This document shows, in pieces, positions 1-64,000 of a stretch of DNA of 64,000 nt (positions are counted from its first letter, which is position 1; every line of letters starts with the position of its first letter). Source of the DNA: Macrostomum hystrix (lineage: Eukaryota > Animalia > Platyhelminthes); contig CATNEN010000037.1 in NCBI GenBank assembly GCA_950097015.1, positions 2,666,001 through 2,730,000 of the forward strand. Direction: 5' to 3'. The position numbers and the translations under genes are program-made. The notes beneath the pieces were generated by a model, which saw only the letters and a program-made list of their open reading frames with translations, was not told the DNA's origin and ran no database searches.

Positions 1-998
1 AGAGAGGCCCTACTGACAACAATAGGCGAGGTTGAGCCAACGAAGCCCACCCCAGCCCTGAATATGGCCGCGCAGTGCAGTCGGAATGTGAAACAGGGGA
101 AGGAATGGAGACACAAGCATATAGCTAGGAGTGTGACCACTTGGGCCATGGATTCAGATGCGTCGCTGCCAATAAGCTCGGCTGTCGGCTGCCTTGGCAA
201 CCGCGAGCTGCATGGGAGCTAGAGAGAGAGAGAGAGAGAGAGCTCAGAGCGGAGAGCGGAGGGATAGAAGAAAGAGAGAATGCTTTGAATTGAGTTGCAA
301 AGCTGCACTATTAAGCGAAGTAAGGTAAAAATTACTTATAAAACAGAGGCCAATGAATTTACAAGTCAGATAGCATCACCTAGTGGAGCCGCTAGCCATG
401 GCCGCCCTACGCTAGCACAAAATACTTTTTTTGATACTGTCACTAGTCGAATGTGGTCACTATTTAGCAAAATTTTCTCTAAAATTACAAAAAAATAAGA
501 AACCAAACTAAAGAATTAATAGTTCCAATTATAAGCTCAATACAGTTTGGGCAATCCCTTCAAGCTAGCTAGTTAAACAGGTATCGCGAAATAACATCAT
601 AGCAGCTTTATGATACTTTCATAGCGTCAAGGTAAAAGAACGTATGAAACAGATGCTACGAGTATTTATAACGAGACGCATTCAAATTTAACGGAATCAT
701 TCTCAGCTAGTCAGTGTTACACACATGGTGCCACATAGGCTCCGTGTAAGCCCGTTACTCGTATATTTCAAACTTAGCATGTAAATTAACAAAAACTATT
801 AGCTATCAAATTTTAATTTCTTTCGCCGAGAAGTGATCAATCGTAATACATTGTCTATGGGAGATACCGACAAAGGAGAATTCACCGCGACGGAAACAGG
901 AAATATCAATTTATAGGAAATCAACATGCACTAGTGTTGTTGTCTTCAGCTTTTTCTTTGAGTAGAGTTTGAGTCGATTGTTTAATGAAAGTAACTGC

Positions 999-3900
999 TC
1001 AACCGTTTCGGCTGCTGCCGGAGAAAAAGTTCATCTGAAAATAAATTATTTTGGATAGAGGACGACACGCATCATACTGCTTTGAGTAGTTTTATAAAAC
1101 ATGAAGTCTAACAATAGAGTGCCTTTAATTAGCACATACCGCTTGTATTTTGAATTTTTTGTCTCAAAAAATGAAATAACAACAACGCTTTTTCGGTGAT
1201 TGGTCCTAACAAACGTCCTTTATAAGATGGGATTATAGGATAAATATCTGAATCAATCACAGCTTACCACTGTGTCGCTGAGGGCGTTAAAACTGGACCG
1301 CCTTGTGGCGCTAGAGTCGCCGGCTCGGTCCTGCAGTACAATGGGATATGGATTGATACACGCTGATGCCTCGGAAACTAATTTTCTTTTTTTCAGATCC
1401 CACTGCTGCATACTCAGGTCCCACTTCAGCATACTCAGGTCCCACTTCAGCATCCCCAGATCCCACTCCTTCTTCCCCAGATCCCACTCCTTCTTCCCCA
1501 GATCCCACTCCTGCATGCCCAGATCCCACTCCTTCTTCCCCAGATCCCACTCCTGCATGCCCAGATCCCACTCCTTCTTCCCCAGATCCCACTCCTTCTT
1601 CCTCAGATCTCACTTTTGCATCCCCAGATCCCACTTTTGCATCCCCAGATCCACTTCAGCATCCTCAGGTCCCACTTCAGCAGCCCCAGATCCCCAGATG
1701 TTAAAAGTCGCTCTCACGGGCATGAGGTTGTAGGTTGATGGCCTTCGGCTAGACTGCTTTGAGCTTTGCGGTGAGTTAAACGAAGCCTCCCCTACCGGCT
1801 GCCAAGCTGCCGCCGCTGCTCCCGACGCCGAAGCTGCAGGCACCGCTCATTGATGAAGCTGACGTAGGGCCGGCGGGGCCGGCGGCAGTCGTCGGCGCGG
1901 TGTTGACGCTGTGTCGTCTTGGCTGAACAGCTGTCGGCAAGGACAAGTGTGAAGCTGCGGTTAGCATCCTCCTGCAATGTTTTGCGTGTGTTACAGGTTT
2001 TAATCCCAGTCCAGTCTGTCTGGCTCTGACTGCACTAAATATTTAAATCGGGTAGTGTGCGATGCACCTGCATGTGTGATAACCAACGACCATGAGCAGT
2101 TATTTACCTATAGAAATTAAGCATCATTAGTTAACAATGAAACATGCACAATAACCAGTTGCTTGGGTAAAGATCAGATATCGATTTACATTGGGAAAAA
2201 AATTTACCAGGGATCAGCAGTGTTAGTGACAAAGGAACAATAATGCCCGGGAGAAAGGCTGGGAAATAATCAAGCTGAGAAAATTGAATGAATTGACTAG
2301 ATCAGGGCTGCCAAGAAAGAAATAATGGAGAGCGGAGGCTGACGATTGCACTGAGATTTCAATTGTCTGACTGGCGTTTCGCTTCGCCATTCGTATTGAT
2401 GGCTGATGAATTCTGAGAGCTACTCAAAATAATTCAATAGAAATTAATGTCAGTCTGTAAAGTATAAAAAACAGAGATATTTTTTAGGGGGTGGGATGAA
2501 AAGTGAGAAGGGGTAGGAAATGAAGAGAGAGAGAAAATTGAGGCATGGGTACAGGGATACAGGGAGACACAGAGGAACATAGAGACAGAGACAGAGACAG
2601 AGACAGAGACAGAGACAGAGATAGAGACAGAGGCAGATACAGAATGAGACAGAGAGACAGAGATAGAGACAGAGATAGAGATAGAGACAGAGATAGAGAT
2701 AGAGACAGAGATAGAGATAGAGACAGAGACAGATACAGAATGAGACAGGGAGACAGAGATAGAGACAGGGATAGAGACAGAGACAGAGACAGTGGCAGAG
2801 ACAGAGACAGATAGAGAATGAGACAGAGAGACAGAGACAGAGACAGTGGCAGAGACAGAGACAGATAGAGAATGAGACAGAGAGACAGAGACAGAGACAG
2901 TGGCAGAGACAGAGACAGATAGAGAATGAGACAGAGAGACAGACAGAGACAGTGGCAGAGACAGAGACAGATAGAGAATGAGACAGAGAGACAGAGACAG
3001 AGACAGTGGCAGAGACAGAGACAGATAGAGAATGAGACAGAGAGACAGAGACAGAGACAGTGGCAGAGACAGAGACAGATAGAGAATGAGACAGAGAGAC
3101 AGATAAGAGACAGAGACAGGGACAGATAGAGAATGAGACAGAGAGACAGATAAGAGACAGAGACAGAGACAGATAGAGAATGAGACAGAGAGACAGATAA
3201 GAGACAGAGACAGAGACAGATAGAGAATGAGACAGAGAGACAGATAAGAGACAGAGACAGGGACAGAGACAGATAGAGAATGAGACAGAGAGACAGAGAC
3301 AGAGACAGTGGCAGAGACAGAGACAGATAGAGAATGAGACAGAGAGACAGACAGAGACAGTGGCAGAGACAGAGACAGATAGAGAATGAGACAGACAGAC
3401 AGAGACAGAGACAGTGGCAGAGACAGAGACAGATAGAGAATGAGACAGACAGACAGAGACAGAGACAGATAGAGACAGAGACAGTGGCAGAGACAGAGAC
3501 AGATAGAGACAGAGACAGTGGCAGAGACAGAGACAGGCAGAGACAGAGACAGATAGAGAATGAGACAGACAGACAGAGACAGAGACAGATAGAGAATGAG
3601 ACAGTGGCAGAGACAGAGACAGTGGCAGAGACAGAGACAGATAGAGAATGAGACAGACAGACAGAGACAGAGACAGATAGAGAATGAGACAGACAGACAG
3701 AGACAGAGGTGTATACGCAGGTAACAGAGGTGTACACGAAAATGGTGGTAGATGTTTAATAAGTTGAGAAGGGAACGGAAGAGATAAAAAAAGGAGAGGG
3801 AGTTGTATGATAATAAAGTGAGGATGAAAATGAAATGAAGCCTAAAGAGAGGAATGCAATCATAGGAAAGGCAAGGCAGCAGGGAAGGTTGCAATTCAAT

Positions 3901-6269
3901 TTTAGCCACCAGTTGTAGGATGGCAGCTCAGGAAATTACGACTTGGCGTGCTGATAAAAAGTGCAGCCGCTTCAACTTGCCGACCTTGATGGGATTTGGC
4001 TGATAGATTTTGCGCCAGGTAATAATAATATCAGGCAGGCAGCTTTAGTGGGAATAATTTTTACCTGAACGCGCAACTACTGTCTCTGTTAGTCACTTTT
4101 TCCTCTAAGATTTTTTAAAAAGTCCATTGTTTAGATGAATAGCGACTGTGCTAGTGTCGCTAAACTGAAACGATTCCCATGCACAAAGCAATTGCGAAGA
4201 ACAGTCATTTGCGATAGCTTAATGACAGTGGGATAAGGCAAGAGAGTGGGTATAGCACTCAAGGGTTTGTCAGCGAGTGACGGGAAACATAACAGGAGAT
4301 CACACTCCATTGAAAGTACGAAACAGCACTACCACAGACATCTAAACATGACTAAAATATAGACAATTCTTTAATTTACCATTCGATTTGTTTAAAGTTT
4401 TTCATTTCAGCATTTTCAAGTGAATTTCAGGAAAAATGTGTCGCTCAGATAAATTTATGACTAAGGCAGAGAGGAGAGAAACCGAGAGACAATGGCAGTA
4501 ACAACGAGAGATATAGAGATAGAGATAGAGACAGAGATAGACAGAGGTAGAGACAAAGACATATAGAGACAGAGACAGACATAGGTAGAGATAGAGATAG
4601 ACAGAGGCAGACAGAGATAGAGACAATGACAGATAGAGACAGAGACAGAGATAGAGGCAGAGACAGAGACATAGACAGAGACAGAGACTGAGATAGAGAT
4701 AGAGACTGAGATGGATAGAGATAGAGACAAAGACAGACAGACAGAGACAGAGACAGAGACAGAGACTGAGATAGAGATAGAGACTGAGATGGATAGAGAT
4801 AGAGACTGAGATGGATAGAGATAGAGACTGAGATGGATAGAGATAGAGACTGAGATAGATAGAGATAGAGACAAAGACAGACAGAGACAGAGACAGAGAC
4901 AGAGACAGAGACTGAGATAGAGATAGAGACTGAGATGGATAGAGATAGAGACTGAGATGGATAGAGATAGAGACTGAGATGGATAGAGATAGAGACTGAG
5001 ATGGATAGAGATAGAGACAAAGACAGACAGAGACAGAGACAGAGACAGAGACAGAGACTGAGATAGAGATAGAGACTGAGATGGATAGAGATAGAGACTG
5101 AGATGGATAGAAATAGAGACTGAGATGGATAGAGATAGAGACTGAGATGGATAGAGATAGAGACAAAGACAGACAGAGACAGAGACAGAGACAGAGACTG
5201 AGATAGAGATAGAGACTGAGATGGATAGAGATAGAGACTGAGATGGATAGAGATAGAGACTGAGATGGATAGAGATAGAGACTGAGATGGATAGAGATAG
5301 AGACTGAGATGGATAGAGATAGAGACAAAGACAGACAGAGACAGAGACAGAGACAGAGACATAGACAGAGACATAGACAGAGACAGAGACTGAGATAGAG
5401 ATAGAGACTGAGATGGATAGAGATAGAGACTGAGATGGATAGAGATAGAGACAAAGACAGACAGAGACAGAGACAGAGACAGAGACAGAGACATAGACAG
5501 AGACAGAGACTGAGATAGAGATAGAGACTGAGATGGATAGAGATAGAGACTGAGATGGATAGAGATAGAGACAAAGACAGACAGAGACAGAGACAGAGAC
5601 AGAGACAGAGACAGAGATATCAGGTAGCTACCCTATCTACCGGTCATCTACTCACTGTCAGGTGCACATTCTTTATATTCCTATCTGAGCAAGGGGATTA
5701 AGAAAATCATGCGGCTCTATGGTTAGGCTTGGAGCACAGGGGCAAGGGAAGGGGAGGAATTCAGATAGCGGAAGCAGATCAGTTTTCAATGCCTGGGAAA
5801 TCCGCATATTGTGGGGCGCGCCGCGCGCTTCGATAATCCAGGCATCGAGGGATCGCGCTGAGAATGACCCAAAGAACATGCAGAACGATAAGGCGGACTG
5901 CAGCACTGGATGGCACATTGCACTGATACCACATGGATGCGATATCTGTAGCGGCACGGTTATGGGATTATGGGAAGCGGGCGACAGACAGTGGGCACAA
6001 ACACGCAGCAATTAAATTCTTTTGCACACAAATTGCGGCCGATTAAAACAAGATAATAGATAAGACAAAGACTGATAGAGAGCGGCTGGCAGGGTGGGCG
6101 AGGGCGTACACTGCTGCTGTACAGATGACGCCGGCCCACCGAGGACATCGACTCCCCGATGGAAGGAGGGTGCGGCGTCACGTCCAGACTCCGACTTCGC
6201 GGCTGATGCTGCTCAAAGTGATGCGTGATCATTAGCCTTGGCGGCGGCTGAACGCTGGCCTGCCAGCGA

Positions 6270-6310
<41 letters not shown>

Positions 6311-9300
6311 ATGATGCTGGTGCAGATGTAGCAGTCTTTGTCGACCTCTGTAGTCCTCTTGAGTAGGCTCCACTGCCGCATCCGCAGCTGAAGCGCTGTT
6401 CTCATCCGTGTCAGCTGATGTAGTCACAATGACTGGCACTGATAGCGAGTGCTGCGGCGGCTGATGCACCCGCAGACAGTCCGGATGGGCGCCGAGGGAG
6501 CCGGTTTTGATGCGCGAACCGGCAGCGGCTCCCGTGTCTGAGCCGCCAGCCACGGAGGACGAGGCGCTCGACTGCCAGGTCGGGGATTGAGCGCACAGAT
6601 CGAGGGGGCGGCTGGCTTGTTAGACAGGATGCAAAGCCATTGTGGCATGCTACACTCGCGGATTCTTAACTTGCTTCAGCATTCTCAAAAATATTGGCTC
6701 CGGCTTTGTGCTAAATGCAAGGCTACACATGAGCAGTGCTTTGCATTGACGCGAATAACTAACAAATGCAGCTAAACTGAGAGGTTGTTTAAAAACATGC
6801 TTATTTACTGCTTATTTACTGACTAATTAGTTATGTTTAAAAAGCGAAACTAAAAATGAAGATGCAGGTAAAAAACAACACAGTTAAAAGTGCGTCAGTG
6901 GAGAAATAAAACTATAATCTCATTATCATATTTTTTAGCCTTCTCTTCTCCAAGCAAAATTCCTGCAGAAATAATAAATATGCGAACTTAAAAGGATTGA
7001 TACATGATAAGTTGTAGCTACTCATTAGAGCAGTTTGTCACTGATCTGCAAGGAATCGACTAGCTATGTCTTCAAGCGGTGAGTACTTTTGCTTCATTCA
7101 CAAATAACTGTGCGTGCGATTGGCCAACTAAAACACAGAACACTCACTGGCGGGCCGCTAACGCTGAAGACATCCGTTGCTGAGCCTTTCCGAGGACTGG
7201 CCCGCAGGCTAAATGACGGACTGCTGCCAGCTTTGCCCATCTTCACCACCGGGTCCTCGCCTACGGTGTGAAAGCGATCGGCTGAGGTTAATGACTGGGT
7301 TGCCATGGAAACTAATGGTGACGATATATTCAACTGAACATGCAAGTTTACTTGGAAAAAAAAGAAAGAAGAAATAAAAAAGCAGAGCGGCACTCGCAGT
7401 GCTTGAAGGATAAAGAGGAAAACAAAAAAGTGGACAGTCGTGGCCTTATGCCTTGGACAGAAGGAACGAAATGACAACCAATATCTATGATCATGGTCAC
7501 GGAAAAGCATCATTAATACGTACATAGCCGCAGCAGCAGCAGTTCAGTACATGGACAGCGGAACCCTCTAGTACTACAGCTGATGCTGGCACTGATTTAA
7601 TAGCTAGGTAAACTTAAGCAATGCAGAGTTAATTTCCTTGATAAAAGAACACAAATTGTTCCTGTGTAGTCGGGAATCGAACATTCGACCTTCAAGTCAT
7701 GAGTCCGACACTCTAACCACTAGGCTACAATTCCCCCACTTCATGTGTTTTCCTGACCAATTAGAATGCGGAGTGAGGTTGTTGACTCTTGTTTATATAG
7801 AGATCGCCCATAGATTGTCATCCAGCATTCCAAAAAGTTTAAGTTACTCTTATTGGAGAGTGTATGCTCTCGAGCTCAGCTCAATTTGGCCACATATAGC
7901 CGTTGCTATGTGCAATCTATTGAGAATTGGCTTCAAGGAATTGTAGGCAGATAAAAAATCCAATTCTGAGTGAACAGTTAGCTTGTTTAAAGCAATATGA
8001 AGAGACCATTTATCATTGAACAGAACAAGTGACTAATGTTCTTTTTGACATACTAAAATAGGCAGCAATGTTCTGTATACATAGTCTAAGAAACTCAATT
8101 GGGCAAAATGTTGGATTGTTGAACTAAATTGTTAGGGCCAATCCCCCTATTGATGTCGATTTCACAAGTTACCAACTTGATTGACAGTTACTGCCTAGGG
8201 CGTCAAGCAAATTTGGAATTAAGCAAGCCAATGCTAGATGGCCTTCTCTTCACTTCAACACCTCAGAGTAACAAGTTCATTCCTTTTCCATCACTCTGGC
8301 CTGCAAATGAACTCACTGACGCTAGTCAAATATGCACTTTTCTTTGGATTGAGGACAAACAAATGAACCATTAGTCCACTGAGCATCACATGTAGATGTA
8401 TTGAGATCGCAGTTCATACTGGTTTTACCTTGGACAAAGAGATTGTCTTTCAACCATCCATAATGCCAAAGCTCCATCCATAACGACAGAGAAACTAACT
8501 CCTTTATGAAACAAGGCTGGTACAGGTTTTCCACATTTTTTCCATCGAAAAAAAAGTTGAAAAGGCCTTCTCGTCATGTGTATAGTAGAGACCCTGCTGG
8601 AGAGCAACTTAATTGAGCAGTGCTCTGTTGCCACACGAACTATAACGCTGAGCTAAGCGAAAATAACTTGGCTTGGACACAAATCGATGATTGAACCCAA
8701 TAGTTGAAACCAATGGAAGCATTGCGGAGACCTTCACAGACCAAGCTAAGTATCAGATTGGCACACTTCATTTCCGAGAGGAAGTTCATGGAGTCCTGTG
8801 TTTCTTCTGCTGCAGCTTCTCGCGTCCTCTCGCTCTTGCTGCGCAGACTTACAAAGAGAGAAGGTTCTATAAAAATTCAAAGCCAAACGACACGACCCAT
8901 CGGTGTGTGCATGTGTTCGTCGGCTTTAGCGGTACCATCCGAAGTCGAGAAAGAGGCTCAGAGATCAGTATTAGATGGTAGTTTATCGAGGGACTTATTG
9001 AAATTACACAAAGGTCATTTTAACTTCCTGAGCAGATGGGGGAAGATTAGAGTAAATAGAAATTGCTCGTCTTCGCTTGACAAAGAGCATCGTCGGTACT
9101 ATAGAGAGGCCACATTGTCTAGGGATTAAATAAGACTGCAATCTGCCACGCCCTGTCGCTGTCTTGTGCTTAGCGGTGATTCTTCAGTTAAATGTGAAAC
9201 GCCACGAGGCAAGGAAAATGCCGGTTTCGTTTGTAAAACGAGTCAGATGGTCTTCTGTCTCGTTTATAATGGACCCTCAAATCTCTACTGTGTGAGCTGA

Positions 9301-12300
9301 TGCCGTGCGCGGTCATTTCTGATTGGCTGTGCCACGCATGAGGTCTTGGGGTTGACGCTTCTCAGAGGAGACTTTGAGCTCGAGATTACTCTCCGGCTGT
9401 ATAATATCTGCTGGACCTACAGCATCTGTAGAATTTTTGCTTTTCAACGAGCTGGACTCAGCAAAACCGAATTCGATCGGAATTTCAAGACGGAAGATTT
9501 CCGGAATTTACGACATACTTCGGATTCGGCAAATAACCGAAAATGCTGAGGACCGCTCTCTGTGCGGCTATCCTGATTGGGATCCTCTGCAAGGTTCATG
9601 CAGAAGAGTTGCGTCAGGAATACCAGCATTTGGTTGAGTCCGGCGAAGATCTGGAAGGGCTTAAGAGGTTCTCCTCGCCTGGAACCTACGACTGGAAGAA
9701 GAAGCGGTTCTCCTCTCCTGGAACCTACGACTGGAAGAAGAAGCGGTTCTCCTCTCCTGGAACCTACGACTGGAAGAAGAAGCGGTTCTCCTCTCCTGGA
9801 ACCTACGACTGGAAGAAGAAGCGGTTCTCCTCTCCTGGAACCTACGACTGGAAGAAGAAGCGGTTCTCCTCTCCTGGAACCTACGACTGGAAGAAGAAGC
9901 GGTTCTCCTCTCCTGGAACCTACGACTGGAAGAAGAAGCGGTTCTCATCTCCTGGAACCTACGACTGGAAGAAGAAGCGGTTCTCCTCTCCTGGGACATA
10001 CGACTGGAAGAAGAAGCGGTTCTCCTCTCCTGGGACATACGACTGGAAGAAGAAGCGGTTCTCCTCTCCTGGGACATACGACTGGAAGAAGAAGCGGTTC
10101 TCTACTGACGAAAACTGACGAAACTGGCGAATAAGAGCATTGTGATCGCAGAAGAAAGAGCTCGTTTAAATACGTTTTCCACGCCCAGGTGTATCAGCAA
10201 CAACAATTACACAAGATCTCATATGCACAACTAAACTAAAAGTAGGGCCACTGCAAAATTGCAGAACTGTCTCTGAAAAGTGTCTAGCTTTTTTTGCTTT
10301 TTGCGAAGCTCACCAATATTGAGCGATCTACGATAGTACGCCCGCACAAACGCATGAAATGAAATGGACCAACCTGAAACACACACATGCCGAGGGATAG
10401 CTTGGTTATTGCCAATAAATGTTTGCTCTGCTGAAATAAATCCCGACTCTGTGAGCACACCGCCCACACTGAGCTGTCATCACTCACTGCTCGTGAGCCG
10501 CACATTTGACGTGTTTGCCTTTTATACTCCGCAGCCATTCTCCAGTGGGAACAATGTGCCATGCCCATCCATTCTCTCTTTCGCCTTATTTTGTGATATC
10601 GGAAGAAATCTTGATTGGCAAAAGTTTAGTTGACCAAATAAATTATAACCAAGTGCGGCATGCAACAACTCCTGATGAGCCCGCTTTTATTTTAACTACC
10701 CAGCTAAACCGCAGAGAGTGTTCCAGGAACACAAGCTTGGCTAGTAACCTGTTTAGAAGCCCGAGGGAGCGAGAGACATTGATTGTTTCTGCCCCGAGTA
10801 TCCCCAATCAATGAAGAACAATAATTATTGATCAAGAAGACGCAAAAAGGAAGAAAACAGAAAAAACATGACAAGGAACGACGCATAAGTACACAAGGAC
10901 AGAAGCAGAATGTGTGCAAATATTAAACAAAATGTGCATTTAGGCATGCAGCGAATACTAGAAACGAAAAGGGAAACTTATAAAGAATAGCATTATTGCA
11001 AATCAACTTAAGGAAGTGTTGCATTGTTTCCATCAAGCAAGATGTTTCTGTTACCCAATCTATTTGATTCCGATAAATTATCAATCATCAATCAAAGCTC
11101 TTTAAGAGGCCTAGTTTCAGATGCATGCAGCTTTCGTGCAAGCCAAGACCAAATCAATGCGGCCTTACTGGCGTACCGAGGCAAATACTAAAGGCAGCTT
11201 TGACTTTTATTTCTTGTTGGCTTCAATGCCAAGTAGCTGGCGGTGTCAGGAACTAGTCTGCAACAAATTAAGATACTTTTTCTAGAACTAGCTATTTTCT
11301 ACCAGGACTGTGGCCCATTATGGCTTGACAATGGCTGGATAACTACTAAATATTTAGCTTTCCAGCCGGCGCACCTGAGTCACACAGACGGCTGGGACTC
11401 AGGGTGCCGTGGCTGGGCCTCCGTGTCACATTGTCATCCGATGTCTGCCTGGTGAGGGAGCTGCGCCTGTGCGAGTCGCGATAGCGTGATATCGCGTTGC
11501 TAATATCGCCGGCCCTGCTGGCCTCCAGAATTTTGGAGATGGCCTCGATGCGTTTGCTCAGCGGAATGTCTGACAGGTCTGCGAAGGTGGTGATTGCTCG
11601 CTTGATTGCCTCGTTGAATGGTCTCTCTTATAACGAACTTAACTCATGGCCCTTGCCATTTTCCATTGTATAAGATTTAACGGGCGGTACTAACAGCTGC
11701 GTAATTCCTTTTCCCGATATAACCTCACTCCGTCAGCCACCTCACTCCCTTTCCTGACCCCCACCTCACTCGTTTTACTGACAGTCACCTCATTCCCTTT
11801 CCTGACCACCACTTAACTCCCTTTCCTGACCGCCACCTCACTCGTTTTACTGACAGTCACCCCATTCCCTTTCCTGACCACCACTTCACTCCCTTTCCTG
11901 ATTGCCACCTCACTCCCTTTACTGACAGCCCACCTCGCTCCCTTTACTGACAACCCACCTCACTCCCTTTACTGATACCCACCTCGCCCCCTTTACTGAC
12001 AGCTACCTGACAGCCAGTTCACTCCCTAGATAGCTACCCAACTCCATTGACAACTATCTCTCCCATCGCTCCCATCCAGGTAGGTAGCAATGTACAATCC
12101 ACTGCCTTGGCAGCCAGCTCATCTTTTACTGTAACCGACATATATCCAATCTTCAGTGATATTTTTCAGATTTATTTTTTAATACGCATTCGAACAAATT
12201 CAAATTCAAATTCAATCAGACTCGCTTGTACAATCAGGGCTGTTATAACAATTGCGATTAGTAATTACGACTAGCATAACCATATTTCGACCGGTGCGCG

Positions 12301-15300
12301 ATCTATGCTAGACAAACGAGGTGGACCGAAGAGTGCCAGGCGCGAGCGCGAGCACACGGCTTGGGGAGAGTCATAAATCATTGAACAGTTTTGTGTGCTC
12401 AGTCGGAGGCCCCTTTTTAAACTCAGCTTTTACAGTGCTCAATTAATCACGGCTGCTGCGTTGGCGGCGTCCAGACTGTGACAGTTATCAGCCCCGCTGA
12501 TCAATACTCACCAAGATAGCGGCCTTTGTTAGGCTCCACGCACGGTTAATTAGTTTCGCGATAGGTGTAACATCGATATGCATACACGTTAATATAATAC
12601 ATGATAAAAGTTCTGTGCAACGACAGACAAAAGCAAAAAGAACAACTCTGCTTCATTATGAATGCTTCAAGGAAGTACGAAATTTAATCATTATAACACT
12701 GTTAAAAAATAAAGAAACCTAGGTACTGAAGTACTTCTATAGTAATATTATAATAATAATTGATTACACCTGTCCCAATTGGGACACATGCGCAGCCGGC
12801 AGCACAGCCGAAGCTATTGCGCGTCGCATCTGAAGGCTGCGTACAGCTGTTCAGTCCATGGACTGGGCGGCGCCACACACACCCTCAATTACCCCAGCCA
12901 ATTCTAGTACCCATTTAAAAATTAAGTGAACTGAAGCAATGCATAGTTAATTGTCTTGCTAAAGGACACAAATTGTTCCAGTGGAGTCGAGAATCGAAAC
13001 CCCGACCTTCAAGTCGTGAGTCCGACGCTCTAACCACAAGGCTACAAGCTCTCACAAGGCTACAACCCGGAAACTAAATACTTTTAAAATCTCAAATACC
13101 GTAAGGTTCTTAATTCGGCCAACGTTTCTAAGAAATTTAGCTCGAAAACTACAACGTAATCACGTGATTTGAAAAATGTATCACGTGACTGATCACAAGT
13201 TTCTAGGAAATGTAGAAACTTTGTCATGTAATTGAGCATTTAACTATAATAGTTACAAACGATCTGGTGCTCCCTGATCCATTATTGATTGGAAATATTA
13301 AAAAAGACGAATAGATAAAGCAGATTTAGAGCTGGAAGGGGGAGCTGGAATCTGTTGTTTTTACCTGGATTGGATTGAATGCCAGCCGTAGTCTCGTTGA
13401 GCTTTTTTAGGCGCTCCTTGCGCTGCAGGCCGGAGGAGCTGCGTCGTCGGTGCTGAAACTTGTCGTCGTCGTCGACCATGAGGGTCAGCTCGGACTCGAA
13501 GCTGGGCTGCTGCATGGTGATGAGCGGCGGCCTGGTGTGGCTGGCGAAAAATGTAGAGTCCGTGTGCGCTATATACTACTTTTAGAGTCCAGCAGTAGTT
13601 TCGGACTTTTCCAGATTTTTTTACAGTCGGTATGAAATTTGCCATAATTGATGTCAATATCTGTGCAGATTATTTCGTGTGTGATTCCCAGCTCATCCAT
13701 TCTACTCACCCGGAGTCCTCCATAGAGTCACTGCCATTCACCTCGGTCAGCTTCATCTGGGCCGAACGTCCGTTCTCAAGCCGCGTCCACATCACATTCA
13801 GTGTCTCCATGACAACGCGAAAATCGTCGCGCCTCAGATTAGGATTAACGGTGTAGGGAATCAGGTGCGGCAGTACCTTGGTTGCTATCAGGCTGAATGT
13901 TAAGCCGAAACGCTTGTCAGAAAGCATGTGCTTGTAGATGTCTGTGAAATTTAAATGGGTTGGACGAAAATATGAGTTAGTCTTCGGACCGAATTGCCGT
14001 AAATTCCACTGAGCCAACGGAAGCCAAATATATGGTGTGCATTTTCTGACATGGACTTCTGACAGGTAGGTCGTGAGTTCGAATCTTAGACCGAGGAAGA
14101 CAGCTTTTGCTAGATATTTTTTTATCTTGGGTTAATTTTCAATACAATATCCATCTAAAGCACTTTGTTTAGCTCAAAAGTGTGCTCACGAATCACGGCC
14201 ATGTAGATGTCAGTGTCAGTAAAGTTTATCTCCAGCAGGAATGGTAGGATTTCCTCCAGAATGGTCATTTTATCCAGCCGGTCAATTAGCTGATCGATGC
14301 AGGCCAGCGCATTCACTTGCATCTGATGTTTTGTCGATGTTAAAGAATTACTTATTCTCGCTCTACTGTGAGTAGCATTCTAAGAATATGATTTCTGTAA
14401 GTATTAAATTCAGCTGTTTTTATGCTTCATCAGCTCACGGGAAGCAAGCTGGAGCTGCGGCAGAAGACGGCCTTCGCCTTGGGCAGGATCAGCCGACGCA
14501 TCGTCTGCTCGTCGATGTGGTCCTGCAGCGCCGAGAAGGAACTCAGCGCCGCCTCCTGCGAGGTGAGTGAGGAAAGAATATAAAATATCGGGATCTGGAT
14601 CCCAGATCCCCGATCCCCGATCCCAGATCGCCGATCCCAGATCGCCGATCCCAGATCCCCGATCCCCGATCCCAGATCCCCGATCCTAGATCCCCGATCC
14701 TAGATCCCCGATCCCCGATCCCAGATCCCCGATCCCAGATCCCCGATCCCAGATCCCCGATCCCAGATCCCCGATCCCAGATCCCCGATCCCAGATCCCC
14801 GATCCCAGATCCCCGATCCCAGATCCCCGATCCCAGATCCCCGATCCCAGATCCCCGATCCCAGATCCCCGATCCCAGATCCCCGATCCCAGATCCCCGA
14901 TCCCAGATCCCCGATCCCAGATCCCCGATCCCAGATCCCCGATCCCAGATCCCCGATCCCAGATCCCCGATCCCAGATCCCCGATCCCAGATCCCCGATC
15001 CCAGATCCCCGATCCCAGATCCCCGATCCCAGATCCCCGATCCCAGATCCCCGATCCCAGATCCCCATTCTATAATTCGTGACCCCCATTACAGACCACT
15101 GTCGCTCACCTGTCCTGACGCACTGTTGGACTCCAGGGTGGCAAAAACTAGCGGCAGCAGGTCACCCCTGATGTCCTCATCCGACAGTTTCTCGACCAGG
15201 ACATCCGTGTGCTCCACAATGACCAGGCTAGTCTGAAGTTTTGTTCGTAATAATATATTGCTACTGTTACTGCCATTCTTACCGGCTACTCAGCAGATGT

Positions 15301-18300
15301 TGCCAGCCGACTGTAGCGATAAATCACGGCTGATTTGCCGGCTCCCAGTGCACTGTCGCACACATGCTGGACGCTGATAAGAAGGTTAGCCAGCCCCCAC
15401 CACCCCACAGTTTGTGATAGGAAGTCTACCTGGAAAATTCGAAGGGAAATCATAACCAAGGGCAAAGAGATTGAAGCACTCTACTGCTCTGATTTATAGG
15501 CTTTGAAAGTCTGGCGAGTTGGGAGAAAACTGCATGCTGTGCGTGGCTTGCTCGCTCGGGTTGGCAAATTACTTTGTGAGCCTGTTGTACAGGTCTGTAG
15601 TAAGGCTTCAGGAAGCAGGCATAGATGCACAAGAGTGCAGGTTTCTAGGCTGAAATATCGGTTGTCAAGGGGGTGGGTGGCAGAGCGGTCTAACGCGCTT
15701 GCCTCTCGCACCAAGGTCCCTGGACTCGATTCCAAAGCCAGGCCACATTCATTTGGGACGCAGCCGCGGAGAGAATGCTTGGGGGCTTGTCGTGCAATTT
15801 ACGGCCAACCTCCAAGGCACAGTGAGAGTGTACACTCCCTGACGATGAGAAAATGATTGGCAGATCTGCACGCCTGTGAGTGTGTACCTGCGTACAGTAT
15901 CAGTGAAAAGCTTGGAGAGCTACAAAGCATTAAAGTGGGCACCAGGTGTACGGTCGAGTTCGGCGTGAATAGCACAAGAAGAGACGCGGGGAGATCCGGC
16001 CGACTCCGCTTCAAGCAGAAATTACAAGTCACCATTGAAGTCTCTGAGGCGGAGGCCTTTTAGTTTAGAAAAAATAAGAATTTCGCAGCTATATAGACTC
16101 AAAGACTGAGCGGCTGAGGCCAGGCAGCAGCGGGAATGGGCGGAGGTGCTTTAACGAGGGCCCGGCCGGGTGATCTTGTCTGCTTGCAAAGGCAGGCCTT
16201 ATAATTGTAAGCTGAAAATAATATGCGCAGGGTAGGCCTGTCCTGAAAACCTATGCTAAGTGCTGAGCTGCTCACTATTGTAGCGTAGACTCTAGATGCG
16301 TGTCTCCGAACACGATAGCCTAGCAAAAGTAGCGAATTTCGAAATTGCATCGGCAGCAGTAGGAGAGCAGCTATGGCACTGTTGGCCTCGTCATCTAATC
16401 AGTGAAAGATGCGACTGTGGTGTTAATTGCTGATACTGATGCTGCATATCCCACAGCCAATGCAGCATAAGTCTGTCTAGGATGACAAACAGGCATTCCC
16501 TAGTCCACTGACAAGCCGGCAGCACATTCCCTAGTCCACTGACAAGCCGGCAGCACATTCCCTAGTCCACTGACAAGCCAGCAGTACATTCCCTAGTCCA
16601 CTGACAAGCCGGCAGTACATTCCCTAGTCCACTGACAAGCCGGCAGCACATTCCCTAGTCCACTGACAAGCCGGCAGTACATTCCCTAGTCCACTGACAA
16701 GCCGGCAGTACATTCCCTAGTCCACTGACAAGCCGGCAGCACATTCCCTAGTCCACTGACAAGCCGGCAATACATTCCCTAGTCCACTGACAAGCCGGCA
16801 GTACATTCCCTAGTCCACCGACAAGCCGGCAGTACATTCCCTAGTCCACTGACAAGCCGGCAGTACATTCCCTAGTCCACTGACAAGCCGGCAGTACATT
16901 CCCTAGTCCACTGACAAGCCGGCAGCACATTTCACAAAGGCGCACCTGAGCAGTTTTCGGTCGCCGCAGCAGCCCCAGCACCGGTTCGCACAGGTGAGCG
17001 TTGAAGTCAAATCGAGTGGACTGCTCAACCGCTTGGAACAGGCACGGCACCACGTGCGGCGTCAACTCAGCCGCCTGGTGAAGGTTCTCAACCAGCAGTG
17101 GCGCCACCCGCTTGAATAAAATCGGCTGCAAAGAGGAGGAGGCAGCGGGGAGTGGTCCAATAATGACACGCTCACTGTGCCTTGGAGGTTGGCCCTCAAG
17201 GGTGTAAACGCAGGAATTAGCAGAATTTCCTTCTGGCTGCAAGTATTATTGCTGTTGTCATTATTATCTTTTGTTTTTTGAAGCAGGGCAACATTGTAAG
17301 GACATTTTGAAAGAAAATTAGCATAACACCTACAATAGTAAAGTTTATTGTTGTCTTTGTGCGCAAATGCATATTAAAAGAAATTAATGAGCATACAGGT
17401 ACTTTCAGAAACTGAGCAATTTCAAGCAAAAAAGTAATATTAGCCGTAATGCCTGTGACTGCACCTAGTCTCATTTTAAATTTAAATTATTAATTTCTTT
17501 CTCAACAAAATCAAACAATAAGCGCATTGTGCTAAACAAAGGCTTTTCATCACAAAGCAAATAATTTTCTGATAAAATTTCTGACAAAATAGAGAACTAA
17601 AATATTGTTTGGCAAAAAATCAAATCAATTTAAATGGTGCAGAAATTTTCCTGATTATTTTTAAACCGTCCGACCGATTAAGGGACCGCTGAACCTGAAG
17701 AAATCTGCCATTGTCTTTTACTTTGTATGTGTCCCGTTTCCAAGCATCTTTCATCTGCTTTTAAAGTCGAATTAAATTTAATCAGACAGGACAGAGCCCA
17801 ATTCTAATTAAATTAACCCACGAAGGGCTGAATTACGCCATGGAATCAATATTTTGTTTAAACCGATAATATTTTTCGAATCAAAGTCTCAGAAAATAGC
17901 AACACTGGCAATAACATTGACGCTGTCAAAAATATCATCGACTGTCAAGCTGTCAATGACTGTCACATTGTCATTTACTGTCACACTGTCACTGGCTGTC
18001 ATACTGTCACTAGCTGTATAAATGTCGCTGGCTGTCACACTGTCACTGACTGTCACACTGTCACTGGCTGTCACACTGTCACTGACTGTCACACTGTCAC
18101 TGGCTGTCACACTGTCACTGGCTGTCACACTGTCACTGACTGTCACACTGTCACTGGCTGTCACACTGTCACTGACTGTCACACTGTCACTGGCTGTCGC
18201 ACTGTCACTGACTGTCACACTGTCACTGACTGTCACACTGTCACTGGCTGTCGCACTGTCACTGACTGTCACACTGTCACTGGCTGTCGCACTGTCACTG

Positions 18301-21300
18301 ACTGTCACACTGTCACTGACTGTCACACTGTCACTGACTGTCACACTGTCACTGGCTGTCACACTGTCACTGACTGTCACACTGTCACTGGCTGTCACAC
18401 TGTCACTGGCTGTCAAACTGTCACTGGCTGTTACACTGTCACTGGCTGTCAAACTGCCAAGGATTGTTAAAATGTCACTAAGAGTAAGAGACAAGCAAAC
18501 TTATCTTATGGTTTCAAAATGATACGAGCGTACTAACAGCCAAATTCTGAAATTTACAAATTTTAGAAATAACATTTTCTATTACAGTAAAACTGACATT
18601 CAAATGCCAATCATGCAGATCTCATCTTTAAAAGGCTCAATCTATAATACTAAAGCACTGTATCTGAAGTACTCAGGTATTGACAGTTTAAGTGCGCAGA
18701 AATAGTTTTTTTAATGAATGAAGCGTGACGCAAAATTCAAGGGCTAACAAATTTGAGCAAAAAAGCACGACTGAGAGCAATTACTGCTTCTGCCACAGTG
18801 ATTTGGCTTACTTTCGGTTTCTGTTGTAAAGCTAAATTTTTTTACCTTGGGAAAGTGCTCCCGCATCATTGTCTGCATTAGCAGGCCGAAAAACTCCCGC
18901 TTTTGATCCATTGTCTTCGCCTCGCATGTGGAGAGGCCCTCCAGTGCTAGCAGTAGCGGGTCTTGGAAGTACTTGATCTGCGAACGGTTGGGCGCAAAGT
19001 GCTTTTTATTCTAGTAAGCCAATTTACCTTGGCACTAGTTCTCTCTAAATATTGACTATAATGAGTTCTATCCATGAAAAAAACTAATTAAATGATAACG
19101 TTTGAGAAAAAAGTTGTATTGAATTGTGGATGTAGACTTTGGCCAATCAGCGACAGGAGAGAATATACAGATAATAGGGCTTTGACTGTTCAGCCAATCA
19201 AAGCCGGAATTGATGATTGAAACAGGAGTGTAGAAATTTTCTACCAATCAGCGACAAGATTTCGGATTGAAATTGTGGATGTAGACTTCTGCTAATCAGC
19301 GACAGTATTGAGGACAGAAATAGTAGTGTGTAACATTTATCAGCCAATCAGCGACAGGATTGAGGACAGAAATAGTAGTGTGTAACATTTTCAGCCAATC
19401 AGCGACAGGATTGAGGACAGAAATAGTAGTGTGTAACATTTATCATGCCAATCAGCGACAGGATTGAGGACAGAAATAGTAGTGTGTAACATTTTCAGCC
19501 AATCAGCGACAGGATTGAGGACAGAAATAGTTGGGTATAACATTTTCAGCCTATCAGCAACATGATTGAGTATAGAAGGAGGATTGAGGTCACCTTGGCA
19601 AACATCTGAGCGGTCGGCCGATGCCTAGGTTCAATGTCGAGCAGCTTCTCTACAATTTCGGCCAGCTCGTGAGGTAGCTGTGACAGCGCCTGAGGCAGCT
19701 GCGTTTGAAGCTAGAAATAAATAGATAGTCAGTGCAAATTAGTTCATAAAGTCAGATTCATTAACTTAAAATCGTTCTTCTAAATCACACATACGTACGA
19801 GTATAGATAAAACAATATTTGTTCGTAAATCTATCAAGATTACTTGTTTCTATGTTAGACTTTTATTCGCCAGTTTTTTAAAGGGATTTTCATCTAGGGT
19901 TAAACCAAGTTTATGAAGCTTTTGCTACGCAAAGACGCGATTCTTCAATATTTTTTATCGGTAAAAAAGCTGGTCCAATCTTGGCCTTGTCTCCGGGGAC
20001 GATAAGCTGCGGCTTTTCATCTCTGAGGGCGTTAGAAAAAGAGGGGGCATATACGGCCCTGTTTAATTAAAAATTCTCAGACTCACTAAGCGCCAACTAT
20101 CGCGGCTCCCGCATCAATTTTGAAATCGGACAACTCGAATTTGAGGGCCGGCTTGCACTCGGTAGGCCAGCCCCCCCCCAACCCCCTGCGCCAGAGCACC
20201 AGTAGTTGAGGTCCAGCAAATTATTCGTCCAAGAGCAAAAGCGGAATCATTCAACAACAAAATCAACGCAGTCCGAGTGGCGAATGGAGCGGACAGCTGT
20301 TCCGACAGCTCGTAGATTTCTAATGGCGCTGGGTAGATGGACTAAGTGCCCAGACCACAGGGCTAAATTATGTACTTTGAATCCTTCTTTTAAATTTATC
20401 TAGATAACGGATTGACCAATAAAATTGCACTCCTATCTAATGCAACCGACTGCATAGCCTCAGCTAAAGCGAGGCGCATCTGAAGGCTGCGTACGGCTGT
20501 TCAGTCCACGGACTGGGTGGAGGCCACACCCACCCTCAATTACCCCAACTGAAGCTGGTACCCATTTAACAGCTGGTTGATCTGAAGCACTAGAATGTAT
20601 GGACCTTCTGGGTGTTGGAGCATTGGACTTCTGACTGAGAGGTCAGGAGCTCGAATCTCAGCCTAAGGGATGCAATTTGTGCCAGCATCAGCTGGGATAG
20701 AAATTCGGATGGGTGTGGCTATCTCCTTCAGTCCATGAACAGCTCAACACTGTACATCTGGCCCAGCTGGGTTTGTTTAATTTCTGTATATATTCTATCA
20801 AAAGTACAAATCTAAAAAAGTACTTTTAGTCAACAAAAGTACAAATCTAAAAAAGTACTTTTAGTCAACAAAAGTACAAATCTAAAAAGTACTTTTAGTC
20901 AAGAAAAGTACAAATCTAAAAAAGTACTTTTAGTCAACAAAAGTACAAATCTAAAAAAGTACTTTTAGTCAACAAAAGTACAAATCTAAAAAAGCACTTT
21001 TAGTCAACAAAAGTACAAATGAAAGCAAATCACCTCGGCAACCCTTCGCTGATAGTTGTTGGCGCTCCTCTGGGACTCCAGTAGCGACGCGCCACCGTTG
21101 AACACAGCGTGGATGACTAAGCCGAAGGAGAACATGTCGCAGCTCTGGGTGGCTCGGCCGTGCAGTTGTAGGTCTGGCGCAATAAAGTCCAGATCCGGCT
21201 GGGCCATCTTGGACACTTTGGCCGACCACTGGGTGTAGTTGTAGGCGTCCTGGGCACGGATGGCGAAAACCATAGAGAAAATCATGCAAAAAATAATTGA

Positions 21301-24300
21301 CAAATGTCCACCGCTAGTGGCAAAGTGTCCACATCCGATGGCAAAGTGTCTACATTCAAAATAAAAATGTCCACCACCAATGGAAAAGTGTCCACTACAA
21401 ATCTAAAAGTGTCCACCATCGATTGAAAAGTGACCACCTTCGATTGAAAATTGTCCACCTCCGATTTAAAAGTGACCACCTTCGATTGAAAAGTGTCCAC
21501 CTCCGATAAAAAATGGTTTACCACCAATGGAAAAGTATCCACCACCAATGGAAAAGTGTCCACCACCAATGGAAAAGTGTCCACCACCAATGGAAAAGTG
21601 TCCACCACCAATGGAAAAGTATCCACCACCAATGGAAAAGTGTCCACCACCAATGGAAAAGTGTCCACCACCAATAGAAAAGTGTCCACCACCAACCGAA
21701 AAGTGTCCACCACCAATAGAAAAGTGTCCACCACCAATGGAAAAGTGTCCACCACCAATGGTGATGTGTCCACGTCTGATTGAAAAGTAACCACCATCAC
21801 TTGAATTGTTCTTTATTTATGAATTTTCCAGCTACATAATATTGACTGCTTTCTCAAACCAGGCTGTGTCCTCAGCAGCCGCTAGTCGAACCTGAAGAAG
21901 CCTATTATGAGTAAAAGTACAATGCCACTGTTCCATCTGACCAGAGACGGGACAGTCTCTTGAAGGCTTTCTCTGTGTCACAGCCCAACAGCAAACCAAT
22001 TGGCTTCATGCCAGCTGGCGCACAGGCGTGTACCGTGCGCGCACGTCCTCCAGTTTTATCTGTGCACTTTTGCAACCCGAGCTGCTCACGTGAGTGTCCG
22101 GCGCTTTCTCAACGAATCCGAGTCCCGACAGTTTCCAACAGCCCCGCTTGGTGACTATAATGGAGCCGGGACTGAGGTTGCCATGAATCACCCTCTGGGT
22201 GCTGTGCAGGTACTTCAGCGCCTCGTTGATCTATAATTGGTCGATAAAAAAACTGAGACGAATAGATGTAAAGACAGAACGGATAGACGTAAAGACAGAA
22301 TGGATAGATGCAAAGACAGAATGGATAGATGTAAAGACAGAACGGATAGACGTAAAGACAGAATGGATAGATGCAAAGACAGAATGGATAGATGTAAAGA
22401 CAGAACGGATAGACGTAAAGACAGAATGGATAGATGCAAAGACAGAATGGATAGATGTAAAGACAGAACGGATAGATGTACGAGCGTAAAGACAGAATGG
22501 ATAGATGCAAAGACAGAATGGATAGATGTAAAGACAGAACGGATAGATGTACGAGCGTAAAGACAGAATGGATAGATGTACGAGCGTAAAGACAGAATGG
22601 ATAGATGTAAAGACAGAATGGATAGATGCAAAGACAGAATGGATAGATGTAAAGATAGAACGGATAGATGTACGAGCGTAAAGACAGAATGGATAGATGT
22701 ACAAATAGACTTGATTTAGTCGAAACGGATATTAAGTAAGTAAGTTCGGGCTCCCAACCTGATAGATTCCCTGCTTAATCTCTAGCTCGTCAGTAAAGCC
22801 GTCCTGAAAAGCATATTTCATATCTATGTACGATGGATTACTGATGAAATACTTTAACCAGCCTCTCTAAGCTAATTAGGTTTCGTATGCGGTGGCTCTC
22901 ACCCTGACTTCCTGTGGCACAGCTGGCACGCGATCACAATAGCCCAGAAAGTTGGCCAGGCTGCCCCAGACAGGCTCGGTGGCGAATGTCAAGCTGTCTC
23001 TGCGTGAGTTTGGCGGGTTTGATGGCCAATTTTGTTTATAGATTCTAGCTCGTTTTTCATCAGGAAAACCAGTTTTATTTGCGTGATGCGGAGTTTCAGG
23101 TTAACATATGGGCTCATCAGATGTCTACTGTTACACTGGGTCTGTCACGGAAAAAACTCTGTGACATATCTTCGTTGAGTAAAATCTTTGATCTGGAAGC
23201 GATTGGGGTTTCGAAAACTGTGTGCTTGCGATTTTTTTACGAACGCGTCGAAGCCATCTTTATTTTGGGATTTATTGTCGTGCAATTTACGCCATTGAGG
23301 GTCTAACCCAGGGGTAGGCAAACTTATTTGCTGGCGGGCCAAAGAGAGAGCCCAAAAGACGACAGCGGGCCGCATTGACTGTATAAGTATGAGATAGGGG
23401 AGAGATGAGACACGGGAGAGATGAGACACAGGAAAGATAGGACACGAGAGAGATGAGACACAGGAAAGATAGGACACGAGAGAGATGAGACACAGGAAAG
23501 ATAGGACACGAGAGAGATGAGACACGGGAGAGATAAGACAGGGAAGAGATTAGACACGGGAGAGATTAGACACGGGAGAGATTAGATACGAGAGCGATGA
23601 GACACGGGAGAGATTAGACACGAGAGAGATGAAACAGGACACTGTAGATGTCAGAAGGGGCAACGGGCCGGATTTGGGAGCTTCGAGGGCCGCATCTGGC
23701 CCGCGGGCCGGAGTTTGCCGACCCCCGGTCTAACCTCAAAGGCACAGTGGAGAGATTGTATACTCTTGTCTGACGGTGAGAAAGTATTTTTGACTAGTGA
23801 CACTCCTATGACATTAAAAAGTGCTGAGCAACAATTTTCTCATTGGTTTTCACAGATGTGAGTTATGCTTCTATCACGTGAAAAAATATGAAATATATTG
23901 CAAGCGGCTGAAAGGCCCGGGTCTTCATCTGGGGGCTGAGCTCTGCTGCTGCTGCATCAGGCTCCATTAGAGACTGTTTATTAGAGACAAGCAGAATCAT
24001 CTATTCAGTTCCCGAGCCCTAATTGCAAGGTGAACACGCTAGGTGCGTCAAGAAGGGCTGTCTCCTCCAGTTTTCCATCTCCTTTCTATCTCCTACAAGC
24101 GTCCCTATCTCCTGTAGAACTTCAGTGCTCAGTCTCAGAAATGCGAATAAAATATAAAAAAAAGACTGTGACTCACAGCCACTTTGAAGATGGGGAATTC
24201 CTAACTGTCACAGTCACAATGCCGATGGGAATCCCAGCTGTCACAGACACAGTGCAGATGGGGAATCCCAGCTGTCACAGTCACAGTGCAGATGGGAATC

Positions 24301-27300
24301 CCAGCTGTCACAGCCACAGTGCAGATGCTGTCACAGCCACAGTGCAGATGGGAATCCCAGCTGTCACAGCCACAGTGCAGATGGGAATCCCAGCTGTCAC
24401 AGTGACAATGCAGATGGGGAATCCCAGCTGTCACAGTGACAGTGTAGATGGGGAACCCCAGCCGTCACAGTGACAGTGTAGATAGGAAATCCCTAGCTGT
24501 CACAGTGACAGTGTAGATGGGGAATCCCAGCCGTCACAGTGACAGTGTAGACGGGGAATCCCAGCCGTCACAGTGATAGTGTAGATAGGAAATCCCTAGC
24601 TATCACAGTGACAGTGTAGATGGGGAATCCCAGTCGTCACAGTGACAGTGTAGATGGGGAATCCCAGCCGTCACAGTGACAGTGTAGATGGGGAATCCCA
24701 GCCGTCACAGTGACAGTGTAGATGGGGAATCCCAGCCGTCACAGTGACAGTGTAGATGGGGAATCCCAGCCGTCACAGTGACAGTGTAGATGGGGAATCC
24801 CAGCCGTCATAGTGATAGTATTGATGACTCTGCATCATACTGGAAAGTCAGCTTGGTGCACTGTAAGGATGCTGACCGCTGACCCCGGGCCATCTGCCGC
24901 TCATGAACTGAGAATTTGCTTGAATTTTTATCTATAGGAAGGGTGTAGCTGTGAAATATTGCAGGTGCGAGCTTTGGACAGGTAGAGAGAGAGAGGGAGA
25001 GAGAGCGGAGCGCTCGCATTTGGAAAGGAAGGATGAAGCTTTTTGGAAAACAGAGATGACTAAGCAAAAAGCTTTAAACTAATTTTGAGGTCTCAGCGCC
25101 AAGGTGAGCTCGCCTTGCTTCAATAATTCTTAGAGTTCAGTCCTTTGCAGCCTTCTCATCTGAAGTGCATTCCGTATATGTAGCTATAAATTATTCTTTT
25201 GAAATCTTTGTTTAACGAGATAGTTTTGTCTTGTTCCCTGCTCAGTTAAGAAAAATCACTCCTGACCCTCTCGCTCACACCCTATCCCTCTCGCTCACTC
25301 CCTGTCCCTCTCGCTCACTCCCTGTCCCTCTCGCTCACTCCCTGTCCCTCTCGCTCACTCCCTGTCCCTCTCGCTCACTCCCTGTCCCTCTCGCTCACTC
25401 CCTGTCCCTCTCGCTCACTCCCTGTCCCTCTCGCTCACTCCCTGTCCCTCTCGCTCACACCCTATCCCTCTCGCTCACTCCCTGTCCCTCTCGCTCACTC
25501 CCTGTCCCTCTCGCTCACTCCCTGTCCCTCTCGCTCACTCCCTGTCCCTCTCGCTCACACCCTATCCCTCTCGCTCACTCCCTGTCCCTCTCGCTCACTC
25601 CCTGTCCCTCTCGCTCACTCCCTGTCCCTCTCGCTCACTCCCTGTCCCTCTCGCTCACTCCCTGTCCCTCTCGCTCACTCCCTGTCCCTCTCGCTCACTC
25701 CCTGTCCCTCTCGCTCACACCCTATCCCTCTCGCTCACTCCGTCCCTCTCACACACTCCCTGTCCCTCTCGCTCACTCCCTGTCCCTCTCGCTCACTCCC
25801 TGTCCCTCTCGCTCACTCCCTGTCCCTCTCGCTCACTCCCTGTCCCTCTCGCTCACTCCCTGTCCCTCTCGCTCACTCCCTGTCCCTCTCGCTCACTCCC
25901 TGTCCCTCTCGCTCACTCCCTGTCCCTCTCGCTCACTCCCTGTCCCTCTCGCTCACTCCCTGTCCCTCTCGCTCACTCCCTGTCCCTCTCGCTCACTCCC
26001 TGTCCCTCTCGCTCACTCCCTGTCCCTCTCGCTCACACCCTATCCCTCTCGCTCACTCCCTGTCCCTCTCGCTCACTCCCTGTCCCTCTCGCTCACTCCC
26101 TGTCCCTCTCGCTCACTCCCTGTCCCTCTCGCTCACACCCTATCCCTCTCGCTCACTCCCTGTCCCTCTCGCTCACTCCCTGTCCCTCTCGCTCACTCCC
26201 TGTCCCTCTCGCTCACTCCCTGTCCCTCTCGCTCACTCCCTGTCCCTCTCGCTCACTCCCTGTCCCTCTCGCTCACTCCCTGTCCCTCTCGCTCACTCCC
26301 TGTCCCTCTCGCTCACTCCCTGTCCCTCTCGCTCACTCCCTGTCCCTCTCGCTCACACCCTATCCCTCTCGCTCACTCCGTCCCTCTCACACACTCCCTG
26401 TCCCTCTCGCTCACTCCCTGTCCCTCTCGCTCACTCCCTGTCCCTCTCGCTCACTCCCTGTCCCTCTCGCTCACTCCCTGTCCCTCTCGCTCACTCCCTG
26501 TCCCTCTCGCTCACTCCCTGTCCCTCTCGCTCACTCCCTATCCCTCTCGCTCACTCCCTGTCCCTCTCACACACTCCCTGTCCCTCTCGCTCACTCCCTG
26601 TCCCTCTCGCTCACTCCCTGTCCCTCTCGCTCACTCCCTGTCCCTCTCGCTCACTCCCTGTCCCTCTCGCTCACTCCCTGTCCCTCTCGCTCACTCCCTG
26701 TCCCTCTCGCTCACTCCCTGTCCCTCTCGCTCACTCCCTGTCCCTCTCGCTCACTCCCTGTCCCTCTCGCTCACTCCCTGTCCCTCTCGCTCACTCCCTG
26801 TCCCTCTCGCTCACATCCCTAGTCCCTCTCGCTCACTCCCTGTCCCTCTCGCTCACTCCCTGTCCCTCTCGCTCACTCCCTGTCCCTCTCGCTCACTCCC
26901 TGTCCCTCTCGCTCACTCCCTGTCCCTCTCGCTCACTCCCTGTCCCTCTCGCTCACTCCCTGTCCCTCTCGCTCACTCCCTGTCCCTCTCGCTCACTCCC
27001 TGTCCCTCTCGCTCACTCCCTGTCCCTCTCGCTCACTCCCTGTCCCTCTCGCTCACTACCCTATCCCTCTCGCTCACTCCCTGTCCCTCTCGCTCACATC
27101 CCTATCCCTCTCGCTCACTCCCTGTCCCTCTCGCTCACTCCCTGTCCCTCTCGCTCACACCCTATCCCTCTCGCTCACTCCCTGTCCCTCTCGCTCACTC
27201 CCTGTCCCTCTCGCTCACTACCCTATCCCTCTCGCTCACTCCCTGTCCCTCTCGCTCACTCCCTGTCCCTCTCGCTCACTCCCTGTCCCTCTCGCTCACT

Positions 27301-30300
27301 ACCCTATCCCTCTCGCTCACTCCCTGTCCCTCTCGCTCACTCCCTGTCCCTCTCGCTCACTCCCTGTCCCTCTCGCTCACTCCCTGTCCCTCTCGCTCAC
27401 TCCCTATCCTCTCGCTCACTCCCTGTCCCTCTCAGCTCACTCCCCTGTCCCTCTCGCTCACTCCCTGTCCCTCTCGCTCACTCCCTGTCCCTCTCGCTCA
27501 CTCCCTGTCCCTCTCGCTCACTCCCTGTCCCTCTCGCTCACTCCCTGTCCCTCTCGCTCACTCCCTATCCTCTCTCGCTCACTCCCTGTCCCTCTCACAC
27601 ACTCCCTGTCCCTCTCGCTCACTCCCTGTCCCTCTCGCTCACTCCCTGTCCCTCTCGCTCACTCCCTGTCCCTCTCGCTCACTCCCTGTCCCTCTCGCTC
27701 ACTCCCTGTCCCTCTCGCTCACTCCCTGTCCCTCTCGCTCACTCCCTGTCCCTCTCGCTCACTCCCTGTCCCTCTCGCTCACTCCCTGTCCCTCTCGCTC
27801 ACTCCCTGTCCCTCTCGCTCACTCCCTGTCCCTCTCGCTCACTACCCTATCCCTCTCGCTCACTCCCTGTCCCTCTCGCTCACTCCCTGTCCCTCTCGCT
27901 CACTCCCTGTCCCTCTCGCTCACTCCCTGTCCCTCTCGCTCACTCCCTGTCCCTCTCGCTCACTCCCTGTCCCTCTCGCTCACTCCCTGTCCCTCTCGCT
28001 CACTCCCTGTCCCTCTCGCTCACTCCCTGTCCCTCTCGCTCACTCCCTGTCCCTCTCGCTCACATCCCTATCCCTCTCGCTCACTCCCTGTCCCTCTCGC
28101 TCACACCCTATCCCTCTCGCTCACTCCCTGTCCCTCTCGCTCACTCCCTGTCCCTCTCGCTCACACCCTATCCCTCTCGCTCACTCCCTGTCCCTCTCGC
28201 TCACTCCCTGTCCCTCTCGCTCACACCCTATCCCTCTCGCTCACTCCGTCCCTCTCACACACTCCCTGTCCCTCTCGCTCACTCCCTGTCCCTCTCGCTC
28301 ACTCCCTGTCCCTCTCGCTCACTCCCTGTCCCTCTCGCTCACTCCCTGTCCCTCTCGCTCACTCCCTGTCCCTCTCGCTCACTCCCTGTCCCTCTCGCTC
28401 ACTCCCTATCTCCTCTCGCTCACTCCCTGTCCCTCTCGCATCACTCCCCTGTCCCTCTCGCTCACTCCCTGTCCCTCTCGCTCACTCCCTGTCCCTCTCG
28501 CTCACTCCCTGTCCCTCTCGCTCACTCCCTGTCCCTCTCGCTCACTCCCTGTCCCTCTCGCTCACTCCCTATCTCTCTCGCTCACTCCCTGTCCCTCTCA
28601 CACACTCCCCGTCCCTCTCGCTCACTCCCTGTCCCTCTCGCTCACTCCCTGTCCCTCTCGCTCACTCCCTGTCCCTCTCGCTCACTCCCTGTCCCTCTCG
28701 CTCACTCCCTGTCCCTCTCGCTCACTCCCTGTCCCTCTCGCTCACTCCCTGTCCCTCTCGCTCACTCCCTGTCCCTCTCGCTCACTCCCTGTCCCTCTCG
28801 CTCACTCCCTGTCCCTCTCGCTCACTCCCTGTCCCTCTCGCTCACACCCTATCCCTCTCGCTCACTCCCTGTCCCTCTCGCTCACTCCCTGACCCTCTCG
28901 CTCACTCCCTGTCCCTCTCGCTCACTCCCTGTCCCTCTCGCTCACTCCCTGTCCCTCTCGCTCACTCCCTGTCCCTCTCGCTCACTCCCTGTCCCTCTCG
29001 CTCACTCCCTGTCCCTCTCGCTCACTCCCTGTCCCTCTCGCTCACTCCCTGTCCCTCTCGCTCACTCCCTGTCCCTCTCGCTCACTCCCTATCTCTCTCG
29101 CACACTCCCTGTCCCTCTCGCTCACTCCCTGTCCCTCTCGCTCACTCCCTGTCCCTCTCGCTCACTCCCTATCTCTCTCGCTCACTCCCTGTCCCTCTCA
29201 CACACTCCCTGTCCCTCTCGCTTACTCCCTGTCCCTCTCGCTCACTCCCTGTCCCTCTCGCTTACTCCCTGTCCCTCTCGCTCACTCCCTATCTCTCTCG
29301 CTCACTCCCTGTCCCTCTCACACACTCCCTGTCCCTCTCGCTCACTCCCTATCTCTCTCGCTCACTCCCTGTCCCTCTCACACACTCCCTGTCCCTCTCA
29401 CACACTCCCTGTCCCTCTCGCTCACTCCCTATCTCTCTCGCTCACTCCCTGTCCCTCTCACACACTCCCTGTCCCTCTCACACACTCCCTGTCCCTCTTG
29501 CTCACTCCCTGTCCCTCTCACACACTCCCTGTCCCTCTCACACACTCCCTGTCCCTCTCACACACTCCCTGTCCCTCTCACACACTCCCTGTCCCTCTCG
29601 CTCACTCCCTGTCCCTCTCGCTTACTCCCTGTCCCTCTCGCTTACTCCCTATCTCTCTCGCTCACTTCCTATCTCTCTCGCTCACTCCCTATCTCTCTCG
29701 CTCACTTCCTATCTCTCTCGCTCACTTCCTATCTCTCTCGCTCACTCCCTGTCCCTCTCGCTCACTCCCTGTCTCTGTCGCTCACCCGCTCTCCTCAATC
29801 GGGTGCCAGATCTGCAGCAGTTTTGGATGCCGAAATCGCTCCAGGTACCGGACCTCGCGCCGCAGAATCTCGGACACAGTCTCCTTGCGCTTTGGCTTGT
29901 GCAGCTTGTCCGCAGTCCGCTTGTCGAAAATGAACAGCGAGCAGTCCTTGTGAGGAATGAGATTTAATTTCAAATTCTGTTTTACCATTTTTAATATCAA
30001 AGCTGCTAATAGTACACGCAAGACAATGATAAGAGTGCTTCTGGGCTACATGCTTGTGAACTATGAATGCTAAAAATAAAATTTGAATAACAAGTCAAGC
30101 GTTGTAAAACGCACTGCAAGAACCCCAATTCGGATGCATCAATCTCAATTTTAAAAAACGTGAACCCAGTACAGCTCTGCACAATGGCCAAGTTTTTCAT
30201 GGAGCGTATTGTGGTCCTTTCAGTCCCAGGAACTGTGCTCCCAGAAATGCCCAGTTATTTTTTTGCGGGATCGCCTTACTAAGACTCACTTACAGAGCGG

Positions 30301-31556
30301 GGACTTCTGGCGGCTCTGTCTCGTAATCCCCGCCTAAAAAAACTCCAGAACCGGAACTCCATCGGGTTGCTGCCCCCATCCCAGTCGCCTTCACAATTCC
30401 TTGTCCTTTGAGGTCACCCCGCCAAGGCTCAAATCTCCGACTGATGTAGCGACAGACTCTCAAAATCTGGCTAGAGAAAGTGTGACTAGACAACACGATT
30501 TCGATCTATATTTAGACACAAGCACGGAAACAAAGAAAATCTAATTAGGAAAGTATGACGGATTGTCTGCTCACATATTCCCTCAGCAGCCGCTTCTCGC
30601 TGACAGCTTAAAGCGGTGCCAAATTCAAACGAAAGTCACACAAAGCCCAGTCAGTTTAGCCGATGATTTTTACAGCAGGAGATGAATTTTAGATTTCAGC
30701 AAAAAGGGATAAATGTGAAAGGAAGGGACGCGGGATAAATCGGTAGGGATTTATACTGATTGGACACGCGTGTGGGAGCTAGGCGCAAATTAATCCGAAG
30801 CTGCTGCTGCTGGAGCGTGGGGTTGATTATCTTCAAGTCTGTTTATTCCTGATTATTTTTTGCCGCTCTAATCAGAGAGCAGAGAGAAAAATCTGAGTTC
30901 ATTTGTGCAGATCTCGGACTGGGACCAATAGGGAAAATACCTGCAGGCATTTCTTAGCATATCTTGGCATATTCCTACTTTTGCATGAGAAAAACAGTAG
31001 AAAACGAGTTTTAGAGCATTTGCGACTGGCTCGAATCGGTGAGAAAAAGCCAACGCACTAGCCATTTAAAACCATGAGGGCTAAACACCAAGCCACACTG
31101 AGAGTGTACACTGAATGATTCTGCCCATTTCGCTGTTGCCTGAGCTCACACGCACACAGATACCGTATGCTGGTACACACTCATACAGGTGTGTACATCT
31201 GCCCTGACTTTCTCATCATCAGGCAGTGCACACTCTAACTGTGGCTTGGAGGTTGGCCCTCAAGGGCGGAAATTGCATTGAGCTCAGGTACCATTGTGCG
31301 AGAGGGACACAGTCCCCTAAGGAAATCACTGGTTTTCTAAGAAGTCGCCGATATGTACGACAAGAAAACGAATGGCTTCCCTAACCTTGTTGTCTTCGAT
31401 TCTGACTGCGTCGAACACTCGCCAGAGCTGCTCCTGGCCGGCGCTGCCCGTCTGGCGTCGGATTTGAAACAAACGCCCGACTGTTGCCGACGAAGCCGCC
31501 GAGTCGGCAGAGGACGTTGCTACGCCGCCGCCGCCGCCGCCGCTGTTGCTGCGCAT
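999..31556 (-). CDS. SCYL2: SCY1-like pseudokinase (SCYL2/CVAK104-like), multi-exon; kinase-like domain + HEAT repeats + long low-complexity tail
   Basis: Hand-spliced exons with matching phases (minus strand): 31556-31386, 29946-29786, 22999-22903, 22803-22759, 22230-22090, 21249-21034, 19710-19594, 18977-18846, 17125-16946, 15232-15110, 14555-14439, 14322-14190, 13941-13710, 13540-13365, 11626-11375, 7281-7148, ~6611-~6100 (uncertain), 1971-1718, 1330-1268, 1034-999 (ends [11 protein letters not shown]). Translation has SCYL2-type motifs: LFIFDKR...[81 protein letters not shown] (HGN in place of HRD), [43 protein letters not shown]. Exons between about 6100 and 1971 are not resolved. Family assignment is from remembered sequence, not a database search. 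Confidence 0.88.
1397..1700. repeat. Minisatellite, ~21-bp unit (CCCAGATCCCACTCCTTCTTC variants)
   Basis: Tandem copies visible; fills the intron between SCYL2-like exons 1971-1718 and 1330-1268. Confidence 0.9.
2540..3710. repeat. Compound purine-rich microsatellite (AGAGAC/AGAT/AGTGGC motifs)
   Basis: Directly visible; source of the spurious SL/CL-rich ORFs. Confidence 0.95.
4505..5617. repeat. Compound purine-rich micro/minisatellite (GAGATGGATAGAGATAGAGACT ~22-bp and AGAGAC motifs)
   Basis: Directly visible tandem structure. Confidence 0.95.
7545..7735 (-). mobile_element. tRNA-derived SINE family A, diverged copy
   Basis: Shares GAATCGAAC..CGACCTTCAAGTC.TGAGTCCGAC.CTCTAACCAC..GGCTAC with 12790-13050 and 49312-49509; the reverse complement is an A-box/B-box tRNA-like head. 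Confidence 0.7.
8150..8620 (-). pseudogene. Possible highly decayed hAT-type transposase fragment
   Basis: Broken minus-strand translation gives VSFSVVMDG...VERQSL, then D-x-ASV, then LVTLRC...HLALA, in the order of the hAT motifs FSxxxDG(S/T)TD, DGASV and HCxAHRLxLA. Many stops and frameshifts. Confidence 0.4.
9543..10118 (+). CDS. Secreted neuropeptide/peptide-hormone precursor, 191 aa: signal peptide, acidic spacer, 11 x FSSPGTYDW separated by KKKR
   Basis: ATG in AAAATG context; hydrophobic N-terminus [20 protein letters not shown] with an A-x-A-like end (VHA); acidic spacer [20 protein letters not shown]; KR at aa 41-42; eleven 39-bp units (9669-10097); tail FSTDEN*; AATAAA at 10414 and 10435. 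Confidence 0.92.
   Translation: MLRTALCAAILIGILCKVHAEELRQEYQHLVESGEDLEGLKRFSSPGTYDWKKKRFSSPGTYDWKKKRFSSPGTYDWKKKRFSSPGTYDWKKKRFSSPGTYDWKKKRFSSPGTYDWKKKRFSSPGTYDWKKKRFSSPGTYDWKKKRFSSPGTYDWKKKRFSSPGTYDWKKKRFSSPGTYDWKKKRFSTDEN
11720..12025. repeat. Diverged C-rich minisatellite, ~26-27-bp unit (CACCTCACTCCCTTTCCTGAC...)
   Basis: Visible imperfect tandem copies. Confidence 0.8.
12790..13050 (-). mobile_element. tRNA-derived SINE family A, most complete copy
   Basis: Minus strand begins AGCTTGTAGCCTTGTGGTTAGAGCGTCGGACTCACGACTTGAAGGTCGGGGTTTCGATTCTCGACTCCAC (A box and B box); the body is shared with 20460-20600 and 49312-49509. Confidence 0.8.
14030..14115 (+). mobile_element. SINE-like tRNA head fragment
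   Basis: GGACTTCTGACAGGTAGGTCGTGAGTTCGAATCT resembles the head at 20605-20660; no complete tRNA cloverleaf seen. Confidence 0.5.
14597..15066. repeat. Minisatellite, 14-bp unit GATCCCCGATCCCA
   Basis: Near-perfect tandem array filling the intron between exons 15232-15110 and 14555-14439. Confidence 0.97.
15668..15900 (+). mobile_element. tRNA-derived SINE family B
   Basis: Head GGTGGCAGAGCGGTCTAACGCG...GGACTCGATTCC; body GGCCACATTCATTTGGG.CGCAGCCGCGGAGAGAA..CTTGGGG.CTTGTCGTGCAATTTACG shared with 34690-34880, and later body sequence found reverse-complemented at 31085-31280 and 17165-17215. Confidence 0.8.
16495..16931. repeat. Minisatellite, 31-bp unit CATTCCCTAGTCCACTGACAAGCCGGCAG(C/T)A, ~14 copies
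   Basis: Direct; starts ~15 nt inside the intron after the exon 17125-16946 donor. Confidence 0.97.
17925..18456. repeat. Minisatellite, 18-bp unit TGTCACACTGTCACT(GAC/GGC)
   Basis: Direct tandem array. Confidence 0.95.
19140..19570. repeat. Minisatellite, ~51-bp unit containing CCAATCAG
   Basis: CAGCCAATCAGCGACAGGATTGAGGACAGAAATAGTAGTGTGTAACATTTT repeated, more diverged leftwards. Confidence 0.85.
20460..20760. mobile_element. Two SINE family A-related copies in opposite orientation
   Basis: 20460-20600 matches the body of 12790-12930 in the same orientation; 20605-20760 has a + strand tRNA-like head (GGACTTCTGACTGAGAGGTCAGGAGCTCGAATCTC) followed by sequence resembling the reverse complement of that body. 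Confidence 0.6.
20800..21020. repeat. Minisatellite, 35-bp unit containing the palindrome AAAAGTACTTTT
   Basis: AAAAGTACAAATCTAAAAAAGTACTTTTAGTCAAC x ~6. Confidence 0.92.
21300..21790. repeat. Minisatellite, 21-bp unit CCACCAATGGAAAAGTGTCCA
   Basis: Homogeneous core 21520-21760 with diverged flanks. Confidence 0.9.
22260..22705. repeat. Minisatellite, 21-bp unit GTAAAGACAGAATGGATAGAT with 28-bp variants
   Basis: Fills the intron between exons 22803-22759 and 22230-22090. Confidence 0.93.
23309..23727 (+). mobile_element. Non-autonomous hAT element (MITE), copy 1
   Basis: TIRs CAGGGGTAGGCAAACT / AGTTTGCCGACCCCCG; exact 8-bp TSD GTCTAACC (23301-23308, 23728-23735); near-identical to 51865-52315. 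Confidence 0.92.
24200..24810. repeat. Minisatellite, ~34-bp unit GTCACAGTGACAGTGTAGATGGGGAATCCCAGCC
   Basis: Direct tandem array. Confidence 0.92.
25262..29785. repeat. 4.5-kb minisatellite, 20-bp unit CCCTGTCCCTCTCGCTCACT (~220 copies)
   Basis: Direct; lies in SCYL2-like intron 2 and abuts the exon 2 donor. Confidence 0.98.
31085..31280 (-). mobile_element. SINE family B, body fragment
   Basis: Reverse complement reads TGCAATTTCCGCCCTTGAGGGCCAACCTCCAAGCCACAGTTAGAGTGTGCACTGCCTGATGATGAG, matching 15790-15900 and 34770-34870. Confidence 0.7.
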
Positions 31557-32134
31557 TTTTGCGCGAGCCCTACAAAATCGCAGTAAAGATCGCTTTGAAA
31601 AAATCTTTTTTTTAAACCGATTTTTATCACAAGCCCTTTGTAATTTCTTAGATTGTTTTCGAATGCAATAGAGAAAGACGGACGAAGACAAACGGAAGCC
31701 GAAAGGGTTGGAAGATTAGCAATTTGAAATGCTGCCGGGGGTGGGGCGGAGGGTGGGGTGGGTGGCCTGGAATGGCGAGATGCGGCTGGCTGTGGGAGAA
31801 GGTAGAGACGGGACTTGGCGACTTTATGGAGGCCAACCGGAGACTTAGGAAGGAAGGAGCCGAGCGAGATTGGATGAGGAGGGTTGGAGGGCAGGATTTC
31901 GGATTCGCGGAAACTGATAAATGCTTTATTGGGGTGGTTTGGGGGGCGGCTTGCCGGAAGTCTGCGTGTCGGCGGAAGTCCCAGCCGTTCCGACGTGTTT
32001 CAGAGGACAGTCTCGGAGAGAAGACTGGCAGACATGTGGAGGTGGCGGGGAGGACAGAAGACAGAAAATAGCGAAAGAAGCTGAGAGGAGAAAATCATGC
32101 GATAAAAGTTGAGAGTAGATCAGAATAAAGCAGA

Positions 32135-32722
32135 TTGGAATAGAGCAGATTAGAATAGAATAGATTAGATTAGAATAGAATAGATTAGAACAGAGTAGAT
32201 TAGAACAGAGTAGATTAGAACAGAGTAGATTAGAACAGAGTAGATTAGAACAGAGTAGATTAGAACAGAGTAGATTAGAATAGAATAGATTAGAACAGAG
32301 TAGATTAGAACAGAGTAGATTAGAACAGAGTAGATTAGAACAGAGTAGATTAGAACAGAGTAGATTAGAATAGAATAGATTAGAACAGAGTAGATTAGAA
32401 CAGAGTAGATTAGAACAGAGTAGATTAGAACAGAGTAGATTAGAACAGAGTAGATTAGAACAGAGTAGATTAGAACAGAGTAGATTAGAACAGAGTAGAT
32501 TAGAACAGAGTAGATTAGAACAGAGTAGATTAGAACAGAGTAGATTAGAACAGAGTAGATTAGAACAGAGTAGATTAGAACAGAGTAGATTAGAACAGAG
32601 TAGATTAGAACAGAGTAGATTAGAACAGAGTAGATTAGAACAGAGTAGATTAGAACAGAGTATATTAGAACAGAGTAGATTAGAACAGAGTAGATTAGAA
32701 CAGAGTAGAGTATATTAGAACA
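32135..32722. repeat. Minisatellite, 15-bp unit TAGATTAGAACAGAG
   Basis: Direct tandem array. Confidence 0.97.
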
Positions 32723-33534
32723 GGTCGGCGGCCGAATTGGGCGGCCGAAACAGGTTTGCTAATTTAATTTCAGGCATCGGAAATTCCTAAATTAGGCCCA
32801 ATTCTCAGCACTTAGAACAGGTGGGGGCGGTGGAGGAGAAGGAGACAGCCTTTTTCGTTTTTTAGAGATGGACAAATTATAATTGGAAGCGAGTCTGTGC
32901 TCTCGAGAGTCAACCAAATAAGCAGACTCACCTAATCGCTGGCTGTGGGTAAGACTATCGCCAGGTGGTTACAGGTGTGATGTGGCCACAGATTTGGATA
33001 TTTTTATACAATCGCTAAATTGTTACGGTCTGCATGGTTTTAGAACGTTGGAATCTGCAGTAGCAATAAGAGATGTTTAAGGCTTTTTGTAAAGAGAGAA
33101 TGTAAGAAAGAAGGTATGACTAGAAACCGTATACTGCAGATGGATAATGTCCTCTAGCACTGATAACTACGAACTCGGCTGCGTGACAGTCTGCGTCACA
33201 AATTTCCACCAAGTTTAAAAAGTCACGAGAGAGAAATAATTTCTTGAGTTAAGTTGCAGTAGGTAAATCTACTCCTAGTTAATAAATGGCTTTATAACTG
33301 TGGCTCATTGACTTCTTCACAATTGAATGGGATCGGCTAACTTCCTGTTACGAGCCCGCTGACGTCAGGCAGACTAGCAGTGCTGCGCTGACGTCTTCTA
33401 AATTTAATTTGTTCTGGAATGCATGTTTGTACTTTTGCTCGTTCAAAATTCATTCAGCAATGGAGTCGAGCAACTCACGAGATAACCTACTTCCCAATAG
33501 TAGTGTTGACAGGATTTTTTTCGAATTGTGCAAG

Positions 33535-34685
33535 TACGAGGGGAAGTCAAAAGTAATGATAAATATTATCTTTCAAAGAGCAGAAACTAATGTAAAGGCT
33601 TATTTCTCCACGAAATCTCCGTCCAGCTCTAGGCACTTCTTCATACGATGCCGCCATCGCTCCAGCCCCGCCCTGAAGAAGTCAGGCGGCTGGGATGCGA
33701 GCCACTGCTGAGCTGCTGTTTTCGCCTCTTCCTTGCTCGAATGTCGCACTTCTTTGATAGCTTTCTTCAACTTTGGAAACAGGAAAAAGTCTGATGGCGC
33801 AAGATCAGGGCTGTAGGGAGGGTGGGAGAGAATTTCCCAGCGAAATTCGCGCAGGACGCCTCGACAGAGCCGTGAAGTGTGTGTCGGGGCATTGTCGTGG
33901 TGAAAGAGGATGCGCCGGTGGAGCTTGGCTTCCTGGCTAATTCTGCGCGCAGCTTTTGCAGCACACCTTCGTAGTAGGCGCCAGTGATCGTGCGCTGCTC
34001 CTCTAGGAAGTCCACTAGAATGACTCCCTCGGCATCCCAGAAAATGGTTGCCATGACCTTGGCCATGGAGCGGTCGGCCCGGAACTTCTATGGCCCGGCA
34101 GATCCTTGAGGCAGCCACTCTTTTGACTGGATTTTTTACTCTGGATTGTACTGGTCGATCCAGGTCTCATCACCAGTCACCAACCGTTCGAAAAAATCGT
34201 CGGCGTCAGTGTCCAGGCGGTTGAGAAGGTTTGCTGCGTACTCGCTGTGCTGGGCCTTGTGCTCCGGGCGCAACGCCCGTGGCACCCAACGGGCGCGCTG
34301 TGCTCGGTCGTCCACTGCGGTCAGCGTCTTCAATGGTCTCACGACCAGCCTTAAACTCGTGGATCCACCGATAAACGGTGGGATTCGGTGGAGCAGCATC
34401 CCCGAAGACCTTCTGTAAAGCCTCGAGGATGGCAGCCGGCTTCCAACCCAACCGCGTTAAAAATTTCACGTTGGATCACACTTCAATTTTGAAATTTTCC
34501 ATTGCTGAAAGGGGGTACTGTGTTTGTACTTCTGTCAAGGTTGATCTGTTCATCCAAACAGAACGAAAAATTATTAAAAATAAGAAACACAAGATACTTT
34601 TGCCAATGAAAAATGTTTGGGTTCAAAATTTATTTTCTGCTTTGTGCAGGAGAAAAATTATCATTACTTTTTTGACTTCCTCGTA
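33535..34685 (-). mobile_element. Decayed mariner (Tc1/mariner, DD34D) transposon, ~1.15 kb
   Basis: TA-flanked imperfect TIRs TACGAGGGGAAGTCAAAAGTAATGAT (33535) and reverse-complement TACGAGGAAGTCAAAAAAGTAATGAT (34685). Transposase from ATG 34502 to ~33600 has RWVPR, VTGDETW, HHDNAPTH and HPPYSPDLAPSDFFLFPKLK; it carries stops, frameshifts and an internal deletion after RSGRPST. Confidence 0.95.
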
Positions 34686-34689
34686 TTGG

Positions 34690-34880
34690 AGGTCGAGCTG
34701 AGTTCGATTCCGCGGCGAGGCCACATTCATTTGGGGCGCAGCCGCGGAGAGAAGGCTTGGGGACTTGTCGTGCAATTTACGCCCTTAATAGCCAACCTTC
34801 AAGGTAGAGTGAGAGTGTTCACTGCCTGAAGATGAGACGGTCAGTGCAGATGTACACACCTGTGTGAGTGTGTGCTCAGG
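34690..34880 (+). mobile_element. SINE family B copy (5'-truncated head)
   Basis: B-box GAGTTCGATTCC followed by a body matching 15730-15890; directly abuts the mariner TIR. Confidence 0.75.
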
Positions 34881-35024
34881 AGTTAGCGAAGGGGGCAGCA
34901 TTGCCTCCTCGCTGGCTGCGCGTCCAGTGTCACCAAATGGTGTGCCATTGCCAACAGCCCTCTTGCAGTTATTATTATTAAGGTACAGTATTTCTCACTT
35001 CACACCTCACCTCAGACATTAATT

Positions 35025-35280
35025 CTCACGGGAATGACTAAGCCTCACACATCAATCTCACGGGAGTAGCTAAGCCTCACACATCAATTCTCATGGGAGT
35101 GGCTAAGCCTAACACATCAATCTCACGGGAGTAGCTAAGCCTCACACATCAATCTCACGGGAGTGGCTAAGCCTCACACATCAATCTCACGGGAGTAGCT
35201 AAGCCTCACACATCAATCTCACGGGAGTAGCTAAGCCTCACACATCAATCTCACGGGAGTAGCTAAGCCTCACACATCAA
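35025..35280. repeat. Minisatellite, 32-bp unit AATCTCACGGGAGTAGCTAAGCCTCACACATC
   Basis: About 8 tandem copies. Confidence 0.93.
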
Positions 35281-35723
35281 TATTCAGTTGAAACAGCTGT
35301 CGCCGGTGGTTCGCACATTGTAATCTATCGCCTGGAAGTCAAAAGATTAAACAAATTGGATTTCAACGGTTTTGACTACGCACTGGTGGCACTGGCTGGG
35401 TGTGCTGCACCCAGGTAAACACAGAGACAATTTACTCACTAATAAAGCGAATATAGATAGCTAATATTTCGCAGCCTGGGCCAGAACAGAACGACCTGGA
35501 CAAGGTTCAGGGAAGGAAATAAAATGAAATAGCATGATACCGAGCTTCTTATCTACCTTAATACCAAATTATATATCTATACCTAGTACCTAATTATAAA
35601 TTATAATAAGCTCTTGTTTATACAGATAGGTATAATAAATAGGCGAACTTGTTAAACTGTGTTTAGCGTTGCACACAGTCTAATGTCCAAATCGAATCGA
35701 AAGGCGCATTAAAAAAAAACAAA

Positions 35724-38101
35724 ATGAACGACAAAAAGTTCAACAGCGAAAGCAACATTGTCGAAGAAAAATTGAATCTTAAATTCGGCCACATCAGCTT
35801 GAATGATCTGGATCAAGACCGTCAGGAGGAAGCTCTGCTGACGAAGGGCAAGCCTGGACGACATAAGGGCAACGGCCCGACTTGTGACAAGGAGACAAAA
35901 GAGAAGCTTAAGGAAGTTCTCATGCAACGCCGGCCAATTGACTACACGCTGGATACAAAAAAGTTGGATACGTAAGAAAGATTATCGACCGAGCATGTTT
36001 CTCTGTGTGCAATCGTATCTGTTCGGAATCTGGGAATAGGGCTTATTATCTGTGAATTGGAGTTAGAATCTGTGAATTAGGGGTTAGAATCTGTGAATTA
36101 GGGTTAGAATCTGTGAATTGGGGTTAGAATCTGTGAATTGGGGTTAGAATATGTGAATTGGGGTTAGAATATGTGAATTGGGGTTAGAATCTGTGAATTG
36201 GGGTTAGAATCTGTGAATTGGGGTTAGAATCTGTGAATTGGGGTTAGAATCTGTGAATAGGGATTAGAATCTGTGAATAGGGGTTAGAATCTGTGAATTG
36301 GGTTAGAATCTGTGAATTGGATTAGAATCTATGAATTGGGGTTAGAATCTGGGAATAGGGGTTAGAATCTGTGAATTGGGGTTAGAATCTGGGAATTGGA
36401 GTTAGAATCTGTGAATTGTGGTTAGAATCTGGGAATTGGGGTTAGAATCTGCGAATAGGGATCAGGATCTTAGAATAAGTATTAGGATATGTGAATATGG
36501 ATTAGAATATGTGAATAAGGATTAGAATATGTGAATAAGGATTAGAATATGTGAATAAGGATTAGAATATGTGAATAAGGATTAGAATATGTGAATAAGG
36601 ATTAGAATATGTGAATAAGGATTAGAATATGTGAATAAGGATTAGAATATGTGAATAAGGATTAGAATATGTGAATAAGGATTAGAATATGTGAATAAGG
36701 ATTAGAATATGTGAATAAGGATTATTATCTTAGTTGAGATTAGGATCTAAGAATAGGGATAAGGATCTGTGAATAGATATTGTTGTTATAGTGTATCTAC
36801 TCTGGATTTTATTGAGAGAAATTGACAATTATGTGGATATTCTATAGAATCATCAGTGATAAAGAATGAGTTCAGTATTTTGAGTTGTGTATTGATCAAT
36901 GTTGGGAAAATTTGGGAATTTCTAATTGGGAAATTTTGTCAATACCTACGAAAGAAGAAAAGTTAAATGAAATTTTGTTTGTAAGAAGTACATCAAGTTT
37001 GTATGCAGAAACAATTTAACCAAAGTGTGGACCTTTTGAGCCCAAAGATCTTCGCAGCTATTGAAGCCCTTGATGAAGCTGAGAAAATGGACCATCGCTT
37101 AGATGTTCTCACTCTTCAATCAATAATCACTCGCATTCAGTCCGCTGCACCGCTTCCTGGAGGCCCCGGAGAACGACAAGAAGTCTGGCTACGAGTTGGT
37201 CTGTCAGCTGAACCAGATTCTTGTGGAGCTGGAGAACCTGGGCTACCTGACTGTTTACATCAACATGCCCAACCGATGCGGGAGGGTGAGTGTGAACCAG
37301 CCTTTAGAGGTCGATAGTTTACTGTTTAGTGTTCGCGATCAGTCGAAATCTTTCTAAAAAGGCAGGGCGTCATCGCCAATGTTCTATTTTTAGCACAGCC
37401 GAAACATTATGATCATATCATTTTCCAACCAATGAGAGCTCGTGACCTTGAAACACGCGCTGCGCCCATGATCGCGTCGCTGAATTCTTTAGAAAGTCCT
37501 TAGAATTAAGAATAAAAGTAGATGCGCTTGCTTTAACTTGTAGATGAATGAAAATTTACCTGGCTTTAAGAATTTAGGCAGCCAAGACAAGTTTCACTAG
37601 TGCTGGTAGGGCTCTACAGTTTTAAAATCCCCAATATAGAAAACATTAATTGATAAGAAGTCTCTAAAGTAAACTAACGCAATACCTAATCAGACCAACT
37701 TTTCAAAGTTTTTTATTAAAATCACACATATCTAGACTCCTCTATCCCTGTGCCTGAAGACCGACGACTTGGTCGACCTGATTGGCCCCCTAATCCGGCG
37801 TGGAGCTCAGTTGCACCACCTGTGCGGCGCAGACCTTACAGAGCGCTGCAACCACCTGCACTACGCCATGCTGAAGTCCTCGCCGCGAACCATCAACGCC
37901 ACACTTGACGAGGTGTCTCGCCAGTACCCGTTCGGCGCTGACGGCATGTACGCCATGAACCGGCAGCGCGAGACCCCGAAGGCCTCGCTGCAGCGTCGAA
38001 TCCAACAGTTAGGCAGCTCTAGTCCACTGTACCCTGAGCTGTGCCTGATCCTGGACCGGATTCAGGGCTATCCGCCAGTGGAAGGTGTGCCGCAGATATG
38101 A
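35724..38101 (+). CDS. Three-exon gene, 252 aa, probable ankyrin-repeat protein
   Basis: Exons 35724-35971, 37141-37285, 37736-38101; GT-AG with phases 2 and 0 consistent, open to TGA. Splicing reconstructs DTPLHRFL and GRTPLSLCLKTDDLVDLIGPLIRRGAQL, which resemble the ankyrin TPLH consensus. Confidence 0.75.
36050..36725. repeat. Two related adjacent minisatellites: ~19-20-bp GGGGTTAGAATCTGTGAATT (36050-36470) and 19-bp ATTAGAATATGTGAATAAG(G) (36480-36725)
   Basis: Direct; in intron 1 of the ankyrin-like gene. Confidence 0.93.
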
Positions 38102-38214
38102 AAAGATATGAAATACATTAAGGAGATCCTGCGGCACAGCTGTTTTCACCTTGACTTCTAAACGCAGCTACGACTACTGTTTTAGATTCACTTTCACTTC
38201 ATCCTGTGTAAAGT

Positions 38215-38455
38215 GGCCGTGTCCCAATCTGGCCGTGTCCCAATCTCGCCGTGTCCCAATCTCGCCGTGTCCCAATCTCGCCGTGTCCCAATCTCGCCGT
38301 GTCCCAATCTCGCCGTGTCTTAATCTCGCCGTGTCCCAATCTCGCCGTGTCCCAATCTCGACGTGTCCCAATCTCGACGTGTCCCAATCTCGCCGTGTCC
38401 CAATATCGCCGCGTCCCAATCTCGCCGTGTCCCAATCTCGCCGTGTCCCAATCTT
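38215..38455. repeat. Minisatellite, 16-bp unit GCCGTGTCCCAATCTC
   Basis: Direct tandem array. Confidence 0.95.
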
Positions 38456-38596
38456 GCCTTTCCTAGCGATGAAGATTAAAAAGCTGTGAGATTTAACAGG
38501 TTGAGATTTGACTAATTCCACAATAGCAATGCCACAATTCCAAGTTGGGCTTAAGGACAACAAAATCTTAGAAAAAAACTAAGTTAGTTTTTTAAT

Positions 38597-38846
38597 CTGT
38601 GTAAAGCTCTGACAACTGAACCCAATTATTGGTAACATTTTGCAGAATCAGAACATGTTAGTTTTATTTCGCAACATGCAAAACAAGAACAAGAATAATT
38701 ATTGTTTGAGAAGCAAAAATACTGTGTAAAGCTCTGACAACTGAACCCAATTATTGGTAACATTTTGCAGAATCAGAACATGTTAGTTTTATTTCGCAAC
38801 ATGCAAAACAAGAACAAGAATAATTATTGTTTGAGAAGCAAAAATA
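38597..38846. repeat. Exact 125-bp tandem duplication
   Basis: CTGTGTAAAGCTCTGAC...GAAGCAAAAATA at 38597 and again at 38722. Confidence 0.92.
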
Positions 38847-39019
38847 CAAGCGTATTCGATTGAAGTAAAAACTATTTATGAAATCTACAGCTAAGAAACA
38901 TCATCTCACGAATTCCACAAAAATAAAAATATTTATAAACACAGTTATTAAAATCCCTGCCTCACTTAGAAAACACAGGTAAAAGATTAGCAATCAATTA
39001 CATCCCCTCATCGATTGGG

Positions 39020-39195
39020 CAGATTAGCAATCCACTCTATTCCTTCATCCATGGGATAGATTAGCAATCCACTCTATTCCTTCATCAATGGGATAGATTA
39101 GCAATCCACTCTATTCCTTCATCAATGGGATAGATTAGCAATCCATTCTATTCCTTCATCCATGGGATAGATTAGCAATCCATTCTATTCCCTAC
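39020..39195. repeat. Minisatellite, 37-bp unit GATTAGCAATCCACTCTATTCCTTCATCAATGGGATA
   Basis: About 4-5 copies just 3' of the EML-like stop codon. Confidence 0.9.
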
Positions 39196-39260
39196 TCCAG
39201 CTATTCCAGTCATTCAGCAGGACTGATCACAGGGCTCATCTAGCTGTTCTGAGCAGGAGG

Positions 39261-42200
39261 TCATGAGCGCCTCTCTGGCACCAGACTCCACTGCATGATT
39301 GCGGCCGCCCCTCTGTCCGTGATCAGCAGTCTGGAGTCGCCGAACGCGAATGTCAGATCGCGAACTTCGGAGACCAGGGCGTCTGAGGTGATGCACTGGC
39401 TCTAGAATATGCATTTGATCATCTTCTATACTATAGAATTATCTTTCTGACAATTTATATTGCGTTTGGTATTTTAAAGTGCCAAATTAGTGTTTGAAGA
39501 GCTAGTTTTTGTAATAAAGTGCCTTTTCCCTGGCTCACCTGCTGAGGATGCGGCGGATATCGGAACATGCTGACGCGCCCGGCGCTGTCGCCAACGCAAA
39601 GCAGATCTCCGCGGCCGGACAGGCAGGAGGTGGTTATTGCAGTGTCCGAGCTGCCTTGGTACAGCTGCCAGGCCGCTGCGTGATTGTAGCTGAGGTAGCA
39701 TGTCTCAGTTGAGAAGCGCACGTTGCTAACTGAGTCCGATGACACCTCCGACATGTTGGGTACTGACCCTGCGGACAAGGGAATAATTGATTGCTAGAAT
39801 TGGAATATTGCTATTTTTTTAGACATCAATCATCTGTGGTGGAACAAATGCTGGTTAACTCGTAGTTCGCATTACAGTATAGATGCGGAGCAGAGCTCAA
39901 CATTCTAGATGCGGAGCGGGGGGTTAACAGTCTTGATGCGGAGCGGGGGGTTAACAGTCTGGATGCGGAGCGGGGGGTTAACAGTCTGGATGCGGAGCGG
40001 GGGTTAACAGTCTGGATGCGGAGCGGGGGTTAACAGTCTGGATGCGGAGCAGGGGGTTAACATTCCAGATGCGGAGTGGAGGTTAACAATCTAGATGCGG
40101 AGCGGAGCTTAACGTTCTAGATGCGGAGCGGAAGTTAACAGTCTAGATGCGGAGCGGAGGCTAAAATTCTAGATGCGGAGCGGGGTTAACATTCTAGATG
40201 CGGAGCGGAGGCTAAAATTCTAGATGCGGAGCGGAGGTTAACAGTCTAGATGCGGAGCGGAGGCTAAAATTCTAGATGCGGAGCGGGGTTAACATTCTAG
40301 ATGCGGAGCGGGGTTAACATTCTAGATGCGGAGCGGGGTTAACATTCTAGATGCGGAGCGGGGTTAACATTCTAGATGCGGAGCGGGGTTAACATTCTAG
40401 ATGCGGAGCGGGGTTAACATTCTAGATGCGGAGCGGGGTTAACATTCTAGATGCGGAGCGGCGGCTAAAATTCTAGATGCGGAGCGGAGGTTAACAGTCT
40501 AGATGCAGAGCGGAGGTTAACAGTCTAGATGCAGAGCGGAGGTTAACATTTAGATGCGGAGCGGAGGTTAACATTCTCATAGATGCGGAGCGGAGGTTAA
40601 CATTCTCATAGATTCGGAGCGGAGGTTAACATTCTCATAGATGCGGAGCGGAGGTTAACAGTCTAGATGCGGAGCGGAGGTTAACAGTCTAGATGCAGAG
40701 CGGAGGTTAACAGTCTAGATGCGGAGCGGAGGTTAACAGTCTAGATGCGGAGCGGAGGCTAAAATTCTAGATGCGGAGCGGGGGTTAACAGTCTAGATGC
40801 AGAGCGGAGGTTAACAGTCTAGATGCGGAGCGGAGTTTAACAGTCTAGATGCGGAGCGGAGGTTAAACTACCGGAAGAAACTGTTTAGAAGTCAGTTTAA
40901 CAAGACATTTAATAAATGTCAGAATGAGACCTCCAACGATTAGCCTTTTTAGTTTAGTTGAACAACAGACGGAGCACTCAAGGCTCATTAGTCGGTATCT
41001 CACAGAATCTTATTTCCAGATCCTCGGATTGACTGCGCAGAGTAGCCGAATCCACAGAGAAGTCCAGCCGAACAACCGGACTGGAGTGACCTACGAGGAT
41101 GCCCTGGCGGTATTTTCGATAAACCAGTCCGTTGTCCTCAACTGACATCAGGTAGACTTGGCCATCACTAGTGCCCAACGCAAGCAGGCGACCATCTGTT
41201 AGGAATATAAACAAATTTAATCGAATGGAAAGCTTCTTCCAGCCTGAGTGTGTTTTGTGATTCTAAAAACACAGCTCTAAGTCAAAAGTTGAGAGTGGTC
41301 CAAAGTGATCTGTGTTTTATCTTCATCATTCGTGTCCAGTCCTAGAACCGGCCTCTTTACGTACGGTGGGAGTTTCATTTTCGGACCCAAGAATCAACTC
41401 ATCCGATGCTTAAAATGTTGTTTACAAACAAAAGAAACATGCTACAGAAGGGACTGTTAAAAGATATTAGCCTACAAAGGCAACTCACTGCTGCTGAACC
41501 GGACGCACGGCAACGCTTGACCCCGCTCAGTCACCTGGCAGGACATGGCGTAAGTCTCCGCGAGCGTGTTGCAGGGCCACAATGCGGCCTGTGGCTGTGC
41601 CCAGCAGCAGCAGGTGGCCTCGCGGGTGGAAGGCGGCGCTGGCGCAGGCATCTTCGACAGCAACTCGCCAGACCAGTCGACACTGGTTGGCGGACCAGCG
41701 GCACACTGACCTGTCGTCGGTGCCGACTCCGCCGCAGGTGATCAGGTCTGGCTCGCTGGGGTGGGCGCTCACGATAAGGCCGTCACCGGATGGTGACGAC
41801 TTGTGACCCTTTGGATAAACAAAAAATTGGATTATACGAATGGCAACAATAATAGTATGTCACTGGTTCTGAGAGGAACAGCGACATCAGTGTTCAATTG
41901 GATGATATTGCTGATGTTTGGTTCCAATTATCGACGTGTTTTTATCACACATCCAAATCCAATTAGCTATACTGGCCAATCAAATGGGTCTTACTTGCAC
42001 CAGGCAGAAGAACTGGTCATGCAGCGACCCCTCCAGAATACTGTTTCCCGTCGTAGCAATGACCAATCGGCCATCGAGACTCCGAGGATGCTTCAGGGCC
42101 AGAGTGGTTATGTCCTCTGGAACCTGCCCGCTGGTCTGGACATTGGAGAGGGAGCTGATTTTACATATCGAAAAAATAGTGCATTCGCCGAATGGGGAAA

Positions 42201-45200
42201 GTCTACACTCGAGTTCTATTGCGTATCAATGTAATGCTCACCAGAGCCTCCTTCACGTGACTGTAGCCGTTCAGCGTGTCCCAGACTTGAATTCGTTTGG
42301 CGGACACTGAAATCAGCGCGCCATCGCCCAGGGTGTGCAAGCACCTGATGGGCTCCTGTTAAAAAGACAGCATGTGATTTACTTGTACGAGCCGTAAGTT
42401 TAACAAATATTATAAAACAGTAGACAAATTCATGCGACCACAAGAGGTGCTCACCGAGTGCGCGTGATTCAGCCGTTCGACAGGTCTGTGGACGAAAGCG
42501 TCCTCGTGATCCCGACACCAGAGCTGGATCCGGCCCTGCTGAGTCTCCTGTGACCACGTTGCCCACCAGGTCAAATGTCAGCGCAGTGACCTCCGTCGTA
42601 GCTTGAGGCTGACTAGCCGCTCCAGACTCGCTCGAAAAGTTCAGGCCGCTCTTTTTATCACGAAGAGCCCGACTGCGGCCGGCGCTGTCATGGAAGATGC
42701 GCCAGAAGATGGGCCGGTCGGCGCCCACCGACACGATGACTGAGTCGTCTTCCGGATGAAAGACCGCCCTGCTGATACGGTCTCGCGCCGTTTGCGACTT
42801 GAGCACGAGCCGACGTGCGGCCCAATCGAATACTGTCAAGGTCTGACGATGCCCCGGTGGCTTCTGGGCGTCCACAGCCAGCAGGTAGGCGCCCAGGCTT
42901 TCATTAGAGAAGCTGAGAGACGCGATGCCGGTGTTCAGGTGCGGCTCAGACAGGACCACTCTAGTCTCTAGGCTGGACGCATCCCAGATGCGGATTTGAA
43001 CGGGTGCTCCCGGATCGAGAGGCCGCCTGGCCCGAAGCCACAGTAGGCGTTCACTGGGTGAGCGGCCGTGCTGTCATGGGGACGGAAGGTTTGCGAGAAA
43101 TCTCTCCTGATTTATCACAGTCTCTATCTAGTTAGGGAGACCCTAACTAGTCACGTTTCAAATTTATAGCTCAAATTCCAGCACTGATCGAATTTAGTAT
43201 CCCTACCAGGTAACTTGAGCAGTGTGCTCAGCATAGTGCCGCTGCCTATGCCGCTTGGAGTCTAGCAGGATCACCACATTGCCGGCCGCGTACAGCAGAT
43301 CGCCTGTCGGTAGGGCCAGCAGGCCAGCCGGGCTGTGGCAGCCGTACACCCAGTCCAGCCTCAGTGACAGGTCGGGCGGTTGCAGCTGCTGACGACTCGG
43401 CACCGACGCCGTAGGAGCTGGGAAGGCTGCGAAAATAAACAAATTTAATCATGAAAAAACATGGGAAGTTGGGAAGTTGTAAATGGACTTGTTCAGCTAC
43501 CCAGCAGCAACTCACTGTGCAGGTTGCCTCTAATTCTGACCGAGGCGGGCGGAGCCTTTTGCACGGACTCGCGGCCGGACAATTTGGGCAGCTGCTGGAA
43601 GCTGGAAGCGTCTTCGTCGTCAGTGGCACCGCTGGCAGCTGCGTCGCTGTCCTCGGCTGCCTCGTAGCGTCCAGCTGAGGATAATTTGGTAGTCGAGAGT
43701 AAGGCTGGCAGGCTCCTTAGAGTTAGACTCGGAAAAACAATTATCGCAGAATGCTTACCAGCTGCCTGACTCTTATCACCCAGCTGCTGCTGCTGTGCCT
43801 GCATTTGCCTCTGCTGCTCTAACTGTAGCTGAAGCAGCCGCCGTCTTTGCTGCTCATCCATTCGATTCTCTTCGCCAGTGCGCGGCCATTGAGGCGGAGG
43901 CGGTGGCGGCGGTGGTGGCGGCGGAGGCGGCGGTGGCGACGGCGGCGGCGGCGTCCGAGGCTGCGTCGTTCCGTTGACCTGCCCGGTAGGCTTTAGTGGC
44001 TCCAGCTTCGCCAGTCGACGCGCACTGGGGCTGCCGCCAACGCCTCCTCCGCTAACGTCGTCGCCCCAGAGGGCGGCCGCCTCAATGGGCCGGCTGCGCA
44101 GTTCCGCAGGTAGAAATTCCTGGCCGCAGGCGATGAAGCTGTCGTAGTCTTTGTACTCGTTGAACAGTTGCGATAGCTTTGTTACCTGCATTGAAAAAAT
44201 ATTTTTGATCAGGACAGCACTCATGAGCACATAACGCACTCTGCTTCTCGGATTCACAAACTGGGGACCTGAAAGTCACACGCATGACATCTTGCAAAGC
44301 AGCCTCCTGCAAATTGCTGAGCTATGGCCATTTGTTAATCTATCAAATCTGTTAGTTCCAACGCCCGGTCAACCGACCTTTCGATATGGTGGGTAGGCAG
44401 TGTACAGGCAGGTTGCGGGCGGGTGGCCCATCACTAGAAGACTGCCCAGATCCTCCAGGATGGCGTCCAGACCGTCTGCGCTGGCCGCCTTTACAGGACT
44501 TACTAGCAGCCGCTCTCTACTCTGTCGGTGCGTGTTACTGATGATGACAACGCTGCGCGGCTTGCCCGGACCGCCACGACCCGTTGTTGCATCGCCGGCA
44601 ACGATGGGCCGACCCACATACCCGTGTCTCTCCATGTGTCGCGGCTGGTCGTCGCTTTCTCCGACAACCTCGCCGCCGCCAACCAGCAGCCGCAGGTCGT
44701 CGCGCGTCCGCCGGCCAGCCTTGGCGCTCGGCGGCTTCATTCGCCATGCAGTTCGATGGCCGCCGTACTCCACAGAGCGGATCAGCTTGGAGCCGCTCGA
44801 TGCTACGTAGTGGCCTCCAGCCTCGAAGTCTGCCAACTGGCTCACCTTTTGAAATAGGGAAAAATACGAGTAATAAAAGAATAAGTTTAATGAGAAGTCG
44901 AGCTTAAAGAACCATTCAAAGTATTTTTATAGGATTGATAAGTTGTGAAAATTGATATCCTATGGACAAGCCAGTTGTGTCACAAATTTTTTTGATGGAG
45001 TGTCCGGGAAATTATGGTGCCATCAATATTGTTTCGAAGTCAGGTAATCCAGTCGTCGACAAGAAAATAAAAGCCTAAATTTTGACTCTGACGAACACAA
45101 TATTCACTGCAGTTCTTCCGGAACAGTTTCGTAGAAATAAATTCTACCTCAATGCCATCAGGCAGCCGAAAGACGTGCCTCACACCGGACGGTGTGCTAA

Positions 45201-45456
45201 TCTTCTCATTGAGCCACTCGGTCAAGGTTGCCATGGAAACAAACGCGCGATCATTAATAGAGACTCCGAGGCCGCGAAAATGCGGATCGCCATTGCGATA
45301 GAATGTCACGAGCTTGCCCGACGGCCCCGGATCCGGCTGTCGCCTTGACGCTGCTGCCTGCGGCGGCTGCAGGGGCTTCAGCTGCAGATTCGGCTGCCCC
45401 CGGCCCTGACGCTTCCGCGGCTGCTGACGTCCCCCTGCAGGTGGCGATCCTTGCAT
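39261..45456 (-). CDS. EML: DCX-EMAP / echinoderm microtubule-associated protein-like (two doublecortin domains, HELP motif, WD40/TAPE domain); frameshifted as assembled
   Basis: Exons 45456-45148, 44845-44378, 44185-43759, 43674-43516, 43426-43207, 43070-42455, 42355-42242, 42135-41995, 41808-41489, 41195-41004, 39768-39539, 39401-39261. Motifs: DCX1 KLVTFYRNGDPHFRG...GVRHVFRLPDG...LADFEAGGHYVAS; DCX2 KPRSVVIISN...VTKLSQLF; HELP LSLRLDWVYG...GDLLYAAGNVVILLD...QRHYAEH; WD QIRIWD, VVTGDSAG, GHSSPVVRLDFSVDS, LLCVGDSAGRVSMFRYP, AIMQWSL. About five indels in exons 6 and 9. Confidence 0.9.
39880..40867. repeat. Minisatellite, ~26-bp unit TAGATGCGGAGCGGAGGTTAACAGTC
   Basis: Fills the intron between EML-like exons 41195-41004 and 39768-39539. 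Confidence 0.95.
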
Positions 45457-47459
45457 TGCTGAACTGCAAGCTGAATTGCTTCAACAGCGCCCTTTCTCTA
45501 CACCAGAGCGAATAAGCCTTTGAATGTGTGCTCAGCGCTGCGTTGTTTTCTCTTTTTCTCATTCCATTTCTCAGCGACTTTCTATATTTGACTGTACATT
45601 TTCAGCTTAGAATAGATAGAGACGAAATAGCCTTTGGTTGCCATGGTCGATTGTTCATCTGAGCGCCATAGGCACTGCTCGCCTGTTGTTACCCTGCTAT
45701 TCGAAGCGTGTGACACCTGCTTTCAGCTATCCTTCCTGCCCCATCTACTGTCCTCGCTCGCTTAACTCCATTTAAGAATTTTATTTTCTAACTATTTTAT
45801 TTCTCGTTGAGATAATCAAATTTGGACATAAAAATACAACTATTTACAACTTACTTGTATTGTCTTTAGTCTTTTAATGGTCTCTGTGTTACAACGAATA
45901 ATATATATATATTCTTCTTTTCTTATTCCGATTCAGCCAACCGAGAGAAATTAATTTTCAAACAAGTGATTTTCCAAACTCTGAGCCAGAGCTTTTACTA
46001 AATTTAAACAAGAGAATGAGCCGAGATCATGGAGATCTTGGTAGAGCTAAATTCAAAAACTTTGAATTTCATTTGGTCTGTGTAATCTGTCTTGTCTAAA
46101 TCAACTGTATACGAGCCGAACAATTTATTTAAACCTGTCTTGTTATATTCCGCAAAAAATGCTTTCTCTCCTACTCTAAGTAAAGCGAACTGCGCATAGT
46201 GTGTTAATTTATCCGCGCACGCCTAAATCGGGTACATGCAAAGGACGTGCGATTGTGAGGTCGCTCGCTTAGAGTACAAACTAGACCCCAGGAATTCTAC
46301 ACCCTGTGCGGCAGTCCCTCCAAACTCATCCCAGGCGGGGGGCATGGCCCTCTGCGCCTTGGCTGTTTACCCCTCTCTTCTCTTTCCTTACCCCCACCCT
46401 CAGTGCGCGTCGCTGTGCGTCAAACTTATCGACCAGTCTGACCGACCCTGCCCCTTCCCCTCCGCCCTCCTCCCCCCTCTCCCCTGCTTGTCTGTCTTTT
46501 TTGGGGCTTGGTTTAGTTTAGAAGCTTAATTTAGTATTTTGCTTGTATAGTGCAGCTGGGCTGCTTTTGTGCTGGTTGCTTCTTGCGGGCTCTCCTCGCC
46601 TCGCCTCACCTGTACCTTCCGGCGCTTGTGGGTGAGGTGAAGCCTAGCTAATGCTGATTCTCGGGGTCGTATAAGGGGCTAGTTGAGGACAACAAATGGG
46701 GTCTAGAGAGAGAAAAACTGAGAGAGAGAGAGCGGAAACCGCGCAGTTTGGCGCCACTCAAATCTCTTTCCTGTTTTCTGAAAAAAAAGCACCAGATCTA
46801 GCGCGCACCTGGGCCAGGCGTCTATGTGTGACGTAAAAGCTTATCATTACAACCGATAATACAATCTCCCAGCAAAGGGAACTCAGACAGGCATACTCAA
46901 ATGACTCAAAGATGCCTCAATGCCAGTTGAGGGTGATTTCGCTACTTATTGGTACTTGGTAGCGAATTCGATTTGCACTTTTGTGTTCTGTCTTGTTGTT
47001 TTTCCTCTTTTGCATGCCATTTCCAGGGTCCTTGGTCGCAGCTGGGCCTTGGGTACACTATTTGCTGCTGCAAAGAGAACGCTGAGAGACAAATCAATAA
47101 AAAATAGTTCCAGTTCAGTTAGCGCAAATTTAGTTCACTTTCCGCCAAACCGGTTGGTTTGGTTCTATGCAAATTTGAGCTCCGGCGATTCTGTCTGGAA
47201 ATTAATAGAGTTACATTGTGTGCCATATTCGAATTCATAATGCGTTTCTCCTGAATTCATAAGCAACTGCCTGACCGATATTTCATGCGTTTAGTTAAGT
47301 CTGCCTTGTATAAGGTGCGATCAATGTCCGCATGTTGATTATTGAAATCAGTGGACTGTGTGAAGAGTGGCACGTGCAAATTTAGATTGCGCTTGGATCA
47401 TGGTTAGGGGTTTATCCCTAATGTTGTTCTCCTTACAAGCGCCACAGGCGACGTCCTTT

Positions 47460-48660
47460 CAAACGCCACTGGCAATGTCCCTTCTGGTACCACTGGCAAT
47501 GTCCCTTCTGCATGGTACCACTGGCAATGTCCCTTCTGCGTGGTACCACTGGCAATGTCCCTTCTGCATGGTACCACTGGCAATGTCCCTTCTGCATGGT
47601 ACCACTGGCAATGTCCCTTCTGCGTGGTACCACTGGCAATGTCCCTTCTGCATGGTACCACTGGCAATGTCCCTTCTGCGTGGTACCACTGGCAATGTCC
47701 CTTCTGCATGGTACCACTGGCAATGTCCCTTCTGCATGGTACCACTGGCAATGTCCCTTCTGCATGGTACCACTGGCAATGTCCCTTCTGCGTGGTACCA
47801 CTGGCAATGTCCCTTCTGCATGGTACCACTGGCAATGTCCCTTCTGCGTGGTACCACTGGCAATGTCCCTTCTGCATGGTACCACTGGCAATGTCCCTTC
47901 TGCGTGGTACCACTGGCAATGTCCCTTCTGCATGGTACCACTGGCAATGTCCCTTCTGCATGGTACCACTGGCAATGTCCCTTCTGCGTGGTACCACTGG
48001 CAATGTCCCTTCTGCATGGTACCACTGGCAATGTCCCTTCTGCGTGGTACCACTGGCAATGTCCCTTCTGCATGGTACCACTGGCAATGCCCCATCTAGC
48101 GCCACTGGCAATGTCCCTTCTGGTACCACTGGCAATGTCCCTTCTGCGTGGTACCACTGGCAATGTCCCTTCTGCATGGTACCACTGGCAATGCCCCATC
48201 TAGCGCCACTGGCAATGTCCCTTCTGGTACCACTGGCAATGCCCCATCTAGCGCCACTGGCAATGTCCCTTCTGCATGGTACCACTGGCAATGTCCCTTC
48301 TGCATCGTACCACTGGCAATGCCCCATCTAGCGCCACTGGTAATGTCCCTTGTGGTAACCACTGGTAATACCCCTTCTGGTACCACTGACAATGACCCTT
48401 CTACTAGCACCACTGGCAATATCCCTTATAGCACCACTGCCAATGTCGATTCTGGTGCTACTTGCAATGTCCCTTCAAATGCCACTGGCAAAGCCTCATC
48501 TAGCGCCACTAGCAATGTCCCTTCTGGTAACTGGAAATGTCCCTTCTAGCACCACTGGCAATCTCCCATCTCGTACCACAGGTAATACCCCTTCTAGCAC
48601 CACTGCCAATATCAATTTTGGTGCCACTGCATATTAATGTCTCTTCAATCGCCACTGGTA
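47460..48660. repeat. Minisatellite, 28-bp unit GGTACCACTGGCAATGTCCCTTCTGC(A/G)T, grading into diverged 27-bp units
   Basis: Homogeneous 47490-48090, mixed 48090-48340, diverged 48340-48660. Confidence 0.95.
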
Positions 48661-49311
48661 ATATCTTTGTGACGCAACAAGAATTGAAAGTAGACTTAGA
48701 TACGAAAAATAATACGCATATCATTTGGTTTCCTTAAATTGAAAGTAACAAAGTCTGTTCTCTCATAAACAAAACATGGCCTGAAAAGCGCTGAGTCTTC
48801 TGGATTCAATTTGTGTGGCTTATTTCCGTCTTAGAACAAAGAGCAAAGTGGTTTTAGTGTTCTCAAACACATATATGACCGCACAATAAGAGCTATTGTC
48901 TGGCGAATTTATTCTAGTTGTTCTTTTTCCAAATTTCAGCTGAACATTACTTTTAGGTCGCGATTCGTATTAACTGTAGTCTAGTATTGAGCAAGTCTTA
49001 CTCTCGTTTTTAGCGCTAGCGTCATGGCATGCAATAACAGCTGACAGCTGAAGCCAATGCATAAACTAAAGACAATAGCATGACCATAGCTAACTGCATA
49101 CTTGCATTGCCTAAACCCTCAGTGTGGTTGGATTTAGCTGTTTCGTCATTGAGTTGTATCGTGCTCGCAATTGAAACAAATAATTATACAATAGAACAGC
49201 AAGCGAATAGATAGAACAAATCAGAATTTCAAGATTTCGAATGTTAGAACCTATTTTCATGAACTTTAAATATACTGGTTTGTGTCAGAGCCCAATTCAT
49301 TACACCTGCCC

Positions 49312-49509
49312 CAAAGCACAGCCGCAGCTATTGCGCGGCGCGTCTGAAGGCAACGTACGGTTGTTTAGTCCATGGACTGTGACCATGGACGCCACATCCA
49401 CCTTCAATTACCCCAGCTATTGCTGATACGGGACACTTATTGTTCCAGTGGAGGCGAGAATCGAACCCCGTCCTTCAAATCCGACGCACTAACTACTAGG
49501 CTACAAGCT
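49312..49509 (-). mobile_element. SINE family A copy with internal deletion
   Basis: GCACAGCCG.AGCTATTGCGCG.CGC.TCTGAAGG...TTGTTCCAGTGGAG.CGAGAATCGAA...GGCTACAAGCT matches 12800-13050. Confidence 0.75.
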
Positions 49510-50335
49510 CCAGTTTATTTATGCACGCTGCGTTCCAGTACTCAACTTGTGTACTCAACCCCCATGGCAGGTCACAGCCCAATTTCGCAGCAAATTATCT
49601 CTGTACTGGTGCTGATAATAGCATGGAATTCTCTCAGAACTGTGTTTACTAACTGCGATAATGGTGCCATTTGAAATGAATAAACTTTTTGTTATAAGGC
49701 CTGCCGAACTCATTGTGATATGCCGATTTGTAGAAGAACAAAAGTATCTGCTCTGTTTAGTCATCAAGGCACAAGGTTATCAATCTGCGTTACAATTGAT
49801 TTGGGCTGAAATGCGTGACACAACATGATTGACGATCAGTCTTTTCCAGTGGACGAATGGTTTGTAAGAAATAAAGAACAGAAAAGACAGACCGGAGTTT
49901 TTTCGTGTTAAACTTAATGACGCAATCGGGGTAAACTTTTTTTCTCTACATTAGTGCAATTCAGCTTGTATTTAAATAGCATGCACGGAAATGAAAACGA
50001 AAAATAAACCTTTTGTTATCGTTGAATCAATTTCGGCAAGTATGAAAAACACCAGGATGAGTTCGCATCATTAACTCGTATGTACATGAACAGATAGATA
50101 CACGCTTAGAAATTATCGCTGCAAAAATATAATATGATTCTAAATAGCGACGAAAAGCTCTATTCCTTGTTGTTAAACATCAGACAAGACACGACATCAA
50201 TATACACAGGATGCGTATTCTACGACTACAAAGTACTATAATATAGAAACTGAAATATTTGATATACAATATTTATTTTCATGTTTCAGGTTTTGCTCAA
50301 CGAATGCCCATCAGGCCAGGTTCTCGCAGTCTCAA

Positions 50336-51248
50336 TTAATCGTCTTCGTCGCTATCAATGCAAAATGTGGCTCTTCGAGGCGGCGGCAGCAGGGCGGCCC
50401 GATAGTTTCCTCCGTCGTTGTTGTCCCACAGACAGGGGGCCGTCTCATTGTCGCCCTGACAGCCGAGGCAAAATTCGAATTCAACCTGCTCTGTGATTGG
50501 GTCGAGGCCGCCAGCTGCCGACAGGGGCAGCTGGAAGGCGAACGAGTCTCCCTTGTCATTCTCGACTGGCGCCAGCGAAGGCGGCCTCGATATCTGCGAA
50601 GCTGCGCCAGGCGTTCAGCGTGACGCGAACGAAGACGCGCTTCTGGTAGCCCGTGTTGATCGTCACGGCTCGGCCGACAATGGAGCAGGAGCGAATGTCC
50701 AGTCGGAGCTCGAAGAGGCGCACACCGTCACCCTCAGACTTCAGCATCGACAGAACTGTCTCCAGGCCGGGCAGCTTGAATTGGCGCTCCAGTCTCGGAG
50801 CGTCCCTCGCATCGCTTTCGTCCAGCCTAGCCGGAGCCGACTTCCAGGCGTTGTCGATGTGCAATTCCTCGTGCTCGAAGCAGATTGGCGGATCCGGCTT
50901 GTACAGACGAATTTCGATGAGCGATCGTCCCAGATCATCGGCAAAGCGAACCCGCTGACGTCGTTCATTAGAGGCCGCGGCAGCTTTGTCTTTCCTGACC
51001 AGCTCGGCGGCAAGAGCCGGTGAATAGTTCGACGTTGTGTCGGAAGCTGTCCACTGGCATTCCTTCAGAGGTCGCTTCTCGCTGAAGTAGCGGGCAAGAA
51101 ACTCATCGGGCTGTTTGCGCAGCTCGTCCCCGATTGAAAACGCGTCTTCCGCCAGCTGCTGCAACTGCTGCTGCTGCTGCAGGCTGCATCGGCACTGGCA
51201 GCCGCCCCCGGCTGCCTGCTGCTGTGTGGCTACTTTGAACTGGCACAT
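50336..51248 (-). CDS. PPP1R3: Glycogen-targeting PP1 regulatory subunit (PPP1R3 family; RVxF + CBM21), single exon, one frameshift as assembled
   Basis: PP1 docking motif RQRVRFADDLGRSLIEIRLY; CBM21 GVRLFEL...GRAVTINTGYQKRVFVRVTLNAWRSFADIEA. After a +1 shift near 50570 the frame continues ENDKGDSFAFQLPL...VEFEFCL...LWDNNDGGNYR...EDD* (stop 50338-50336). The span of 913 nt is 3n+1. Confidence 0.88.
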
Positions 51249-51864
51249 TGATTAGCAACTATAGCGGTAGCATCTGCTCTGCTTGACGCCACTTATTTCT
51301 CCCTACTTAGCTGGCCTTCCCACACAGCGCTCCCTTTTTATGCGATAGAAACTGTTCAGAGTTCGCTAGTCCTGCAGTCCCACCCCTGAAAGCCCCTATT
51401 TTAGGTACAATATCACACTCTTCTTTTCTTTCCCTCTCTGGTTTCTAGATTCTAATTGGCTCGCGGTCCAAGGTCATTCATTCAATTCTCAGCTGACTTT
51501 GCCGTTCTTTCCAGGCTTAACAGAAGAGGCGCGCCACAAACCTGGGGCGGGTGAGATTTCCGCACTCATTTTTGACTGAATTGACACACAACACACAAGG
51601 CCTCAAAGAGGTCTGTCTCATCTTTCTTGCTGCTTTTGCTCAAACCAACTACCAAGGTAGTAGGGGGGTAGCGAGAAAAACCGGTTCAAACTAGATTTTT
51701 TTGTTTCGTTTCTGGTGTGACTGCACCGCCGCGCTTGGAAGGCGAAATTCACTTATCATAACAATACAATATTGTTATGCAAATTAATCTACATTTTGCA
51801 ATTGACATCTTAACAAACTGCGACTGACAAACGACTCGAACAAGAACGCCATGATGAGCTAAAG

Positions 51865-52315
51865 CAGGGGTAGGCAAACTTATTTGCTGGCGGGCCAAAG
51901 AGAGAGCCTAAAAGACGACAGCGGGCCGCATTGACTGTATAAATATGAGATAGAGGAGAGATGAGACACGGGAGAGATGAGACACGGGAGAGATAAGATA
52001 GGGAAGAGATTAGACACGGGAGAGATTAGACACGGGAGAGATTAGACACGGGAGAGATTAGATACGAGAGCGATGAGACACGGGAGAGATTAGATACGAG
52101 AGCGATGAGACACGGGAGAGATTAGACACGGGAGAGATTAGACACGGGAGAGATTAGATACGAGAGCGATGAGACACGGGAGAGATTAGACACGAGAGAG
52201 ATTAGACACGAGAGAGATGAAACAGGACACTGTAGATGTCAGAAGGGGCAACGGGCCGGATTTGGGAGCTTCGAGGGCCGCATCTGGCCCGCGGGCCGGA
52301 GTTTGCCGACCCCTG
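51865..52315 (+). mobile_element. Non-autonomous hAT element (MITE), copy 2
   Basis: TIRs CAGGGGTAGGCAAACT / AGTTTGCCGACCCCTG; exact 8-bp TSD AGCTAAAG (51857-51864, 52316-52323). Confidence 0.93.
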
Positions 52316-52559
52316 AGCTAAAGAATGAATTTTTTGAAAGTGAAGCCCAAGTTCTTGCATTCCTACTTGAAGTAGTTGGCTTTGATTAAGCTTTGCTTAT
52401 CTAATTTAGTGACTTATGCAATGATATTGTGCTATCGTTCTAATTTGGATAATGGGACCGTGAAATTTGAGCTGGGCGAACTACAAATTTGTACTTAAAG
52501 ACAAAGCAATGAAAATAAATCATAGATGCCGATATTTCTAAAAGCAAATCCACGTTTAG

Positions 52560-53810
52560 GATCTGATGACCCACTGATGCGACAGATCTGATGGATGTGA
52601 CGGATCTGATGATCCAATGATGTGATGGATCTGATGACCCACTGATGTGATGGATCTGATGACCCACGGATGTGATGGATCTGATGACCGACTGATGTGA
52701 TTGATCTGATGACACACTGATATGATGGATGGATCTGATGACCCACTGATGTGATGGATGGATCTGATGACACACTGATGTGACGGATCTGATGACCCAC
52801 TGATGTGATGGATCTGATGACCCACTGATGTGATGGATGGATCTGATGACACACTGATGTGATGGATCTGGTGACCCACTGATGTGATGGATCTGATGGC
52901 CCACTGATGTGATGGATCTGGTGACCCACTGATGTGATGGATGGATCTGATGACACACTGATGTGATGGATCTGATGACCCACTGATGTGATGGATCTGA
53001 TGACCCACTGATGTGATGGATGGATCTGATGACACACTGATGTGATGGATCTGGTGACCCACTGATGTGATGGATCTGATGGCCCACTGATGTGATGGAT
53101 CTGATGACCCACTGATGTGATGGATGGATCTGATGACCCACTGATGTGATGGATCTGATGACCCACTGATGTGATGGATGGATCTGATGACACACTGATG
53201 TGATGGATCTGATGACCCACTGATGTGATGGATCTGATGACCCACTGATGTGATGGATGGATCTGATGACACACTGATGTGATGGATCTGGTGACCCACT
53301 GATGTGATGGATCTGATGGCCCACTGATGTGATGGATCTGGTGACCCACTGATGTGACGGATCTGATGGCCCACTGATGTGACGGATCTGATGACCCACT
53401 GATGTGACGGATCTGGTGACCCACTGATTTGATGGATCTGATGACCCACTGATGTGATGGATCTGATGACCCACTGATGTGATGGATCTGATGACCCACT
53501 GATGTGATGGATCTGATGACACACTGATATGATGGATCTGATGACCCACTGATGTGATGGATCTGATGACCCACTGATGTGATGGATCTGATGACCCACT
53601 GATGTGATGGATCTGATGACACACTGATGTGACGGATCTGATGACCCACTGATGTGATGGATCTGATGACACACTGATATGATGGATGGATCTGATGACC
53701 CACTGATGTGATGGATCTGATGACCCACTGATGTGATGGATCTGATGACACACTGATGTGATTGATCTGATGACACACTGATATGATGGATGTATCTGAT
53801 GACCCACTGC
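52560..53810. repeat. Minisatellite, 25-bp unit ATCTGATGACCCACTGATGTGATGG with 29-bp variants
   Basis: Direct tandem array. Confidence 0.96.
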
Positions 53811-54399
53811 AGGACCTGGCTGTAATGACCCACTTTTCAGTACCTGTATTTACGTAATGCCCCGCTGCAAACCTGCACTAGTATGGTTATTCCTGGTTGA
53901 GTACGGACAGAACCTTTACACCAGTCTCAGTCGCAACCAGGCAGCTTGAAAAAGATCAACTGTTTGTCTCCTAGCTAACCGAAAGCTTAGTTGGACGAAT
54001 TCAAACATTGTCAGGGGCAGTTGCTTGTGAGATACAAGAGTAGCCCAGCTCCTTCGTTGTCATATGCTAATAGTTGGGTCATTGCTTCTCATTATCTTCG
54101 AACCACGCAGATAAGTACTCGTAGGCCTATTATTAGATATATTTTGCTTATCCTTCACACAGCAACTCATTTTGCTTCCATAACGGCCTGTGATTTTGAG
54201 TTGGTTGATGAAAGTAGATAAACTTTTAATTCATCCTGTCATCCTGATTACATGCTTGCAACATTGCCAGGGACCATCGTTTGACTCTGTCCTTTGCATT
54301 GTACTCAGCCTTGTAGCTTGATGCCTCTGTCTGCTGCAGAGTCTGTTAAATCCGTAGGAGTTTTTGCTTGTTCAACCAGTCGAGCCTAAAATGGGAAGG

Positions 54400-54570
54400 A
54401 GAAGAAGCAGCAAACAGCAAAGTAATATTGCAAATTTCTCATATAGGCTTGCTAGTTAATAAGAAAATGAACAGAGAAAGTTCTTTGTATCTACACCCAT
54501 CAGTAGAATGGGATCGGCAACAAAGGGTTGAATGTTTTTCCAATGGCTCTAGTATAGCTGGTACACTTAG
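54400..54570 (-). pseudogene. Possible relic of a hAT C-terminal dimerisation domain
   Basis: Minus strand LLPIPFY*WV*IQRTFSVHFLIN*QAYMRN loosely fits the hAT consensus LLxIPxTSxxxERxFSxLxxxKxxLRN. Confidence 0.3.
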
Positions 54571-54964
54571 GCGAGTGGATTGATATGCCGTCGTCCAAAT
54601 TCTTGCTTAAAGGACGAAAGTTACAATCCTTTCTTTCAGCTCCAAGAGTTTTCTAATGCGCATATTGAGCATGGGAGCAGAGGGGCCTATTGTCCCTCGA
54701 GACTCAGTGTCAAGCTCAGAAAATAAGTCCGAAAAATCTAAATCTCAGATTATGAGATGGAATAGAAATAGCTGGTTGAATGCGCACACAGGCAAACAAA
54801 ACACAAGTTGTGAGACACTATTTACCAACTAGACAAATGCTCGTTTTTTAACTCCAATTTGTAAAAGTAAAACTTCAACGGACCCAGACATGCCTTAAAA
54901 ATATTTTTTCAGTATGGAGCCTTCCGTATATCCCATCCATATTTTAACATACAAAGCTTAATTA

Positions 54965-57900
54965 TAACTGTTCTTGCACTTACTCCTGACTGTTCTTGAG
55001 ATTACTTCTGACTGTTCTTGAGATTACTCCTGACTGTTTTTGAGATTACTTCTGACTGTTCTTGAGATTACTCCTGACTGTTCTTGAGATTACTTCTGAC
55101 TGTTCTTGCACTTACTCCTGACTGTTCTTGAGATTACTCCTGACTGTTCTTGAGATTACTCCTGACTGTTCTTGAGATTACTCCTGACTGTTCTTGAGAT
55201 TACTCCTGACTGTTCTTGAGATTACTCCTGACTGTTCTTGCACTTACTGTTTTTGAGAATACTCCTGACTGTTTTTGAGAATACTCCTGACTGTTCTTGA
55301 GATTACTCCTGACTGTTCTTGAGATTACTTCTGACTGTTCTTGCACTTACTCCTGACTGTTCTTGAGATTACTCCTGACTGTTCTTGAGATTACTCCTGA
55401 CTGTTTTTGAGATTACTTCTGACTGTTCTTGAGATTACTCCTGACTGTTCTTGAGATTACTTCTGACTGTTCTTGCACTTACTCCTGACTGTTCTTGAGA
55501 TTACTCCTGACTGTTCTTGAGATTACTCCTGACTGTTCTTGAGATTACTCCTGACTGTTCTTGAGATTACTCCTGACTGTTCTTGAGATTACTCCTGACT
55601 GTTCTTGAGATTACTCCTGACTGTTCTTGAGATTACTCCTGACTGTTCTTGAGATTACTTCTGACTGTTCTTGCACTTACTCCTGACTGTTCTTGAGATT
55701 ACTCCTGACTGTTTTTGAGATTACTCCTGACTGTTCTTGAGATTACTCCTGACTGTTCTTGCACTTACTCCTGACTGTTCTTGCACTTACTCCTGACTGT
55801 TCTTGCACTTACTCCTGACTGTTCTTGAGATTACTCCTGACTGTTCTTGCACTTACTCCTGACTGTTCTTGCACTTACTCCTGACTGTTCTTGCACTTAC
55901 TCCTGACTGTTCTTGAGATTACTCCTGACTGTTCTTGAGATTACTTCTGACTGTTCTTGAGATTACTCCTGACTGTTCTTGAGATTACTCCTGACTGTTC
56001 TTGCACTTACTCCTGACTGTTCTTGCACTTACTCCTGACTGTTCTTGCACTTACTCCTGACTGTTCTTGAGATTACTCCTGACTGTTCTTGAGATTACTC
56101 CTGACTGTTTTTGAGATTACTCCTGACTGTTCTTGCACTTACTCCTGACTGTTCTTGAGATTACTTCTGACTGTTCTTGCACTTACTCCTGACTGTTCTT
56201 GCACTTACTCCTGACTGTTCTTGCACTTACTCCTGACTGTTCTTGCACTTACTCCTGACTGTTCTTGCACTTACTCCTGACTGTTCTTGCACTTACTCCT
56301 GACTGTTCTTGCACTTACTCCTGACTGTTCTTGCACTTACTCCTGACTGTTCTTGCACTTACTCCTGACTGTTCTTGCACTTACTCCTGACTGTTCTTGC
56401 ACTTACTCCTGACTGTTCTTGAGATTACTCCTGACTGTTTTTGAGATTACTCCTGACTGTTCTTGAGATTACTCCTGACTGTTCTTGCACTTACTCCTGA
56501 CTGTTCTTGCACTTACTCCTGACTGTTCTTGCACTTACTCCTGACTGTTCTTGAGATTACTCCTGACTGTTCTTGCACTTACTCCTGACTGTTCTTGCAC
56601 TTACTCCTGACTGTTCTTGCACTTACTCCTGACTGTTCTTGAGATTACTCCTGACTGTTCTTGAGATTACTTCTGACTGTTCTTGAGATTACTCCTGACT
56701 GTTCTTGAGATTACTCCTGACTGTTCTTGCACTTACTCCTGACTGTTCTTGCACTTACTCCTGACTGTTCTTGCACTTACTCCTGACTGTTCTTGAGATT
56801 ACTCCTGACTGTTCTTGAGATTACTCCTGACTGTTCTTGCACTTACTCCTGACTGTTCTTGCACTTACTCCTGACTGTTCTTGCACTTACTCCTGACTGT
56901 TCTTGAGATTACTCCTGACTGTTCTTGAGATTACTCCTGACTGTTTTTGAGATTACTCCTGACTGTTCTTGAGATTACTCCTGACTGTTCTTGAGATTAC
57001 TTCTGACTGTTCTTGAGATTACTTCTGACTGTTCTTGAGATTACTCCTGACTGTTTTTGAGAATACTCCTGACTGTTCTTGAGATTACTCCTGACTGTTT
57101 TTGAGATTACTCCTGACTGTACTTGCACTTACTCCTGACTGTTCTTGAGATTACTTCTGACTGTTCTTGAGATTACTCCTGACTGTTCTTGAGATTACTC
57201 CTGACTGTTCTTGAGATTACTTCTGACTGTTCTTGAGATTACTCCTGACTGTTTTTGAGATTACTCCTGACTGTTTTTGAGATTACGTCTGACTGTTCTT
57301 GAGATTACTCCTGACTGTTCTTGAGATTACTCCTGACTGTTCTTGAGATGACTCCTGACTGTTCTTGAGATTACTCCTGACTGTTCTTGAGATTACTCCT
57401 GACTGTTCTTGAGATTACTCCTGACTGTTCTTGAGATTACTCCTGACTGTTCTTGAGATTACTCCTGACTGTTCTTGAGATTACTCCTGACTGTTCTTGA
57501 GATTACTCCTGACTGTTCTTGAGATTACTCCTGACTGTTCTTGAGATTACTCCTGACTGTTTTTGAGATTACTCCTGACTGTTCTTGAGATTACTCCTGA
57601 CTGTTTTTGAGATTACTCCTGACTGTTCTTGAGATTACTCCTGACTGTTCTTGAGATTACTCCTGACTGTTCTTGAGATGACTCCTGACTGTTCTTGAGA
57701 TGACTCCTGACTGTTCTTGAGATTACTCCTGACTGTTCTTGAGATGACTCCTGACTGTTCTTGAGATTACTCCTGACTGTTCTTGAGATTACTCCTGACT
57801 GTTCTTGAGATTACTCCTGACTGTTCTTGAGATTACGTCTGACTGTTCTTGAGATTACTCCTGACTGTTCTTGAGATTACTTCTGACTGTTCTTGAGATT

Positions 57901-60900
57901 ACTCCTGACTGTTCTTGAGATTACTTCTGACTGTTCTTGAGATTACTCCTGACTGTTCTTGAGATTACTTCTGACTGTTCTTGAGATTACTCCTGACTGT
58001 TTTTGAGATTACTCCTGACTGTTCTTGAGATTACTCCTGACTGTTCTTGAGATTACTCCTGACTGTTTTTGAGATTACTCCTGACTGTTCTTGCACTTAC
58101 TCCTGACTGTTCTTGCACTTACTCCTGACTGTTCTTGAGATTACTCCTGACTGTTCTTGAGATTACTCCTGACTGTTCTTGAGATTACTCCTGACTGTTC
58201 TTGAGATTACTCCTGACTGTTCTTGAGATTACTCCTGACTGTTCTTGAGATTACTCCTGACTGTTTTTGAGAATACTCCTGACTGTTCTTGAGATTACTC
58301 CTGACTGTTCTTGAGATTACTCCTGACTGTTCTTGAGATTACTCCTGACTGTTTTTGAGATTACTCCTGACTGTTCTTGCACTTACTCCTGACTGTTCTT
58401 GCACTTACTCCTGACTGTTCTTGAGATTACTCCTGACTGTTCTTGAGATTACTCCTGACTGTTTTTGAGATTACTCCTGACTGTTCTTGCACTTACTCCT
58501 GACTGTTCTTGCACTTACTCCTGACTGTTCTTGAGATTACTCCTGACTGTTCTTGAGATTACTCCTGACTGTTCTTGAGATTACTCCTGACTGTTCTTGA
58601 GATTACTCCTGACTGTTCTTGAGATTACTCCTGACTGTTCTTGAGATTACTCCTGACTGTTTTTGAGAATACTCCTGACTGTTCTTGAGATTACTCCTGA
58701 CTGTTCTTGAGATTACTCCTGACTGTTCTTGAGATTACTCCTGACTGTTCTTGAGATTACTCCTGACTGTTCTTGAGATTACTCCTGACTGTTCTTGAGA
58801 TTACTCCTGACTGTTCTTGCACTTACTGTTTTTGAGAATACTCCTGACTGTTTTTGAGAATACTCCTGACTGTTCTTGAGATTACTCCTGACTGTTCTTG
58901 AGATTACTCCTGACTGTTCTTGAGATTACTCCTGACTGCTCTTGAGATTACTCCTGACTGTTTTTGAGAATACTCCTGACTGTTCTTGAGATTACTCCTG
59001 ACTGCTCTTGAGATTACTCCTGACTGTTCTTGAGATTACTCCTGACTGTTCTTGAGATTACTCCTGACTGTTCTTGAGATTACTCCTGACTGTTCTTGAG
59101 ATTACTCCTGACTGTTCTTGAGATTACTCCTGACTGTTCTTGAGATTACTCCTGACTGTTCTTGAGATTACTCCTGACTGTTCTTGAGATTACTCCTGAC
59201 TGTTCTTGCACTTACTGTTTTTGAGAATACTCCTGACTGTTTTTGAGAATACTCCTGACTGTTCTTGAGATTACTCCTGACTGTTTTTGAGATTACTCCT
59301 GACTGTTCTTGAGATTACTCCTGACTGTTCTTGAGATTACTCCTGACTGTTCTTGAGATTACTCCTGACTGTTCTTGAGATTACTCCTGACTGTTCTTGA
59401 GATTACTCCTGACTGTTCTTGAGATTACTCCTGACTGTTCTTGAGATTACTCCTGACTGTTCTTGAGATTACTCCTGACTGTTCTTGAGATTACTCCTGA
59501 CTGTTCTTGAGATTACTCCTGACTGTTCTTGAGATTACTCCTGACTGTTCTTGCACTTACTCCTGACTGTTCTTGAGATTACTCCTGACTGTTCTTGAGA
59601 TTACTCCTGACTGTTCTTGCACTTACTCCTGACTGTTCTTGAGATTACTCCTGACTGTTCTTGAGATTACTCCTGACTGTTCTTGAGATTACTCCTGACT
59701 GTTCTTGAGATTACTCCTGACTGTTCTTGAGATTACTCCTGACTGTTCTTGAGATTACTCCTGACTGTTCTTGAGATTACTCCTGACTGTTTTTGAGATT
59801 ACTCCTGACTGTTCTTGAGATTACTCCTGACTGTTTTTGAGATTACTCCTGACTGTTCTTGAGATTACTCCTGACTGTTTTTGAGATTACTCCTGACTGT
59901 TCTTGAGATTACTCCTGACTGTTCTTGAGATTACTCCTGACTGTTCTTGAGATTACTCCTGACTGTTCTTGCACTTACTGTTTTTGAGAATACTCCTGAC
60001 TGTTTTTGAGAATACTCCTGACTGTTCTTGAGATTACTCCTGACTGTTCTTGAGATTACTCCTGACTGTTCTTGAGATTACTCCTGACTGCTCTTGAGAT
60101 TACTCCTGACTGTTTTTGAGAATACTCCTGACTGTTCTTGAGATTACTCCTGACTGCTCTTGAGATTACTCCTGACTGTTCTTGAGATTACTCCTGACTG
60201 TTCTTGAGATTACTCCTGACTGTTCTTGAGATTACTCCTGACTGTTCTTGAGATTACTCCTGACTGTTCTTGAGATTACTCCTGACTGTTCTTGAGATTA
60301 CTCCTGACTGTTCTTGAGATTACTCCTGACTGTTCTTGAGATTACTCCTGACTGTTCTTGAGATTACTCCTGACTGTTCTTGCACTTACTGTTTTTGAGA
60401 ATACTCCTGACTGTTTTTGAGAATACTCCTGACTGTTCTTGAGATTACTCCTGACTGTTTTGAGATTACTCCTGACTGTTCTTGAGATTACTCCTGACTG
60501 TTCTTGAGATTACTCCTGACTGTTCTTGAGATTACTCCTGACTGTTCTTGAGATTACTCCTGACTGTTCTTGAGATTACTCCTGACTGTTCTTGAGATTA
60601 CTCCTGACTGTTCTTGAGATTACTCCTGACTGTTCTTGAGATTACTCCTGACTGTTCTTGAGATTACTCCTGACTGTTCTTGAGATTACTCCTGACTGTT
60701 CTTGAGATTACTCCTGACTGTTCTTGCACTTACTCCTGACTGTTCTTGAGATTACTCCTGACTGTTCTTGAGATTACTCCTGACTGTTCTTGCACTTACT
60801 CCTGACTGTTCTTGAGATTACTCCTGACTGTTCTTGAGATTACTCCTGACTGTTCTTGAGATTACTCCTGACTGTTCTTGAGATTACTCCTGACTGTTCT

Positions 60901-62148
60901 TGAGATTACTCCTGACTGTTCTTGAGATTACTCCTGACTGTTCTTGAGATTACTCCTGACTGTTTTTGAGATTACTCCTGACTGTTCTTGAGATTACTCC
61001 TGACTGTTTTTGAGATTACTCCTGACTGTTCTTGAGATTACTCCTGACTGTTTTTGAGATTACTCCTGACTGTTCTTGAGATTACTCCTGACTGTTCTTG
61101 AGATTACTCCTGACTGTTCTTGAGATTACTCCTGACTGTTCTTGCACTTACTGTTTTTGAGAATACTCCTGACTGTTTTTGAGAATACTCCTGACTGTTC
61201 TTGAGATTACTCCTGACTGTTCTTGAGATTACTCCTGACTGTTCTTGAGATTACTCCTGACTGCTCTTGAGATTACTCCTGACTGTTTTTGAGAATACTC
61301 CTGACTGTTCTTGAGATTACTCCTGACTGCTCTTGAGATTACTCCTGACTGTTCTTGAGATTACTCCTGACTGTTCTTGAGATTACTCCTGACTGTTCTT
61401 GAGATTACTCCTGACTGTTCTTGAGATTACTCCTGACTGTTCTTGAGATTACTCCTGACTGTTCTTGAGATTACTCCTGACTGTTCTTGAGATTACTCCT
61501 GACTGTTCTTGAGATTACTCCTGACTGTTCTTGCACTTACTGTTTTTGAGAATACTCCTGACTGTTTTTGAGAATACTCCTGACTGTTCTTGAGATTACT
61601 CCTGACTGTTTTTGAGATTACTCCTGACTGTTCTTGAGATTACTCCTGACTGTTCTTGAGATTACTCCTGACTGTTCTTGAGATTACTCCTGACTGTTCT
61701 TGAGATTACTCCTGACTGTTCTTGAGATTACTCCTGACTGTTCTTGCACTTACTGTTTTTGAGAATACTCCTGACTGTTTTTGAGAATACTCCTGACTGT
61801 TCTTGAGATTACTCCTGACTGTTCTTGAGATTACTCCTGACTGTTCTTGAGATTACTCCTGACTGCTCTTGAGATTACTCCTGACTGTTTTTGAGAATAC
61901 TCCTGACTGTTCTTGAGATTACTCCTGACTGCTCTTGAGATTACTCCTGACTGTTCTTGAGATTACTCCTGACTGTTCTTGAGATTACTTCTGACTGTTC
62001 TTGAGATTACTTCTGACTGTTCTTGAGATTACTCCTGACTGTTCTTGAGATTACTCCTGACTGTTCTTGAGATTACTCCTGACTGTTCTTGAGATTACTC
62101 CTGACTGTTCTTGAGATTACTCCTGACTGTTCTTGAGATGACTCCTTG
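54965..62148. repeat. 7.2-kb minisatellite, 22-bp unit TTACTCCTGACTGTTCTTGAGA with TTGCAC and TTTTTGAGAA variants
   Basis: Direct; variants form blocks and a higher-order pattern. Confidence 0.98.
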
Positions 62149-62379
62149 AGATTGAGGTTGTGTATTATAGATTTCGATGATGAAAACATAAAACACTCGG
62201 CAACGCAAAGCAGTTTTTGGCTTTGGTCTTCTTATCATCCCAAAACGTCAGATCCGAAAGCTTCTAACTTCAGAAGTTGATTATTGCTATCAGCAATTTA
62301 GTTGTTTTCGGTCAAGTTAAGTTAAGTTGGATAAGTATAAAGTATTATAATCAGTCAATCAATCGAATCAATGATTTTG

Positions 62380-62724
62380 TCATCCGTAGCGCACGATATT
62401 GTAGCGTTGGTTCCCGCTGCCACTGCCGTCGCTGCCGCCGCTGCCGCGGGGTCTGGCCATGAATCGCTGGTAGGACAGCTGCGACGACAGCAGCCACATC
62501 CGTTTGGCTAGACGGTCGGTTCGGTCAGCATCCGCCTCCAGCAGGAGATTCCAGCACAGCGGCGACGTTGGTAGGCGAAGACGGCGTCGAATTGCGCAGC
62601 TGCGAGCCAGTCGGACTTCGACGTCGGAATCAGTGGCCTCGGCTGAAGCGGCCCACAGAAGTGGAACCAGCAGCAGCAGAAGAATGGGAAAGAGAGGCCA
62701 GAAATGGATTTTAGCTAAAATCAT
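62380..62724 (-). CDS. Candidate secreted neuropeptide precursor, 114 aa; predicted 38-aa C-terminally amidated RYamide peptide (NKY-like)
   Basis: ATG 62724; signal-like MILAKIHFWPLFPILLLLLVPLLWAASAEA; propeptide with two Cys; dibasic KR; then MWLLSSQLSYQRFMARPRGSGGSDGSGSGNQRYNIVRY-G-stop (terminal Gly as amide donor). Confidence 0.75.
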   Translation of the reverse strand: MILAKIHFWPLFPILLLLLVPLLWAASAEATDSDVEVRLARSCAIRRRLRLPTSPLCWNLLLEADADRTDRLAKRMWLLSSQLSYQRFMARPRGSGGSDGSGSGNQRYNIVRYG

Positions 62725-62989
62725 CTCAAAACAGTCGTTTCCCACTGGTCTATCTATTTTTAGAGAATGATCAGCCAGAAAGCAGAGTCAGGGCCAGGCT
62801 TAAGCCTCGAATATTTCAACTCAACGCTAGAGAGCTCCACCTCAACACAAGCTGATTTTCCAATTCCCATTGGCTCTGCTGCTAACGATATTTTGTGCCT
62901 GTTGACTTTGTCCTCAAATCAGCTGCTGACCCGTGAACAAGAGAGCGGCGATTTACGATTCCAGTGCTAATAGCCAGCCAATCACAGCG

Positions 62990-64000
62990 ATGGTGTGTCC
63001 TCAATTAAACACCCATAGACTGTGATGGTGTGTCGTCAATTAAACACCCATAGACTGTGATGGTGTGTCCTAAATTAAGCTCCCATAGACTGTGTTGGTG
63101 TGTCCTCAATTAAACACCCATAGACTGTGATGGTGTGTCCTAAATTAAGCTCTCATAGACTGTGTTGGTGTCCTCAATTAAACACCCATAGACTGTGATG
63201 GCGTGTCCTCAATTAAACACCCATAGACTATGATAGTGTGTCGTCAATTAAACACCCATAGACTGTGATGGTGTGTCCTAAATTAAGCTCTCATAGACTG
63301 TGTTGGTGTCCTCAATTAAACACCCATAGACTGTGATGGCGTGTCCTCAATTAAACACCCATAGACTGTGTTGGTGTCCTCAATTAAACACCCATAGACT
63401 GTGATGGTGTGTCCTCAATTAAACACCCATAGACTATGATGGTGTGTCGTCAATTAAACACCCATAGACTGTGATGGTGTGCCGTCAATTAAGCTCCCAT
63501 AGACTGTGTTGGTGTGTCCTCAATTAAACACCCATAGACTGTGATGGTGTGTCCTCAATTAAACACCCTTAGACTGTGTTGGTGTCCTCAATTAAACACC
63601 CATAGACTGTGATGGTGTGTCCTCAATTAAACACCCATAGACTATGATTGTGTGTCGTCAATTAAACACCCATAGACTGTGATGGTGTGTCCTAAATTAA
63701 GCTCTCATAGACTGTGTTGGTGTCCTCAATTAAACACCCATAGACTGTGATGGCGTGTCCTCAATTAAACACCCATAGACTGTGTTGGTGTCCTCAATTA
63801 AACACCCATAGACTGTGATGGTGTGTACTCAATTAAACACCCAACGACTATGATGGTGTGTCGTCAATTAAACACCCATAGACTGTGATGGTGTGTCGTC
63901 AATTAAGCTCCCATAGACTGTGTTGGTGTGTCCTCAATTAAACACCCATAGACTGTGATGGTGTGTCCTCAATTAAACACCCATAGACTGTGATGGTGTG
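62990..64000. repeat. Minisatellite, ~35-bp unit CAATTAAACACCCATAGACTGTGATGGTGTGTCCT, runs off the window end
   Basis: Direct tandem array with recurring variants. Confidence 0.96.

Follow-up and report, generated by a model that had tools for sequence, protein, structure and literature searches.

The locus described here raises the question of whether an open reading frame built around eleven tandem copies of a 39-bp unit is a gene at all and, if so, what kind of product it gives rise to. The window, i.e. the whole 64-kb stretch of DNA which was analysed, harbours about 30 other tandem arrays, several of them with periods divisible by three, and within the unit array itself two further reading frames are open as well. 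In a window that rich in minisatellites a repeat by itself means little. Both observations speak for the possibility that the array is just one of the genome's many minisatellites, which is open in one frame by chance and has no functional product. We therefore consider below what accompanies the repeat rather than the repeat alone.

Architecture of the reading frame

The reading frame extends from position 9543 to position 10118 of the forward strand, stop codon included, and encodes 191 amino acids. An in-frame stop codon is present three codons upstream of its ATG. The first 20 residues (M1 to A20; positions 9543 to 9602, forward strand) constitute a predicted signal peptide composed of MLR, a hydrophobic core of 13 residues and the sequence KVHA, with the cut expected after A20. 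R3 renders the n-region positive, hydropathy reaches a peak of 2.6 to 3.0 at residues 4 to 10, and positions -3 and -1 are occupied by valine and alanine, respectively; this assessment was made by eye and from hydropathy, i.e. by a heuristic rather than by a trained predictor. The signal peptide is followed by an acidic spacer of 20 residues (E21 to L40) and the first dibasic site, K41-R42 (together positions 9603 to 9668, forward strand), the latter being invariant in all relatives described below.

Directly behind this KR, from position 9669 to position 10097 of the forward strand, translation reveals eleven units of 39 bp, each of which encodes the nonapeptide FSSPGTYDW and a tetrabasic KKKR. 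Every copy of the peptide is thus bounded by basic residues suited to a convertase, namely by KR ahead of unit 1 and by KKKR behind each unit. For the array, Tandem Repeats Finder determined a period of 39 bp, 11.3 copies and 98% matches. A search with the degenerate back-translated FSSPGTYDW pattern yields exactly 11 matches in the 64-kb window, all of them located within the array, with 0 expected. In none of the 11 units does a glycine precede the basic residues. The frame ends with the C-terminal tail FSTDEN and the stop codon (positions 10098 to 10118, forward strand).

A preliminary description of the locus had listed the same parts, namely a signal peptide, an acidic spacer, KR, 11 identical nonapeptides each followed by KKKR, and FSTDEN, and re-reading of the frame reproduces this description exactly. 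It had further recognised the architecture as that of a prohormone, the elements of which are indeed all present, from the signal peptide and the spacer to the identical peptides separated by basic sites. The frame represents a small intron-less gene, consisting of a single exon, most likely for a secreted protein of the prohormone type.

Transcription

Contigs from X3 and X4, two sequencing runs of the source organism, cover the gene on both sides of the array; DNA runs of this organism comprise the sample from which the window probably stems. Starting at position 9330 or 9395, they reach position 9707 with a depth of 44-92x and, beyond the array, they extend from position 10046 to position 10478 or 10653 with a depth of 63-69x, whereas the depth of the flanks amounts to 0-5x. 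The repeat region is represented in the read contigs by pieces of 34-93 nt only. No splice joint is reported in the X3 and X4 contigs over the precursor gene. Taken together, these contigs delimit an approximate transcribed unit of a single exon from position 9330 to position 10653 of the forward strand, with a 5' limit between 9330 and 9395 and 3' ends near 10478 and 10653.

Both 3' ends lie behind poly(A) signals on the forward strand. Two AATAAA motifs start at positions 10414 and 10435 (together positions 10414 to 10440), and a distal AATAAA occupies positions 10637 to 10642. The X3 contig ends at position 10478, i.e. 43 nt past the start of the signal at 10435, and the X4 contig at position 10653, i.e. 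16 nt past the start of the signal at 10637. We would like to note that the contigs carry no direction, so that the orientation of the transcript is deduced from the reading frame and the poly(A) signals, and that the RNA nature of both runs is deduced from the depth profile and from a contig corresponding to a spliced exon of the host gene (see below). With this proviso, the gene is transcribed. The preliminary description had named the lack of a transcript as an observation that would speak against its reading; a depth of 44-92x on the gene compared to 0-5x in the flanks, seen in two runs, shows the opposite.

Paralogous precursors in Macrostomum lignano

Searching 1.84 billion representative proteins exhaustively with phmmer yielded, besides mostly low-complexity noise, a number of true relatives, all of which originate from Macrostomum lignano (E values of 1e-15 to 1e-21). 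These are PAA48327.1 (gene BOX15_Mlig001773g8), PAA83548.1 and PAA73271.1 (Mlig017890g3 and Mlig017890g1, respectively), PAA59548.1 (Mlig030851g1), the UniProt entry A0A1I8HD77 and the chimeric model P0047, in which the precursor is fused into a protein of 1378 aa. In the databases the M. lignano relatives are named "hypothetical", one of them bearing a spurious 'Coat protein'.

The actual reading frames are longer than the deposited ones. At the locus of Mlig001773g8 (referred to as L001; PAA48327.1) the real frame comprises 133 aa with eight copies of FSAPGTYDW separated by KKR or RKR linkers, while at the locus of Mlig017890g3 (L002) it comprises 140 aa with one FAQAGTYDW and seven copies of FVQPGTYDW separated by KKR linkers. 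The corresponding deposited models are collapsed to 85 and 92 aa, half of the repeat having been cut out as a false intron. The peptide type of L002 (FAQAGTYDW plus seven FVQPGTYDW) is common to PAA83548.1, PAA73271.1 and PAA59548.1, and A0A1I8HD77 contains peptides of the type FSAP[Q/H]AFDW.

In the alignment of these precursors the KR in front of unit 1, F1, D8 and W9 of the nonapeptide and the basic linker are invariant, whereas no alignment is possible for the signal and spacer regions. The N-termini of the paralogues are nevertheless hydrophobic, as is that of the precursor in the window. Conservation of the peptide alongside divergence of signal and spacer is the pattern which characterises this class of precursors. 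Deviations from FSSPGTYDW, as present in FSAPGTYDW, FVQPGTYDW and FSAPQAFDW, are confined to positions 2 to 7, leading to the family consensus F-[SAV]-[SAQ]-[PA]-[GQH]-[TA]-[YF]-D-W with tri- or tetrabasic linkers, in which F1, an aromatic residue at position 7, D8 and W9 are conserved.

The repeat period amounts to 36 bp in the M. lignano relatives compared to 39 bp in the window. This difference corresponds to exactly one lysine codon in the linker, which is KKKR in the window and KKR or RKR in the relatives, while the nonapeptide remains untouched. A linker whose length changes but which stays basic fits a cleavage site, not a structural element. In addition, a glycine which might serve as amide donor is absent from every unit of all four paralogue types. 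The free-acid C-terminus is therefore shared throughout the family instead of being a peculiarity of a single copy. The preliminary description had anticipated a free acid instead of a Wamide, and the paralogues extend this reading to the entire family.

Other searches revealed a similarly narrow distribution. A 94-aa query and the family profile retrieved M. lignano proteins only, and the exact 191-aa protein of the window is not contained in the protein collection searched. With all 191 aa as query and a length window of 105-334 aa, a word-indexed homologue search reported no relative; the models of 85, 92 and 92 aa are outside this length window, whereas relatives of 108 and 145 aa are inside it and yet went unreported. 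Neither phmmer on the 1.84 billion representatives nor the family profile found a relative outside Macrostomum, which is weak evidence for true absence because short-read assemblies shatter on the repeat. Judged by sequence comparison, the gene belongs to a small unnamed family of paralogous precursors, which so far comprises Macrostomum only.

Position within a host gene

The gene is nested, in antisense orientation, in an intron of a host gene. On one side of this intron, a coding exon is located on the reverse strand at positions 7154 to 7270, which tblastx aligns with L001 (833-940) and L002 (2100-2216), relative order and orientation being preserved. On the other side, an open frame on the reverse strand at positions 11375 to 11581, matching L002 (5262-5482), points to a further coding exon. 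One contig fits positions 11375 to 11581 only and carries loose letters at both of its ends, as a spliced exon would.

Both exons are matched around the L002 gene in the same order, in the same orientation and at approximately the same distance, and around L001 the upstream exon is matched. According to these alignments, the sister genes L001 and L002 occupy the equivalent intron of host genes which are themselves paralogous. The shared order of the exons around the paralogues implies that the antisense-nested arrangement is older than the duplication of the family.

Sequence variation and selection

The 11 units of the array differ from each other in four nucleotide columns. All four are third codon positions, and none of the changes alters an amino acid; among random single changes to the unit, just 21% would be synonymous. 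The reads of a further run, X1, which also contains a contig identical to the window, include a sister unit encoding FSAPGTYDW followed by arginine. Compared over 27 nt, this unit and the FSAP unit of M. lignano display four synonymous and no non-synonymous differences. Between the FSSP unit of the window and the FSAP units, pS ranges from 0.33 to 0.67 while pN amounts to 0.05. These statistics refer to very few sites, all of which, however, point in the same direction. Within the limits of so few sites, the sequence differences indicate that the peptide is under purifying selection, both between paralogues and between species.

Predicted processing and function

The secretory route by way of prohormone convertases and carboxypeptidases is established biochemistry, and the precursor can readily be read in its terms. 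The signal peptide would direct the precursor into the secretory pathway and presumably be removed by signal peptidase after A20. A subtilisin-like prohormone convertase of the PC2, PC1 or furin type would then cut after K41-R42 and after each KKKR, and an enzyme of the carboxypeptidase E/D type would trim the basic residues. This would release FSSPGTYDW in 11 copies as free acid, together with the acidic 20-mer and the short C-terminal tail, and FSSPGTYDW would most likely signal, as a neuropeptide or hormonal peptide, through an orphan receptor. The calculated [M+H]+ of the 20-mer amounts to 2373.12, and those of the paralogous peptides FSAPGTYDW, FVQPGTYDW and FSAPQAFDW to 1043.45, 1112.50 and 1068.48, respectively. 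In planarians, cleavage of a prohormone, NPP-5, at KKR sites has been documented by mass spectrometry (Collins et al. 2010, PMC2953531, Table S2).

Among language-model features, the nearest neighbours of the precursor are multi-copy neuropeptide precursors (PTSP/MIP, tachykinin, allatostatin, FLP and TRH), with a resemblance to the MIP/PTSP atlas entry of 0.89 and 157 shared features; these values are below the level at which the tool is reliable and serve as a lead only. Overall, we consider it probable that the gene encodes a lineage-restricted precursor whose predicted mature product is a non-amidated neuropeptide or peptide hormone. The preference for a neuropeptide over a gland peptide derives from prior expectation and from the purifying mode of selection only.

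Two further properties of the peptide were considered. An obligatory sulfation of the tyrosine is unlikely since in one paralogue phenylalanine replaces Tyr7, so that an aromatic residue seems to be needed at this position and not a sulfated tyrosine. Likewise, an antimicrobial role is unlikely for a peptide which is short and carries a net charge of -1.

Alternative explanations

The notion of a minisatellite without functional product, suggested by the abundance of tandem arrays in the window and by the two additional open frames, has to account for a series of observations made above. Transcription is discrete and its ends match poly(A) signals, and the variation within the array is synonymous only. 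The paralogues are 75-83% identical in DNA and yet have kept peptide, frame, signal peptide and KR, and the genomic position is conserved as well. Tandem repetition as such is common in this genome, but chance does not account for the joint presence of an in-frame ATG, a signal peptide, a KR exactly before unit 1, a stop codon right after the array, transcription, variation which is exclusively synonymous and conserved paralogues, and we regard a mere repeat as highly improbable.

If the locus is accepted as a gene, its product might still remain uncut and constitute a secreted, lysine-rich protein of 13-residue repeats with a structural, adhesive or matrix role, since a secreted structural protein could also combine a signal peptide with tandem repeats that are highly basic. 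Against this, a KR is placed exactly before the first unit and provides unit 1 with the same N-terminus as all others. Moreover, a canonical convertase site terminates every linker, the length of the linker shifts from KKKR to KKR or RKR while the nonapeptide is kept, and the precursor is, with 191 aa, small. Known adhesive proteins of Macrostomum, in contrast, are very large. An uncut product accordingly seems quite improbable to us, though not to the same degree as a mere repeat. More serious is the possibility that the same processing takes place in a non-neuronal secretory cell and releases a peptide whose target lies outside the animal or in a partner, be it a pheromone, a component of the seminal fluid or another gland product, or a defensive agent. 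Yeast alpha-factor and the fungal Kex2-processed repeat proteins share precisely this design, and architecture alone cannot tell a neuron from a gland. A family limited to one genus, with several paralogues and changing copy number (8, 8 and 11), is common for reproductive and ecological peptides, and whole-animal expression of the gene is fairly high compared to that of its host gene. On the other hand, the peptide is tied to no gland, it is short and, with a net charge of -1, unlike cationic antimicrobial peptides, and selection on it is purifying and not diversifying, a mode found more typically in ligands whose receptor is fixed. In our view this renders a gland or pheromone function rather unlikely, albeit the strongest of the competitors of the preferred reading, a neuropeptide or peptide hormone precursor.

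Relation to known peptide families

The preliminary description had considered FSSPGTYDW an unrecognised peptide and had offered two alternatives, a very divergent member of the pedal peptide/orcokinin family and a new family. A literature search for FSSPGTYDW, its sub-strings, FSAPGTYDW and the gene and UniProt identifiers from M. lignano found no paper, which agrees with the former statement, as does the lack of a named relative; an earlier naming in Koziol et al. 2016, which deals with the discovery of neuropeptides in flatworms, is possible. Similarly, a Pfam scan with E values up to 10 gave sub-threshold, repeat-driven chance matches only.

The planarian pedal-peptide-like peptides derived from Smed-ppp-1 and Smed-ppp-2, xYYDPIGGGLL and SYFDKIGSDLL (PMC2953531), resemble the present family insofar as they are non-amidated, occur in multiple copies and are released at basic sites including KRR and KKR. 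In contrast to it, they comprise 11 to 12 residues, contain a Y/F-D-x-I-G core and terminate in Leu-Leu. Membership in the pedal peptide/orcokinin group was rejected as the F/Y-D-x-I/L-G core of its 11- to 15-residue peptides is absent from the family in the window, whose peptides have nine residues, variable positions 2 to 6 and the aspartate at position 8. The proposed kinship had started from F-S-S-P-G, the very stretch in which the family varies ([SAV][SAQ][PA][GQH]), while the residues which are actually conserved, F1, the aromatic residue at position 7, D8 and W9, are not found in the planarian peptides. Of the two alternatives, a new family is the better one.

A tryptophan at the C-terminus also brings to mind the MIP/Wamide peptides (allatostatin-B, PTSP, npp-5). 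Smed-npp-5 (PMC2953531) is likewise a multi-copy precursor from a flatworm, and its peptides, which have been seen by mass spectrometry, consist of eight to nine residues, end with tryptophan and are cut at KKR or KR sites. They are, however, amidated from a glycine donor and follow a W-x4-W pattern (SAWRDMPW-amide), whereas the peptides considered here lack the glycine, start with phenylalanine and end with a conserved aromatic-Asp-Trp. Membership in this group was rejected as well, given that none of the four paralogue types possesses a glycine donor and that, instead of two tryptophans 4 to 6 residues apart, there is a single one, with an invariant phenylalanine at position 1, seven residues earlier. 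The 51 prohormones catalogued for planarians (Collins et al. 2010, PMC2953531, Tables S2-S5) include no peptide with a [DE]-W end in front of basic residues except for the amidated NPP-5, and a schistosome neuropeptide paper contained no match to the family.

Multi-copy, non-amidated neuropeptides ending in a free tryptophan do exist in the form of the Aplysia FCAP. These are, however, about 13 residues long, contain an LDSLGG-type core related to that of pedal peptides and bear no resemblance to F-x5-[YF]-D-W.

The FSSPGTYDW precursors constitute a small new family, yet one within a class of genes that is very well known. Whether the F-x5-[YF]-D-W free-acid nonapeptides in fact form a new neuropeptide family restricted to macrostomids, which acts via an orphan receptor and whose paralogues have stayed in antisense orientation inside one particular intron of a host gene that underwent duplication, is a proposition for which we see the balance as even. 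Should it hold true, it would provide a new ligand-receptor system for deorphanisation in a tractable model flatworm, amenable to transgenesis and RNAi. Macrostomum lignano is a flatworm model with working transgenesis, and our literature search found no published neuropeptide catalogue for this species.

The understanding of how prohormones work is left unchanged by these data, which hold no mechanistic surprise; their value concerns the neurobiology of flatworms and the repair of annotation. Corrected members of the family supply probes to map a peptidergic cell type and ligands for the deorphanisation of GPCRs in a phylum which includes major parasites. The locus also represents a clean case in which the collapse of tandem repeats in transcript-based annotation hides multi-copy prohormones. 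The public gene models suffer from truncation, chimeric fusion or wrong names; once correctly described, the family provides exact sequences and masses for peptidomics. For FSSPGTYDW, the calculated [M+H]+ amounts to 1059.44.

Genomic setting of the peptide gene

The peptide gene lies antisense within an intron of a minus-strand host gene, the flanking exons of which are found at 7154-7270 (-) and 11375-11581 (-). Both of these host exons also flank the sister gene at the Macrostomum lignano locus L002 (L002 2100-2216 and 5262-5482), and the upstream one also precedes the sister gene at the second M. lignano locus, L001 (L001 833-940), so that the nesting must be older than the duplication. 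A Pfam search of the host exon (11361-11600) yielded no match.

Upstream of the peptide gene, still within the host intron, the RNA-like runs of the source organism furnish contigs of low depth (3-5x) at 8300-8534 and 8808-9194, one of which exhibits 10 differences in 281 nt. These contigs could stem from intronic pre-mRNA, from a further exon or from a copy of a repeat. Closer to the coding region, a TATAATAT motif at about 9401-9408 is located within the transcript-like contigs and not upstream of them. If transcripts start at or before position 9330, the 5' leader would harbour an upstream ORF of five codons at 9338-9355 (ATG at 9338).

Sister gene models and a protein of similar design

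The deposited models of two M. lignano sister genes are shorter than the genome implies. PAA48327.1 comprises 85 amino acids compared to 133 in the uninterrupted genomic ORF (L001 3001-3402, NIVC01004175.1), and PAA83548.1 comprises 92 compared to 140 (L002 3001-3423, NIVC01000415.1). Each model discards four 36-bp repeats, half of the eight present, as an "intron", and the shortening looks like repeat collapse during transcript-guided annotation. A fourth peptide type of the family, FSAPQAFDW, is known only from two proteins, P0007 (UniProt A0A1I8HD77), a fragment automatically named "Coat protein", and P0047, a chimeric model of 1378 amino acids which carries the FSAPQAFDW-type sequence at its C-terminal tail. 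A source contig was sought for A0A1I8HD77 and for P0047, and none was traced.

The search of representative proteins also returned P0051, a small, secreted-looking protein of 134 amino acids in which a PGSGTQDW unit recurs, with KR after every copy. This unrelated protein shares the "peptide-W-KR" design with the FSSPGTYDW precursor. P0051 is presumably a Kex2-type processed repeat protein of another organism, and we regard its likeness to the FSSPGTYDW family as convergent rather than homologous.

Further content of the window

About 30 tandem arrays are present in the 64-kb window. Very large and strand-skewed short-period satellites consist of AGAGAC/AGAGAT arrays (2581-3708 and 4509-5619), of a 20-bp unit repeated 226 times (25256-29785) and of a 22-bp unit repeated 329 times (54967-62146). 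These satellites give rise to long mechanical ORFs such as that at 25231-29967. Pfam matches were obtained for three long ORFs on the minus strand. The ORF at 42216-42956 matches an EML-type beta-propeller (E 2e-22), that at 50556-51245 a CBM_21 starch-binding module (E 2e-7), and that at 33600-34115 represents the remnant of a DDE_3 transposase (E 2e-5).
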